Origin: Blasia pusilla | Taxonomy: Eukaryota | NCBI GenBank assembly: GCA_050084515.1 | Contig: CM114271.1 | Location: 16,120,001-16,184,000 of the forward strand | Reading direction: 5' to 3' | Length of the DNA stretch: 64,000 bases | In this document: one piece after another, positions 1-64,000 of the stretch | Layout: each line of letters starts with the position of its first letter | Numbering within the stretch: the first letter of the stretch is position 1 | Notes under the pieces: model-generated | What the model was told of the DNA's origin: nothing | Databases searched by the model: none | The model's input: only the letters and a program-made list of their open reading frames with translations | Position numbers and translations under genes: made by a program

Positions 1-2528
1 TTCTGCACGGTGGACCTTGGAGCAGGCACTAGTGGCAGCAAAAGAAGGTTTTTTGATCCTAAATTCTGTTGGATCATTCTCATTGATCAATTACAATTTT
101 ACCCTAGAATGAATGCACAATGTAGGGTGTTCTGAACTTGAAGCAACCCACACTTTCAACTAAGTCTTCTGTTACTGTGTCAAGACTATCCATGCACAGC
201 GAATATTGAGTTGTGTGGTTGGTGGGCAGCTTTAGTCGATGGATGGGCACTGTCAAAAGACACTTTAGAAGAAAGGATTGACTTTTTACTATGCTCTAGT
301 AACTATGTGTGTGGCTAATTTGAGATCAACGTTGGTGTATTCGATAAAAAATGTTAACTTGATTTGTTTAAAGTCACAAAGCCTAACTTGTTAAGCTAGA
401 GAAGTTGGCTTTCAGGGTATTAGTTTCTCAAGCCAGTTTATGAAGTGTGTTCTAAACGTTTATGTCAGTCAGTACACCATTTGGCAAGTGCTTGAATCAG
501 TGTTGGTTGTGAGCAGAGGGGTTGAGGACGGAGGGCACCCCCCATGCATGCTTAGAGGAGAACAATACATAGGACCTTGCAGCTGACATCAAGAAAGTTC
601 TGGAGCATCTAGGCATTGAAAAATGGCAGATCAGAAGAGTACTCTCATATGTACAGCTTGTCTTTTGATATTGTGGATAGACATAGCAACTCCAACTTCA
701 TCTTAGCGAGCTGAGGTGAAGTTGTTATGGTCTTTTTTTGTGCGGCAACTTCTTATGTGCTCAATTCACTCCCTGACTCATAATATTTGTGTAGGTGTTT
801 GGAGGCTCTTGAGGTAGCACCTTGGCTTTGGCATACGCTCAGTGGTATCCTAACTAACTGACTATATTCTACAACCAAACCTAGCTTGCTTCGCGAGGAT
901 GTATGGTTTCTTGGAGCTGGTGCTATTCATCAAATAAATCTTCCAACTTGATACCCTTTGGAGAAGTTACCTATGTTCTTGAGCGAATCTGTGGATTGTT
1001 TCATGGACTCTGCAAATCTGCAATGTGAGGAGCTCTTTATACTTTTTGATGGCTAGTCTATGTCTGACTGATTTGGCTCCAGGGATGTAGTAGATAGAGC
1101 AGGCTTAAAAGTCACTCCATTGCAGCACAGCATGAAGTGCATGTTTGCTCTATCCCTGTGAGTTAGCCGCACTTTGTGATAGGGATGATGTAAATTTTTT
1201 GGGGTTCCTTTTGTAGGTATGAGGAATCGTCCTTTGTGGTGTCTTTCTTTTGAGGAAGAAAGAGATTGACTGGTTTTACCAGTGTGGTGCGTCATTGATT
1301 TTCGTACACGGCGAGTCTCATCTACTTCTGGCTTTGTTCTTAATAAATTAATGGTTTTTTTCCTGAACTTTGGAGTACTCCTTTGCACAGAAGTGGTACA
1401 GTCAATCGGATTGAATGAAGTACAATCAATGATCCTACCATCCATGGAGGAACCAAATCCAAAAGGACCAGAGCAATATCCAAACCCACAAAGAGACAAC
1501 TTCAGAGTTTCTAAAACCTGTCGCCATACAAAAGACCTGGTGATTTAGTATTTTCATCTTTTTGAATTATTCAAGAGGATTTGGCTGCTAGAGCTGTGCA
1601 CACTGGTTGATTCTTTGCTGCATGGCACCTGATTGAGCATACTTGTTCTTAGGTAAAGGGGGTGCAGCTCGGGAACCTTATCCAGATCATAGACCTGAAG
1701 AAGAATGCCATGACTTCTTGTCTGCATATAGTCGGCGGCTAAGAAGCAGTGATCTTGCTGCCAGGTCAATCATTTTGTGAACCTTTCTATGCATGGTAGC
1801 AGTATATTGCTGCAGTGCTGGTTACCAGGTTCTTTAACTTTGTTGTTTGGAATTGATAAAATGCAGATTTTTCTGCGGTTACAGCCAGAAGTTGTGACTC
1901 TTTACAAGTCTTAAGTTGTTGAGCTAAACTTCATGATTGCTACTCTTGGGTGTATTGACCCTTAGGGTTTCTTGGTTAGCAGCAGCAAAGGACTGGACAG
2001 ATTAGGAGTTGGCAACTTTGTACCTTGTACCAAATAAGGAGTCCTTAAGGCGGGCTGAAAATGGTAAGTTCGCACTGGTAATCACCTCTGGATTAAGTCA
2101 GTTCAATTTAATGGCATTTCTTTATTCAGATGAATATATAAGTCTTCTGCCTCACTGCATAGTTGTCTCCCAGTATGTAAGACAATCTAGAAGCATTGCT
2201 CTTAATCTCACTAAATTGAAGCTCACTCCATTTTGTGAGTAGATTGGGAATGTTTCTCTTTAAACCTTTCCTTGGGCTTCTTCCAAGACAGTCCGATCTG
2301 TGGGTATTCTAGTTTGGATGAAGAGATACACTTATACTTGAAGGATAATGATTCTAAGTGCACTTCTTTATGGGGGTTAAAGACATGTAGAGTTGAGTTA
2401 GAGTGTAATTAGGGGCCCATGTCAGGGTCGCCCCTCTGAGTGAAATAGCTTGCTCCAGTGTTGATACCTCTCTGGGTGGGTTGAAAAAAGAACAGAGAAT
2501 GTAACCTCACACCAGTCACTCTGCTACC

Positions 2529-2737
2529 CATCCACTGAAACTTGCTTCAGCCCTGCTAATGTATAATATTTGCAGAGATTGCACATTCTTCCACAAGCCT
2601 CCAGCCACACATATATCAAATCCATGAGGCTCAATGTGTGGTAGGGAGTCGCCTTCTGTGAACCAAAGCCAGTGAAACATGAGAAAATTCTACTGTGATA
2701 TAGGAAATCCACTAAGCTTCAAAATTGAAGGCGCTGG
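2529..2737. repeat. Copy 1 of a ~210-230 bp diverged direct duplication (copy 2 at 3324-3555)
   Basis: Both loci read catccactga...cagccctgctaat...gattgcacattc...atccatgaggctcaatgtgtggtag...cttctgtgaaccaaagcca...agcttcaaaattgaaggc. Confidence 0.85.
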
Positions 2738-3323
2738 TTCCAACTGAACTTTGCTTTGAGACATCTCCCGGCAGTTATAACTTCCAGGAGCCTCAGTATC
2801 CTTAATGCTTAACCTTGCATTTTTCTGATACAATCCTGGGAGAGTTGTATTCCCGTCCGCTGGACTTTTATTATCTCTGAGGTGTTCTATTGCAAAAAAA
2901 CTTGGACTGCTAACCAGGTTAAGACGACACATGGTAGGAACATCACTTGAAACTGGTGCTAATGTGAATCCCTGCCAACCACAACCTCCTTCTCTGCCAC
3001 AGCAAAAGTTTGATGGATGCTGTAAGTTGTTCAGAATTTCCTGCGTAACTCCTATCAGAAGTTGAGCAAGAGTGTGATTATTCTCATCAGTAGAAGAACT
3101 CCGTGCAGAACCTTCTACTTAAGGATTTTGCATAACAACTGCATCTTCATAATACATGCGAATTGTATTGTTGGACAAAATGTCTGAAATGCTTACGGTC
3201 AGAGCTTCCAACCATGTCAAGACTGCCCAACTGAGTGAAATAGCTTGTACCAGTGTTGATAGCTTTCGGCTGGGCTGAGAAAAAAGATAGAGTTGTAACC
3301 TCAGATCAATCAATCTATTATCT

Positions 3324-3555
3324 CATCCACTGAGACTCACAGCAGCCCTGCTAATCTATTCCATTTGGATAGATTGCACATTCTCCCAAGAGCCTCCAGC
3401 TACACACATAACATCCATGAGGCTCAATGTGTGGTAGTTCATACCGTTTTGAGGTGTGGTAGTTGAGTCGGCTTCTGTGAACCAAAGCCACTAAAACATA
3501 AGAGAATTCTGCTGTCGTATAGGAAAACTAGTCAGCTTCAAAATTGAAGGCACTG
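3324..3555. repeat. Copy 2 of the direct duplication; its right end abuts the Hsp70 fragment
   Basis: Same motifs as 2529-2737 plus a small internal duplication of gtgtggtagtt. Confidence 0.85.
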
Positions 3556-4410
3556 CGAAGATTGTCTGGAGGATGCACATATCACCGCAAAGGAGGTTGA
3601 GGAAGTGTTGTTGGTGGGAGGAATGACCCGTATGCCAAAGGTGCAACAGGTTGTAGCCACCGTCTTTGGGAAGGGTCCAACTAAGGGAGTGTACCCAGAT
3701 GAGGTGGTTGCAATAGGTGCTGCCATTCAGGGTGGTGTGCTGAGAGGTGATGTGAAGGGCATCCTCCCGCTGGATGTTACTCCTTTGTCACTGGGTATTG
3801 AAACTCTGGGTGGAGTTTTCACAAGACTTATCAATGGGAACACCACCATTTCCACAAAGAAAGTCAAGTATTCTCAACCGCAGCAGATGCCCAAACACAG
3901 GTTGGAGTCAAAGTTCTACAAGGAGAGCGTGAACTGGCCAATGACAATAAGATGTTGGGTCAGTTCGACCTTGTTGGTATTCCACCTGCTCCCCGAGGGG
4001 TGCCACAAATTGAGGTTAGCTTGACTGGGCAGAGACATTGACGCCAATGGAATTGTGAATGTCTCTGCCCGAGACAAGGCAACAGACAAAGAGCAAGCCA
4101 TCACTATCCAGTCATGAGGAGGTCTATCTGAAGCAGAAATCCAGAAGATGGTTAAGGATGCTGAAAGTTATGCCCCAAAGGTTCAAGAAAGGAAACAGCT
4201 GATTGATACCAGGAATGATGCAGAGACTTTCCTCTATTCAATAGAGAAAAGCTTGACCGAGTACAAAGACAAGTTACGTCAAGATATGGTGGATGCAGTC
4301 CAAACTGCAGTAGCTGACTTGAAGAAGGCAGTTGAGTCTGAAGACGTCAGTGAAATCCACAGAAGATCAATGCTGCAAAGACTGCATCTATGAAAATTGG
4401 TGAATCTCTT
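3553..4410 (+). pseudogene. HSP70: Mitochondrial-type Hsp70 (DnaK-like) C-terminal fragment, disabled
   Basis: Translates across frames as [15 protein letters not shown]...[21 protein letters not shown]...[21 protein letters not shown] / [22 protein letters not shown]...[20 protein letters not shown] / [16 protein letters not shown]...GGLSEAEIQKMVKDAE...MKIGESL. Frameshifts near 3862, 4025 and 4360; stop near 4116. Most of the ATPase domain is missing and no introns are visible. Confidence 0.93.
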
Positions 4411-6412
4411 TTCTCTGCTCTGGTGTGCATCTGTTTATTTATCTGGATGTATATACTGTTGTTAGATGATTACCTTACAACAAAGCTTGAGGTTATACAT
4501 AGTTCAATTTCAAGAATGGACCAGTTCTCAAACTCCATCTAGTTTCCAAAAAATAGTTTGTTGTTGGACTTGTATATACAATTCCATGGTTTTCTTGCAT
4601 GAATATATCTCACCACTCAAAACTAAATCTGCTGCCATGAGCCAGATGATGTGTCTCTGTTCAGGCTTTGCATGCTTAGACCATTATATAGTGTGATGCA
4701 ATGATGTGTTGTAACGTATAGAAGGATGCTGTTCTAGAGGACTTTGATGGCAGCGATTACCGCACACCAGTTGCAGGCATCTCTGTTCTTGGTGGTAGAT
4801 GTTACAAACAACAATGCTGGCACAAAAACAATTTGCACGCATCAGACGTTGGTGGCCCAGCATGTTCTACTGATACTGTCCCAGCCTTCTTGTTTGATGC
4901 AGTCCTAAAGAACATTGAGGTTGTGCAAGGTCAGCTGGTCCATGCTGAGGAGCGTAACAACATTTTGAGAGAAGTAATGGAATATGAACGCAAAGATGAC
5001 GGCCATCCAGTGGACAAATCATACGTGTACATCAGCAGCTAAGAGAGATTTCTGCAGATCTACGTGTGCTTAGTCAACACTGTGTACATCAATATCCTGA
5101 TGACAGAGTGTCTAGAACTCGGGAAAAAAGTTGTATGACAATCGACTAATCCTTGGCTGACAACCAAGCGAGGGCAATCATTTGTGAATGCATTAATTTT
5201 ATGCCCCATGTATATCAGAATTCAGGTACATAAACAACTACAAGAGAAGAGAAGGGTTGTGATGGGGAGCAGTACTGTGGCCGACACCAAGTCTCTGCTT
5301 ACGTCCTTGTTCAAGTGTTGCAAAGTGGATGATGTTTGTGTTAGTTCCATGTGGCTCACACCCTAAATGAATTGGGCGGCACGTTTTTCTAAGTTCAAGG
5401 GATGGTCTATGTCAAGAGGGTTGGCTTTTTGACCTTGTAGAGTCGTATGACCTTATTCAAACTTGGTTGCTCAGATAGCTAGAAGACAAACCGAAGAGTA
5501 ATATACCAGGCTTCCTATCCTTGAGAAGTTCAAAGGTGTTCTGTTCACCTCCTTAAGGTCACAAGCTTATTCAAGATTTACAAGAAATGTGGGAATAACT
5601 TGGATCCTTCTTCACTTTGGTTGTGGAAGCACCTGATCTACTTAGTTGTTTGAAAAACTACAATGTATGCTCTCTAGCAAAAGGTCCCCCAACCGATTGG
5701 CAATTTGAGTATTGCAATTAGACCGGGGCATTGGTCGTTCGATTGAATGCATCCGAAATTGCAAGTTATGACGAGATCTTCAGAGTAGGGAATCCCATGT
5801 GATGTGCGTAACCATAGAAGCTTGCTTCACTCACACCATCCCACATGTTCAATCCACTCTTTTTGAATACACCTAATTGACCTCCTTAATTTCATAAAAA
5901 AATTATTGTAAAGAGCTGAACTTCAACAACTAGGAGTTCAATTTTGTTAGCTAACAACATTGCACACAAATACAATGGTAATCAGTGTAGCCTTGCTAAT
6001 TTTATCACACAACCAACTTCTGAAAAAATGCTTATACATGTTGCCTTCAAAGTCGTGTCCAATGATTCTAACAAAGGCCAACTAACTTTCAAATCATTGA
6101 CAAAACATTGTTCGTTTCTACTCACGACCAGCAGGCACATGACAAAACTTAGAGTCTAAGCTTCGGCAGCAAATAAGGAGTTCACAATATTGGTTGCATA
6201 CTAATATACACCAAGCATAATAATTCAACCCAATGGTAGAGGGCCGCATTCTTGTTAATAACTTTATTGAAAGCCAGTATGTCAATAAGGGTATCCACTC
6301 TAAAAAAATCTCCCTTATAATAAAAAACCCCATTGAACTTATTGCAGAAATCCATGAAAGAAATCCTTGTTCAATATATTTCATGCTTAGGCATTCACAT
6401 TAAATCCACCTT

Positions 6413-7137
6413 TGTCGTACCAATAGACATCGTTGCCAACATACAACAGTTGTCATGCATACAAGTTTAAGATCCGTTTAACTATGAATCCTAACATATC
6501 TACACATGAATAATTGGACAATCCCAATATAAAGTTGATATGGAATGTCAAATCTGACGAAACCTGCAATCAGCTACGCTTCATGGAAACATCCACTCAA
6601 TGATACACACTACGGTAATAGTAGGAGAAAGTCTGAAATATACTCTCAATGTGTGTTATCTCCGATCAATCCTAGCCCATTCTCCAAAAGAGAGTCGAGG
6701 CTCAATACATGCAAGTTGCACTATATCACGGATCCTAACATGAGTTTGATCCAAAGGAAGTTGAGCTCTAAATGAGATTCATCCGAGGTATATCCCCCTT
6801 GGGCACCTCTATGGGTGACATGTATACACAAGTAACCTCCTCCTAGCAAATCACTAATGACCTGGAGTATACAAGGTACTAACTCTCTAACAACTACACA
6901 TGTGATACTCTCATGAGACCAACTTCCAACTAACCCTCGACCCTATAGGCCCAAGTGGCTCTCCACAAGGATGGGAGGGTCAACCTCTCCAAGGTTGTCA
7001 CTCCTCATAAAAGAAGGATTATCTACACTTGTAGGTCACCTCCTAGGAGTAGATCACATATAACCTCTCAAATAGGGAAGTACAAGAACCCTCTAAGGTC
7101 TCGATACTAACTCGCCCTACGTTTCATCTACCATGAC
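6413..7137 (-). mobile_element. Solo A'-B' terminal-repeat unit of the sister retroelement family
   Basis: ~6511-7137 aligns with 60846-61467 (A') and 6413-6510 aligns with 61470-61572 (B'). On the minus strand it ends ...gtacgACA. Confidence 0.85.
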
Positions 7138-7631
7138 GTCTTTTAGGATTGATCAGAGAGATCTACTAGAGCGCCTTCGCAAGTAGTGGAGGACAGGCTC
7201 AAGAGCTCGAGGATAACCTGCAGAGGCCTCGGGAAACCTGAGAGAGCAGGTTTCCCCTTCGTTTCATTTGGAGCCATATTGAGGAACTTACTATTTTAGA
7301 TAAGTACCATTTTGAGTATATGGTCAACTTTCTATTTTGGAAGTGACCCTTGATCTCCTACATTAGGTCAAGAGCCAAGGAGGTGACTTGGGAGCATAGG
7401 TTACCATGGAGAGAGCTTGGGAGAGGGGAGGGGTATACCTCAAGGAGAGAGAGTTTGAGAGTTCATTCTCTCTTTGTTGACACAAAGCGGCAGAGCTATG
7501 GTCCCTTGCCTTGTGAGTGCAACCCAAGGCTCTCATTAGGAGAGTGGCTTTGGTTTGACATTGAGAGAGACATGTGAGAGTGCACACATGTGAGAGCTAT
7601 GGTATTGTGAGAGAGATTTCACCTTATTTTA
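7136..7631 (+). repeat. Terminal repeat A1 (~500 bp); first bases TGTC lost at the junction with the sister-family unit
   Basis: acgtcttttagga...gagagatttcaccttatttta matches 18038-18547, 61900-62410 and, inverted, 14355-14864. Confidence 0.9.
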
Positions 7632-9029
7632 CAAAGAGATAATGAGAGGGTGAGAGAGCTTTATGGGGGAGCTCGCTGGTTGCATGATGTTTGGTGCAGG
7701 TTGGGGATAGTGTTCCTTGCTTCATGACTCATGGGAGTGCTCACGGGAGCAATAGCTGCGTTGTTTTGACGTTTGTGTGCCGATTTTTTGTGTGTGAGTG
7801 GCGCGGGATAGCGCTGCCCAATTTCTCATAGGGATTGATTATGGGGGCGGAATGCCCCATGCCATTGCTCTCCGTAGCACCATGTAGCTTGCTGATTTGT
7901 ATTTTCACAAGTTTTACATTTTTGTTGGGAGAAATCAGCGCGGAACTGTTTCCAAAATTTCTGTAGGAGAAGAGACGTTGGGATTTACAACAGTCCCTGT
8001 CAAATTTTATTGGAAGGTCTGCAAAATATTTTGACGATGTCATAGATCATGAAGTTGTGCACGATGTGCAATAGATGGTGCACAATTTGGAGCTGCGAGA
8101 AAAAAGTTATGGTCGATTTTGCAAAATTTCCATTGTTAGGCAATTTTTAGGGTAAGAATTGTTCAAACCCTAAACCAGCTTCCGCGCCGCCGCCTTCAAC
8201 GGTTCACCATCAACGGTAAAACCTTAGCGTTGATAGCCCACCGTCATCGGCAACGGTCCATCGTCGCCCTCCGCCGTCGACCGTCAACCACACTTCAAAG
8301 CCGCGTTCGGCCGTTGGTTGCCATTGCCACCATTACGGAGTGGACGGTCTTCCGCGACAACCGTTGATTCTCTCACTTGCGCTGCCACCACGTACTTTGT
8401 TGTGGCCGGCACCGTCATTGTAGTTTCGTCATCAACCAATGATGGCAGGTGACCTCGGGTTATGGTGTTTGAGTTTTAATTTCATTCCGCTATGTTGTGA
8501 TTGGTAGCCGCTCGACGACGATCGAGTACGACTTGTTGATTGGAGGATTTTCCTTCACGATTGAGTTGGGGTCAAGATTTGCAGTTGCCGAGGAGCGACA
8601 GTGACATTATTGTCAGGTTACCCATTCTGGTCTCTTACCCTACACGTGTGAGGGATTTCCAGGTATTGGGAAGTTATTTGGGATATTGGGTTTCGTGCAG
8701 ATGTTGAGAGCATCGATGATGTATGGGTTTAGGGGACATAGACCTGTATAGGATATCCAGAGTTGAGGATGGTTTTTCGATGAGAGGATAGATCAGTTGA
8801 TTTGCCAGACCACGCCGCTTGTTACCGCATAGCACACATCTCAATAAGAGAGTATAGATTGAGTGCCGCATGTTTAGTTTGAGTGATTGAGGGATTACTC
8901 GCAAGATTGAGAGTAATCGTATGAGAGGGGCACGAGGGTCATCACCTTTGGAGATTTTGAGAGGCAAGGTAGTGGACCTGAGAGTAGCTCTGGAGGATTT
9001 ACCCGGAGTGGTGCGAGTTTTTGAGGGTC

Positions 9030-10250
9030 TCTATGTGAGAGACCACCTCGATCTCCTTCTGTGTCGTCTTCAGACAAGGGGAAGCATGTAGAGGAGAGTG
9101 TTGGTGATCCACCGTACACATTGAGTGGTCCTACCAGTTGGGCGTACAAGATGGACGACCCCGGTAGAGGACTGCGTAGGTTTTCGGGTGGTGTAGGCAC
9201 TATAGAGCTACACGACTTCATTGTGGAGTGAAGGAGTTGGTGTGACTCACAACGGGCTAGGTGTGGCTCACAACGGGCTAGGAACTCTAGAGAGTTAAAC
9301 CCGTTTACAGCATGGAATGGTATGTTCCAGCATTTAGAGGGGGCGTCGATGGACGATTACCATGAGTTCTTCCACAGATATGCCCAAGAGATTGAGGCAT
9401 GGCGACTCTACCATGACCCACACTATGTGTCATGGACGGAGCGGTTCCCAGATGAGGAGGAGGAGTCAGGAGAGGCTACTTCCTCTTCCAATAGTGATGG
9501 TTTAGGAGGGGTCACTCACACTTGAGCAGTTGCACCATCTAATTGGGTTCGTCCCAAGTTCAACCCCTTGGTTGAGTTCTTCGCTGAGTTGAGGGCGAGC
9601 TACCAGGGGGTACGGACGGAGAAGTTGCGGTAAGAGAGGTGCTCGGGTGAGAGTCTGTGTGAGGCTTATACTCGCTTGTGTCGGTTGATCAACGTCACTC
9701 AGGGGGTGACAGAGGCCCAGGCTATCCAGACATGGTACGCAATGCTGGATCGGACCCTGCGGAGATGGGTGCGGGAGGAGATGCTTCTTATGAACACCTC
9801 CCCTATGTTGAGAGATGTTTTTAGGACCGCCGAGAACACTGAGCCCAACATGGCGGAGGAGAGCATAGCCACCACGGGTTTTGGGCGAGAGCAATCACGA
9901 TTGCCTGCACAACCAATGCAGCAACGTAGACTCCGAGATAGGTCGACTGTGGCACCACAAGGTCAGGGAGGATACCAAGAGGCCGAGCCACAGAGACCTG
10001 CGCCTTCATATGCGGCTCAGCAGCAGTTGCCTACGATTACTTGTTGGTAATGTGATGGAGCCCATCATCAGCGTGATTGCACTCGTTAGGGTCATGGACG
10101 TGTGCTTCAGCATAGAGGAGGTAGAGTCCCACCACCTAGATGTGTTGAGGGAGATGTCGGGCATGAGGCTGGGATGGTTGCTCAGATACAACAGCTATAG
10201 AAGCAGATTGCCGCTATGGCATTGAGGTTATCCGATGCCGGATCCATGGC
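9030..10250 (+). pseudogene. gag-like region of the retroelement (approximate bounds)
   Basis: Long interrupted reading frame upstream of the protease. Zinc-knuckle-like CW*CDGAHHQRDC (CX2CX3HX4C) at ~10042-10080. Confidence 0.7.
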
Positions 10251-10332
10251 ATCGACATCATAGTGAGCAGCCAGAGATATAGAGGATCCTGGTTGGATGT
10301 GCGGGGTTGCCTAGATCGAGGCCGCTGCAGTT

Positions 10333-11265
10333 TTGACACATGGAGCAGTTGTAGAGTTGGATCCACATCATGGGGAAGCCAGGAGAAAGACGAGGCTTCC
10401 TCAGTCTTTCACGTTGTCCGAGGCGATGAGGATCCCATTGATGGGCCCTTATCAAAGTTCCCGGAGAGTTGTTGATGTTATTGGTGTGGAGGCACGCAGG
10501 GCGATGGGAGAAACGAGTGCGATGACTCTTATTGTTGATGCTCATGAGGAGTATGTATCGAGTACTATGTTGGGGGCGGCCACGATGGTGTATCGTGCTC
10601 CGCTATTTTTTGCTTCCGATGTTATGACATTGGGAGGTACGCCCGCCAAGGTGTTTCGACTGGCTGCTACTCTATGTGAGCGTGGAGTTGGAGTTCCTGC
10701 ATCACGTTCAGAGGTGATTGTAGAGGAGGTGATGGACCTTCCCTTGAAGCAGATGCTCGGGCCGTCCATGTCAAATTCATGGCAAGTTGTGGCTGCTATG
10801 ATGGCGGAGATGCCGGCTAGACCCACGATAGAGCGTGCCATGGCTTCTCCTGGTGTTGTGTTGCTGGATAATCATGGAGATGTCTTCCAGTTGGTGAGTC
10901 TTGGAGGTACAGCTTTTAGTCCGCAATGCCTCTTGTTGGATTCAGGAGCGCAACCCCTAATCTTGGGAAAAGCGTCATTCAGAGGATTGGGCTTGAAGAG
11001 AGCCAATATGGAGCGTTGTCCATTCCGGATACAGACATCCTTAGATGGAGCGAGTGCCACACAATATATCACCCGACATGAGGTCGTGGTGAGGATTCGC
11101 CCAGGACATCCTATAGATGAGTCTGTGGTGCGAGCCAAGGTGATAGTGATTGATGCAGAGTCCTACGACGTCTTTGTTGGTGGAGTAGTGTTATACCCAA
11201 TGGGGTTTTCTGTGGAATTATTGGGAGGAGTCATTGTCCTACAGACCAGGATGGCAGTCTGGTGA
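10333..11265 (+). pseudogene. pol N-terminal part containing a retropepsin-type aspartic protease
   Basis: LLLDSGAQPLILGK (DSG at 10939-10947) and downstream YDVFVGGVVLYPMGF. Confidence 0.85.
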
Positions 11266-11333
11266 TGGACGCCTTAGCTCATTACCCATTCTATTTACAT
11301 GTGCAGTGATCGAGCGACGGCCATGAGAGATGG

Positions 11334-12361
11334 TGTCACGACCCCCGTAACCAAACAACACCAAATACACGCCAAGCGGAACATCAGAACTCAAGTGGAC
11401 TCACGCTGCAATGATCGCGCTTTGGAGAGGCTTTTGGAAAGGTCTCTTGGAAAAGTCCAAGAGACGAAACGCGAAACAGAGTTGTGCATTTCATGTGTTA
11501 GTGGTCGCGACCAGGAAGCCTAGACCAACACGAGCCAAGACTTGAGATGAGTTGAGTCTTGGAAGGTTGGTTGCCAAATAGGTGAGAACCAGTTTTGGAA
11601 CACGACTAGCGTTTGGGGAATTTGACTATGTTTTGGACCATAATGTTTAGCTTCAAGATGCATTTGGGATAAATAAGAGCGTGTTAGAAATTTTATCTGA
11701 AGACGCTTCCAACGCACCAAAGATCTTAGCAAACGCATAAGTACAAATTGAGATATTGGCCGAAAACAACTATGAGAGCAATCGGGTTGAGGGCCAATTG
11801 GAGAGGCCCGGATGTCTTTCCCTAAATGTAGGGAACCTCGGAGATCCCTAGAAGTACTTGTAAGGGAGAAGTCTCTCCAAGATGTCTTGGAACACGAATC
11901 CCCACTTTGAGCACCAAACGGCGTCTCAAAGGTATGGGATGGAACGGGAGTTTGGCGTTGGAACTCGAAACCCAAACCCGATCCAAGGGAGTGGACTTTG
12001 TACGCCATACTTGGATTCCGACCGGAGATTCGCTTTGTGCGAGTCTTGGTTAGGGACTCATTAGATGTCAATCGGACAGTTGGAACCGCCAGGTACGAAA
12101 CGCGTTTGAGGTTCTTGAACCGACCAGAAAGTCTGTCCGAAGTCTTTCGAGACTTGCCTATGTTGTAAACCCCGAAACTAGGAAGGTTGAGCTTCATGAG
12201 AGACAGAGATGAGAACTCGAAAAGTTAGCCCATTGATTGATCCAAGACCCAACTAACCAGAGCGCGTGTTTGGATGCAGATCAGCATTGAGAGCATGATC
12301 TAGTGAACGCACGCTTCCGCAACAACAAAGATTGACACTCAAAGAGAGTAGGCACATGATA
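11334..12361. mobile_element. Solo LTR (1028 bp) of another family, nested in pol
   Basis: Ends TGTCA...TGATA; flanked by an exact 5-bp TSD GATGG (11329-11333 and 12362-12366). The host pol frame resumes after it. Confidence 0.9.
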
Positions 12362-12639
12362 GATGGCGACCTTAGCAGCATTTAGCAGTGCCATCACTTG
12401 GTCTAGTGATTTGATTGAGGGATATTTCCATACAAAGGATACGCCGGTTCTTGACATTTCTATGGAGAGGAGAGTCATGGTCGCCGCATCAGTCCGTGGA
12501 GGAGAGGTGCTGATTTGGGGCTCGATTGAGGAGCTTCGACGCTTAGCTATTGAGCATGTGTAGACCGCGTAGAGCGTGACGTGTCAGAAGAACCCGAGGT
12601 AGTCGAGAGTGCTATGATGACGCCCTTGGACATCACACC

Positions 12640-13620
12640 CATTGTGTGGGGCATCCCAGAGGATGGTATTTGGGTGTTGGATCTCTTTGGAGGGATCAAC
12701 ACTGGGTTAGCTGTTGTTTTGCAAGCAGGAGTACACATGCAACACTACCTGTATGTGGAGATTGATGATGTTGCAAGGCGCGCTTCACTTCATCATGTGG
12801 CGCCGTTACGCCTCCGCTTTCTCGACTTGTTGTCTCCGTCCGCCATCCAGGGTTACTAGTGTTCCCTACCGAGGGATATTTCATTGCTGGGGGCGCAAGA
12901 CTTGGAGCGGATAGGAACCATAGACTTGGTTATTTCTGGTTGGCCATGTGAGGGCCAATCGAGTGTTGGACAAGGTAGCAGGTTAGCTGACACTCGGTCC
13001 AGGTTATTTTGGGAGATGATGCGGATCTTGGGACATTTACAAGAGCACCAGCCTCGTTCTCAAACATACATTCTGGAGAATGTGCCAATTTTGGGCAATT
13101 TGAGGTCCGCGTGGTGACGAGTGCGCATTAGGTGTGGGCATGGATTGGCATGGTAGTGTTGTTAGATGCGGCAAGTGTAGGTTCTAGAGCACACAGCCCG
13201 CGTCTTTGGTTGACCAACTTGGTACCACACGAGGTGTTACGGAGGGCATATGCAAGAGTGGAGCGCCCCTCCGATTTGTTGGTGGATTCTATTCTCGATC
13301 CAGGTCGTTGATCACAGTATGACACGATGATCGATCTCCGTTGATTGTAGTCAATAGGATTGGCATGCCACGGGCAGCCTTTCCCACCTTGGTGAGTTTT
13401 CCCGCTTTCTATGCATTCAAGGAGGTAGGACCTGGCTTGGTTGGGGATGACGAGGTATAGCGGTTGGTGGAGCCCAACGCCGATGAGCGAGAGCGAGTGA
13501 TGGGATTTCTCACAAGAGTGACGGAAATATCATCACTATCAAAGGCATCACGGCGTCATGTCTTGGGTCAGGCGATTGACCTAAATTGCTTGACATAGAT
13601 TTTCAGCTTAGGAGTAGCTT
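12640..13620 (+). pseudogene. DNMT3-like C5 cytosine DNA methyltransferase domain embedded in pol
   Basis: Motif I VLDLFGGI (from 12674); II YVEID; III RDISLL; IV DLVISGWPCEG (GWPC 12938-12949); V SRLFWE; VI ILENV (ENV 13076-13084); VIII LDAASVGSRAHSPRLWLTNL (~13164-13222); IX EPNADERERVMGF (~13470-13510); X RRHVLGQAIDLNCL (~13551-13593). Motifs are in canonical order, broken by stops and frameshifts. Confidence 0.93.
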
Positions 13621-14153
13621 AGCATCGTCGTTTACGGATGCGACATCTCACAATTGTTGAATTGTAAGCCCCATGCCTACCGAGACGGTTGAGGCAGTGG
13701 CTAGGGGTGAGACCGAGGAGATCGACAAACGAGGGGTGATCGGGAGAGATACCCTTGGACTTCTTGGGATGTTTTGCAGATACGCCAGAAGATGATAGCC
13801 ACAACATCGAGCGTGGTACCGGGTACTCCACATGGAGACCCGATTTTGCAGTTGGTTGTAGAGGAGCAGTCAAGCTATGTTTTCCGAGATAGGGTTGCAC
13901 CATAGCAACCACCTACACCCATGCCAAAGAGTCCTACCGCAGTCACGATGGAGACTTGGGAGCCAGATATGGGCCCTAAGTTGACAAGAGGAGAGCGGCG
14001 TCGTATACATCAATTCTTGAGGAGTTATAGGAGCTGTTTTGCATTTAGAATGCATGATTTGGGTACGCTGAAGGGTCCAGGGATCCGCATTGAGTTTTCG
14101 AGTGACGCGCCGATCTCTCAGCGAGTATAATGACATGAAGAGGGGGCATCACA

Positions 14154-14353
<200 letters not shown>

Positions 14354-14354
14354 C

Positions 14355-14864
14355 AAGGTGAAATCTCTCTCAATACCATAGCTCTCAAATGTATGCACTC
14401 TCACATGTCTCTCTCAATGCCAAACCAAACCCACTCTCCTAATAAGAGGCTTGGGTTACACACATAAGGCAAGCAAGACCATAGCTCCGCCGCCTCATGT
14501 CAAGAGGTTCAACAAAGAGAGAAAGAGCTCTCAAGCTTTCTCTCCTTGAGGTATACCCCTCAACTCTCCCAAGCTCTCTCCATGGTAATCTATGTTCCCA
14601 AGTCACCTCCTTGGCTCTTGACCTCATGTAGGAGGTCAAAGGACACTTACCAAAAATATAAAGTCGACCATATACTCAAAATGGTACTTATCTAAAATAG
14701 TAAGTTCTTCAATATGGCTCCAAATGAACCGAAACGAAAGGGAAATCTACTCTCTCAGGTTTCCCGGGGCCTCAACAGGTCACACTCAACCTCCTAAGCC
14801 TATCCTCCACTACTCGTGAAGGCGCTATACTAGATCTCATCGATATATCCTAAAAGATATGACA
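14355..14864 (-). mobile_element. Inverted copy of terminal repeat A nested in the element's own RT
   Basis: Reverse complement of A, starting TGTCATATCTTTTAGGA at 14864. The RT frame reads ...DMKR before the insertion and ALI... after it. Confidence 0.9.
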
Positions 14865-15729
14865 GCTTTGATTAGAGTAGGAGCCAGGATTTGGTTGGAG
14901 CAGGACTAGTGGAGATGTCACATGGAGAGTATGCATCTACCACTATCGTGCCCGCCAAGGAGGATGTGCATGGCAACAGGACGGATAGACGGATGTGTGG
15001 AGATTATCGACCTATCAATCGATAGACGAAGTCCGATAGGTATGCCATGCCCACCCCTAAGGAGATTTTTAAAGCTATTGGGCATGCAAAGGTCTTCTAT
15101 TCGTTAGATCTTCGAGTCGGATATCATCAGCTGCCTATCAGATTGGAGGACATGTGGAAGACGGAATTTTTGGGCATTGATCCTCACGGGGAGGATTGTT
15201 TGTACCAATGGCGGTTCTTACCATTTGGGTTAAAGAATGCCCCTACCCCGGCTGAGTTTTAAAGGATTATGGATATGATCTTGGCATGTTTGGATTTTGC
15301 TAGGTGTTATATTGATGACATCGAAGTCTTTAGCGCCATGGTTGAGGAGCATGAGCGACATCTAGAGGTGTTTTGACGATTGCAGATACATGGGCTGAAG
15401 CTACATCCAGGCAAGTGCAAGTTCTTCTGCGACTTGATTGAGTACATGGTTCATACGATATATCCAGGGGGCCTTGGTGTGCAGTAGACAATTGTAGAGG
15501 CTATTTCACGCATTCCACACCCTACAGATGTAAGTCAAGTTCGTGCATTCATGGGATTGGCAAACTTGTATCGACGATATGTCCAGGGTTTGAGTTTGAT
15601 TGCAAAGCCGCTAACCTTGCTACCAAGATGGATCAGGAGTGGCACTAGGGGGATGAGCAAGAGAGAGCATTTTAGCTGCTCAAGGACACATTGACATCCG
15701 TGCCCATATTGAGGAGATTGATCAGGGGG

Positions 15730-16100
15730 CGTCCTTTCTAATTGCATACCGATTGGAGCATGTTGGAGCTTAGAGCCATGCGCACCCAACATGACAATTA
15801 TGGTAGAGAGTTTGTGGTGGCTTACGCTAGTCACTCAAGCAACGCTGCAGAGGGGAAGTATAGCTCGTATGAGGGTGAGTGCTTGGCTGCAGTGTGGGCT
15901 ATCGCATATTTCAGATGTTATCCATTCGGCAATCCCTTTATCATCATTACTGATCATTTGCCACTTAAGTGGTTGATGGAGTCTGACAAGCTTACAAGGA
16001 AGCTTGCGAGGTGGGCTCTTCTGTCGTAGGAGTATGACTTCCAAGTGGTACATAGACCTGGGATGCTCAACCAGGATGCAGATGGTTTAAGCCGTAACCC
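15730..16100 (+). pseudogene. RNase H domain
   Basis: LHTDWS, VVAYAS, YSSYEGECLAAVWAI, ITDHLPLKWL, KLARWAL, NQDADGLSR. Confidence 0.93.
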
Positions 16101-16419
16101 ATGCTTGAGTCAGCAAAATGCGACTGGAGCTCAATGGCATGGAGAGAGTGATGAGGAGTTGGTGCCAGGATGACATACGTCAATGTATTTGGGCTTCTTC
16201 ACTATGGAGAGCCAGATTGCTGAGACTTCGATGGCAAGGTCTGATGGAGAGTCCTTAGATCCAGAGGCCGGTGAGGAGACGACATGTGGCCGAGATATTC
16301 ACGATGATGGAGTAGTCTTGGAGTACCTGTGTACTGGGAGCGTCGCGAGCACAGTGGGTGCTAGAGAGAGGGATCGGATCCTACAACGAGCCTGACGGTT
16401 CCAGTAGGAGGGAACACAT

Positions 16420-17530
16420 GTGTTGCGAGTGTGGGAGGATGGTAGATTGCGTATAGTACCGCATCCTTTGCAGAGAGCACGTTTGGTGCATTATGCCCAC
16501 GAGGAGTTGGGTCATTTTGGAGTGAAGTGGACATACAGCTTGCTCCAGACTCAGTATTGGTGGCAAGACATGCTGACTAACGTTCAACAATTTTTGCTAG
16601 ATGCATGGTGTGTGATCGAGTTTGAGCATCATTCAATGCTCCGACTCCAAAGTTGCATCCACTTCCGATGATGGATGGAGTTTTGAATTTTGCAGGACCC
16701 TTACCTTTGACGGAGCGCCATAGTTATTATGTGTTGGTGATGGTTGAGCACTTCTCCAAGTGGATAGAGTTGGTTGCATTTCCTGACAAAGCAAGTGAGG
16801 GAGTAGCGTATGCCTTCCTAGATCGAGAGTTGAGTCATTACGGTGCACCAGGTGAGGTGTTGACAGACGAGGGTACACAGTTCTACGGGGAGTTTCAGGC
16901 CTTGTGTGATCAGACACTGATCGACCACCGCACTACTTCGCGAGATCATCCTGAGGCGGATGGACTAGCGGAGCGGGTTGTGCAGATGGTGAAGAAAGGA
17001 ATACGCAAATATGGCTTGCAGAGAGGTCAGCTAGGAGATTGGGACCTCCAGTTGTTGTGGTTGGCGATGGGATAAAGATTCAGCAGAGAGGCATCCTTAG
17101 CGTCTTTCTCACCGTACTTGCTTTTGTATGGCTGAGAGCCAGATTTACCTACGGCCATTCGTCGAGATGTTGGTGAGGTGTTGAACCTTGATAAAATTGA
17201 TGTATGGATGCGAGCATGTTCTTAGAGGGCTGAATTGTTTCGGAGAGTGACGCCCATGGTGTTTGAGAACTTAGCGATTGCGCAGCATCGGGATACATTG
17301 AGGTATGCGACGATTCGGGGAGGTGATTATCGACCTACTATCCGGAGGTTTCATCAAGGAGACTATGTCTACTTACAATAGACGGCACCCACAACATTGG
17401 ATGTGATTGCAGGGCGCACCATCTTGAGAGTGCGTGAGGTTTTGACATCAGGTGTTCTCTTATTGGAGGGACGCGATGGTATGGTTTGGAAGGACCATGT
17501 GCGTAACTGTGCGTCGTGTCTCCTTCCAAA
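16420..17530 (+). pseudogene. DDE integrase with HHCC zinc finger and C-terminal extension
   Basis: HEELGHFG...YWW...C.VCDRV; FAGPLP, VEHFSKWIELVA, VLTDEG, TSRDHPEADGLAERVVQ; FSPYLLLYG; RRFHQGDYVYL. Confidence 0.93.
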
Positions 17531-17582
17531 CATTGGAGGTACAGCTGATCCGAGCTTAGCAGTAGTTCCTGCATGTTTGGAA

Positions 17583-17723
17583 TGTATGTTGTGTGGTTTT
17601 GCCCGCGGTGGAGCCACTATGCTAGTCTGTGATGGATATTCGAGAGGATGGCATATGGCATGTTTGACGCCACCTCTCACTAAGGTTCTTTAAGGACGAT
17701 GGATGTGTCCCAGATATACATAG
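17583..17723 (+). pseudogene. PHD finger at the integrase C-terminus
   Basis: CMLC-x11-CDGY(C)SRGWHMACLTPPL...WMCPRY(C), a C4HC3 pattern. The sister copy near 61770-61890 keeps CDGC and WLCP*C. Confidence 0.85.
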
Positions 17724-17904
17724 CGTAGGTAGTTCTACATTTTGACTTGTATCTATGACATGGATGACAAGAAGACGACTAACGATGGGGCCACATGAGC
17801 ACCCGGCCTTCTTGCTCTTAGCATCCGAAAGATGTATGTCATGGTAGGTAGGCATAGATGGCTATCTTGAGTTAGAGGGATCTAATCACCAACTAGGGGA
17901 TCGA

Positions 17905-18031
17905 TTGGAGATATTTTGGTACTTTTTGTCTAATTGTTTGGATGCCATGAGTTAGCATGGGATCGTGCATGTTTTTGTGTGTGTTCGGTGACAACGATGT
18001 ATGTTGTGTAGCGATGTGTATGTGTACGACA
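17905..18031 (+). repeat. Terminal repeat B1 (127 bp)
   Basis: ttggagatattttggtac...gatgtgtatgtgtacgaca matches 18548-18674 and ~62666-62791. Confidence 0.9.
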
Positions 18032-18033
18032 AT

Positions 18034-18674
18034 TGTCACGTCTTTTAGGATAGATCGTGAGATCTAGTAGAGCACCTTTGCGAGTAGTGGAAGATAGGAT
18101 TAAGAGATCGAGGATTACCTGTTGAGGCCCTGGGAAACTTGAGAGATTAGGTTTCCCCTTCGTTTCGGCTCATTTTGAGCCATATTGAGGAACTTACTAT
18201 TTTAGGTAAGTACCATTTTGAAGAGATGGTCATCTTTCTGTTTTGGGAAGTGGCTCTTGACCTCCTACATTAGGTCAAGAGCCAAGGAGGTGACTTGGGA
18301 GCATAGGTTACCATGGAGAGAGCATGGGAGAGGGGAGGGGTATACCTCAGGGAGGGACAGCTTGAGAGCTCATTCTCTCTTTGTTGAATCTCTTGACACA
18401 AGGCGGCGGAGCTATGGCCCCTTGCCTTGTCAGTGTAACCCAAGCCCCTCATTAGGAGAGTGGGTTTGGTTTGACATTGAGAGAGACATGTGAGAGTGTA
18501 CACATGTGAGAGCTATGGTGTTGTGAGAGAGATTTCACCTTATTTTATTGGAGATATTTTGGTACTTCTTATCTCGTTTTTTGGATGCCATGAGTTAGCA
18601 TGGGATCGTGTGTGTTTGTGTGTGTGTTCGCTGACAACGATGTATGTTGTGTAGCGATGTGTATGCGCACGACA
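18034..18674 (+). repeat. Terminal repeats A2 (18034-18547) + B2 (18548-18674), ends TGTC...GACA
   Basis: Separated from B1 by exactly AT, giving the palindrome GACAATTGTC. Confidence 0.9.
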
Positions 18675-20199
18675 CACCTTAAACATATGTTCGGAGGAAA
18701 ATACCATAATTCTATTTTAAAACTTATGATGTGTAATTCCCTTCTCCTTTCAACCCAAACTTAAAAATTAGGCTTGAATAAACACGGTAAAAATTTGGAA
18801 TCCAAATTTGGAAATTTCATTAAATGATGCACATCGCATCCACAAGAGTTACTTTTGCTTGGACTTCCTCCAAAACCAATGCCAAAGTAAGAGCTTGAGT
18901 TGTGTAGAAAAAGGGATGCCAAAAAAAAGCTAAGGAAATTATTAAGGACTAGCGAAAAAATTATCATAGCAAAGTAAAAAGTGTTCATTTGTTAATTTCC
19001 AATAGTGAATTTTTTTCATTTGTTAATTTCCAAAAAATAAGATGATGAATTAAATAATGCAATTGCAACAAAGTGCGGCAATAACCCTACTTGGGATAGA
19101 AAACCAAGAAATTTAAACTAAAAGGCCCCTACCATGGACAATGCAATTGAATTTTGAGAAAATTGACTTCCTAAAATAATGGGCGCAAGACTAAACACCA
19201 TACTTGCATCCCTACAATAATCAAAGATCTCAATGACCAACAAAAACTTCTCGTCCGATATTGATTTCGTTCGAGCCTGTTCATCTTCGGATCTTCTAAC
19301 TTGAGGTATAATCACTTTAACCATGGATTTTGAATGTATAACATAATAAGATGTTTATTGTTTCCATTCGTTCCGGACATGAGACTCGAGTGCAATGGAC
19401 AACACCCCCTTGCATGAGAGGAGGTCCAAGGTTCTTAGATGACGTGTGCACTTGGTTTTGTTCCTCTTTAACTCATTTCTAACCCAATCTCACACCAACT
19501 CTTTTATGGGAGTTAAAATACCCTCCTTGTCATTGGGTTAGATTTCCCTCTAAATTTGCATGACGTCATTTTGGAATTAGTGGAAAAACCTGCCCAAAAA
19601 GTAATATTTCATTAATAATAATTGGAAAAAGACCGATTCATAAATCCGTATCCGGCCGTAGAAGACCGGGAATCCCACAGAACTCCGGTTTGCACTAACC
19701 AAGTCCGATTACGAAAATGAGACCTTTGAAGTAACCCAACCCACTTACGAAAGCGGTCACCTCCGACCAGGGTTACCCGGGGTAAGAAAAATCGCATCCA
19801 CGAGGCCGAACTTTCACCGAGTGTGACTGAATGATGAGTTGTGAGTGGCCATTCATGTCAGCGTCCCTACGAGTGTCTCATCGGGAAACTAAATAGTATG
19901 ACGGGCCGCGAAAGAGGAGGAGGACGGGTCAAAGCCAAAACTCACACCTTTTTGAGAAATGGGCCAAAAGATGCCAATTTGTTGTTTTGCATGACGCCAT
20001 CTGCATAACTTCGGCGGCAAATTTGGTGGACCCGTCCAATTGTGTATGGGCGCAAAAGCCTATCGTTCTTTCGTTCGTTGGACCGATCGGCGGTCCCGTT
20101 CACGTTTGTCCCACATCTGCGTGTCCTTTCTGACTATCCTGGCCTTAAGGGCGGTTTAGGGAAGCACTGCTGCGAGGGGCAGGATCGGGTTCCGAGGGG

Positions 20200-20385
20200 T
20201 TCTCTGACGATCCTAGTCCTTAGGACAAGGTGTAGGAAATCTCTGCAAAGCGTAGGATCGGTTCCGACAATCCGGGTCCTTAGGACAGCGTTTAGGAAAT
20301 CCCTGCAATTCGTAGGATCGGTTCTGACCTGTCCTGGTCCTTAGGACAGGGTTTAGGAAAGCCGTACAGACAGGAGGATCGGTTA
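20200..20385. repeat. 60-bp minisatellite, ~3 copies
   Basis: gtccttaggaca...taggaaa...aggatcggtt recurs at 60-bp spacing (taggaca at 20221, 20281 and 20342). Confidence 0.85.
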
Positions 20386-23300
20386 AGGAAAACCTAGAGA
20401 CTGAAGGAGTCGGGATTGGTCGGAAAAGACGAAATGAGATTTGTTTGTTATGAGAGATTTTCTCTTCGCAGTTTGGGGGGAAATGAAGTAATGAAATCCC
20501 TCTTCGAATAGCATAGAAGATTCCTAGAAATAGTATCAATATTATTTTAACCGATGAGTGAATCTAAACAAACAAACAAACCCTTCTTCTTGTGATCAAA
20601 TCTTCATGAACCTTTAATTGATGTATTTCCTTCCTCTCCTACTTTGCGTGGTCTTTTTGGAGAACGACCTCACACTGAAAGCTTGAAAATTTTAAAGGCG
20701 TGTATTCACATTTTCCTTTAAAGCATGACTAAGTTTTAGAAATGCAAGCTTCGTCGAATTCGTTTGGTAAATATGCTGTAGAAATATTAAAACACTTAGA
20801 GTATGAAGGATTCGAACTTGTTGGACCGTATACAATATTATTTATGAATTCGAGTTATTACTATGCATGAAAGTAACTAAAAATGCGTGAAAATGATTTT
20901 GAAATTCTTCTAGATCCGTTCTCGAATACGATGGAAACGAGTGAAGTGAACTCCTACAAGTCGGTACACTGATGGATGTAGAATCGGTTGTGACGGAGAA
21001 GTATGACGAACCGTCGGACGGTAGCTATTTTTGGTAACTCTTTTCCACCTTCTTCTACTGCCCAACGCTATACTCCCTTTTCTAAAAAAATAAACGAAAA
21101 ATAAATAAATGGTAGGAACCGTTCAGATAGTTGGCCCCTCCCCGCAATTACCTCTACTTTATAAAGAGTCCCTTTAAAGCATCATACGCAAGAAAGAAAT
21201 CGCGACGCTATTTCTTCACAGATTCCTCTTTCGCGATCCTTGAAAGGGGAAAAGTGGAATAAAAGACCGCCTAAAATAGACGATCGCACGCACGGAAACC
21301 CCAAATAAAGGGTCCGGGAATTCATCCACTGACGCGGCGTTGCGTTACAGTGAGCTCCGGGGGAAAGTCCTCCGATAAGTAAACAGCGTGTCCTGGTCTC
21401 GGGACAGACGAGGGTAGTGCTGCTACCGCTCTACTGGAGGAGGAGGAAGCGTGAGCAGCAGCGCACAGCTAAGGACTAGGGACTAGGAATAGGCCCTTAG
21501 CATCACGACGACATCATTCCTCCCCCTATCCGCCAATGATCCACGACTGGGGAAGTCAACAAGTAAACGAATTAGGGTCGGATAAGGACAGGCGAAGGAT
21601 GTGATTATCACATCAAATCAGGCATTTCTTTGTAAAATGTCGAAATTGCCGACTGGGATTCGCAAATACCCGTACCGGCTTTGCTTCCTGTCGGAAACTT
21701 CCCGGTATATCTGAAGTAACTACCCGAGCTTTGATGTGATCAACGGAACCACAGGTTTCACCGTTGGGATTGAGTTTACTTCGAGGCAAGGGCTTCTGGA
21801 GATCTCGTGGGTCCCAGCACCGGAAGGAGGCGAAGGCGAAGGAGGACGGTGGGAACTCTCGTAGAACGGGTCAGCATTCAACCTAGTTCCGGAAGAATAA
21901 TAGGGTTTAGGCGCACCGCACCTTTGCCCATGACCCTCGCCCGCCCGCCCCTCAGTCTGTTGAACTCCGTTCGCCCCACTGTAACGAACTCCCTAGGATG
22001 ATACATAGCGGGTGTAGGTAGAGGGAGGGGGTACGTCGCGTCACACGAAGAGAGGCTACGCAACATGGACTCATGGGGCATCGGGGATGATCCCCATGAG
22101 TCCATGACGGACGTCTTTGTCTTTAACTGCGGTCAAACCGACCCCGGTGAACGGACGCCGCTTGACCAGCGTGCTATCCAGCTATGTTAACCTACGGTCT
22201 GAGGTCACGGAACACGGGACCTAGTGAGGATCAAACCACAGCTCTGGTACCTTGGGTGAGAGCGGTTCCTTTCTTTCGCGACTTTATGCGGAGTAGGGTC
22301 ATTCTGATTTTCCTCCACGCTAAACCCTTTTGATGAGTCCCCCTCTCTTGATTTTATGAGGGTTTTCTATCATCCATATTTACTCAGGTTCGTCATTGGT
22401 TCACGCGGAAACAACTTCTCGGAGGGAAGAAATGGTCATTTAGCACCCGGTCCCATGCAGCCGAGGTCGTCAAGATGTCGCCAAGACCCAGTCCCACGGT
22501 TCCCGATATTGGTTGATGCGACGGATGGGATTCATGGGACTTCAACAAAATTTGCGCTGTTAGAACATAGGGCGCAAATATGTGCGACTTTATTATACCC
22601 ATCAGGAATGGCTAGAAGAAAATAATGAAGGGCTATACGAAGGTCGTTGCGACTCTGTTTCGACTGGGCCGGGAGCCAGCCCCATGGGACCGAGTCCTTA
22701 GTCCACCAGTGGGTTTTATTTAATAATGAAAAATTGTAAAATAAAATAAATTTATATCATTCCATAAAGGGGCAAAAAATTCCTTAAGACGTCCCTATAA
22801 AAATTCCCTTGAGGGAACTGCACCTATTTATGTTCATACACAGATTCAACGTAATCAGGGCTCCCGGGGGCCTCCCAATTTGGTTGTAATCCGAATTTGA
22901 GTGACCCTATTTGGGCCAGATGCCACATTTCCACAAGAATGTTGTAACTCATTCTCTTTCGGCCTTTTCCTCAACCCTTTACGGATGTGAATGCACCCAA
23001 ACTACCACGGCTCGTGGGATTTAAGAAGGAGACTTATGGAAGAGAGGGAATAGATCTACAAGAGTTTTAATTTATGAACCCGTGGGGAGAAAAGAAGTAT
23101 GAGATGCGCTACGCACTAGGATAGGTTAAACCTAGGAAACAATAATAGAGTGTAAATGGTTTATGTTAGTAAGGACCCCTAAGGAATTTTGCAATGTATG
23201 GACCCCAATTTAATGATGTCATGACCTCCCGATTAACGTATTATGAATCCCAATTAGCGTGATAAGGGTATTTTTTGAGAGATATTAATTGACATGCGTT

Positions 23301-26300
23301 AAACAAGAGCATCTAAAAAACTGCATCTTCCAATTAATATATAGATAGATGTGTGAAGTAGTATATAGATAGATATGTGAGAGGGTGACACAAAGGGTTG
23401 GATAGTGTGTACAACTGCCCTTTGTACCTGAATACAAAATTTTGTTACGGCTAATAGAAAAAAATATATCATATAATTTTATTGTCTACGTAACCAATCT
23501 CATGGGGCCTTTTTGGGCCCAAAAGTTTTGGGCGCACAAAGTTGGAGACCTTCCATGGTCATCAAGACACTAGGATTTCAGGTGCCCATGATATCTAGTT
23601 CAAAGAAGAAAAAACTTATATTATTTTAACACTCTCTTGCCATCACTCAAATGAGATAATAGTTGGTGGAGTGACCCACTCAAGAGAGTCCACATGCTAC
23701 TAATCATTAATGTAAATAGCATGACCTAATTAGTGTGCCCTCCTTTTAATGTGAAGTGAAAATAAGGTACTCAAGTAGCACAACAAGAAGATATGATAGT
23801 GCGTATAACACAATTTAAGTTAGAGGGGCCTCAAAAAAGGGATTGAAGGGGGAGGAAGGTTTTAAGTCATTTAAAATTTCCTCCTAGTGTGGAGGAAATA
23901 GAAAATGGTGTGACTTGATTTCTTGTGTCGATAGGATGTGCTACATGTTGTCACAAGACCAACGGGAAACCTCAAGTGATGTGTGGACACCACCTTTCCC
24001 ACAACTGAAGGACACATAAAATGGGGAGAAGATATGGTCACATGGTTGAAAAGATCTTTGGATGAGATTTATGTCCATCTTGTCTCCTTGATTGGATCCA
24101 TTAGAGTATTAACCACCACCTCATCAACATTCCTGATCATATGAAGATCTATTTTAGTGAAGAAACGATGCATGGAGGAATGGAATGAGCTTGAAGGGTA
24201 CCATCATAATAGCTATCACACCACTATTCCAAAGGAGTGTTGATGATACAAAAGAAAGAAAATAAAAGAATGTGCATAAGTTCAACACCAAGGATCCTAA
24301 ATTAATGCAATAGATGATTTTATTAAACAACTCGAGACATGCATATTGAAAATTTTAAAATTCAAATATATTTCTCACATGTTTTCTCAACTACTCTCAT
24401 AAATGGGGAAGGGGTCTAAATAGGGGAAATCCTCCACTTTATTCAATATGAGTTTTACAACATATTATAAATATTTGGAGATTTTTTTGCAAGGTGGATT
24501 CACACACACACAAACAAAAACTATTGATATGACATGTATCTCATGTCAAACAAAGTCTAAATAAAATAAAATCACACTCAAGTGTGGAGTTGCAGGGAGT
24601 TGCCTTTGTCTTTGGGATTTGTCAAACTTTGTAATTGAAGAGGTAAGCCAAGATGACAAATAAAGTAGCATCAACACAAGTGGCTCGATGCCCCCCCCTA
24701 CCACTCACCCACGCGGACTTTTCACATTATAGTATAGGTTAGGAGGAAGGTTGCAAACTAAAATGACATTTTAGAAATCGTATGTTTTTCAATACAAAAT
24801 TTTAAGAAAATACATATACTACTCCCATAGACACTCCCTCTTTTTTGTCCTCCCATCTAAACCATCCACGTGTCCTCCACACTTTGTTCGCTAATTACTA
24901 TCTCTTCCAAATTCGCTAATTACTGGTTAGTGGTTCCCGATTACAAAAAAACAAGAAAATAAACTTGAACACAAGCGTTTGATGGGATACAACAAATAAA
25001 AAATGAGAATGAATAATTTTGGTCGGGTAGCTTAACACCTGACCCCTTCCTCCGGGGCCTAGCTAGAATTTAGGATGCCCTCTACTCAAACACGACTGAA
25101 CGAAACAGAATGAACGGGAAGATCAACTCCAACCCAACGAAACGAAGGTAATAGGGCGTCTCAAATAGCGGGACGTAAGTCACCAATCGTATGTTAGGAT
25201 ATTGGACATAAAAGAAGGACGGTACTCTTTTACGTGAGAGGGTGGCCCAATAATAGGGGATGTCAAAGATCACCCTACATAGAATCGCCGGGGGAAGGGG
25301 TTACGGTGTAAACCCGAGACTAGCCTTGATTTGCTTTTGGAAGAAGAGGGGGTGGCAATTTTACAATGAGACACATTGAAGAATCCAAAATTAGATTTGA
25401 ATCGCACACCCATGTATTCATCACTAAACACTAGTGGGAAAAAAATAGACACAAAGAATTTGGAACCTCCTAGTAACACCAAAAAAGAATTTGGAGCCTC
25501 CTAGGAATATCACAAGGAGAAGCTAAGGAACTACCCATTTTATTTGGTTCCATATTTTTCACGCCATATGAAGTAAATAGACGGGAACATGCCTCTACGT
25601 CTGGTGTAAGAGGCAAACGTCTACCTCTTTCGGCACCCGACCTGCCGTAAGGCCATAAAAAAAATACGGACAGAAATTTGAGACGCCCTAATGGACGGAA
25701 AGACCCGTTCCGGAGATAACGATGGGTACCCCCATCATTGCGTTGGACATCGCATCATCGACAGCAGGGGGTGGAGCAGTGTGGGCAATGGCTACACGCC
25801 CTTCCATGACTTCATCGTAGTCATCGGGGCTTCATGGGAATCTAAAAGTGATGTGGCATTCATCCATTAGCGGATGCGGAAACAGGAGGCACTCGGAAGA
25901 CGTGGAGAGCAGCCGTGTCTCTCTCCCATTCGCTTCTTTTTATATTTAATATTAAATATTCCCTCGGATAGCGGAAGTTGGAAACCCGTTTCGGGTGGTA
26001 GCGGAATCGCCAAATCCTCTCGAGGAGATTTGATGACCACGTTGCCAGGGACAGCACATGCAGTACGTAATCAGCTCCCGCCAATAGAGTTGACCCCGCT
26101 CTTTACGGTGGAGGGCACGCGCATCTTTGATTCTTTCTTTCTTTGCTGCTGAGGGATGGACAACAAACGATCAGTGCAAAGACACCCTCTTTCGGCCTCG
26201 CTGCTAATCATCATTTCATTAGTGGAGAACCGTTAATCTCATCGTCATCCAGATCCGCTTAATATTTAGTTGGTGACTTCATCGGTCCGTTGATTCCGTT

Positions 26301-28954
26301 CTTCGCCGCACATCCCCTCCGTCCAGCCCTCACAAGTTCACGAGCCGGGACTTCTGTCCGACGATTAGAAACACGGCTCGTCGCTGGCACCGAGTCATTA
26401 AGAAGTACGCTAGGGTTTTTTTTAGTACTGATTAGTCGTAATTCCATGTCACCGACAATGAGAGTGAATGGATATTAATAATTGTTGGGTTGAGTAGTTA
26501 GGTTGGGTCTCGTCGGCTGATCGAGGCGAGGAAAAACTTGCTCATTTAGGTCGTAATAACTATACATTTGGTAAAATAATAATAGTTCTAAATTTTTTCA
26601 AAGTAATCAGACTTTTTTAATGATATTAGTTAAATATACATGATACGGACTTTTAACATAAAAGTATTGATAAAAAGTACACGTGAAATTTCGTTGTAAT
26701 GCAAACATCGTGTGATTGTGGTCTTGGACTTCTCATCTACTCTAAGTCAGAGGACAACTTATCAACGCACGTCCACCCCGAGCCTAATTGTAGTAGTAAG
26801 AGTGAATGGTCCGCAAGACGATTGTTAGCACCGAAAATTAATATTCTTGTTCTATGCAAAGACCAAGCTAATTCTTAAAACAGTCGAAATCAAATTTACA
26901 ATCCTATCACTTGCACACTTCCTTTTGGATGACGATCATTTGTTGCTTCCAAACTTCTATGGCACAAAGAAGCAAAATTAGTTTGAGTCTATTCATGCTC
27001 GGACTTAGGGTTTAGGTTTTCTACTCGAGGTCTAGTAAACTTAAGAGCGGGTTTACGGCTGGATTTAAAAAATTAAGTCATTTGTTGTTTCCTATCTTAA
27101 CGAGTAAGAGATTATAACACAATGGATAATCTTCCCCATTAGATCGGCAAGTTTTAGGTTCAAGTCTGGCCCTATGCCTTGAATTTAGCGAAAGTACTTA
27201 TTGTCTAACTCACATGCCGTGCACATACACATCATCGTACATATACATTGATTTCACCTCCACACTTATTTAAATACAAGATACAATACTCACTCATTGC
27301 ATCTACACACATAGATCAAGGATCTCTCCCATCCTTGATATGATGTCAATGTTCGATCTATTAACCAAGATCTTCCAAATATATGTACAATCATATATTT
27401 GGAATCAACGTCAACCTTTTTCAACATCATCGATGTTGAAAAAGAAAAAATGGATTTCCATTCGAGTAATCCAACCCTCTAATACCCTCATGACTCGAGA
27501 TGGAGTGTATGGTTCTACCTTGCATGTCGTTATCATTTTCAATATCAATGACGCTTAGGCATTCATCTCCATTACTCTTCGTGTTGCTTGGGCCTCCAAT
27601 GCTTGTGCCCTTAAGGACCAATGTTTGACTCCCAAGTTTCCATCATGACTATAGTAGAGCGGATCTTGGTTTTCATGGTGCAACCCATCAATATCAATGA
27701 TATTCAATTACTTGCGTGCATCCAACTCAAACATCTCATCTCATAATGCTACTCGGTTTGGAATATTATATACCATACTAATTGCAGTGGGTGCGATCTC
27801 TCAATGTACCTACATCCTATCCCATGAAGTCCATGGATGTATCTCTTGACCATCTTTGTGTAGCAAGTTGCTAAACAGGCATAACTGATGGGACGTGGCT
27901 CTCACACTCACATACCACCATGGAGAATGAAATTTTGCAATGAGAGAATGAGTTGAGGTTGATCCCCTTCTCAATTATATAAGGTATGTACAAGTAGCCC
28001 TAATTCTAATCCTAACCATAGTCTCGAGTTATACCAAATGTGGTTAACTAATCCTAGTTAAGATCATAATGCTTAACTAACTAACCAAGAGTAAGCTTTC
28101 CTACTTTGTGTGAGTACCAAAGATAATAGTTTATGTGCATGATGAGCTTGACTATAACTTAGTCTTCAATACTCTGATCTTATTTCCAACCAATAATTTT
28201 ACCGCCTTAGTAGATTGGGAGCTAATAAGAGCAACAGAGGTGATCAATCATAATCGCATTTAACGCTACTCTGTTACTTTTAGGGTGAGAATCCATATAA
28301 AGCATTTTAAGTCCATTTCTTGATCCAAAGTATTACATTGGGAGATTTATGATATTAATGGTAGTATCGTTATTCCTATGGAGAACCCCATAATGTATTT
28401 TTCTCATCGAAGTTAGGCTCCATCAACCGATGTTTCTGATTATCCCAAACCAAGCAAGGATTGGCTTTCTCAAATATATAGGAGGCAAAAAAAAACTCAC
28501 AAATATGGAGAAGGCTTATTATAGCACGAAAACCCTAGTGACTACTCTTAATACAAGTCGATCATCATTCCTTCTTGTCTATGATTGACGTCTAATATCC
28601 AAGATGGAATCCACTAATAAATGAGGGAAGCTCTCTACTCTCCCATATACCCTCCTCAAAACCTCATATGGCATCAAGTTCATCTATCAAAGGTGTGAAT
28701 AATGTGCTTGTGAACCTATGCTTATTGCATCCAAACAAAATATCGGGTCAATCCAATCAAGAACTTGATGTAAACTTGTTATCACACGCGCGTGAGATAA
28801 CAAGGTCCCAAATTGGCACCTTCTCCAAAATATAAGTTGGAGAATGAGACTATTACTCTTGAAAAGGCCATAAGGTCCTAGTTGTCTCACAAAACAACCT
28901 AGATGCATGTTGTTTTGGGAGATGGTAAAGATACCTTTACCATCTTCTGTTCAA

Positions 28955-29310
28955 CAAAGAGAGAATGATGTCTCAAGCTCACTCTCCTTGGGTATACCCT
29001 TTCCCTTTGCCCAAGCTCTCTCCTTGGTCATATGTGCACAAAAATCATCTCCTTGGCTCTTGACTCGAAGTAGGAATTAAGCATTCAAAGTCCATTTATC
29101 GAAATGGAGAGGAAATTAGCCTCACAATAAGAAGTTACCCAAAATAACAAGTTCCTCAATATAGTTCCAAAAGAGTCCAAAATAGGGAAAAACCTGCTCT
29201 CTTAGGTTATCCTAGTCATTAATAGGTCATCCTTGGCCTTATGAGATTGTCTTGCAAGCTTCTCGAAGACAACCAATTGAAACTCGTCGATCCATTACAA
29301 AAAAATGACA
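28955..29310 (-). mobile_element. Old diverged fragment of terminal repeat A
   Basis: ctccttgggtataccc...cccaagctctctcc...ctccttggctcttgac...aagttcctcaatata...aacctgctctc...tgaca is the reverse complement of the 5' part of A. Confidence 0.7.
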
Positions 29311-29914
29311 AACCTCCGGCCCTCCTTGAACTAATTTGAGGATGAGTAGACGAAAGGGAAAAGTAAGGTTATGTATAAAAGATGGGGAAACCCATTATAA
29401 GTACAAGGAGTTGAGACTCAATTAGTAGGGGAGCGCCAAGGCCACATCAAACGGAGGGCAAAAAAAAAAAAAAAAAAAAGGAATCCCATAAAATCTAATA
29501 TTATTAACTCCATAAATAGTATAAGATGAAAAAACATGATAAAAAGTAAGAGGATCTCTAAAAAGGTTCGGCATTAAAAAAGTTGACATACGGTGATCTA
29601 TCGATCCAAATTTCCAAATTTTGAAGTAGAAGGATGTCATCATCAAGAAAACAAAAGTTGAAATGAGGCCTTGTGATGATTCATTGGGATGTAGAAGTTT
29701 GAGGTTATGGCCATTGTCCAAACTTCATATTACAGCAAAGTATGAAATCTTATTTCCATTAGCATAATTTTTTTGAATTTATTTTCTTTTATAAACCACA
29801 TATGTGGCCTTTTATGAGGGAAAGAAAATTAGACGTCAAAAGGTTAATTTGAGATGCTCTGTTCTTGCATTGAAGGCATCTCATTTAGCCTTTGGGACCT
29901 ACTTTCTCTTTATC

Positions 29915-30061
29915 TATGCAAAAACACTACTACACAACATTTATCATTTTCAACATTCATACTTATAAAACAAGATACCACATTCGTTCATGGAATCAAG
30001 ATATAAAAATGATCATGCACTTAAAAGATCGCCAATAAATGTAGAAATCATATCTCACATA

Positions 30062-30097
<36 letters not shown>

Positions 30098-30280
30098 CCA
30101 AACCCACTTGATCTCATGAGAAAATGCTTGGATTATTCACTTGGCAAGGATGCTCATTTCTTTACTATTTCATGGAAGGGGATTCAATAAAAAGAGAACG
30201 AGTTCTCACCTCAATGACATATGCAAACAAATCACCTCTTCAATCCTAACCTATATAAGGTGAAGAGACACTTCCAACCA
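29915..30280 (-). mobile_element. Highly diverged A-B unit fragment
   Basis: ctacacaacat...catggaatc...ccaataaa (B-like) joined to gaaatcatatctcac...aaaccaaacccact...ggcaagg...aaatcacctc (A-like). Confidence 0.55.
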
Positions 30281-31364
30281 TGAACAAAAAAATTTCAATT
30301 AAAAAAATTATTAGTATTGACATTTTTTTAATGCTATGCTTTGAAGAAAGTGAGAAAAATGAAAAGTCACCAAGTCTAAATAGCTTCAAATAAGCCCAAA
30401 ATAACATGAAAAATTAAATTACCATGCCCTCAATATATTATCTTCAACCTACCGAAATTGATACTCAACCTTCCTAGATATGCCATGTGTTGTTACATCT
30501 TTCTTCTCATGTTTTTCTTCTATTCTTCTATTTTTTTAATTTAAATAAGTTAGTAGAGAGTAAAATTTGGACTCTTGGAAAGGGGACGAGTTTTGTGAAG
30601 TATGCTATAGTATAAGCTTAAGCGGAAGCTGTCTCTTGGACTTCCTTAATACCATAAGTAGAGTGCCATATACTCCATCTTAACAATGAAGTTATGTTTG
30701 CAAGAAGTAAATATCTCTCTACTTGCATGTGCAAATCTTATTGATTCTCATATTAGAAAGTAGCTAAGCCTCCAAACCTTAAATAAGAAGCACTATGTTT
30801 CCTTTCACCTCGTAGAACTCCAATAGGTTTAGGGCATGTAGATTTTCTTTTGAACGTACATCACAAAACAAGAACAATATGATGCTTAAGAGAAAACTTA
30901 AATATCCTAAATGATATGATCTATATTTATTAACCCAAAATTTGATCACTTGTAAAACCAATGTATTTAAAAGGAATTGGCATACGAAATCATTTTGTTT
31001 TCAAAGGCACCCTATTACAAAAAGTTGCAAATTTGACTTTCATGTGAATAACTCATCTTTCCTTGTGCACAAGGAGATCATTATATTTCTCAATTCAAGA
31101 GGATGGAAGTTGACATTAGCTATGAAAAATATTGAAGTGTTCCAAAGACTATTGATTTGTTACACGAGGTTATAGTGCCTTACATGTCGTGCACATACAC
31201 TCTTCAATGTTGGTATTTACTAGTTGATTACACCTTCATTACTAATCTACACCCAGACACATTCTCATTGGCCATATTTTAGTTCAGATCAGCATTGCAT
31301 CTCTCGATTGTGGATCTTGGATTACCCTTCAAGCTCTACGGTCCTAAACATGGTTAGATATTGA

Positions 31365-32142
31365 TGTAACGTCTCACTCCCTAACACACTCAAGCCATTA
31401 AAGACTTGGGATACACTTCCTTGATAGTCTAGGGACTTGAAATGACACTAGTGCGCCTAGAAGTCCCATTTGCACAATGGACTTGATAGAGTCTCTACCC
31501 ATAACTCAATATTTGAGCCCTAGTCCAAGGTCTAAGGTTATGGTCCAAAACTAGACTACTTAGACTTAGATTGGTGTCAAAAATCCAAAGCCAATCTCTA
31601 AGTGCATCCCATGCCCTTACTACAACCCTCATGGTTCCCAAGGTGGGATTGAGGTTCCAAACTCTTTTGGAGATCCTCCTCCTTATATGGTTTTAGAGAT
31701 CCTCCAACCCAAACTTTCATTTTGAATGTTTTGGATTTGTTTGAGGAGGTTTACTTGGAGCTTTGGTGCCTTGAAAGTGGCTCGTCACAAGCTTTCCAAC
31801 TCCATTTTATTCATCCCAAACATAGCTTGGATCTACTCCTTATGAATGAGCTAAAACGTGGGGATTCATCAAATGCTTGAGTTAGATATGAAGTTAGGTT
31901 GCAACCTCCTCATAGTCTAACTCTTGTGGGACTTGAACTCTTCTCAAGTTCCACCCTACGTTCGATCATGTTTTCCCAAGTCACAATGATAATCATTTGA
32001 GACGCCCATTTAGACTCGCATCTCGCTTCTAAACCTCATATTTCACTCATGAGATTATATTTCGTGTCCATCCTTGTGAGTTCACTAAAATTTCAATCTT
32101 CCACATTCATGCGCTTTTGATTATTAGGGTTTCAACATTACA
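31365..32142. mobile_element. Probable solo LTR distantly related to the 11334-12361 LTR, in the opposite orientation
   Basis: Ends TGTAAC...ATTACA. Colinear patches ctttggtgc.ttg.aag, ttatt.atcccaaa, aactc.tctcaagt and gtgagt.cact match the reverse complement of 11334-12361. No TSD seen. Confidence 0.6.
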
Positions 32143-32304
32143 TGCTTGAACTTTGCTATCTTTTAATAGGTCTAAACCTCCATCTTATGTGCTTACCTTA
32201 CTCCCGGCTCCATGTGGCCTTGATGTTTCCCAATTTCTTTCATACAGGGCCAGATCCCATGCGCACCATGGACGAACTGGCGACCATTGAGGGATCACCT
32301 ATTT

Positions 32305-32485
32305 TTCTACGCCCAAAACTTTTGGACACAAAACGAATTGGCGACCTCGACTTCCTACGCCCGAAACTTTTGGACACAAAACGAACCGGCGACCTCGACA
32401 TTCTACGGCCGAAACTTTTGAACACAAAACGAACTGGCGACCTCGACATTCTATGCCCAAAACTTTTGGACACAAAATGAATTGG
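32305..32485. repeat. 48-bp minisatellite, ~3.7 copies
   Basis: Unit cgcccaaaacttttggacacaaaacgaattggcgacctcgacttccta. Confidence 0.92.
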
Positions 32486-33309
32486 GACCTTTTAGTAGTT
32501 ACCGGAAGTAGTTATTAGGCAGGGGGCGTTTTCTTGCATAAACCGGTGGTGAGATGTTTTGGACAGAGAAATGAAAGTCTTGTGCAACCGCAAGCGTGTC
32601 CATGGAATCGGGCTCTCATATAGGGAAGCTAAGATTAAGGCTCACTTATTACCCGAGTTGAGAATCGAAACTCGGATGTCTCGCGAAATAGAATCTTTTT
32701 CCATGGACGACGGAAGTCCACACCAAAAGCCCATATGCATCCGGACTAATTAGCTTCGAGGAGGGATCTTTCTCAAACGCTAAATCAGGCGCAGGTCCTG
32801 AGCCACGAGAGAGGAAGATCGGCGCATGATTGAGTGCAGATTCGTTGCCCGCGACAAAAAACTCAATATGCTCGGGCAATGATGGAGTAAGTACGAACGA
32901 GGGATATGGCGCGAAGTGCAAACACAAAGACAAGACGAGTCCAATGACTCCAATCATCTAGGATCGCAGGACTCGCAGTTACGCAGACAGTAACAGCCTT
33001 CGGCCCTTCCCAAGTTCGATGAAGCTCGAAAGAGATGGAGAGCATCGATTCTAATTCTACGCTTGGACAAAGAGAGAGAGAGCGAGAGTCGGTTTTTGTT
33101 CTCTGTTCTTTGCAGCTTTAACACATAAGGAAGTCGGCGGGGTGCACTCATCGCGGTCCAAGAATAGTACGAGGAACGCAATCATGCGTCGCCGCTGCGG
33201 CGCGGCAGCATGGCAGAGCAGCGGGAGAGAAGGGGCAGTTTTGGCGATGAAAGAAGGAGGATTGTAGGAAGGAAAGCGGAACGCAGGAGAGGCGGGCGGT
33301 ACGGGAAGA

Positions 33310-33355
33310 AAACAAAGATGCACTTCGATAAAAACGAGTGATGGAAAACCCATCG
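33310..33355 (-). mobile_element. 46-bp isolated copy of the LINE 3' tail
   Basis: 45 of 46 bases identical to 42490-42535. Confidence 0.75.
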
Positions 33356-36300
33356 CTATCCTCTCGTCCCGGCGGCCGGGCGGCGCCATCGCGCGCGCCC
33401 GTCCCCGCGGGACCTCGTCCCCCCCTCGCGGGCGGGAACGGAGAAGAGAAGAGAAGGCGGCAAAGAAAGAGAGGGCCCGAATGATTTGTGAGGGAAGCAA
33501 GGCGGGCGGAGAGGAGAGAGGAGAGGGCTGGCAAAGGACAGAAGTCGGTGGAGACGAAATCTCTACAAGATTTGGCCGCTGACAGTTATGATGACGAGCT
33601 ATTTTCCGCATTCAATAACGGAGCAGATTTCTTAAAGAAAGCGCTCCTTGGAATGGTTTGGCCCAGTGTTGCCTCCGTCCGTTCCTCCGTCCGTCTGTCA
33701 GGTGTCCGTGCGTCCCGGAAGGCGGGCGTGACATGCAAGCATAGCTGTCTTGTCTTTCAGTGGGACATTTTCTTTGGCTTGGAACGATCGGGCCCCGCCC
33801 CGCCCCGTCCCGTCCCGTCCCGTCCCCCCCCCAGGGACGACGCGGGGAAGGAAGTGTTTGTTGGTAACAGATTTCGGGCAGAAGAAGCTGCAGGAGCAGG
33901 GGGGCAACTGGTCATCACGAGCATCGCTGCTCGCTCGTGATTTCTGGTGCATGAGGAACAGACAGCCGCAAAGCACGTACAACCGAGCGCAACACGAATC
34001 GGCCCTTCCGTGAGCCCTCATTTTTGTCCCCCGGCGCACGGCCGTCTTTACTGGCGAAACCTATACAGAACTCTCTTCTCGCCGTGCTTTTTAAACATTA
34101 AAAATTATTATTGTCGTCGTCATCATCGTCGTCGCCGGTAGCCCGGGCGCAGACGGTGCGATGTGCATTACGCCTAAAGCCATTCGTTCGTTCGAGCCTG
34201 AGCTCCCTTTGCGTGTGGTGGACTCCGCTGCGAGCGAACTTTCCTCGTGATCTGGCGCGCCTTAGCGGGAGGCGGAGAACGCGTAGCCGGCTGGGGGCGA
34301 GGCGGGCGGGCGGGGCGAGGGGAGAAAGGGATCGGCTCGGGAGATGTGAAGGGGAGCGTGAGAAGCGATGAACTTCACCGCTTCCAAATCTAGAGAGGCC
34401 CACTGCTGCGTGAAGGTTTTGCACCGCACTCAAGAATACGACAGCGGGATTGATGGATGCTGGTGTTGCCGGTGAGCGAGACCATCATTCAGGCTTTCTT
34501 GCACGGTTACATCTACAGGGAGACGACACAGAAGCGCAGCGCGAACAGCACCATTTTCCGTCTGACAGCTTCCGTTTGCGACAAACAACTTTTGAAAGGT
34601 GCAGGATCAGTGCATCACATGTGTACTATACACACATTGAAGGAATACACGTTTGCAAATTATTGCGAGGGTCTGATGTCACACCCGAGACTGTGGAGGC
34701 ACCAGGGCCTCAATACCTTCTCCTCTTGGGAAGGGGTACACTTTATCTTGCCTGGTTGTGTCACTCCGTCCATTTTCTCCACTTATCCATTGGACATCTG
34801 TCACTGTTCCACATTTCACTGTTACTGTCACCACTTTATCGCATACCGTCTCGACGCGGATCTTACGAGACCCGTGCGCGATCCACATAAACTTTAACTG
34901 TTCCCCCGCCTTCTGTAATGTGCGCGCGCAATACAGAAGTCGAGTGGCCGCTTCCAGCGCTGAGCGAATTTCCAAGTCTGACAGGCGAGCTCGAGTTTAA
35001 CCATCCGTCCGTTCGTCGCTTTCTTCCTCGTCAGGCGTGGGCAAATCATTTGGACTTTCTCTTTCCGGAAAACGCCTAGATCTTCTCTCCTACGCACCCG
35101 GCCATTTCGCCGGTGGAAAATTTAATGCCCATACACTATTCATCGTCATGCACGGTTCCTCTCGAGTTCGGAACATCGGGCGCGGACGAAATTCAAGCGG
35201 AACAACGACGGCTTGGCGCACAACGCTGATCCTCAATGATATTTTAATCCCCGATGTGGACTACATTTATCGAACCGATCACTAGCTGCTTCCTCAAAAT
35301 GTGTTGGCATAGTTCTCTCGACTGGGGAGAGCGAAACTAAGCTGAAGGTCCAAGGAAACACAGCTCGGCACACAATCATAGATATCAATCGAATAGACCT
35401 GCATTCTCATCCCCACCGACGACTCCATAACTCTCAATACACGTGTCACTGCCCCAGTTGGAAAGAAGAGGGGGACGAACGCAACTTCGGAGAAGCAGGC
35501 ACACAGTTTCAATGTCTACAGATACTCTATAATCCTGCGACTCGAAGGAAATCCGCTCACTCAAAGGTTTTCCCTCGGATTGCACAGTCTTCTCTCTCCC
35601 AGTATGAACCAAGTCGACTTGTAACAAAGTTTTGGAAAGAAATATTCCTTAGGCCCCCTCTTGCCGACGTATGCGAGTATGGGCCACAATTTTGGCTCGA
35701 TCCGCTCTCGGGCATACAGACTGAGACTAAATTTCGACAGATCATTGCCGCAGAGTAACAACCCCGACCACCTTCCTGTACATCTCCTAAAACAAATTTT
35801 ACACGAGAAGATCGCAGCTGAAGCTTCTGTTGATTACACGTACACTCGCGATTCAATACAGGTCATCACTTCGCTAGAACGTGGAACGCGTCACTGAATC
35901 TATACTAGCCATGAATATATCTTCGGCATTGTGTTGGATCAGATAGGAAGAGTAATATCTCGGTATTTCCACATCACGTCAAGATATCACCACACGTATA
36001 TAAACAGGTTAGATGCGCATCTCACTCCCTGCCGATCAAAAGAGACTACCTCCATAACAGCATTAGTTGGATTAGTTGGACATGATCCTCCCGTCGAGAA
36101 ACCTCGCTGCTTCAAGAGGTTAAGAAAATCTGAAGAGAAGCTGCGGAAGGCTCACGACCGAAAAATGTACGTGCAATGCTCGACTTGTCTACCGTAGGGC
36201 GAAGATAAAAACCTGTCGTGCAAGTGAAAATTATAATCCCAAATAATTACGCCACAAATCCATCCACACGAACAATTCTCAAAACGAAAACGAGGTGACA

Positions 36301-36521
36301 AACGAGAGATCCAGAAATGTTTTGATTGCCATCACGTTGGAATGGATGATATCACAGATAGCCCATGATTTAGTATAAACAAATCAGTGTTGTTGGTGAA
36401 TGTACCAAGCTTAAACACGAAAAAATTAAGAGGCTTATTGCCAAAGATCAAGAGGCTACTTCTGTAAATCTCTTTGCGATGTGCTGTTCCCCTCGGCCTA
36501 ATCTACATCCGTCAGTATACA

Positions 36522-37436
36522 TCACGCCCGACTGCACAGTGGCAGGGTAGGGCCACATGATCCAACCCAACCGAACAGGAGGGGTGTTACTTTCTTATCG
36601 AACTCTAAGTCACTGGGGATATTATGTCCCACCATGCTTTTATCTTCGACAAAAGCTCCACAAGCGGGATCGTTCTCAACAGTGCACTGATCAGCAGATG
36701 GGGGCATGTTCAAATCGAGGAAAGGCAAAGAACGGGTCGGCTTAGCCTCAGGAACGCATACGGTATCCGTGTCCAAGATAACTGACGAGGAAGAATCACA
36801 GTCGCTATGGCAAGCACGTGTTTCCAAACCTTGGTGGACAACACCTTTCCCCAACCAATCCCTAGCGACTTCTCTTCTTTCGGCACCGCTCGACGATTTC
36901 TTACCCGCTTTTGCCCTCTTATCAGAATGATTCACGTCCTCGAAGAGTGCTACGACCGTGCGCTTGTTCGCAAGGGTGCAAGTAACACCTTCCGCAGGAC
37001 TCCGACACGATCGAGAAACGCTCACGCTTTTCATGGCCACACCCCTACTGCTCGGTTCTTCCAGTGATGCGAATTCATTCGCGGAAACGTTTAGATCCAG
37101 CCGACTCCGCCATGAATCGGTAGGCCCGGCACGTTGGAGGTTCTTCGGACTGCTCCACGACTCGACAGTGGAGCTTTGGCTGGTACTCTGATCATCGCAG
37201 GGAGTCGCGAAGTTGGTCTTCGCTTTAGATCCCCGTAAGGCTCTTGCTGCAGAGTCATAGGCTCTGGCAGCCTCTTCCGCAGTATCGAAGGTTCCCAACC
37301 ACACGCGCGTCTTCTTCCACGGATCTCTAATCTCAGCGGCGAACCTACCCCAAGGCCTCTTCCTCACGCCTCTGAAATGGGCACCCTGCTCTGCTTGGTG
37401 TGCCTTGCTGGTTGGCTCCTCATCCCTCAGGGCCAT
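36522..37436 (-). CDS. AP2/ERF transcription factor, group VIII (ERF3/ERF4-like EAR repressor), 304 aa, intronless
   Basis: AP2 domain [57 protein letters not shown]; group VIII motifs SQSSTVES and [15 protein letters not shown] motif FLDLNMPP. First ATG at 37436, stop at 36522-36524. Confidence 0.96.
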
Positions 37437-38734
37437 GGTCACCGAGGTGGGAGAGCAGAGGAGGGAAACTTCAAGTCGTTTCCTCCGCGCTACGAGAGAC
37501 GGACTTCTGACCTCACCTTGCGAGAACTGAAACCTCGTCCGACAACAACAGACTACTGGTCGAGAAAATCGAGAGTCTCTCAACTCCACAATCCTCACGA
37601 TTCCTGATCTGTGCCGAAAGATACGAAAGTGTCGAGCGCCAAACCCTTGCACACACTCCTACGACACCTACTCAACCTACAACCGAATAGGCAAAAAATT
37701 GCGGGTGTTAATCCGCTAGAATCTCCGCTCCCTGCGCTCGGATGCTCGCCTCCACACCAACCGTCTCAAAGCCAATCCCCTTGAGATCCGCGCATCTCCT
37801 TGCGTTCCGCTTGTGCATCAATATTCGACCGACTTCAACCAAAACTGTGGAGGAACCGATAGCCGCACATCAGATGACAGTCACTCCAAAGATCCGCCTT
37901 CCGTCTCCGGCTCCTCTCTCGATATTTTCTCGTTCCTACGACCGAACTCTTTACAACGCAGACGTCTCTTCACAGTGTAATAGGCCCACTGAGGGGTGGA
38001 GGAGGTGAAATGTTGTCACTACCGGGACGTGAGTGTCTGTGATGAGGAATGCGGATTGGAGGGTATATGCACACAAGTATGGAAGAGATCGTTTGTTGAA
38101 GGGGCAAGATGAGGAGCGTGAAGGCCTCAATGCAAGTGAAGGGAGGTGGGAGAGAGTGAAGTTGTGGGGTATGCTCTAGGCGAAGCGGGTGATATAGCGG
38201 GAGGGGAAGGGAGGAGAAGGTGGGGTTAAAGCGGCGGGGCCCGCAATTCCGGCCACTGAGGTCGGGCGGCCGGGTGGGTGGGCGGGCGCGCGGGTAACTG
38301 AGGGGAGTGAATAGTAAAAAGGTAGGAAAGGGTACGCGAGCGCCGCGCCCGCCAAGTTTCGTGCCTCTCGTTCTCTAAGGCCTCGTTACCAAGACCGAGT
38401 CCTATCACGGGCAGCCGACGTTTACGGCGCGGTGTCAGATCCGAGGCGGCGGGTTACGGGACCCGGGTTGGGTTGGGTTGGGCTGGGTCGGGTTGGGATG
38501 GCGGGGACGAGGACGAGGAAACTGGGTGGGGACCGACCGGAAAGTTGGTCAACGAGGCCGCGGCAGATGGAGAGGAAGGTGGTGTAGGGCTAAGGGAAGC
38601 AGTGGAAGTTAACTTTAGCCCCGCCAGGGCATTAAAAACACCCGGAGTGTCGCAAGGCCGACAGACAAGGAGAGAGAGGAGGGAAAGGACTACTTTCCTC
38701 GCCAGTTACCCCTGGCTGTCAGGGGGTGGCATCT

Positions 38735-38744
38735 GCCACGTGGC
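38735..38744. promoter_or_regulatory. Perfect palindromic G-box/ABRE GCCACGTGGC ~1.3 kb upstream of the ERF start
   Basis: Motif match only; the context is GC-rich, so a chance match is possible. Confidence 0.35.
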
Positions 38745-41700
38745 GAGGCTGCATGGTAAAGGTAGTGTGAATCTGCCCCCTCCAGTAGCGCGCTAGTTGA
38801 ATTTAGGCGGCCCTGCGTCTAGCTACGGAGAAGTGACCAAAGGGAATTGGCCCTATTTTCGTACCCCGCGCCGTGCCAGCCAGCAGAACTCTCCGGTCCT
38901 GAGTCCCATTTGGAGCCACGCCGCCCGTCCGCCGCCGCCGCCGATCTACATGTCCAAATCCCCTCCATGGGGCAACCTCCATATATCGCCGGTCGTCGGC
39001 CGAGGTGTCAAACCAGTCTTGCGGCCATGTATTCTGATGGGTTTCCAATCCTATTTTCTATTTATTATTTATTTTCTTGCGGCCCGCGAAAGCGTGGTCC
39101 CGCGGGAATATTGTTTTGGCGCTATATCGTACCTGCTATACAGCCATCCGTGGATGCAGTTGAGGGGACGGGACTTTCGGCAGACGCCAGCCCGGCCATG
39201 AGAGAGCCGCAGGCAAATAAAATCGATCTAGCGCGGTACGTTTCAGCGGTTTCAATAATATGACGGTGCTTTGGATAGGCAGACTATCCCTGACCTCTTC
39301 GTGTGTGACCGGCAAACCTCCGTTGCCAGAGTTACCATCCCGTCCGCCATCCGCCCCAAAACGACTATATCCCTAACGTCTTCGTGTGGGACGGCCAACG
39401 CTCCGTCGGTAGAGTTACCATCCCGTCCGCCATCCGCAAAAAAAAACACTTCCACCCGCGACGGATACGCACCTACAATTAGAGTATCATCATCATTTTC
39501 GTCGGGGAGGGCCTCATCGCAGCGGCAGCTGCGGTTTCCCGATAATTTAGCCGTAAGATGCGACATGCTCCAGCCGCCAGCTGCGCGCACAGAGGGAAGA
39601 GCCAATGCTCCCCCGCCTGACTGTCTGCCTGCCGACGGCTTTGCTGGCTGGGCTCGAAGCGATGCCGTGATGCATGCAAGAATCGATTGGCATGGCTATA
39701 GGCTTGGATGCATTTCGCTGCAGAGCACAGAGACGACGCTGCTACTGCTGCAGGCAAGGAGGGAGGGCATGCCACCCGATGGGTGATGGCATCTTCTACG
39801 CCGGGCAGCGCGGGCAGGGCTGCGGACGGGCAGGCAGGCAGGCAGGCAGGCCTGGTGGCGGAGGACAAGGCAGTCACAGGCAGGCGCGTGGGGGTTCGCT
39901 GCCATTTCTTGTGGGCCACGCGCGAGGGAGCGCAAGGGAAGGAGAGCAGGTTTGTAGTCCTAGATCCCGAAACGGGGTCGAGGCTCTGGAGTTGGTGCCC
40001 CGCGCACGGACTGTATACACAGGCTCATATACGGGAAGGGAAGACATCGGTTTCATTTTATATATATATATATAGAAAAATAGAAAATAGGATGGGAAAC
40101 CCATCAGGATACAAATGAAATGAGGGGGCATAGAGAACCAAAAGAAATCCCAAGGGCAAGGAAGGACAAGGGCTCTATCGGAGCCCGGGGGGTGCAGCCC
40201 AGTCAGCGCGCCGCCATTGCGTATATGGGAGTACGGAAGGCGCACCCAGCCGCGTGCGGCCCCACACGCTCATTCAACGCGGGAACAACGTCATCCCGTA
40301 TAGTCTGGAGCTTTAAAGAGGTTACCGGCGATTCTACGGCTCCCCAGGGGGTGACTTGTCTGATCCAGACGTGAGCGCCGTTTCTATTCTGCTCTCGGGG
40401 TGGGGTTTGGCACTGACCTGCTGCCGCTCTTCCTCGAATCCTCACGCTCGCCCGCTCGGTTCGGCTGCCACAGTTGGGTTGGGTAACTCGGGGTCAGGTT
40501 GGCTCAAACCCGGAGCCACGGCTATTCTTCCCCGGCCCGAACTCCAAGGTGGGTTCCGCAAGTCTTGTGCGACCCGACAATTTCCCGCACCGTTCCAGCC
40601 CATCGGTCCCCGCTCTCCTCTCCGCAGCTCAGCTCAGCTCAACCGGAACCCTAACTCCCCCGCCCTGGGGCAGTGACGTACGATCGAAGTAGGCATGGAC
40701 AGCGCCGACAATTGCCTGCCTCCACGCGGCAATCCACGATTCCGCGATGCAGAGACCGCATTGATACTGAATCCTTTATCCCACTGGCTGCAGGGCAGTC
40801 GGCCGTCCCGACGTGTCGCAGTCAGACTCATGAACTGATCACATGCGCATCGAGCATGGGTTGCATACAAGAGTTGGAATGTATGGAAGTGGCGGGACCT
40901 GCTGCATGCGGATTGATTACCCGATGGCGAGCAATCACGGGTTCGGATGGGCCGGGTTGAAGTGATGGCTCGATTCGAGTCAAATGGCTGCCGGGATATT
41001 ATCGGTGGCATGCGCCGGTTCTTCGCGGCGTGCGTGACCCAAGGCTGCATAAGAAGCGAGGCCTGCGGAGGTCCTGCCTCATCCTCTTTCACGCCGGGCC
41101 AGACTACGCCATGCCCATGCAGCACTTCCACACGCGTGCAGCGAGACAAAAGAGCAGCTGCACCGACGGTAGACTGTATCACACAATCACAGTAAAACCA
41201 CTTTAACAACAGCCCGCCTTTCGCCGCTTCGTTCGTGTTCGTTTGTCTAGCAGTCAAGAGCCCGGCGTAATCCTCCGTGCTATTGGCTGACGCGGATGAG
41301 GGGCCACGGAGGTCCTGACGGAGAGAAGCGAAGGAAGGCCCCTCCGGGGTTTAGTCGCTGGGTGGCAGGCGAGCAGGTTCGGTTCTGCCGTGGATGGTAG
41401 GGGATGGAGGGGCGGGAGGTCCGTCCGTCTCCATGCGAGGGAGCAGAACGAAACCGCATCCTTTGTCCCTGTCTGGCTAATCCGCCGGCGGCGGCATGTC
41501 TACAGTCACCGGCTGGAACCCTGATGCGATTTGGGGGTGATACCAGTCGGTGTAAAGGTTTACCGGCGAACATTGGCGTGGCGGCCGCGGTTGCGTCACA
41601 AGTATATGAATGGGACGACGACGGGTGAGAGGCAGCGGCGAGACGTTGTCGGTGTGGCGAATTGGCCCATCTCGAGGCTGGCGGTGGCAGCCGGCCCCTC

Positions 41701-42489
41701 CTCCCCCCATCATACGGACATCGACAGATCGTACACAGGCGACTTTGCAGGGCCCGCAACGCTACAGAGACGGTAAGGTCTCGTCGCGGGGAGGCGCCCA
41801 GGTGTATACCAGGGGTCCAGGACGAGCTGATGTACCTCGCGCTCTCGACCTTCCTTCTTCAACGCAAAGCGTCGCGGTCAGGGCCGGAGCCTGTGGTAAG
41901 TTGGTGTTTGTCCGTGTCCGCATTTCTAGAGGGACAGGACACAGTACCGAGTCCCCCAGTACCACTGGAACGGGTGATTCCTTTGTTCCGAGCCGTCTCG
42001 CCCGGCGACATCTGGAGCGCGGCGCGAAGTGAGAAGGTGGATGGACAGATAGTGGACGGAATGTGCTCTCAGTCTCTCAAGATGACCGGGATCCAGGCCG
42101 ATCCCCCCCCCGTTCACCAGGGACGGCCCAGATCGCCGGTGATCCCAGTCGGCGTCTTCCATACTAACGGCGGACGGCGGGGCGGAGCCGCGGAGGAGCA
42201 GGGCTACAACAGGTTCGAACAGGTGGCGTGTTTGCGCCGCCCTTTTACTCGGGTTGCAAGGTTGGTGGCAGCCTTCTCCCACTTGGCACCTTTCGTACAC
42301 CGGCTCCTGTCGGTTCCCAAACCGGACGGCACGGACGCTTCCAGCATGGCATTCGCGACACTCCTTACAACGGCGAAGCAACCTTCTCTCCCCTACAACG
42401 TACATCACGAGCCTCGTCTCCGGCCGCCCTCTCGTGCAGATCCTGCCCGAGGACGTGGACGGGACTCCTCGAGACTCGACGGGGGGAGC

Positions 42490-44005
42490 AAACAAAGATG
42501 CCCTTCGATAAAAACGAGTGATGGAAAACCCATCGGAAGTACAAAAGAGGGGGACTCAAAGAGTTAAAACCTGAAGGCCACAACAGGACCAGAAAAGGAA
42601 GAAGGGGGCATTCCCCCTAACGATTTAAACTCACCAACAGCAGAGACAATATCAACAACAACAAGGGAGCTATGACTACTACTAAGTGGGCTTCTAGCGG
42701 CGTCTCCCCTGACTGAGCCCGCGCAAAATCCCATTAGCCTGGGCACGCTGCAACGCTATGGAGACCAGCGCCTACAATCTGAATCGCAGAGCTAAGGACA
42801 ACCCATTTCTCGAGTGGAGATGATGGGCGCGATCCGTAAGCAACGAGTCGAACCTCTCCCCCCATAGCCCCATACATCTCTATGGCGTGGGGATGAAGAT
42901 GTGTCCCTCGTGTAGTCGATGTAGATATGTGTCTTCTTCGCCGCCCCGCTCCTTGTAGTATTCGCCCTTGAGCCACCACTTGGGCTCGCTGACCGCCTCC
43001 CCGTAGGATCTGTGACTACCACGTCCGCCACAACCACCTCGACCTCACGTGTCATGTAGAGATCGGCACGAATGAGGGAATCCCGCATGGAGTAGTGCCT
43101 CTCTCTCTGCACATGGAAGCCACTCTCCCGAGCAATACGAACATGATATCCCGCATTGCATCGTGAGTGGCTATCCTCTCACCCCAATCGACAGCGTGCC
43201 AAATGCACACCAAGTGGATCCAGGCTCGCAACACTCGCAATATGTCGAACCAACCACCGATGGTTGGGGAGGCCCAAAGCGGAACCGCATCGTTGTGGTA
43301 TAGGTAAGTGGTGCGACACGAAAGCTGGAGAAGGGGGCGCCCCTACCCATGAGCCTGCCCCTTTCCGAGCAAGAGCGAATACGGGCCCTAACCTCCATGG
43401 GGATATTCCCGTCAGACATAGTGCCTCTAAAAACTGCCTCAAAGTGGGCTTCCATCAAGGAAGATTGGAGCCAGGATCGACCGGAGGTAACTAAGGAGGA
43501 GAAAGTGGGGAGAACGGCTCGGCCTCAACTCAAGGGAATCTCTACAAGCCGTGAGTGAAGATTGAAGTGGGAAAGAGCCATCCTCGACTGGGAGACGAGT
43601 GTAGAAGGAGCGGTCTATCTCTAACCAAAAATCGGGAGCAAAGGAGGGGTGTCACTGTGGCCCAACTCCCTAAAAAAGCGGAGGGCGCCACTAACTCGGT
43701 CGAGATAAGACCTACTCCACCAAAAGAAATCGGCCAAGAGGCCTGTCTACGAGCTAACTCCCCCATGGGGCACTCTAAGGAGCCGGGTCCTAGAAGATCC
43801 CCAAACACCTGCATGAGCTTCCTATCAAAGGATCTATATAGGGAAGAAAGGTGACTAGATGTCCAGACAGTTCTAGTGAGGTAACCAGGTCTACGAGCAA
43901 AACAAGAAGAGAGAATGCCGAAGGCGACTTGAGGGTCACCAATCCTCGTAAGATCATCAACGTGGAGAAGATCCTCGGTAAGAGCCGCTGCCACGAAAGT
44001 CGATA
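42490..44005 (-). mobile_element. 5'-truncated non-LTR retrotransposon with a restriction-like endonuclease (CRE-like), decayed
   Basis: Post-RT motifs ARRQASWPISFGGVGL and GAGSWVGAPP; CCHC CECC..DPLGVHLARC; RIATHDAMRD; RLE-type RADL...ADVVVTDP...AKK...AIEMYG; terminal SIALQRAQA followed by a short 3' UTR. Confidence 0.82.
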
Positions 44006-45930
44006 CGGGGAGGAGGAAGCGAACCCTACCAGAGTCAGCCTCGCTGCGTCGAGAGGTCATATCAATATAGTACAGTACCGTACTGTCGTCCTCCGCTGTA
44101 GCTGACAACAGGCACCTCCCGGGGACGAGCGGGGCGGACAGGGGTGGCTCAAGCTCAACCAGTCCCGTTCCCCGCCCGCGGGTCCGCCCGCACTTGCACC
44201 ACGCCGGCGACGAATGAGGGCTGCGCGCTGGCGGGTAGGCGCGGCGTCTGCGGTCCCGGTCCTCCTGGCAGGGCCGATATCATCAAAACGCGCGGCATCC
44301 CGACAGCCGTTTTGCGTGCTTGGCGCGGCTACCGCGGTGGTGCACCCCTCGTGTGCGCGGTTCTGTCGGGTAGGTGAGTGCGTGCGCACGCCGATTTATG
44401 ACGTCCCCCTACCCTCCTCTATTTCGCTCCTTATCCTTCCTTCCGTCCGGTCCTGCCGCCGTTGGTATTTTATGACCCAACTCTCACTGCATACGGCCGT
44501 CTTTGTACTCCAACAGACGACGTCCGTAACTGAACGCCACGGTACAGCCCGAGGGATGGACAGAACCGCGCCACGCCACTCCGCTCCAGGGATGGGGCGA
44601 GAGAGTTCACTTCACCACCGCCATAAGGTCTTCTACTTTCAATCAATCAATTAATATCTTTCATTCATCTACTGCAGTAGCGGGTCTCTCCAAAGCTGCC
44701 TTGACGTGTGGAGGCCACCTCTAGCATGTGCAAACTTCGGGGGTTGCATATAAGTGGGCATCCGTCCACTTTGAGACTGTTTCAAGACCATAATGAATTT
44801 CTTTGTCATCTTGCACTGTGATGTAGCACGGCGCACATGTTCGATGTGTTTCTCCATCCCATACGGATGGACGGTCACATATACGTGAATTTAAGCGAAT
44901 TGCCGTCGGACACATCTTCATGTCACATTGGATTAGTTTATGTTGGGGATTGGATTAGGAACTCAAGAATGCTCTCTATGCTCCTCCTTTGTATCTCCAT
45001 GGGTTTTTCATCCAGCGTTTTTATTGAAGTTTATCATTTCAAAACTCTCACGAAGGCCTTTTAGCATATCCAATGTAGGAGCATAGATAACTTAGCTTCA
45101 TTTTTTAGATTTCTTTGCAATAATTGGCCGAGGTTATATTTCACTTGCCACCACCATGCACAAGCTCCTCACCCCACTTAGCGCATTGACGTGAAGCCTC
45201 CCTAACCCTTTCCCTGGGAGATCCTCATCCCATTCAATTGATGAATCGGACTCTGTTTAACTCCTTAAATCGATCAACCATAGTTACTTCCTTTGACATT
45301 GAGGTCCAGTTGGGTTTTCTATGGTTGAGGTGGATTGAGGTTTACCATTCACCAAATCTCTTCCGTAAAATTAATTGATAAATTATGTTCTCGTTCTCTT
45401 ATCTTTCTGTGAAAAGAGAGGAACCACTTTCATCCGTCACAACACTTGCAATGCCCAAGAATTTTGTTGGCGCCATACATCTCTGGTAGCTAGTCAAGCA
45501 CGAAAATGGTTTTTTTATAATGTGAATTTTCTTTCAAAAATTACAGAATATTTTCAGATTTTAAGATCTGGAACAAATGATAGCAGTTAACTTTTAAATA
45601 ATATCAAATCTCCTGAATAATTTTGCTCCTCCATAAGAGTTTGAATAATACTTGCTCTTCCCTTTTGGCTCTTCCCATCAAGGTAACATCCATTATCTAA
45701 ATTCTTAGTTAGTTTTAATTAATGAAATCATTTTCCTCTTCCGTTGAAATTCATTTTCCTTTCTCAAAGTATCACATGTGAATTGACCTGATTCTTTTAA
45801 ATAATAAAAATGTTCATTTCAAAATTAAAATATTTTTTCCTTTTCTTAAATTTTATAGGAGTACTAATATTCCACTCTTGGAACTAATTCCTCTTCTTAG
45901 TTGAAATTTAAATGATATCCCTATCCCCTA

Positions 45931-46013
45931 AATAATTCCATCCTTCAACGGGTGATCCTAGGTGTATAATCTTATTATACACCTAGGATCACCCATTATA
46001 AGATGGAGTTATT
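45931..46013. repeat. Hairpin with perfect 21-bp arms (45950-45994) and an imperfect extension
   Basis: gggtgatcctaggtgtataat-ctt-attatacacctaggatcaccc. Confidence 0.95.
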
Positions 46014-47516
46014 AAATTATTATTCACTAACCAAATTATTTTATTATTCCACTCAAATTCATTCTCTTTATCTATTTAATATAACATCTTTAGATTCCTT
46101 ACCCATTTAATGTGAGTGAAGGAACAAAATTCAACCATTTTGCTTTTTTGTCTTATTTTCCATATAGGATTATCCATTATTATAAGATATAGGGTCTTCC
46201 ATTGTCATATAGATAATATATAATTATTCAACGTTAATATAACTAAGTTTCCAAATCCATTACATGTGTTTAACTTCATTCTCGGCAAAGTCTGATATTA
46301 ATGTGTTTCTCAAACTTACTTGGCTTAGATTTCTCTTAATGTGGAGCTTTAGCCTTGTGTTTTCTTTTTTTTCTTTCTTAATTTGACCAATTCTTAAGTT
46401 AAGATTTATGAATTACTCTTCCGAGGTTTTTTTATAATAAATTTGATTCGTCTTACAGTTACTTCCTACTAGATATGTAAAATAATATTTTTGGTAAAAA
46501 AAAAACCTCCCTAAAAAAGAACACTTGCCATCGTTGAGCTCTATAAAACTACTAATTCCGAAACTCACAAACAAAAAAGAATTAGCTTGCATAAAAATGA
46601 AGAGTTCCATCTCTTTCTATATAATTTGTTTCTATTTTCTATGAATGGCCGTAGGAACAAAAAATAGTTTCTTGAATCCACTCAAAGTCATTATATTATC
46701 TAAGATGCTAATATATTAAGGTTGCACACACAAAAAAATTCCATGTGCATGGACTTTTGTCCGTTCCTAAGACAGACATATCCATACGGATGCGGATTCT
46801 CGCGGCGTGCACTCGATTGCACCACGCCTACAATGTAGACCCAGGCTCGGCTAGCCCACACCCAGTACAACAATCCATCGCAACGTCGCTCGTCCTTGCC
46901 ATCTATTTAATGTCCCGCACCGAGCCTGCACCTTGCTTGCTGAGGCCCACATCGACCCTACGCATGGCCGTAAGTAAGCTCTCTTGGCCCGCACTAGGTG
47001 GAATTTCTTCCTTGGTGCGTAGGGTGTAAGGTTCCTACACATGCCTTCTTTGGGCCTACGCAGACTAGGTGAGGCAAGGACTCGCAGACCCATTCAATCC
47101 CTGCCCACCTTCCTTAATCCAAACTTACATCCGTTATCATGTCCCAAGCCCGCGCGAACCAAAATTGTGATACCAAAATAATGGAGGCGGATCATCCGTT
47201 GGTATGTCCATAAACATGGGACAAATATTTACCTGTCAAAGGGGTCCCCAATTTCAACTCTTCCCTTGAAAAATGGGGGACGGTCTCAACCCAGGGCAAT
47301 GGCATGAGTTTAGTCTCGTGGGAGATATTAAGTTTATAAGCAGATTGTGTTTGGTTGTAGTATAGTACAACAAGTGTCGAGGTATGTGATTTCTCTTAGG
47401 ATGTTAGAATAATGCATCGTCCTAGAGGGGTCACATTGGCATCACATGATGCATGGTTAATTATCTAACATTGATTACTAATCATGGATTATTGACTAGC
47501 CTACACTTAGAGACAT

Positions 47517-47560
47517 ATTCTTCACTATATGTTGTCCTCTTACAACATATAGTGAAGAAT
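47517..47560. repeat. Hairpin with perfect 19-bp arms
   Basis: attcttcactatatgttgt-cctctt-acaacatatagtgaagaat. Confidence 0.95.
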
Positions 47561-50500
47561 CACCAACATAAACTCTAACTGAAGATCTTACAAGACGTAT
47601 ATTATATTTCCATGTGAATCTCTTAGAATTTGCATGATTTCATTGAAACAAAATGTAGGTTGAGTACACGAAATAGAAATTTAGGATATTCATATCAACA
47701 AAATTGAATCTTATATATATCTCTTCATGTACCACTCTATTCAAATATTCAATCTTGATATCCATATGATGTAGTCTCTACTTCTTACTCGTTATAACCC
47801 CAACAACATACTACTGTTATAGTTGGTATCTTAATAACATGATGAAATGTCTCCTCCTAGTCAATAACACATTTTTGTGCATAGCCCTTGGATATTGCTC
47901 CAATTTTGTATTTACTCATTGTATCATCTTAATTACATTTGACCTTATTATCCCATATAAAACTTTTCTTCCTTTCTATGAGATATATTAACAAGATTCC
48001 AATTTCATTGACATTTAAATTAAATAAGTACTTCTCCCATAAATTAAATCCACTCCACCTTAGCCAGTAGATGTTGTGTCTTTGAATTTTGCTATTTTTT
48101 GTTCTACACTTGATATTGATGCTCCACATAAATTATTTTGATGAAAGACTTCAACTCTCATATTCGCTTTCATTTTGAAGCTAGACTTTTTGTAGGAACT
48201 CCTCATCCCATAGTAATTTTAAGATCTAGGGATCCTAGATTATTTTTGTAGACCCGAATGATTACCACATCACCACCTTGTAATTGTGGCTTGTATTGAT
48301 TTGCACTATGTTTTGTGAATTTCTTTCCACCTCTTCTTTTGAAATCTTTGATATTCACCACAACCATGGAAGCCTCTACTACAAACCTATTTTTTTTTAT
48401 TCAAAACTCACATATAGGGCACTCTCTTGTATTTTATACGAGTTACCAAAATCAACTATATGCATCTTCTTGGTGATTAAAAAATATTGATTCCTCAAAT
48501 ATAGGATATTTTCTTTCTCAAAGAGATATAGATTTCAACGGACTTCCATTCTTTTTGGAAGATCTTGAGGGATAGAAAAAAAATCTTGTATAATCATTCC
48601 AACATTACTTAATTAATCAATAATTTTCATGATATTTAAAATGAGTATTAATCCTTTCCTCACCTAATTCAATTTTTATTTCAATTGAAGCTTCTTAGTT
48701 GTATAGTCACTTGGAATAGCTTCTCTAGTGCATTCTCACCTTTATTTCAAATATCAACTTCTTATATATGAACATCCATGGGCAAATTGACTATTATCAA
48801 CATATAGTGAATTCATTTGCCTTTCTTGATAATCTGTGTGTATAACTCCGTTTTTGGGACCTTCTTGGAAGTTTCTTGAATTTTGATTAAGTAATAATAA
48901 CTCCAAGGATAATTTGGGATGACTTGTATGTACATGTTTTCTTGTTAAAGCCTTGTGGCATTGGAGAGGGGTTCACTCCAAGGAGAGTCTCCGAGAGGCT
49001 TATCTTTCTATTATTGATCCTTCACAGGACATGTTATAGTAGGATATTATTCTTGATGTATTAGGCATGAATTCCCTTGTGCAAAGAATATGTAAGGCTT
49101 GAATGTTGATTAGTAATTCAAAGAACATCGTGTTTCCTATTTGATTTCTATTGTATAGCCAATTGGTATGGTGATGTATGTACATGTGCTATATTTATAT
49201 GGAAACGATACATGGTATGTAGTGATGTTTATATGCACTAAAATATAAAATTATGGCAAGGAGATTGGGAAAACTTATGGGAAATGAGAGTGTAATAAAG
49301 ATTAGGAATTTCATGTCTTTTTTTTCTACTTCATTTTGTGCCGCATGAATAAAATCATTTAATTTAGAGGATGAATAGAAGATAATTATAGAAATAGAAA
49401 CTTGGCCTAGACGAGTAAATAGGTATTGTGATGATCATAATCTATATATGTTCACCGATGGAAAAAAGAAAATATAAAGGCATTTTGCTTTTTATCTCAA
49501 GGGGTCAAAAAAACAAAGATAGTCAAATTGCACAATAGGTTTCTTCTAGACACATTTTGCACTTCCATGAACATAGCTACTAGCTTAATCATCTTATTAC
49601 CCTTTTAATGATTTAAATACACAAGGTTGGGACAAGCCTTAAGAAAGACTCTGAGAGAGTATAATCTCAAATTTTCAATGTGCTTCTCATATGAAGTTAC
49701 CTCCCATGGTTGTACTCTATCCGCCACTTAGCCTATTCTAAGACTATCTTATATGCAAAGAAAATTGCAAACTCAAGTTTGTCAACATATGAAAGAAGGA
49801 AATTGATATATACTTGAATGCATAGAAGAATCCAATCATAAATCTGTAGTGTACATCATAGTTTCTACGCACTACTTAATCTAAACTCTCACTAGTTGCA
49901 TAATTTCATTGCATTCAAGAACAACTTATCACATTTAAGCCTTCTTAATTGAGTGACGAGAGATTAAAGATATTTTTGGATTAGAAGATATTGGTCATTT
50001 TACTCTCAATCCCTACCATAGGTGGATATATCTTACAAACTTAGGAAATTTGTAAAATTGAAGGGACAAGTTGGTACTTAGTTCTTGAAGAGTGTCTGCA
50101 ATTTTAAGCTTTTGATATATGATATTCATAGCTAATACAGAAACTAGGAAATTCTCATTGCTATCTAAGACAAAGCCCTTGATTTTTATGATTCCCCTTT
50201 ATGAGACGAAATCCAATAAAATGGTTGAAACTCTTTTTCACATGGTTATTGCAACCCTAGAATGTAGCATTCGAAAGCCAGAGGTACCCCCCCTAAAACT
50301 TTGATTGGAAGCCATATTCCAAAATTTCCCAATGTGTGAATGTCCCTTACTAATAATTTTGGAACGCGGCACACATTCTTAAGTTTGAGAAGTAGAGGAT
50401 CAAGAAAATTACTTATTCTATACTAGGTGAGCTAGGGAAAACTAGTGGAAGGAAAATTTTCATCTTTCGTACTTATGTTTCCATAGCGATCGTTCATGTT

Positions 50501-52423
50501 ATCTTCATTTCTAGTGAAGTGAGTCTCTGAGGGGGTTTCCTTTCCTTTCTTCCTTCCTTCCTTCCTCCCTTCTCTCTCTCTCTCTCTAGGCCAGTGGCGG
50601 CCTCAAAGTTCATGTGGTCTTTGAGTTCCCCATTTTTTGTACCTCTTGCGGGCTCTTCTCTTCCATTTTTCAAGTTTTAGATTTTTTCCCTCTTCTAAAT
50701 ATTAGAGTGCTTTGGGCTAATTTGAACCTAACATGCTTATCCGGTCACAAAGGTGCCGTTGGAGCTTATGGCATACTTGGTTGAATATTTCACTTCAAAT
50801 TGGCCCTCGAAGTCACACGCATGCTACAAAATATGGATGATGCAAAAGATATATGATCCCTTTCTATCTTTTCTATTTTGGTTGTCATTTTTTGAATAGG
50901 GGGGCCATGAACTATTCTATCTCTCCACTAGATCCAATGAAATGGTAAAGTTGGAATAGAAGAGGATGGGACTCTATAACATTCCATCAAAGAGAATAGT
51001 GGAGGACTTTCAAATGTGTGTTTTTCTTTCCATTTTTCTATATGATTTTATTTTCTTCTCTTATAGATGGTAACATCAACCACACTAGTTCATCACAAGC
51101 CTACTATCTTCTCTAATGGTGAACCGTGGAGGAAAGCCATAAGTCGGATTGCTTGAGAAATTTATAAACTTCAATAGAAATGCTTCATGGAAAAACCCAT
51201 GAGGTGGGGGTGTGGGGGCCTTCCTTCCCTAGTGTGACCTAGGGAAGGAAGGCCCTTCTCTTTAGCCCGCCCCCCCCCCCCCCTCCCCTCTTTTAACTTA
51301 TCCCCCATCTTATTTTTCCCTTTATTCCACTCGAACTTTTTCCCTTTATTCGATGGCACATTCGCTAGGATAGGTAGATCTTATTTTTGTCGTTTAAGTG
51401 GAGCCCCTAGAGCTCGTGTTGCACAAGAAAGAGGTGAGGATTCATAGGCATCCATCCCCACGCTCTTTCCCCATTATTTTGGAGCCCTTGTGTATGCCTA
51501 GGCGTCATCCTGAAGTCGTCTGTCTACACGGACCCCACTCATCTTCCCCTCTCCCAAAATTCTATAATCGCCCATGTGTATATGGCTAAGTCAAGCTAAA
51601 CCATAGGTGGTATACTCAAGTGACGCCCTTTTAATATTGCGTCTATACTTCGTCCATACGTTGAATGGGTCTTCGTTGTTAGCGGCCATTAAATCCTCGA
51701 ATAATAGAACACCTTTATTTTAATTTTGTGTTTTGACATGCAAATGAGTGGGAAGAGGGGATGGATAGAGAACTGTCCCCTACAACTGGGGATTTTGTAC
51801 ACGTGTATTTCTTTGCATCGACTAGCTGACCTCCAAAGTCGGAACGAAAATTTATAGGAGTTTAAATTAATAAATCATTACGCCAAGGAAATGAAAGGCT
51901 TGAAACCACGTAAATAAAATTTTAACTACCACGAGGCTGGGAATATAGACTCAATGGTAGGCAGCAAAGCCCTGTCCACGGAGTCTAACTCGTGTTCTGG
52001 TTACTACTAGCTAAAATAGAAATAACTAGTAGCTAACAAGCATAGCATAATAATGGAGCCATCAACGACACCAACGATAACGATCCCCTCTATGCACGAC
52101 AAAAGTAACTCCTCCCTTGAATTCCCCTTACTCCCCAACACAATCATCGTCTCCCCCTCTCCCTTCATTTCCTCTCGAGCTTGGTTTTCTCGAGTCGAAC
52201 GGGCATGATTGTCATCTCGTTAAGAACCCGCCCATCATGACAACCATTTCCAATATCGATCAACTACCTCCCTTAAGTGGAGAGGTAGTGAGAGGAGGAG
52301 TCATAGTAATTCGTCTCCTTCATCGCCCACAAACGACATGTGACCAACTGGCAGCCCTTGGGATCAATCAATCATCCAGCTTTCTAGGAACTTACTCGTT
52401 GGATGGTAGTACTAGGAGTGGTC

Positions 52424-52425
<2 letters not shown>

Positions 52426-52464
<39 letters not shown>
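52426..52464. repeat. (AAT)13 microsatellite
   Basis: Read directly from the sequence. Confidence 0.95.
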
Positions 52465-55400
52465 CATCGTAATAATCATACCTCCTATCATCCCTATCCT
52501 AATCATACGAGCAGACCCTTAAATGAGACGCTACTTTGGCTCATGAAGAGCTCGAGGATTACCTTACCACAACTACTTTGCGGTACACCCACAAAAGCTC
52601 GACTATCATATCCAAAGATTTTGGCGATCTTACAAATCGAGCGTGCCAGGGATTGAGTGAGTTTCCCAATGAGGGGCTAGAGGGAGCAAATTAATGGGAC
52701 ATGCGTCGCTTGAAGAACTCTCACTTGGAAGTACGTACATTTATATTTGTGCGACATGTTTGCCATGCGAGGGCTTGTTGGCTTGTTACGCACTCGTGTA
52801 TTCGTAGCAACTACTTGGACCCAATTAGGAGAGGGAGAGTTCCAAGACACGACGTGTATTTACGGTCGAATTCAACTTGACTTTATAAACATTAAAGCGT
52901 TTCGAGATGAGGTGGAGCCAGAGGAGAGGCTTAGAAGTCGGTCTTATCCTTTATCTTGTTATTGTTATTTTTATTCCTACTTTAAAAAAAATCATTTCGC
53001 CTCCTCCAGTTGGTATAAGGTCGAGTTTATGGTTATGACTATTGCAAATCCTTATCCTCCACCTTCAATATTAAAATGGAAATAAATCATCTCCCACGGA
53101 AGCGTCGGTCTCGTCCGTCCGCTTCTAAGACGATTAGGGTTCGCAACATGTCTTACGAGGTAGGTGGGTGTCGTTACAAACGAACTCGCTGCTAATTCAC
53201 CATCCTCCTTTCATCTCCTACATGACAAAACGTCCACATGATGTTTGCCGTCGAAGTAATGTAAAGCTTGCGATCAGCCATATCACGGGTGTTAACGACA
53301 ACGGCTCTTTTGGCGACGGCAAGTTTGGATCTCGTTTAGGGTGGTGGGCACGGACAGCCATCTAGATGATCTATGATTCTATGGGGTGCTGGAGTTTCGG
53401 AACTATGCTGCGATAGCTCAGTTTCATTATGAGTCGTATCGTAGCATAAGCGCAAGGATTGGACACCATGAATGCTCACAAAACGCCTCTTCCTAACAAC
53501 CGTAGGGCGACATGGTTATTAATTAATTCTGTGTTTTTGGTCCACAGCGATGCGCGATTCATAATCAGGGTCGCCGGGGAGTTTTTCCACTGAACTGGTA
53601 CGTTGCCGGGATTTCATTCATAGCCGGGAACGGTACCCATACGAAACATCGCCTGCCAGTTTTAATCAAAGCGGGTATTTGTGATTTTAACAGGCTACGA
53701 TCATCAGTGACCCCGGATCTCCCCGATCATCGGTTTTATTATCGCGGAGATACGAGAAGCTTCAATTAAATGGAAGGGGACGAGTGCATACAAAACCTGC
53801 GTGCCCCAAACAAACAAACAAGCAAACAAAGAACTTATTGCGCTAAGTATAATAATGACCGTCGAGCTAACAGCTCGCTTTGGCGACCCTTTTCAGTTGT
53901 CGAGTCGACACTAATCTAGGCCAGTAATGGGTATTAGAATTGGATAAGCGAGGGAGTGCTCACCTGCCTCCAGGTCGACCGCTGGATGTTGTCGCAGCGG
54001 CTTTAACGGCAAGTTAGCGGGTTTCTAGCCCATGGGAGATGGCCAAGTTGGCCGAGGAGCTATCTGTGACAGTATGTACGGCGCACTGTGGCGCACAGTT
54101 GGGAACAGCGTGTCGGTAAAGGCGGAGCAACGAGAAGGTGTCGGCCTGCCACGTATCCTCCTGGGATACTCGGCGATCTTGTCTCAACGGCACATAGTAT
54201 CCCCTCGCTCTCGTCCCTCGTCTGTTGACCTCTCACCGCCCACCCGTCTCCTACGCCTTTCTCGGCCCGCCACGCACCGTCAGTCGCCGCGACTACGTGT
54301 CCTCGTCTGGCCTGCGTCCCGGCTGGGGCGATCTTCCTCGCGCCGCGCGTACATTGGGTAGCGACGGCTTCCATCCGAGTCCGTTCGTTCGTTCGCAACC
54401 GGTCGTCCAGGTGCATTCTCTGCACGTTAGTTGACGGGAATGCGTGCGCGCGCCCGTGACAGCTACAGCCAAGGTAACAACTTTACCAGCGGGGGAATTT
54501 ACCCGGCCATAGAGTTCGGGCCAGCCACGGCAGGCGTGACGTGACGGAAGCATGCAGCGATGCCCCCGCGCTTTAATGGAAGGGACCGACTGCCACGAGT
54601 GTTCAGGTCAGGTCAGGTCAGGTCAGGTCAAGTCAGGGGCTGACGGGACGGGACGGGAGGGGCCGAGCGGAGCGGGAGGAGAGTAGAGCGGAACTGGACC
54701 CACGAAAGGGCCGCGGGCCAACTTTAGTCTTCGCGGAGCGCGGAACCCAACGGCCTTCTCGCCTAGGGAGATCTGAGGATAGTAGGTGGTAGTGTTCTCT
54801 CTCTAGGAGACTGACTAATGGCGAGGACGAGGCGGTAGGCTCGGCCCACATCCGGCGGGTAAAAGTAACGTGCAACGAGATGCTGTAAACTCGCTTGCTG
54901 CGCTTATTGCGATGTCTCGTAATCATAAAATAGCACGAGAGAAAGCGGCAAGCAAGGGAGTGTGTTCCGCCTTTAATGATGTGTTCCCCCCTTTAATCGG
55001 TAGCACACAAAGAGAACACAGCAGCGCGAAAGAGCTGAAGCAGGGACACAACCAGCGCTGCTAGACGAGAGGAAACCCTCCCCACATTATTGGCCCCAAC
55101 CTCCCTTCCTCTCTCTAGCCGGCCGAGACTTCATTACGGTGCATATCAGCACCCTATAATGACGGATCTCGGCACACCGAAACCCGATTCTTAGCGGCCT
55201 CTACTCCCTATTATTGTAGGGAATCAACAACGACACATTTGTCTGTTGTATTTTATGGAGAACACTCTCCCTTTCGTCGCGGGAAGTGGGTGAGACAGAC
55301 AGAGAGCTCGGGTTTGTTTCAAGTCCAACGAGGCCGAGGAAACCGACCACGAGGTGCTAACGGGGTTTCGCATTAGGTCTAGCTACTGGCTGATTACTGG

Positions 55401-58400
55401 CTGGTACATGTACTCCAAAACATTACGCCGGATCTAATTTATTGCTCGACCCACCCTAACACCGCGAAAAACATGCACGGTCCCCTCGAGGACCAGATGG
55501 GTGGCTAAATATGTAGCTAGCTAGGGCTAGCTGGATGTACCAGGAAGGGCTCGAGATCGGATATTTTGCATCCTGCTCCCCTGGACTTCCGCCAAAAGTA
55601 AACGGAAGGTCGGCCGGTCGACGGCGACTGGAGGCAGACAAGTCCACCGTACGGGTTGATGGTCGAGTTGTTTTGCAACCGGCCTAGAGCTTCGCGCCGC
55701 CGGTGTCCAGGCTAGGTCACCGGTGACGTGTTGCTGGCAGAGAGAACCACGCTAAGGCGGGCCCCCGCTAAGAAAACGTACTAACATTAGATTAGCGAGA
55801 AGGGAGGGAATAGAAATAGTGGGTCCCATATGCGGCGCGCCCGGCAAACTAAGACCCCATATCCTCTGCGGCCCTTGCATTATTCGCCTTAACCTTAACT
55901 AGAGTGAAGGTGCCGCTATTCTGTGACCGACCGAGTAGCTACCTACATTTACCGATACGACTAAGAAAAGAAGATTACTGGCAAGGGGCGACATTAGTGC
56001 TGGTTGCGCTAATCTGGTACCACTGATCGCGCCGGCGTCGCTGGCAGAAAATCCGATCCCTCGACAAAACTATAATGATAAGGGAATCCGATTCGCATCC
56101 GAACCTCCTGAGTTTCGAGTCTCCCTTCACCGGCTGACCGGGAGTTCTCCAAAGAACAAAAGCCACTCCCTGACACACTTTCTCTCGTCTTCTTCTACGC
56201 TAAATGAGGAGCCGGCCCGGTGGGTGGGGCCCTGTCTGCGTCCTCGGTTACCGAGGGTTTCGGTAGAGGGCCTACCCCAGCAGAGGATACAGAAGAAGCG
56301 TGTTGGATAGATGAAGAGCGACGGATACTGCCATCGTACGGCCGTCCGCTCCGCTGGCAGCAGCTTGTTTTTCTTCGCGTTTCTTGGAGATTATGATGCG
56401 TTTCTTTGATTTCTTCTCTGTACCTCCCCTTCCCAAGATACTCTGTGTCGTGTTTCTTAACCGAGTACGCACGTTCGCAACCTTTGGTTTCGTACTTGGC
56501 GCACGCATTCGAGGGAAATTCGGGGCCTCTCCCTCTTCCGCTCGTTCGTGAATGGATTAGCTGCTACGCTGCTGCTTTGATGCTTCGGCAACTCCGAATG
56601 TTGGGCGCCCGTTTTGACTGGAATGGACTGCGATGGAGCCGGGCACTACAAATGAACCCTGCAACTGCCGCGCGCGATGTGGCGAAAAGTGGCGGAATTG
56701 TGCGGGAGACGCGGTCGGGTACGGGATCTGCGATAGGAATGCGAAGAAGGCGAGAGCTGCTGCGGCTGCGGCTTCGAGATCGAGTGAGGATCGCTCGAGG
56801 AACACGCCTGCCCCTCTATTATGTATGTGCGTACCGCCTGATCAAACGTTCCCGGATTCCCGACGCGATCCCTTGTGGCGGTGCCGTCAGCATGGAGCGT
56901 CGAACAAATGCAAATGAGATATGTTGTCTACAAAAAGAAGGTCGTTGTGTGTACCTGGCGGAGTGTGACGATCCAGTGCTCTCTTTGTCATCCATGCGCC
57001 CGCCCCCATGACGTTCCACGAGCGAGAGGAAGACTTGTTGGGAGAGAGAGAGGAGGAATGGTTGGGGTCGCGAAATTCCATCGTCTGACAGTTGAGACGA
57101 GCGGTGGCCTATCACATCCATGTGATTAGTAGTGAGATGACTGTTGAGGGTGTCACTGTACAGGGAAGGGACCACCGCTGAGGAAAGGCAAGTGCGGGCT
57201 GTGAACGGAAACGTGGAGGGTAGCGTGTTGGGCGAATTTGGCATTTCTCCTGCCACAGACTGAGGGCCTTGTCTCCATCCGGCGAATGAGATGCCGGCAT
57301 TCGGGACGCCGTCTCGGCCGGCACCGTCCCGGCGGGAATATATGGGGCGATCCGCCGCGGGATAGCGACCTCGTCTATCCCCTCTGGGTGGGCCCGCGCC
57401 ATGTCTTTCTCTCCACCGTTCGGCTTCCTTTCCTCTCCGGTTGCCCCGGAACCCTGTGGGGGCGGACAGGACCGGAGAGAGGGAGGAAGCGTGCCAAAGG
57501 TCGGCTTCCCGTTGCTGGATTGGAATTACCCACGTCACCGCGGAAAACCGATCACCTGCTGCAGCGGGTCCCCGGGCTCGCCGTGCCGACCGCCAGTGTA
57601 CATGTGTGAAAGGCTGCCTTACTCTACTCGCAGTGGGCCTAGGGAGTTTAGTGTAGGGTCACTGTAGTGTGGACGACTTTTCTCCCTCGCAGCGGGCGCG
57701 CGGAGGGGAGAGAGTTGTTGGCGGACTGTCCTGTTCCAGCCGTACCCCGAAGCCCTCTCCTCTGCCGCCTGGTCCCTTAAACTCGTCAACCCGTCGGCAG
57801 CTCCTCTGACGGCGGCACATCCGCCACGTGTTTCTCCGATTTATCCACCGGTGGCATGGCGATGTTGGCAAGACATGGATGGCATCGACGGCAAACGACG
57901 GCATGGCGCGGTCCGATAAGCGTCCACGGCGGGACCCTGGTGCGGCGGCTGTTGCCGACGCGGTCGGAAGAATCCGCGACACAAGATCTGTCGGCGCCGG
58001 TCTTTCGACTCCGGACCGGCCGAGGTGTCAACCATACGAAGCCTGTCGGGATCATCTACTGTTCTCACTTTACCGGGCTTACTAGCCTTACTGCTCTACT
58101 TACAATCCGTTAACTCTGTCTTACGGATAAGACGCGCATTAACTCCGATATTGTGAAGTAGGTCAGTCACTCCTTCGTGCGTCCTTCTTCGCAGCATCAC
58201 AGTTCCTTCCTCTCTCGCTTGTTAATACGGCCGTTCTCTTCGTCTCCCCATTTAATTCTTCCTCTCATCACTGCATCCATCACACGGAAACTGCACTCTT
58301 CTCCCCGCGTGACCGGGTGGACGGCTTCTCTGTCAGTCCGTCTGTCTGTCAGTCGGTCAGTCGGTCAGTCGGTCAGTACCGGACGGACGGACGGACGATC

Positions 58401-60458
58401 GGTAGCCAGTCAGTCGGTACTTAGCTACGATCCACGGGCCTTGACAGCATCTAACACATTCCGACGGCGAGAGGGCACGTTGCGAACTTGCGATCCAGAT
58501 TCCCGTGTTAATGCTCCTTAATCGCAAGTACAATTCGTAATTCGTTGGCTTTCTTAATTGCCTAAAAGGCTTTTCGCGTTTTTCCGAGAACAAATGGAAG
58601 GAACGGAGGAAAAGCTGAAAGGGAATGAGGAATTATTCCCTTCGCCTGGCAAGACGGGATCCGGGCAGCCAAAGGAAACATATTCTCGGATAGTTTCAAA
58701 TCGTGTAATTACGTGAGAATTTCTCTCCCTGACATGGCTGTGGAATGTGCTTACTTTAAATAAATTTCTTACATGTATCTTTCTACTTAATTCCTTGCAT
58801 GTGTTTTCTTTCTTTCTTATATCTTTTTATTATCATTCTCTTACATTTATTAATCATGAATCACCCACTTTGCAAGTTCACATCAGTATGTTTCTTTTAA
58901 AAAATACGCGGAAATGCGCTAAAAATCGTTTTTAAAACGATCATGTAAAAAAATGCCACTTGTTACATACACTGAAAATCAATTACATTTCCTCTCTTGA
59001 TAGAGAGAACAGAATACAATATATACCCCCCCACGTCAATAATTTGACTAATGCTTCCAAGAGAAGTAAGCCCATGTTTGCAAATAGGTAGTGAATAATT
59101 ATATGTATATTTTATATATAATTAGAAACATAAGATAATCTCACTTTTATTCCATGTGAGACTACGGGAAGAAAACTTGAAATGCTACATGAAATTGTGT
59201 TTTTTAGAGCGTATTCTTGTAAGTGTGAATAGCAAATTACACTATTCAAGAGAAATTAAGCCTTCTTAAGGTAATCCTAGTGTTTGTCTAAAATACAAAT
59301 GAATGTGGATTTTTAAGGCTTGTTACACGCGTTATGTACAAGTCCCATGTGAAATTTTGGATGATATTGTGGGAATATTCCATCCTAAGAAACGATTGTG
59401 ATCTAAGTATGGATTTTCCCATACTTGTCATTACACTCTTTATTTTATGCTAAAGTAGTACTTTCTGGGGTACATCTAAAATCCACTCCAATTTGACCAA
59501 CTTGTTCCATCCATTGAAAGTGGGGGTGTATTCCTATTGCTCTTTGTTTTTCTTCACATCTATATCCAACACATAACTCACCTTCACCAACCTTTGGATT
59601 ACAAGTTTGCAATCAAATTGAAAATTAATGTTTACAAGTGTCAAAGAAAATTACAACCAACGTCAACAAATTCCTTACAAAAGGTTGTCCTTTCTTTATC
59701 CATAGACCTAAAGGGAACTCCATACAAGGACTATCCTTCCTTGTGCCACTTCAACCTATAAGGTCCTTTACTTAAGTGGCCTTAGATTCCTTAAAGTTCA
59801 CGATAATTTTACAAGAGTCCTTATTTGAATATATGAACCTTTGGTGCCTTAGTGGACAACCAAAGTGTAGCTTTTGATGAGAGAAAGTATACTTTTACTC
59901 AAAGTCCTATTTTGATTTACTATTGGAGATAAACTCTTTTTTTTCACAAAGTTTACAATGGGGATGCCCCAAGGATATTTAGTCTTATTAAGGCTCACTT
60001 TAAGCTCATCTCTATATATCATAGTTATAGATGCCTAGAGCATGGACGATTTTAAGCTAAGAGCATATTTGGGAATATTTTTAGATCATCGTATATTGAA
60101 GTTACATTGATTATTATCATGTTTGTTGGAAGAATGATGCATAACACTTGAGTATTGACATCACATCTGACATGCACCTTCACATCTAGATTTCAAAAAA
60201 AAAATTTATAGGGTTCCCACGGAGGAGATTTGGTTTTGAGTGAAGTCATGGAAGGCTAGAACTTTGTTATCCAAATTCTTGACCCAGGAGCATAGTAAAT
60301 ACACACACATATGAAAGGCATATAATGAGTACTCTCTCTCGAACATGGATCATCCGTGCCCTAGGTAGGGGATGCCATTTCCCTAGGGTTAAGACCGCCC
60401 CCTATTTTCTAAGGGGAGAGTTGAATCGGTGACCTCTTTGAGGGGACCTTATATCAAT

Positions 60459-60847
60459 TGTCATGATAGATGAGGCGTAGGGCAAGATAGTATCGAGGCC
60501 TTAGAGGGGTCTTGTACTTCCGTATTTTGAGAGGTCAGATATGACCTACTCTTAGGAGATGACCTATGAGTGTAGGTCATCCTTCCCTTCCTGAGGAGGG
60601 GCAACCTTGGAGATGTTAACCTTCCTAGCCATGTATGCCTCCACTTGGACTTATAGGGTCGTGGGTTAGTTGGTAGTTGGTCTCATGAGGGGACCACATG
60701 TGTAGTTGTTAGGGAGATAGTACTTGTGTACTACATGTTGTTAGTGACCTGCTGGTAGGAGGTAACCTGTGTGTATAGATCACCATGAAGGTGCCATCGG
60801 GGGTATACCTCGGAGAAAGCTCATTTGAAGCTCATCTTCCTTAGGAT
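60459..60847 (+). mobile_element. Truncated plus-strand copy of sister-family repeat A'
   Basis: tgtcatgatagatgaggc...catcttccttaggat is a diverged reverse complement of ~61076-61467. Confidence 0.88.
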
Positions 60848-63800
60848 ATAAAGTTGAATCTCAACTATAAACTTTGATGAAATCTGCAATCAACCATGTT
60901 TCATCCAAACAACCATGTTAATGATAAAATACACACTGTTGTAATAGCAAGAAAAAATGTACAAAGAACTCCCAAAATTTGTGTGATCTTCAATCTATCC
61001 TAGCCGACTCTTCAAGACAAAATCCAGGCTCAAGACATGCAAGTTGCACTATATCACGGATTCCAACACGGGTTTGATCCCAAGGAAGATGGAGCTCCAA
61101 ATGAGCTTCCTCCGAGGTATATCCCACTGGGTACCTCCATGGATGACATGTAAAATCAGGTCACTTCCTCTCACTAGGTCACTAATGAAGTGTAGTACAC
61201 AAGTACTAACTCCCTAATAACTACATATGTGGTCCCCTCATGAGACCAACTACGAACTAACCCATCATCCTATAGGTCCAAGTGGAGCCATACATGGCTG
61301 GGAAGGTCAACCTCTCAAAGGTTGCCATTCCTCATAAAGGGAAGGGTGACCTACACTCGTAGGCCACTTCCAAACAACAGGTCACATATGACCTCTCAAA
61401 ATAGGGAAGTACAAGACCCCTCTAAGGCCTCGATACTATCTCGTCCTATGCCTCATCTACCATGACAATTATTGTGCAAATACACTTCGTTGCCAACATG
61501 CATCAATTGTCATGTACGCACACGTCTAAGATCCATCTACCTAACTATGAATCCTAACATCTCTACACATGAACGACAGGCCAACGCTTGTCGCCCCCCT
61601 AGCTGGTGGTGAGGTCTCTCTAGCTCCATATAGCGTACACAACAAGTCTAAATGCTATGCAGCTTTTTGGTGCTAAAATCAAGAGGTCGGATGCTATGTC
61701 GCCCAATCATTAGTTACCTTCCTACAATCCATAACACCAAGAGTCATCTTGTAATATACCTATCACTCCTATGTACATCAAGGACAAAGCCAATGTCTTG
61801 GACGAACCAAGTCAAGAGGCGGCCTCAAATACGACATATGCCATCCTCGAGAACACCCATCACAAACTAGTATCATGGTTGCTCCTTTGGCAGACTTTTA
61901 CGTCTTTTAGGATAGATCAGTGAGATCTATTAGAGTGCCTTTACAATTAGTGGAGGATAGGCTCAGGAGGTCGAGGATGACTTGCAGAGGCCCTGGGAAA
62001 TCTGAGAGAGCAAGTTTTCCCTTCGTTTCGGCTCATTTAGAGCCATATTGAGAAACTTACTATTTTAGGTAAGTACCATTTTGATTATATGGTTGATTTT
62101 CTATTTTTGGTAAGTGACCCTTGACCTCCTACATCAGGTTAAGAGCCAAGGTGGTGACTTGGGAGCATAAGTTACCATGGAGAGAGCTTGGGAGAGGGGA
62201 GGGGTATACCTAAAGGAGAGAGAGCTTGAGAGCTCATTTCTCTTTGTTGAACCTCTTGGCATAAGGCGGCAGAGCTTTGATCCCTTGTCTTGTGAGTGTA
62301 ACCCAAGCCTCTCATTAGGAGAGTGGGTTTGGTTTGACATTGAGAAGGACATGTGAGAGTGCACACATGTGAGAACTATGGTATTGTGAGAGAGATTGGA
62401 TCTTATTTTACAAAGAGAGAATGAGTGAGAGAGAGCTTCATGGGGGAGCTTGCTTGTTGCCGCACAACATACGTCTCAGTGAGAGAGTGTAGATTTAGTG
62501 CCGCATGTTTAGTTTGAGTGATTGAGGGATTACTTGCAAGATTGAGAGTGATCATGTGAGAGGGGCACAAAGGGAATCACGGCGTCCTTTTGGGACTTTG
62601 AGACGTCTGAGAGTGCACACGTGTGAGAACTATGGTATCGTGAGAGAGATTGGATCTTATTTTATTAAACATATTATGGTACTTCTTGTCTGGTTATTTG
62701 GATGTCATGAGTTAGCATGGGATCTTGCGTGTTTGTATGTGTGTTCGGTAAAAGCGATGTATGTTGAGTAGCAATGTGTATGCACACAACAAGGCCTGCA
62801 CAACATGCATCTAAAGCCTGCACGAGCAATAGCCAAACTCGTATCAATACTCCCATCCATGTTCAAAAGATGAAATGGCACACTATTATGCACATGATCT
62901 TTCCAAACGGTACCATCATCACCCTCTAAAACAAGGACTCCTGATTTCTCGCACTCGCATAATAGTGTCTCCCGCCGTAACGTCCAATGTCTTCGGCATT
63001 GTCTGCTGTAGGTAGACAAAATTTCTAGGATGGAATCTCCGATTCTCTGGTCGACACCCTCCTCCACGTGTAGTCGCGAATCTTAGAGTATCGCGATGTT
63101 GATCAATAACCAGGTTCTCAAACGCCATAGGCATGACTCTATGAAAGAGCTCAACCCGCTAAGAACACACTCGCACCCAAATGTTTGGATTGTCAAGATC
63201 AAGCACCTCAACCAAATCTCATCGAATAGACAATGGTAACTTTGGCTCTCTCCTCTAGCCGCTCCCTCACTCAACCTATCCGGCAATGCTACCAACTCAA
63301 TCGATTTGGAAAAGTGCTCCACCATGACCAACATATACCCACTATGGCGTCCTATCAATGGCAAAGGACCTACAAATTATAAACTCCAACTATACCCAAA
63401 TCCCATTATCGATAAAGGATGCGAGTGTGGTGTCGGAGCATTGAATGATGCCCGCACCCTATCACATACAATGCATATGGCTACAAACTTTTGAACATCA
63501 ATTCGCATACCACGCCTCCAATATTGAATCTGAATCAAGCTATACGTACCCTCGAATCCAAAATGCCCTAACTCATCGTGAGCATGTCTCACAAACGGTG
63601 CTCGATGCAAAGGATGAGGTACCATCCGCACTCGTCCATCCTCCCAAACTCCAAGCTAATGCGATCCCTCCCACCTGAACCTCTTGACTCGCTGTAGGAC
63701 TCGATCTTGATCTCTAGCATCCACCATGCTTGCTAAGACACCAGTGCGCACATACTCCAAGACCAACTCATCATCATGGATTTCTCGAGTTTGTGTCGAC

Positions 63801-64000
63801 TCCTCACCAGCATTTGGATCTTAGGACTCACCATCAAACCTCCCTCTTGGAGTGGATGCCTCTTGCTGACCTGACAGAGCCAAAAGACACAAATACATAG
63901 ATGCATGCCAACCCCGGACTATCTCCTCATCACTCTCACCATGCCACCGCGCTCCAGTGGCATCGTTGTGGCTTGTGCATGGGTTATGGCTCAACACCTC
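60846..64000 (-). mobile_element. 3' portion of a sister-family Gypsy-like element (RH end-IN-PHD-B1'-AT-A2'); runs off the window edge
   Basis: Minus-strand peptides HDELGHFG...CIVCDRVRASFNAP, VEHFSKSIELVALPD, TVWKDHVHNS, CMLCR/SAKGATMILVCDGCSRGWH...WLCP are colinear with 16090-17900. B1' 61572-61470, AT, A2' 61467-60846. Confidence 0.9.
61896..62791 (+). mobile_element. Non-autonomous deletion derivative of the main family (A1-leader fragments-A2 tail-B2), nested in the sister element's PHD coding region
   Basis: 61896-62410 = A; 62411-62455 matches 7632-7685; 62455-62590 matches 8820-8955; ~62608-62665 = A tail; ~62666-62791 = B. Flanks are AGAC and AGGC, and removing the insert plus 4 bp restores the PHD frame CMLCRSAKGATM. 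Confidence 0.88.

Follow-up and report, generated by a model that had tools for sequence, protein, structure and literature searches.

The 64,000-nucleotide stretch of Blasia pusilla DNA analysed here (the window) carries a retroelement whose terminal repeats are split into two parts, A and B. On the forward strand, the 5' repeat A1 (7136-7631; presumptively U3 plus R) runs into the internal region, which is followed by B1 (17904-18031), the dinucleotide AT (18032-18033), A2 (18034-18547) and B2 (18547-18674). The end of B2, placed by its match to B1 and by genomic-read departures, is the 3' terminus of the element. A1 aligns with 18038-18547 at 88.1% identity over 511 columns, within the 85-90% estimated by eye in an earlier, sequence-only reading, and B1 matches B2 at 91.4% over 128. 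That reading placed A2 after the AT, which holds, but A2 begins with TGTC at 18034, four bases ahead of the A1 match start at 18038: A1 is without its first few bases, at the point where it meets, head to head, a sister-family LTR on the minus strand (A' followed by B', 6422-7137), abutting the start of that LTR. The end of B1, the AT and the start of A2 read as a perfect 10-base palindrome, GACAATTGTC (18028-18037); the general form of the B-NN-A junction is GACA-NN-TGTC.

Coding capacity of the element

The polyprotein order is gag, protease, Dnmt3-like methyltransferase, reverse transcriptase, RNase H, DDE integrase and PHD finger. Gag-like and protease-like frames, recognized in translated open reading frames, are broken (9232-11265, with a DSG motif near 10950) and have no Pfam match; in the relative P0004, protease and methyltransferase are joined. 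The C5 cytosine DNA methyltransferase (12554-13117; PF00145, E 2.5e-10) contains one in-frame stop and decays downstream, and the best solved relatives of its homologue in the related locus L007 are DNMT3A and DNMT3B. The reverse transcriptase (13906-15262, from Pfam and translations) is interrupted by a nested minus-strand solo repeat (14150-14864), with A at 14355-14864 and a B part mostly replaced by (CA)n at 14157-14352. RNase H (15742-16029; PF17917, E 2e-25) and an integrase with an H2C2 zinc domain and a DDE core (rve; 16408-17075, Pfam) follow. The next frame (17382-17693), the integrase C-terminus, matches a PHD finger at E 1.5e-4, below the Pfam cut-off; the finger is clear in the related locus L014 (E 2.7e-8), where it shares a frame with rve.

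The window element and L007 share the pol order RVT_1, RT_RNaseH, Integrase_H2C2, rve, as in Gypsy elements. The reported absence of a tyrosine recombinase is confirmed for the sequences searched: PF00589 has no match in 20 frames of the window element, in the near-intact L007 polyprotein or in L014.

A family-wide split-repeat layout

The same junctions recur within the window. A second copy of the family, found by repeat matches at 61896-62791 on the plus strand, has suffered large internal deletions; what is left is A, 50 leader bases, 150 bases of the internal region, the final 65 of A, and B. Its A-to-leader junction at 62410 and its A-to-B junction, previously given as about 62665 and now placed at 62664/5, both agree with the sequence-only reading. 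This copy has inserted into the PHD-coding region of a sister element on the minus strand, whose 3' part (60460-64000) runs through integrase', PHD', the G-run motif, B1' (61584 to 61470), AT and A2' (61467 to 60846), so that the B'-AT-A' junction lies where it was claimed (61470/61469-61468/61467). Where B2' is expected, the first ~388 bases of A' stand instead, in inverted orientation (60847 to 60460). The degraded A-to-B join suspected near 30035 likewise stands up to local alignment, scoring 126 against a mean of 37 and a maximum of 54 in 200 shuffles; it belongs to a third family, on the minus strand (29918-30131). Two further diverged families in the window thus share the junctions of the main family. 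Snap-back-like inversions have left two aberrant copies that finish at an inverted TGTC/GACA site.

Genomic reads extend this picture to the family as a whole. Summing reads at least 80% alike to the element gives a roughly 3000-fold depth that is continuous through internal region, B1, AT and A2: about 2400-4000 internally, 3024 just before B1, 4518 in B1 and 3396-4837 in A2, against about 1 in the flank. None of the 15 joints listed (71 more exist) skips B1, while at least 125 reads, again among the joints listed, connect the end of A (18477, 18521, 18530, 18547) to the start of B at 17904. At 18674, 1322 reads depart into heterogeneous sequence (agreement 0.41). Sense RNA of the family also spans internal region, B1, AT and A2. 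Where A2 meets B2, RNA depth drops 5.2- to 7.6-fold; DNA depth drops there too, by 3.8-fold, because reads map poorly at this point, and some RNA therefore runs on into B2.

A related but distant family was retrieved from metagenome contigs, as 80 loci. The check proposed for the layout, namely how often the 5' end is A alone and the 3' end B-NN-A-B, comes out at 28 of 28 5' ends in which A runs straight into the leader (at least 23 distinct by flank) and eight loci (seven distinct) with complete preB-B-NN-A-B 3' ends, with partial ones in three more. No 5' end among the 28 has A+B; B lies neither ahead of nor behind A1. The spacer NN is GC five times, AT twice, and AC and TC once each, to which the window adds two instances of AT. 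Nine related loci finish at B, without A2-B2. One of them, L028, is an ortholog of the full-form locus L021, and B-ending copies can therefore arise by deletion; nothing certain about integrase site choice can be drawn from them. The proposed test of whether A1 and A2 of one element are each other's closest relatives comes out in favour by derived sites: own pairs share more of them than cross-pairs in all five elements (10 versus 2.2, 11 versus 4.0, 9 versus 4.6, 6 versus 4.1 and 5 versus 3.0), clearly so in two, but by plain identity they are mutual nearest copies in only two of the five.

Insertions start at TGTC, the start of A, and finish at GACA, the end of B, with 4-base target duplications. 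Among nine distinct related elements, eight of them assessable, six have perfect duplications (CATA, TCTC, TGTT, TGTG, TTCA, ATTA) and two match at three of four bases. The 62-kb copy is flanked by AGAC (61892-61895) and AGGC (62792-62795), and its site, with ten bases in place of two missing codons, fits a 4-base duplication; the main window copy has no recoverable one. On the question of whether A2B2 carries duplications of its own, they flank the entire A1...B2 unit and not A2B2 alone. The ends and the short duplications accord with Gypsy elements, but two complete, identical LTRs are not present, since the 5' end is A only and B stands both before and after A2.

It can be dismissed that A is an independent short mobile unit, inserted repeatedly and by coincidence on both sides of a Gypsy body: A is found alone and reversed inside the reverse transcriptase region, and the window's four A copies have diverged to nearly equal degrees (85-88%), but the reversed copy has B remnants after it and so is a solo A+B, the target duplications enclose A1...B2 as a single unit, own A1/A2 pairs have derived sites in common, and the position of A relative to primer site and B is fixed in every related locus. 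Hardly more credible is a canonical element with an A+B LTR that lost its 5' B, with B1 the remnant of a tandem LTR, through a single rearrangement event or faulty assembly. The age and broken state of this copy are in keeping with that, and A2 plus B2 does start with TG and end with CA like an ordinary LTR; against this, the junctions recur in the second copy, in two other window families and in ~3000-fold genomic reads, and the distant family has the split form at all 28 5' ends and eight complete 3' ends. Nor is the leader a diverged B, a candidate rejected because its score of 24 lies inside the shuffle range (mean 18.6, maximum 28).

The TGTC...GACA ends suit an integrase and, together with the 4-base target duplications, indicate that the DDE integrase, rather than a tyrosine recombinase, carries out insertion; recombinase elements are not expected to make target-site duplications. 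Integration in the manner of DIRS, PAT or Ngaro elements by a tyrosine recombinase that was missed or acts in trans, the DDE integrase being a passenger, is accordingly very improbable: the repeat layout is that described for PAT and Ngaro elements (PMC7192593), but both the duplications and the lack of a recombinase in any frame tested speak against it. We consider it likely that a high-copy Ty3/Gypsy-type family, with a family-wide split-repeat layout and integrase-type insertion, is represented here by an old, broken copy. The claimed A1-ORFs-B1-A2-B2 order is borne out by repeat alignments, genomic reads and related loci. The earlier suggestion that PAT/Ngaro-type split repeats characterize a whole Gypsy family is supported by reads, related loci and target duplications, and the outcomes of the checks put forward with it were all favourable.

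Candidate priming sites and replication route

A TATA-like motif within GGTATACC in A1 (7434-7437; A2 copy 18341-18344) is a putative promoter element. About 28 bases downstream of it lies a segment (7462-7476; A2 copy 18369-18383) that is complementary to the start of the leader and is the predicted transcript start and self-primer. Its partner, directly after A1 (7632-7646), is by this complementarity a predicted primer-binding site of the self-priming type. Out of 9498 internal 15-mers, no other finds a complement in A2 when at most one mismatch is allowed, and in the 62-kb copy the match is 15 of 15. The sequence-only reading was correct that no tRNA-type primer site follows A1, but a putative site of the self-priming type lies there. 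In the related family, TATAAA stands at A137 and in 17 of 21 loci the leader start has its best complement near A159-180, reaching up to 21 bases; the pairing between A and the leader start is kept in the distant family despite changed sequence. A conserved polypurine-tract-like motif (CACCAACTAGGGG..., 17887-17903) immediately precedes B1, and a G-run occupies this place in all families. The suggested scan for a polypurine tract or self-priming complementarity has turned up a candidate for each. In its usual integrated form the family has the order A - primer site - internal - G-run - B - NN - A - B.

The A2-to-B2 junctions add a further clue. They abut exactly in five distinct loci and carry inserts in others, of 15 primer-site-derived bases in L024 and L029 and of 19 bases in L036. 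From their sequence, these junctions look like joined cDNA ends. Primer-site-derived inserts occur in retroviral circle junctions, and A2-to-B2 in the window looks much like such a junction, in some cases with inserts of this kind.

A route consistent with these features can be sketched. Transcription would begin at the transcript start in A1 and continue through B1-AT-A2; the GU-rich sequence for poly(A) addition, lacking in A1, would probably be supplied by B downstream of A2. Across the predicted R, RNA depth is not doubled (167, 217 and 142 at 18350-18494 versus 169, 309 and 149 in the preceding bin), which lends the predicted transcript start no support. Reverse transcription would begin by Tf1-like self-priming just after A1, and the plus strand would begin at the G-run; the cDNA would therefore bear the composite B-NN-A at both ends. 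Joining of the A end to the start of B would create the A2-to-B2 junction, and integrase would then open the molecule at the upstream repeat's palindrome. In essence, the provirus would thus be the cDNA rotated by one B. We put these joining and opening steps forward tentatively, at somewhat short of an even chance. A circle with two identical palindromes is also expected to give the mirror product A-B-NN-A-leader...B, seen at none of the 28 5' ends; either site choice would be directional or the mirror form would quickly collapse.

The absence of the mirror form would equally be accounted for if the linear A...B-NN-A-B cDNA were made directly, its ends set by primers, with neither joining nor internal cutting by integrase. 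The minus strand would then start just after the end of B and the plus strand just after B1-NN. While this is ordinary LTR-element logic, we regard it as unlikely. Across families, no non-coding stretch is better conserved than the final ~40 bases of B, which might befit a primer or primer-site region, and the two snap-back copies stop precisely at the start of A or the end of B, as run-off at a 5' end would. However, no element sequence is complementary to the bases after B1, and the start of A is conserved across families only as TGTCAYG, which makes a common tRNA site there improbable. Moreover, it is after A1 and not after B that the conserved putative self-priming site lies, and the primer-site-derived inserts at A2-to-B2 indicate that a strand ending in A plus primer site was joined to the start of B.

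Returning to the rotated cDNA, it is possible, though doubtful, that the clade integrates not via physical cDNA ends but via a permanent internal palindrome, GACA-NN-TGTC, in a composite repeat. If true, this would constitute a third solution to the end-replication problem of retroelements, convergent with the tyrosine-recombinase PAT and Ngaro elements, and a natural case of integration out of a circle-junction-like site.

Comparison with known elements

The closest described counterpart is KnitGypsy-Dnmt3 of the alga Klebsormidium nitens (de Mendoza et al. 2018), which has DIRS-structured repeats and Gypsy domains according to the legend of Fig. 4c (PMC5890265); Symbiodinium DIRS elements are drawn as A-coding-B-A-B in the same article. 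KnitGypsy-Dnmt3 and the Blasia element have in common a polyprotein of Gypsy type whose pol includes a Dnmt3-like methyltransferase, and DIRS-like repeats combined with Gypsy domains (PMC5890265). As the layout was already noted there, the Blasia element is not the first of its kind. The hosts differ and the two are compared by description only, a comparison from which we infer shared ancestry on the combined traits. Termini, target duplications, primer sites and a mechanism for KnitGypsy-Dnmt3 are absent from the text of PMC5890265, in which PHD has 0 mentions. The putative Tf1-like self-priming site, the G-run, the B-NN-A palindrome and the A2-to-B2 junctions that resemble joined ends, as read from these sequences, appear to be new here.

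PAT-like and Ngaro elements of the DIRS order share with the Blasia element the split direct repeats A1 - ORFs - B1A2 - B2, and their internal B-A junction is described as a copy of the joined termini (PMC7192593). They use a tyrosine recombinase and are without a DDE integrase, whereas the Blasia element has a DDE integrase, 4-base duplications and TG..CA-type ends; the methyltransferase of DIRS/PAT elements is described as adenine-type (PMC5890265), in contrast to the Dnmt3-like C5 enzyme here. The Tf1/sushi group, including the plant Tcn1 clade (Neumann et al. 2019), is described as having a primer site complementary to the start of its own transcript (PMC6317226). The Blasia element, also of the Ty3/Gypsy superfamily, would resemble it in its putative self-complementary primer site, with the transcript start predicted from the TATA motif, but Tf1/sushi elements have two complete LTRs and a chromodomain, in the place of which the Blasia element has a PHD finger alongside its split repeats.

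Cleavage of palindromic LTR-LTR junctions is reported for the integrases of HIV-1 and foamy virus (PMC1905944, PMC1180852). Both the retroviral 2-LTR circle junction and B-NN-A are palindromes of head-to-head integrase recognition ends. The retroviral palindrome consists of joined physical cDNA ends and is a side product, whereas that of the Blasia element is permanent and internal, with the putative joined ends elsewhere.

Repeat layout and coding content of the main element

In the textbook view, an LTR retrotransposon restores two identical LTRs and inserts itself by its cDNA ends, and split direct repeats are treated as a hallmark of tyrosine-recombinase elements. The sequence-only reading had ascribed to the decayed Ty3/Gypsy-type element at 7136-18674 (+) both a DDE integrase and PAT/Ngaro-type repeats in the order A1-ORFs-B1-A2-B2, and its observation and interpretation both hold. 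A repeat search and self-BLAST of the window place A1 (7136-7631) and A2 (18038-18547) at 88.1% identity over 511 columns, and B1 (17904-18031) and B2 (18547-18674) at 91.4% over 128 columns, with AT (18032-18033) as the spacer between B1 and A2. A reversed solo A (14355-14864) matches A2 from 18034, which sets the start of A at the TGTC found there; the A2+B2 unit begins with this TGTC and ends with GACA. The leader, the sequence directly after A1, was ruled out as a diverged B (alignment score 24 versus a shuffle mean of 18.6 and maximum of 28).

Each of the other junctions noted earlier (62410, ~62665, ~30035 and 61468) was likewise recovered in the window. The A-to-leader junction occurs a second time at 62410 and the A-to-B junction at 62664/5, both within a short copy at 61896-62791, while a third family supplies a degraded A-to-B junction on the minus strand near 30035 (score 126 against a shuffle mean of 37 and maximum of 54). 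A diverged sister family with its own repeats, A' and B', contributes a B'-AT-A' junction (61470 / 61469-61468 / 61467, -) and a whole A'+B' unit (7137 to 6422, -). At 27215-27315 and 28811-29251 (-), the third family has left more degraded pieces, one resembling B (69%), one resembling A (70%) and one matching the methyltransferase over 31 residues. The main element and the sister LTR meet start-to-start at 7130-7140, with a few bases gone from each, and the short copy at 62 kb lies within a sister element, about 430 bases from the A' start; these placements may reflect a preference for insertion into relatives.

A Pfam search on stop-to-stop frames of the element returned a C5 DNA methylase (12860-13117, E 2.5e-10), RVT_1 (15026-15262, E 1.1e-6), RT_RNaseH (15742-16029, E 2e-25), Integrase_H2C2 (from 16408, E 3.9e-10), rve (16626-17075, E 3.5e-11) and, below the cut-off, a PHD finger (17382-17693, E 1.5e-4). 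Ten further frames on both strands had zero Pfam matches, and a tyrosine recombinase was absent from all 20 frames tested, bearing out the earlier claim of a DDE integrase with no such recombinase. The main copy is heavily disrupted: no frame exceeds 316 residues, and the reverse transcriptase is split by the reversed solo repeat, in which a (CA)n run replaces most of the B part.

The broken methyltransferase frame, translated through its stops (X at stops), served as a query that found three longer relatives, one of which joins protease and methyltransferase. An alignment of these relatives led to 80 loci in metagenome contigs, with methyltransferase identities of 49-59%. The closest ESM Atlas cluster is eukaryotic, with Streptophyta as its commonest phylum, which we take as a lead and not as a finding. 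One locus (L007) encodes a near-intact polyprotein (one frame, two stops) with zf-CCHC, DNA_methylase, RVT_1, RT_RNaseH, Integrase_H2C2 and rve domains, and the nearest solved structures to its methyltransferase are DNMT3A, 3B and 3C; another (L014) carries rve and the PHD finger in a single frame.

The split layout across related loci and raw reads

Four reference pieces from L014 were mapped onto the loci and combined with self-comparison. The loci are laid out as in the window: A (339 bases), leader, internal sequence, preB (the stretch before B), B (114 bases), a two-base spacer NN, A and B. A leads into the leader in 28 of 28 loci with a 5' end (gaps of at most 80 bases), and B stands beside A1, on either side, in none of them; at least 23 of these ends are distinct by flank (27 tested). 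The complete 3' arrangement, preB-B-NN-A-B, is present in eight loci, seven of them distinct because L014 and L068 are the same locus, and in partial form in three (L005, L061 and L064).

Nine loci end in B and do not carry A2-B2. One of these, L028, has flanks 95-99% identical to those of the full-form L021, the elements themselves being 91% identical, so that the two represent the same insertion on two contigs and L028, at least, arose by B1-B2 deletion. Given this orthology, the idea that integrase had made all nine directly, by cutting both palindromes, was dropped as unproven. The read-versus-window differences in the genomic run are mostly transitions (C>T 200, G>A 214; each transversion 22-46), and this excess, together with the lower identity of element than flank in L021/L028, would agree with a higher rate of decay in methylated element DNA.

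The kinship of A1 and A2 within a copy was tested in two ways. By plain identity, own A1/A2 pairs are mutual best matches in two of five distinct elements, with three old copies uninformative, a weak test since the copies are old and star-like. Plain identity was replaced by shared derived sites, at which both repeats differ from the column majority; L068, which duplicates L014, was omitted. The numbers of such sites in own pairs are 10, 11, 9, 6 and 5, against cross-pair averages of 2.2, 4.0, 4.6, 4.1 and 3.0; they exceed the cross-pair mean in all five elements and every cross-pair in two.

Integration leaves four-base target duplications. Among nine distinct complete elements from the metagenome loci, six have perfect duplications (CATA, TCTC, TGTT, TGTG, TTCA and ATTA), two match at three of four bases and one has a damaged 5' end. 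In the window, the short copy consists of A, 50 bases of leader, 150 bases of internal sequence, A's final 65 bases, and B, and is inserted where a minus-strand sister element codes for its PHD finger. By tblastn, PHD residues 19-71 correspond to 62956-62798 and residues 74-102 to 61891-61805, on its two sides; ten bases remain for two codons, consistent with a 4-base duplication, which reads AGAC before and AGGC after. No duplication could be recovered for the main copy, whose A1 lacks its first bases at the head-to-head junction with the sister LTR start.

Raw reads from one genomic run and three RNA runs under the same species label were mapped to 14870-19200, an interval picked in advance so that the long (CA)n run lay outside it; the counts take in all reads at least 80% alike, including those of any relative meeting that identity. 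Summed genomic depth is about 2400-4000 over the coding part, 3024 in the bin before B1, 4518 over B1, 3396-4837 over A2 and 1283 at 18495-18639, as compared with about 1 in the flank. A joint skipping B1 is absent from the 15 joints listed (of 86) in the genomic reads. Back-joints from 18477, 18521, 18530 and 18547 to 17904 are found in 125 genomic reads, and these are reads crossing from the end of A to the start of B, because B gets placed on B1. A further 1322 genomic reads continue past 18674 into unlike sequence (agreement 0.41), a heterogeneous run-on as expected of the true end of a dispersed element. Very many copies carry both internal-B-AT-A and A-B, and their 3' terminus is B. A consensus of the loose ends after 18674 gave a single match to the window with 3 mismatches, no better than chance. 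At 16674-16728, about 900-970 genomic reads break on either side with consistent extra sequence, so the window copy differs from most of the family at this spot, the join between the integrase zinc domain and core.

Border signals and a candidate replication scheme

Signals of an ordinary LTR element would be in place if the repeat were taken as B-NN-A. The first 15 bases past A1 are complementary, with one mismatch, to 18369-18383 in A2 and 7462-7476 in A1; the copy at 62 kb matches at 15 of 15. This candidate self-priming site is the sole internal 15-mer of 9498 with such a complement in A2 (reversed solo repeat excluded), and a TATA-like motif lies 27-28 bases before the complementary segment in A. 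The metagenome family has TATAAA at A137, and its leader start pairs, over as many as 21 bases, with about A159-180 in 17 of 21 loci. Since the paired sequences are unlike between families, the pairing has been kept through change. A search of the element found no second self-priming site after B1, and nothing that could pair with the B end, with the G-run region or with the A2/B2 border. Directly 5' of B1, all families share a conserved motif ending in a G-run that looks like a polypurine tract.

All families also end B with GACA and start A with TGTC, and in the window the B1-AT-A2 junction is a perfect palindrome, GACAATTGTC. The spacer is AT in both window families and, among metagenome loci, GC in five, AT in two, AC in one and TC in one; GC and AT are self-complementary. 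The A2-to-B2 border is an exact abutment in five distinct loci; in L024 and L029 it is interrupted by 15 additional bases repeating the primer site, and in L036 by 19 additional bases. The variant 3' end of L024 (5531-5819) and L029 (13258-13546) has another upstream sequence, with a TATAAAA of its own, before the R part of A, which is joined to B by the primer-site copy; an inverted A fragment lies 500 bases upstream.

These features suggest, as the most likely mechanism, that cDNA ends are joined and the product integrated in rotated form. With minus strands self-primed beside the A end and plus strands started at the G-run, the cDNA would have B-NN-A at each end. Integrase would then open the palindrome in the upstream repeat, and cleavage after CA on both strands would leave recessed CA ends of the normal type, each with a two-base overhang. 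The integrases of HIV-1 and foamy virus are reported to cut palindromic junctions between two LTRs (PMC1905944, PMC1180852). In essence, the integrated copy would be the cDNA rotated by one B, starting with A and bearing an additional B past the last A, and the A-to-B junction would be the meeting point of the two predicted cDNA ends. The occasional primer-site-derived inserts at that junction fit ends joined anew every cycle.

The scheme is weakest in that a symmetric circle ought to give the mirror form, A-B-NN-A-leader...B, as well, and this is seen at none of the 28 5' ends; we found no scheme that explains its absence. Other reverse-transcription schemes (a jump via the first bases of B, rolling synthesis, one-sided tandem repeats) each predict unseen forms too.

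Aberrant inverted copies look like snap-back cDNAs. In the sister family (60460-61466), A2' is followed, in place of B2', by an inverted A' of some 388 bases that runs from about the predicted primer segment back to the A' start, with no loop at the junction; it looks like plus-strand DNA folded onto its own primer-site copy and integrated via the inverted A' start. L030 (6290-6734) and L042 (6318-6762) have an inverted preB-B directly 5' of the leader, in A1's place, so that their left end is an inverted B end (TGTC...). The two inversions are mirror cases, both terminating at an inverted TGTC/GACA site.

RNA from the family shows a strong strand bias, the first mate mapping to the minus strand, as most stranded libraries give for sense transcripts. 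From the reverse transcriptase through B1, AT and A2 its depth is about 100-300, so the RNA reads across B1-AT-A2. At the A2/B2 border RNA drops 5.2- to 7.6-fold and genomic depth 3.8-fold, and 13 molecules start at 18553 in one RNA run; the RNA 3' end probably lies near this border or partly beyond. A doubling of RNA depth over the predicted R was not seen. The GU-rich B past A2 may aid poly(A) addition, and A1, with the leader next to it, would lack such a sequence. A GT..AG joint at 15873-16029, in RNase H, skips 155 bases in 25 RNA reads (three runs) and 2 genomic reads, and may be an intron in pol with few processed copies. Another joint, 17846-18339, removes 492 bases, from the G-run through B1 and AT to 300 bases into A2, in 18 RNA reads (three runs) and 0 genomic reads; its ends are not GT..AG in the window copy.

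Related elements and neighboring features

The layout of the family is that of PAT and Ngaro. It nonetheless falls outside the DIRS order by that order's defining test, because it has no recombinase and makes target duplications, and departs from canonical Gypsy elements on one count, lacking two whole LTRs. The pairing of its candidate primer site with A is of the kind that has been described in Tf1/sushi elements and is predicted in the plant Tcn1 clade (PMC6317226). The nearest precedent, from de Mendoza et al. 2018 (PMC5890265), is KnitGypsy-Dnmt3 of Klebsormidium nitens, a Gypsy element whose pol includes Dnmt3 and whose repeat structure is stated there as DIRS-type; the same paper draws Symbiodinium DIRS elements as A-coding-B-A-B. 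This kind of element is thus already recorded once, in a figure legend, and the main text of PMC5890265 gives no termini, duplications, primer sites or mechanism for it. Beyond that paper, a search of literature outside subscription journals found none on a Gypsy element with the split layout.

A DDE-integrase element can therefore have the split layout as its normal form, in a lineage that reaches about 3000-fold genomic read depth, occurs in two or more sequence sets and, according to the published note, extends to a charophyte alga. Its replication is testable owing to the 4-base duplications, palindromic internal junction, candidate self-priming site, G-run and variable A-to-B junctions. 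LTR finders that assume two equal LTRs would mis-annotate or miss these elements, and the possession of a Dnmt3-like enzyme and a PHD finger is relevant to the interplay between transposons and host methylation.

Elsewhere in the window, a 158-residue open frame at 3548-4021 (+) resembles, from its translation, an exon of an Hsp70/DnaK-type chaperone. The stretches 32000-44000 and 54000-58000 have 51-59% G+C, compared with 36-45% in their surroundings, and many long open frames on both strands.
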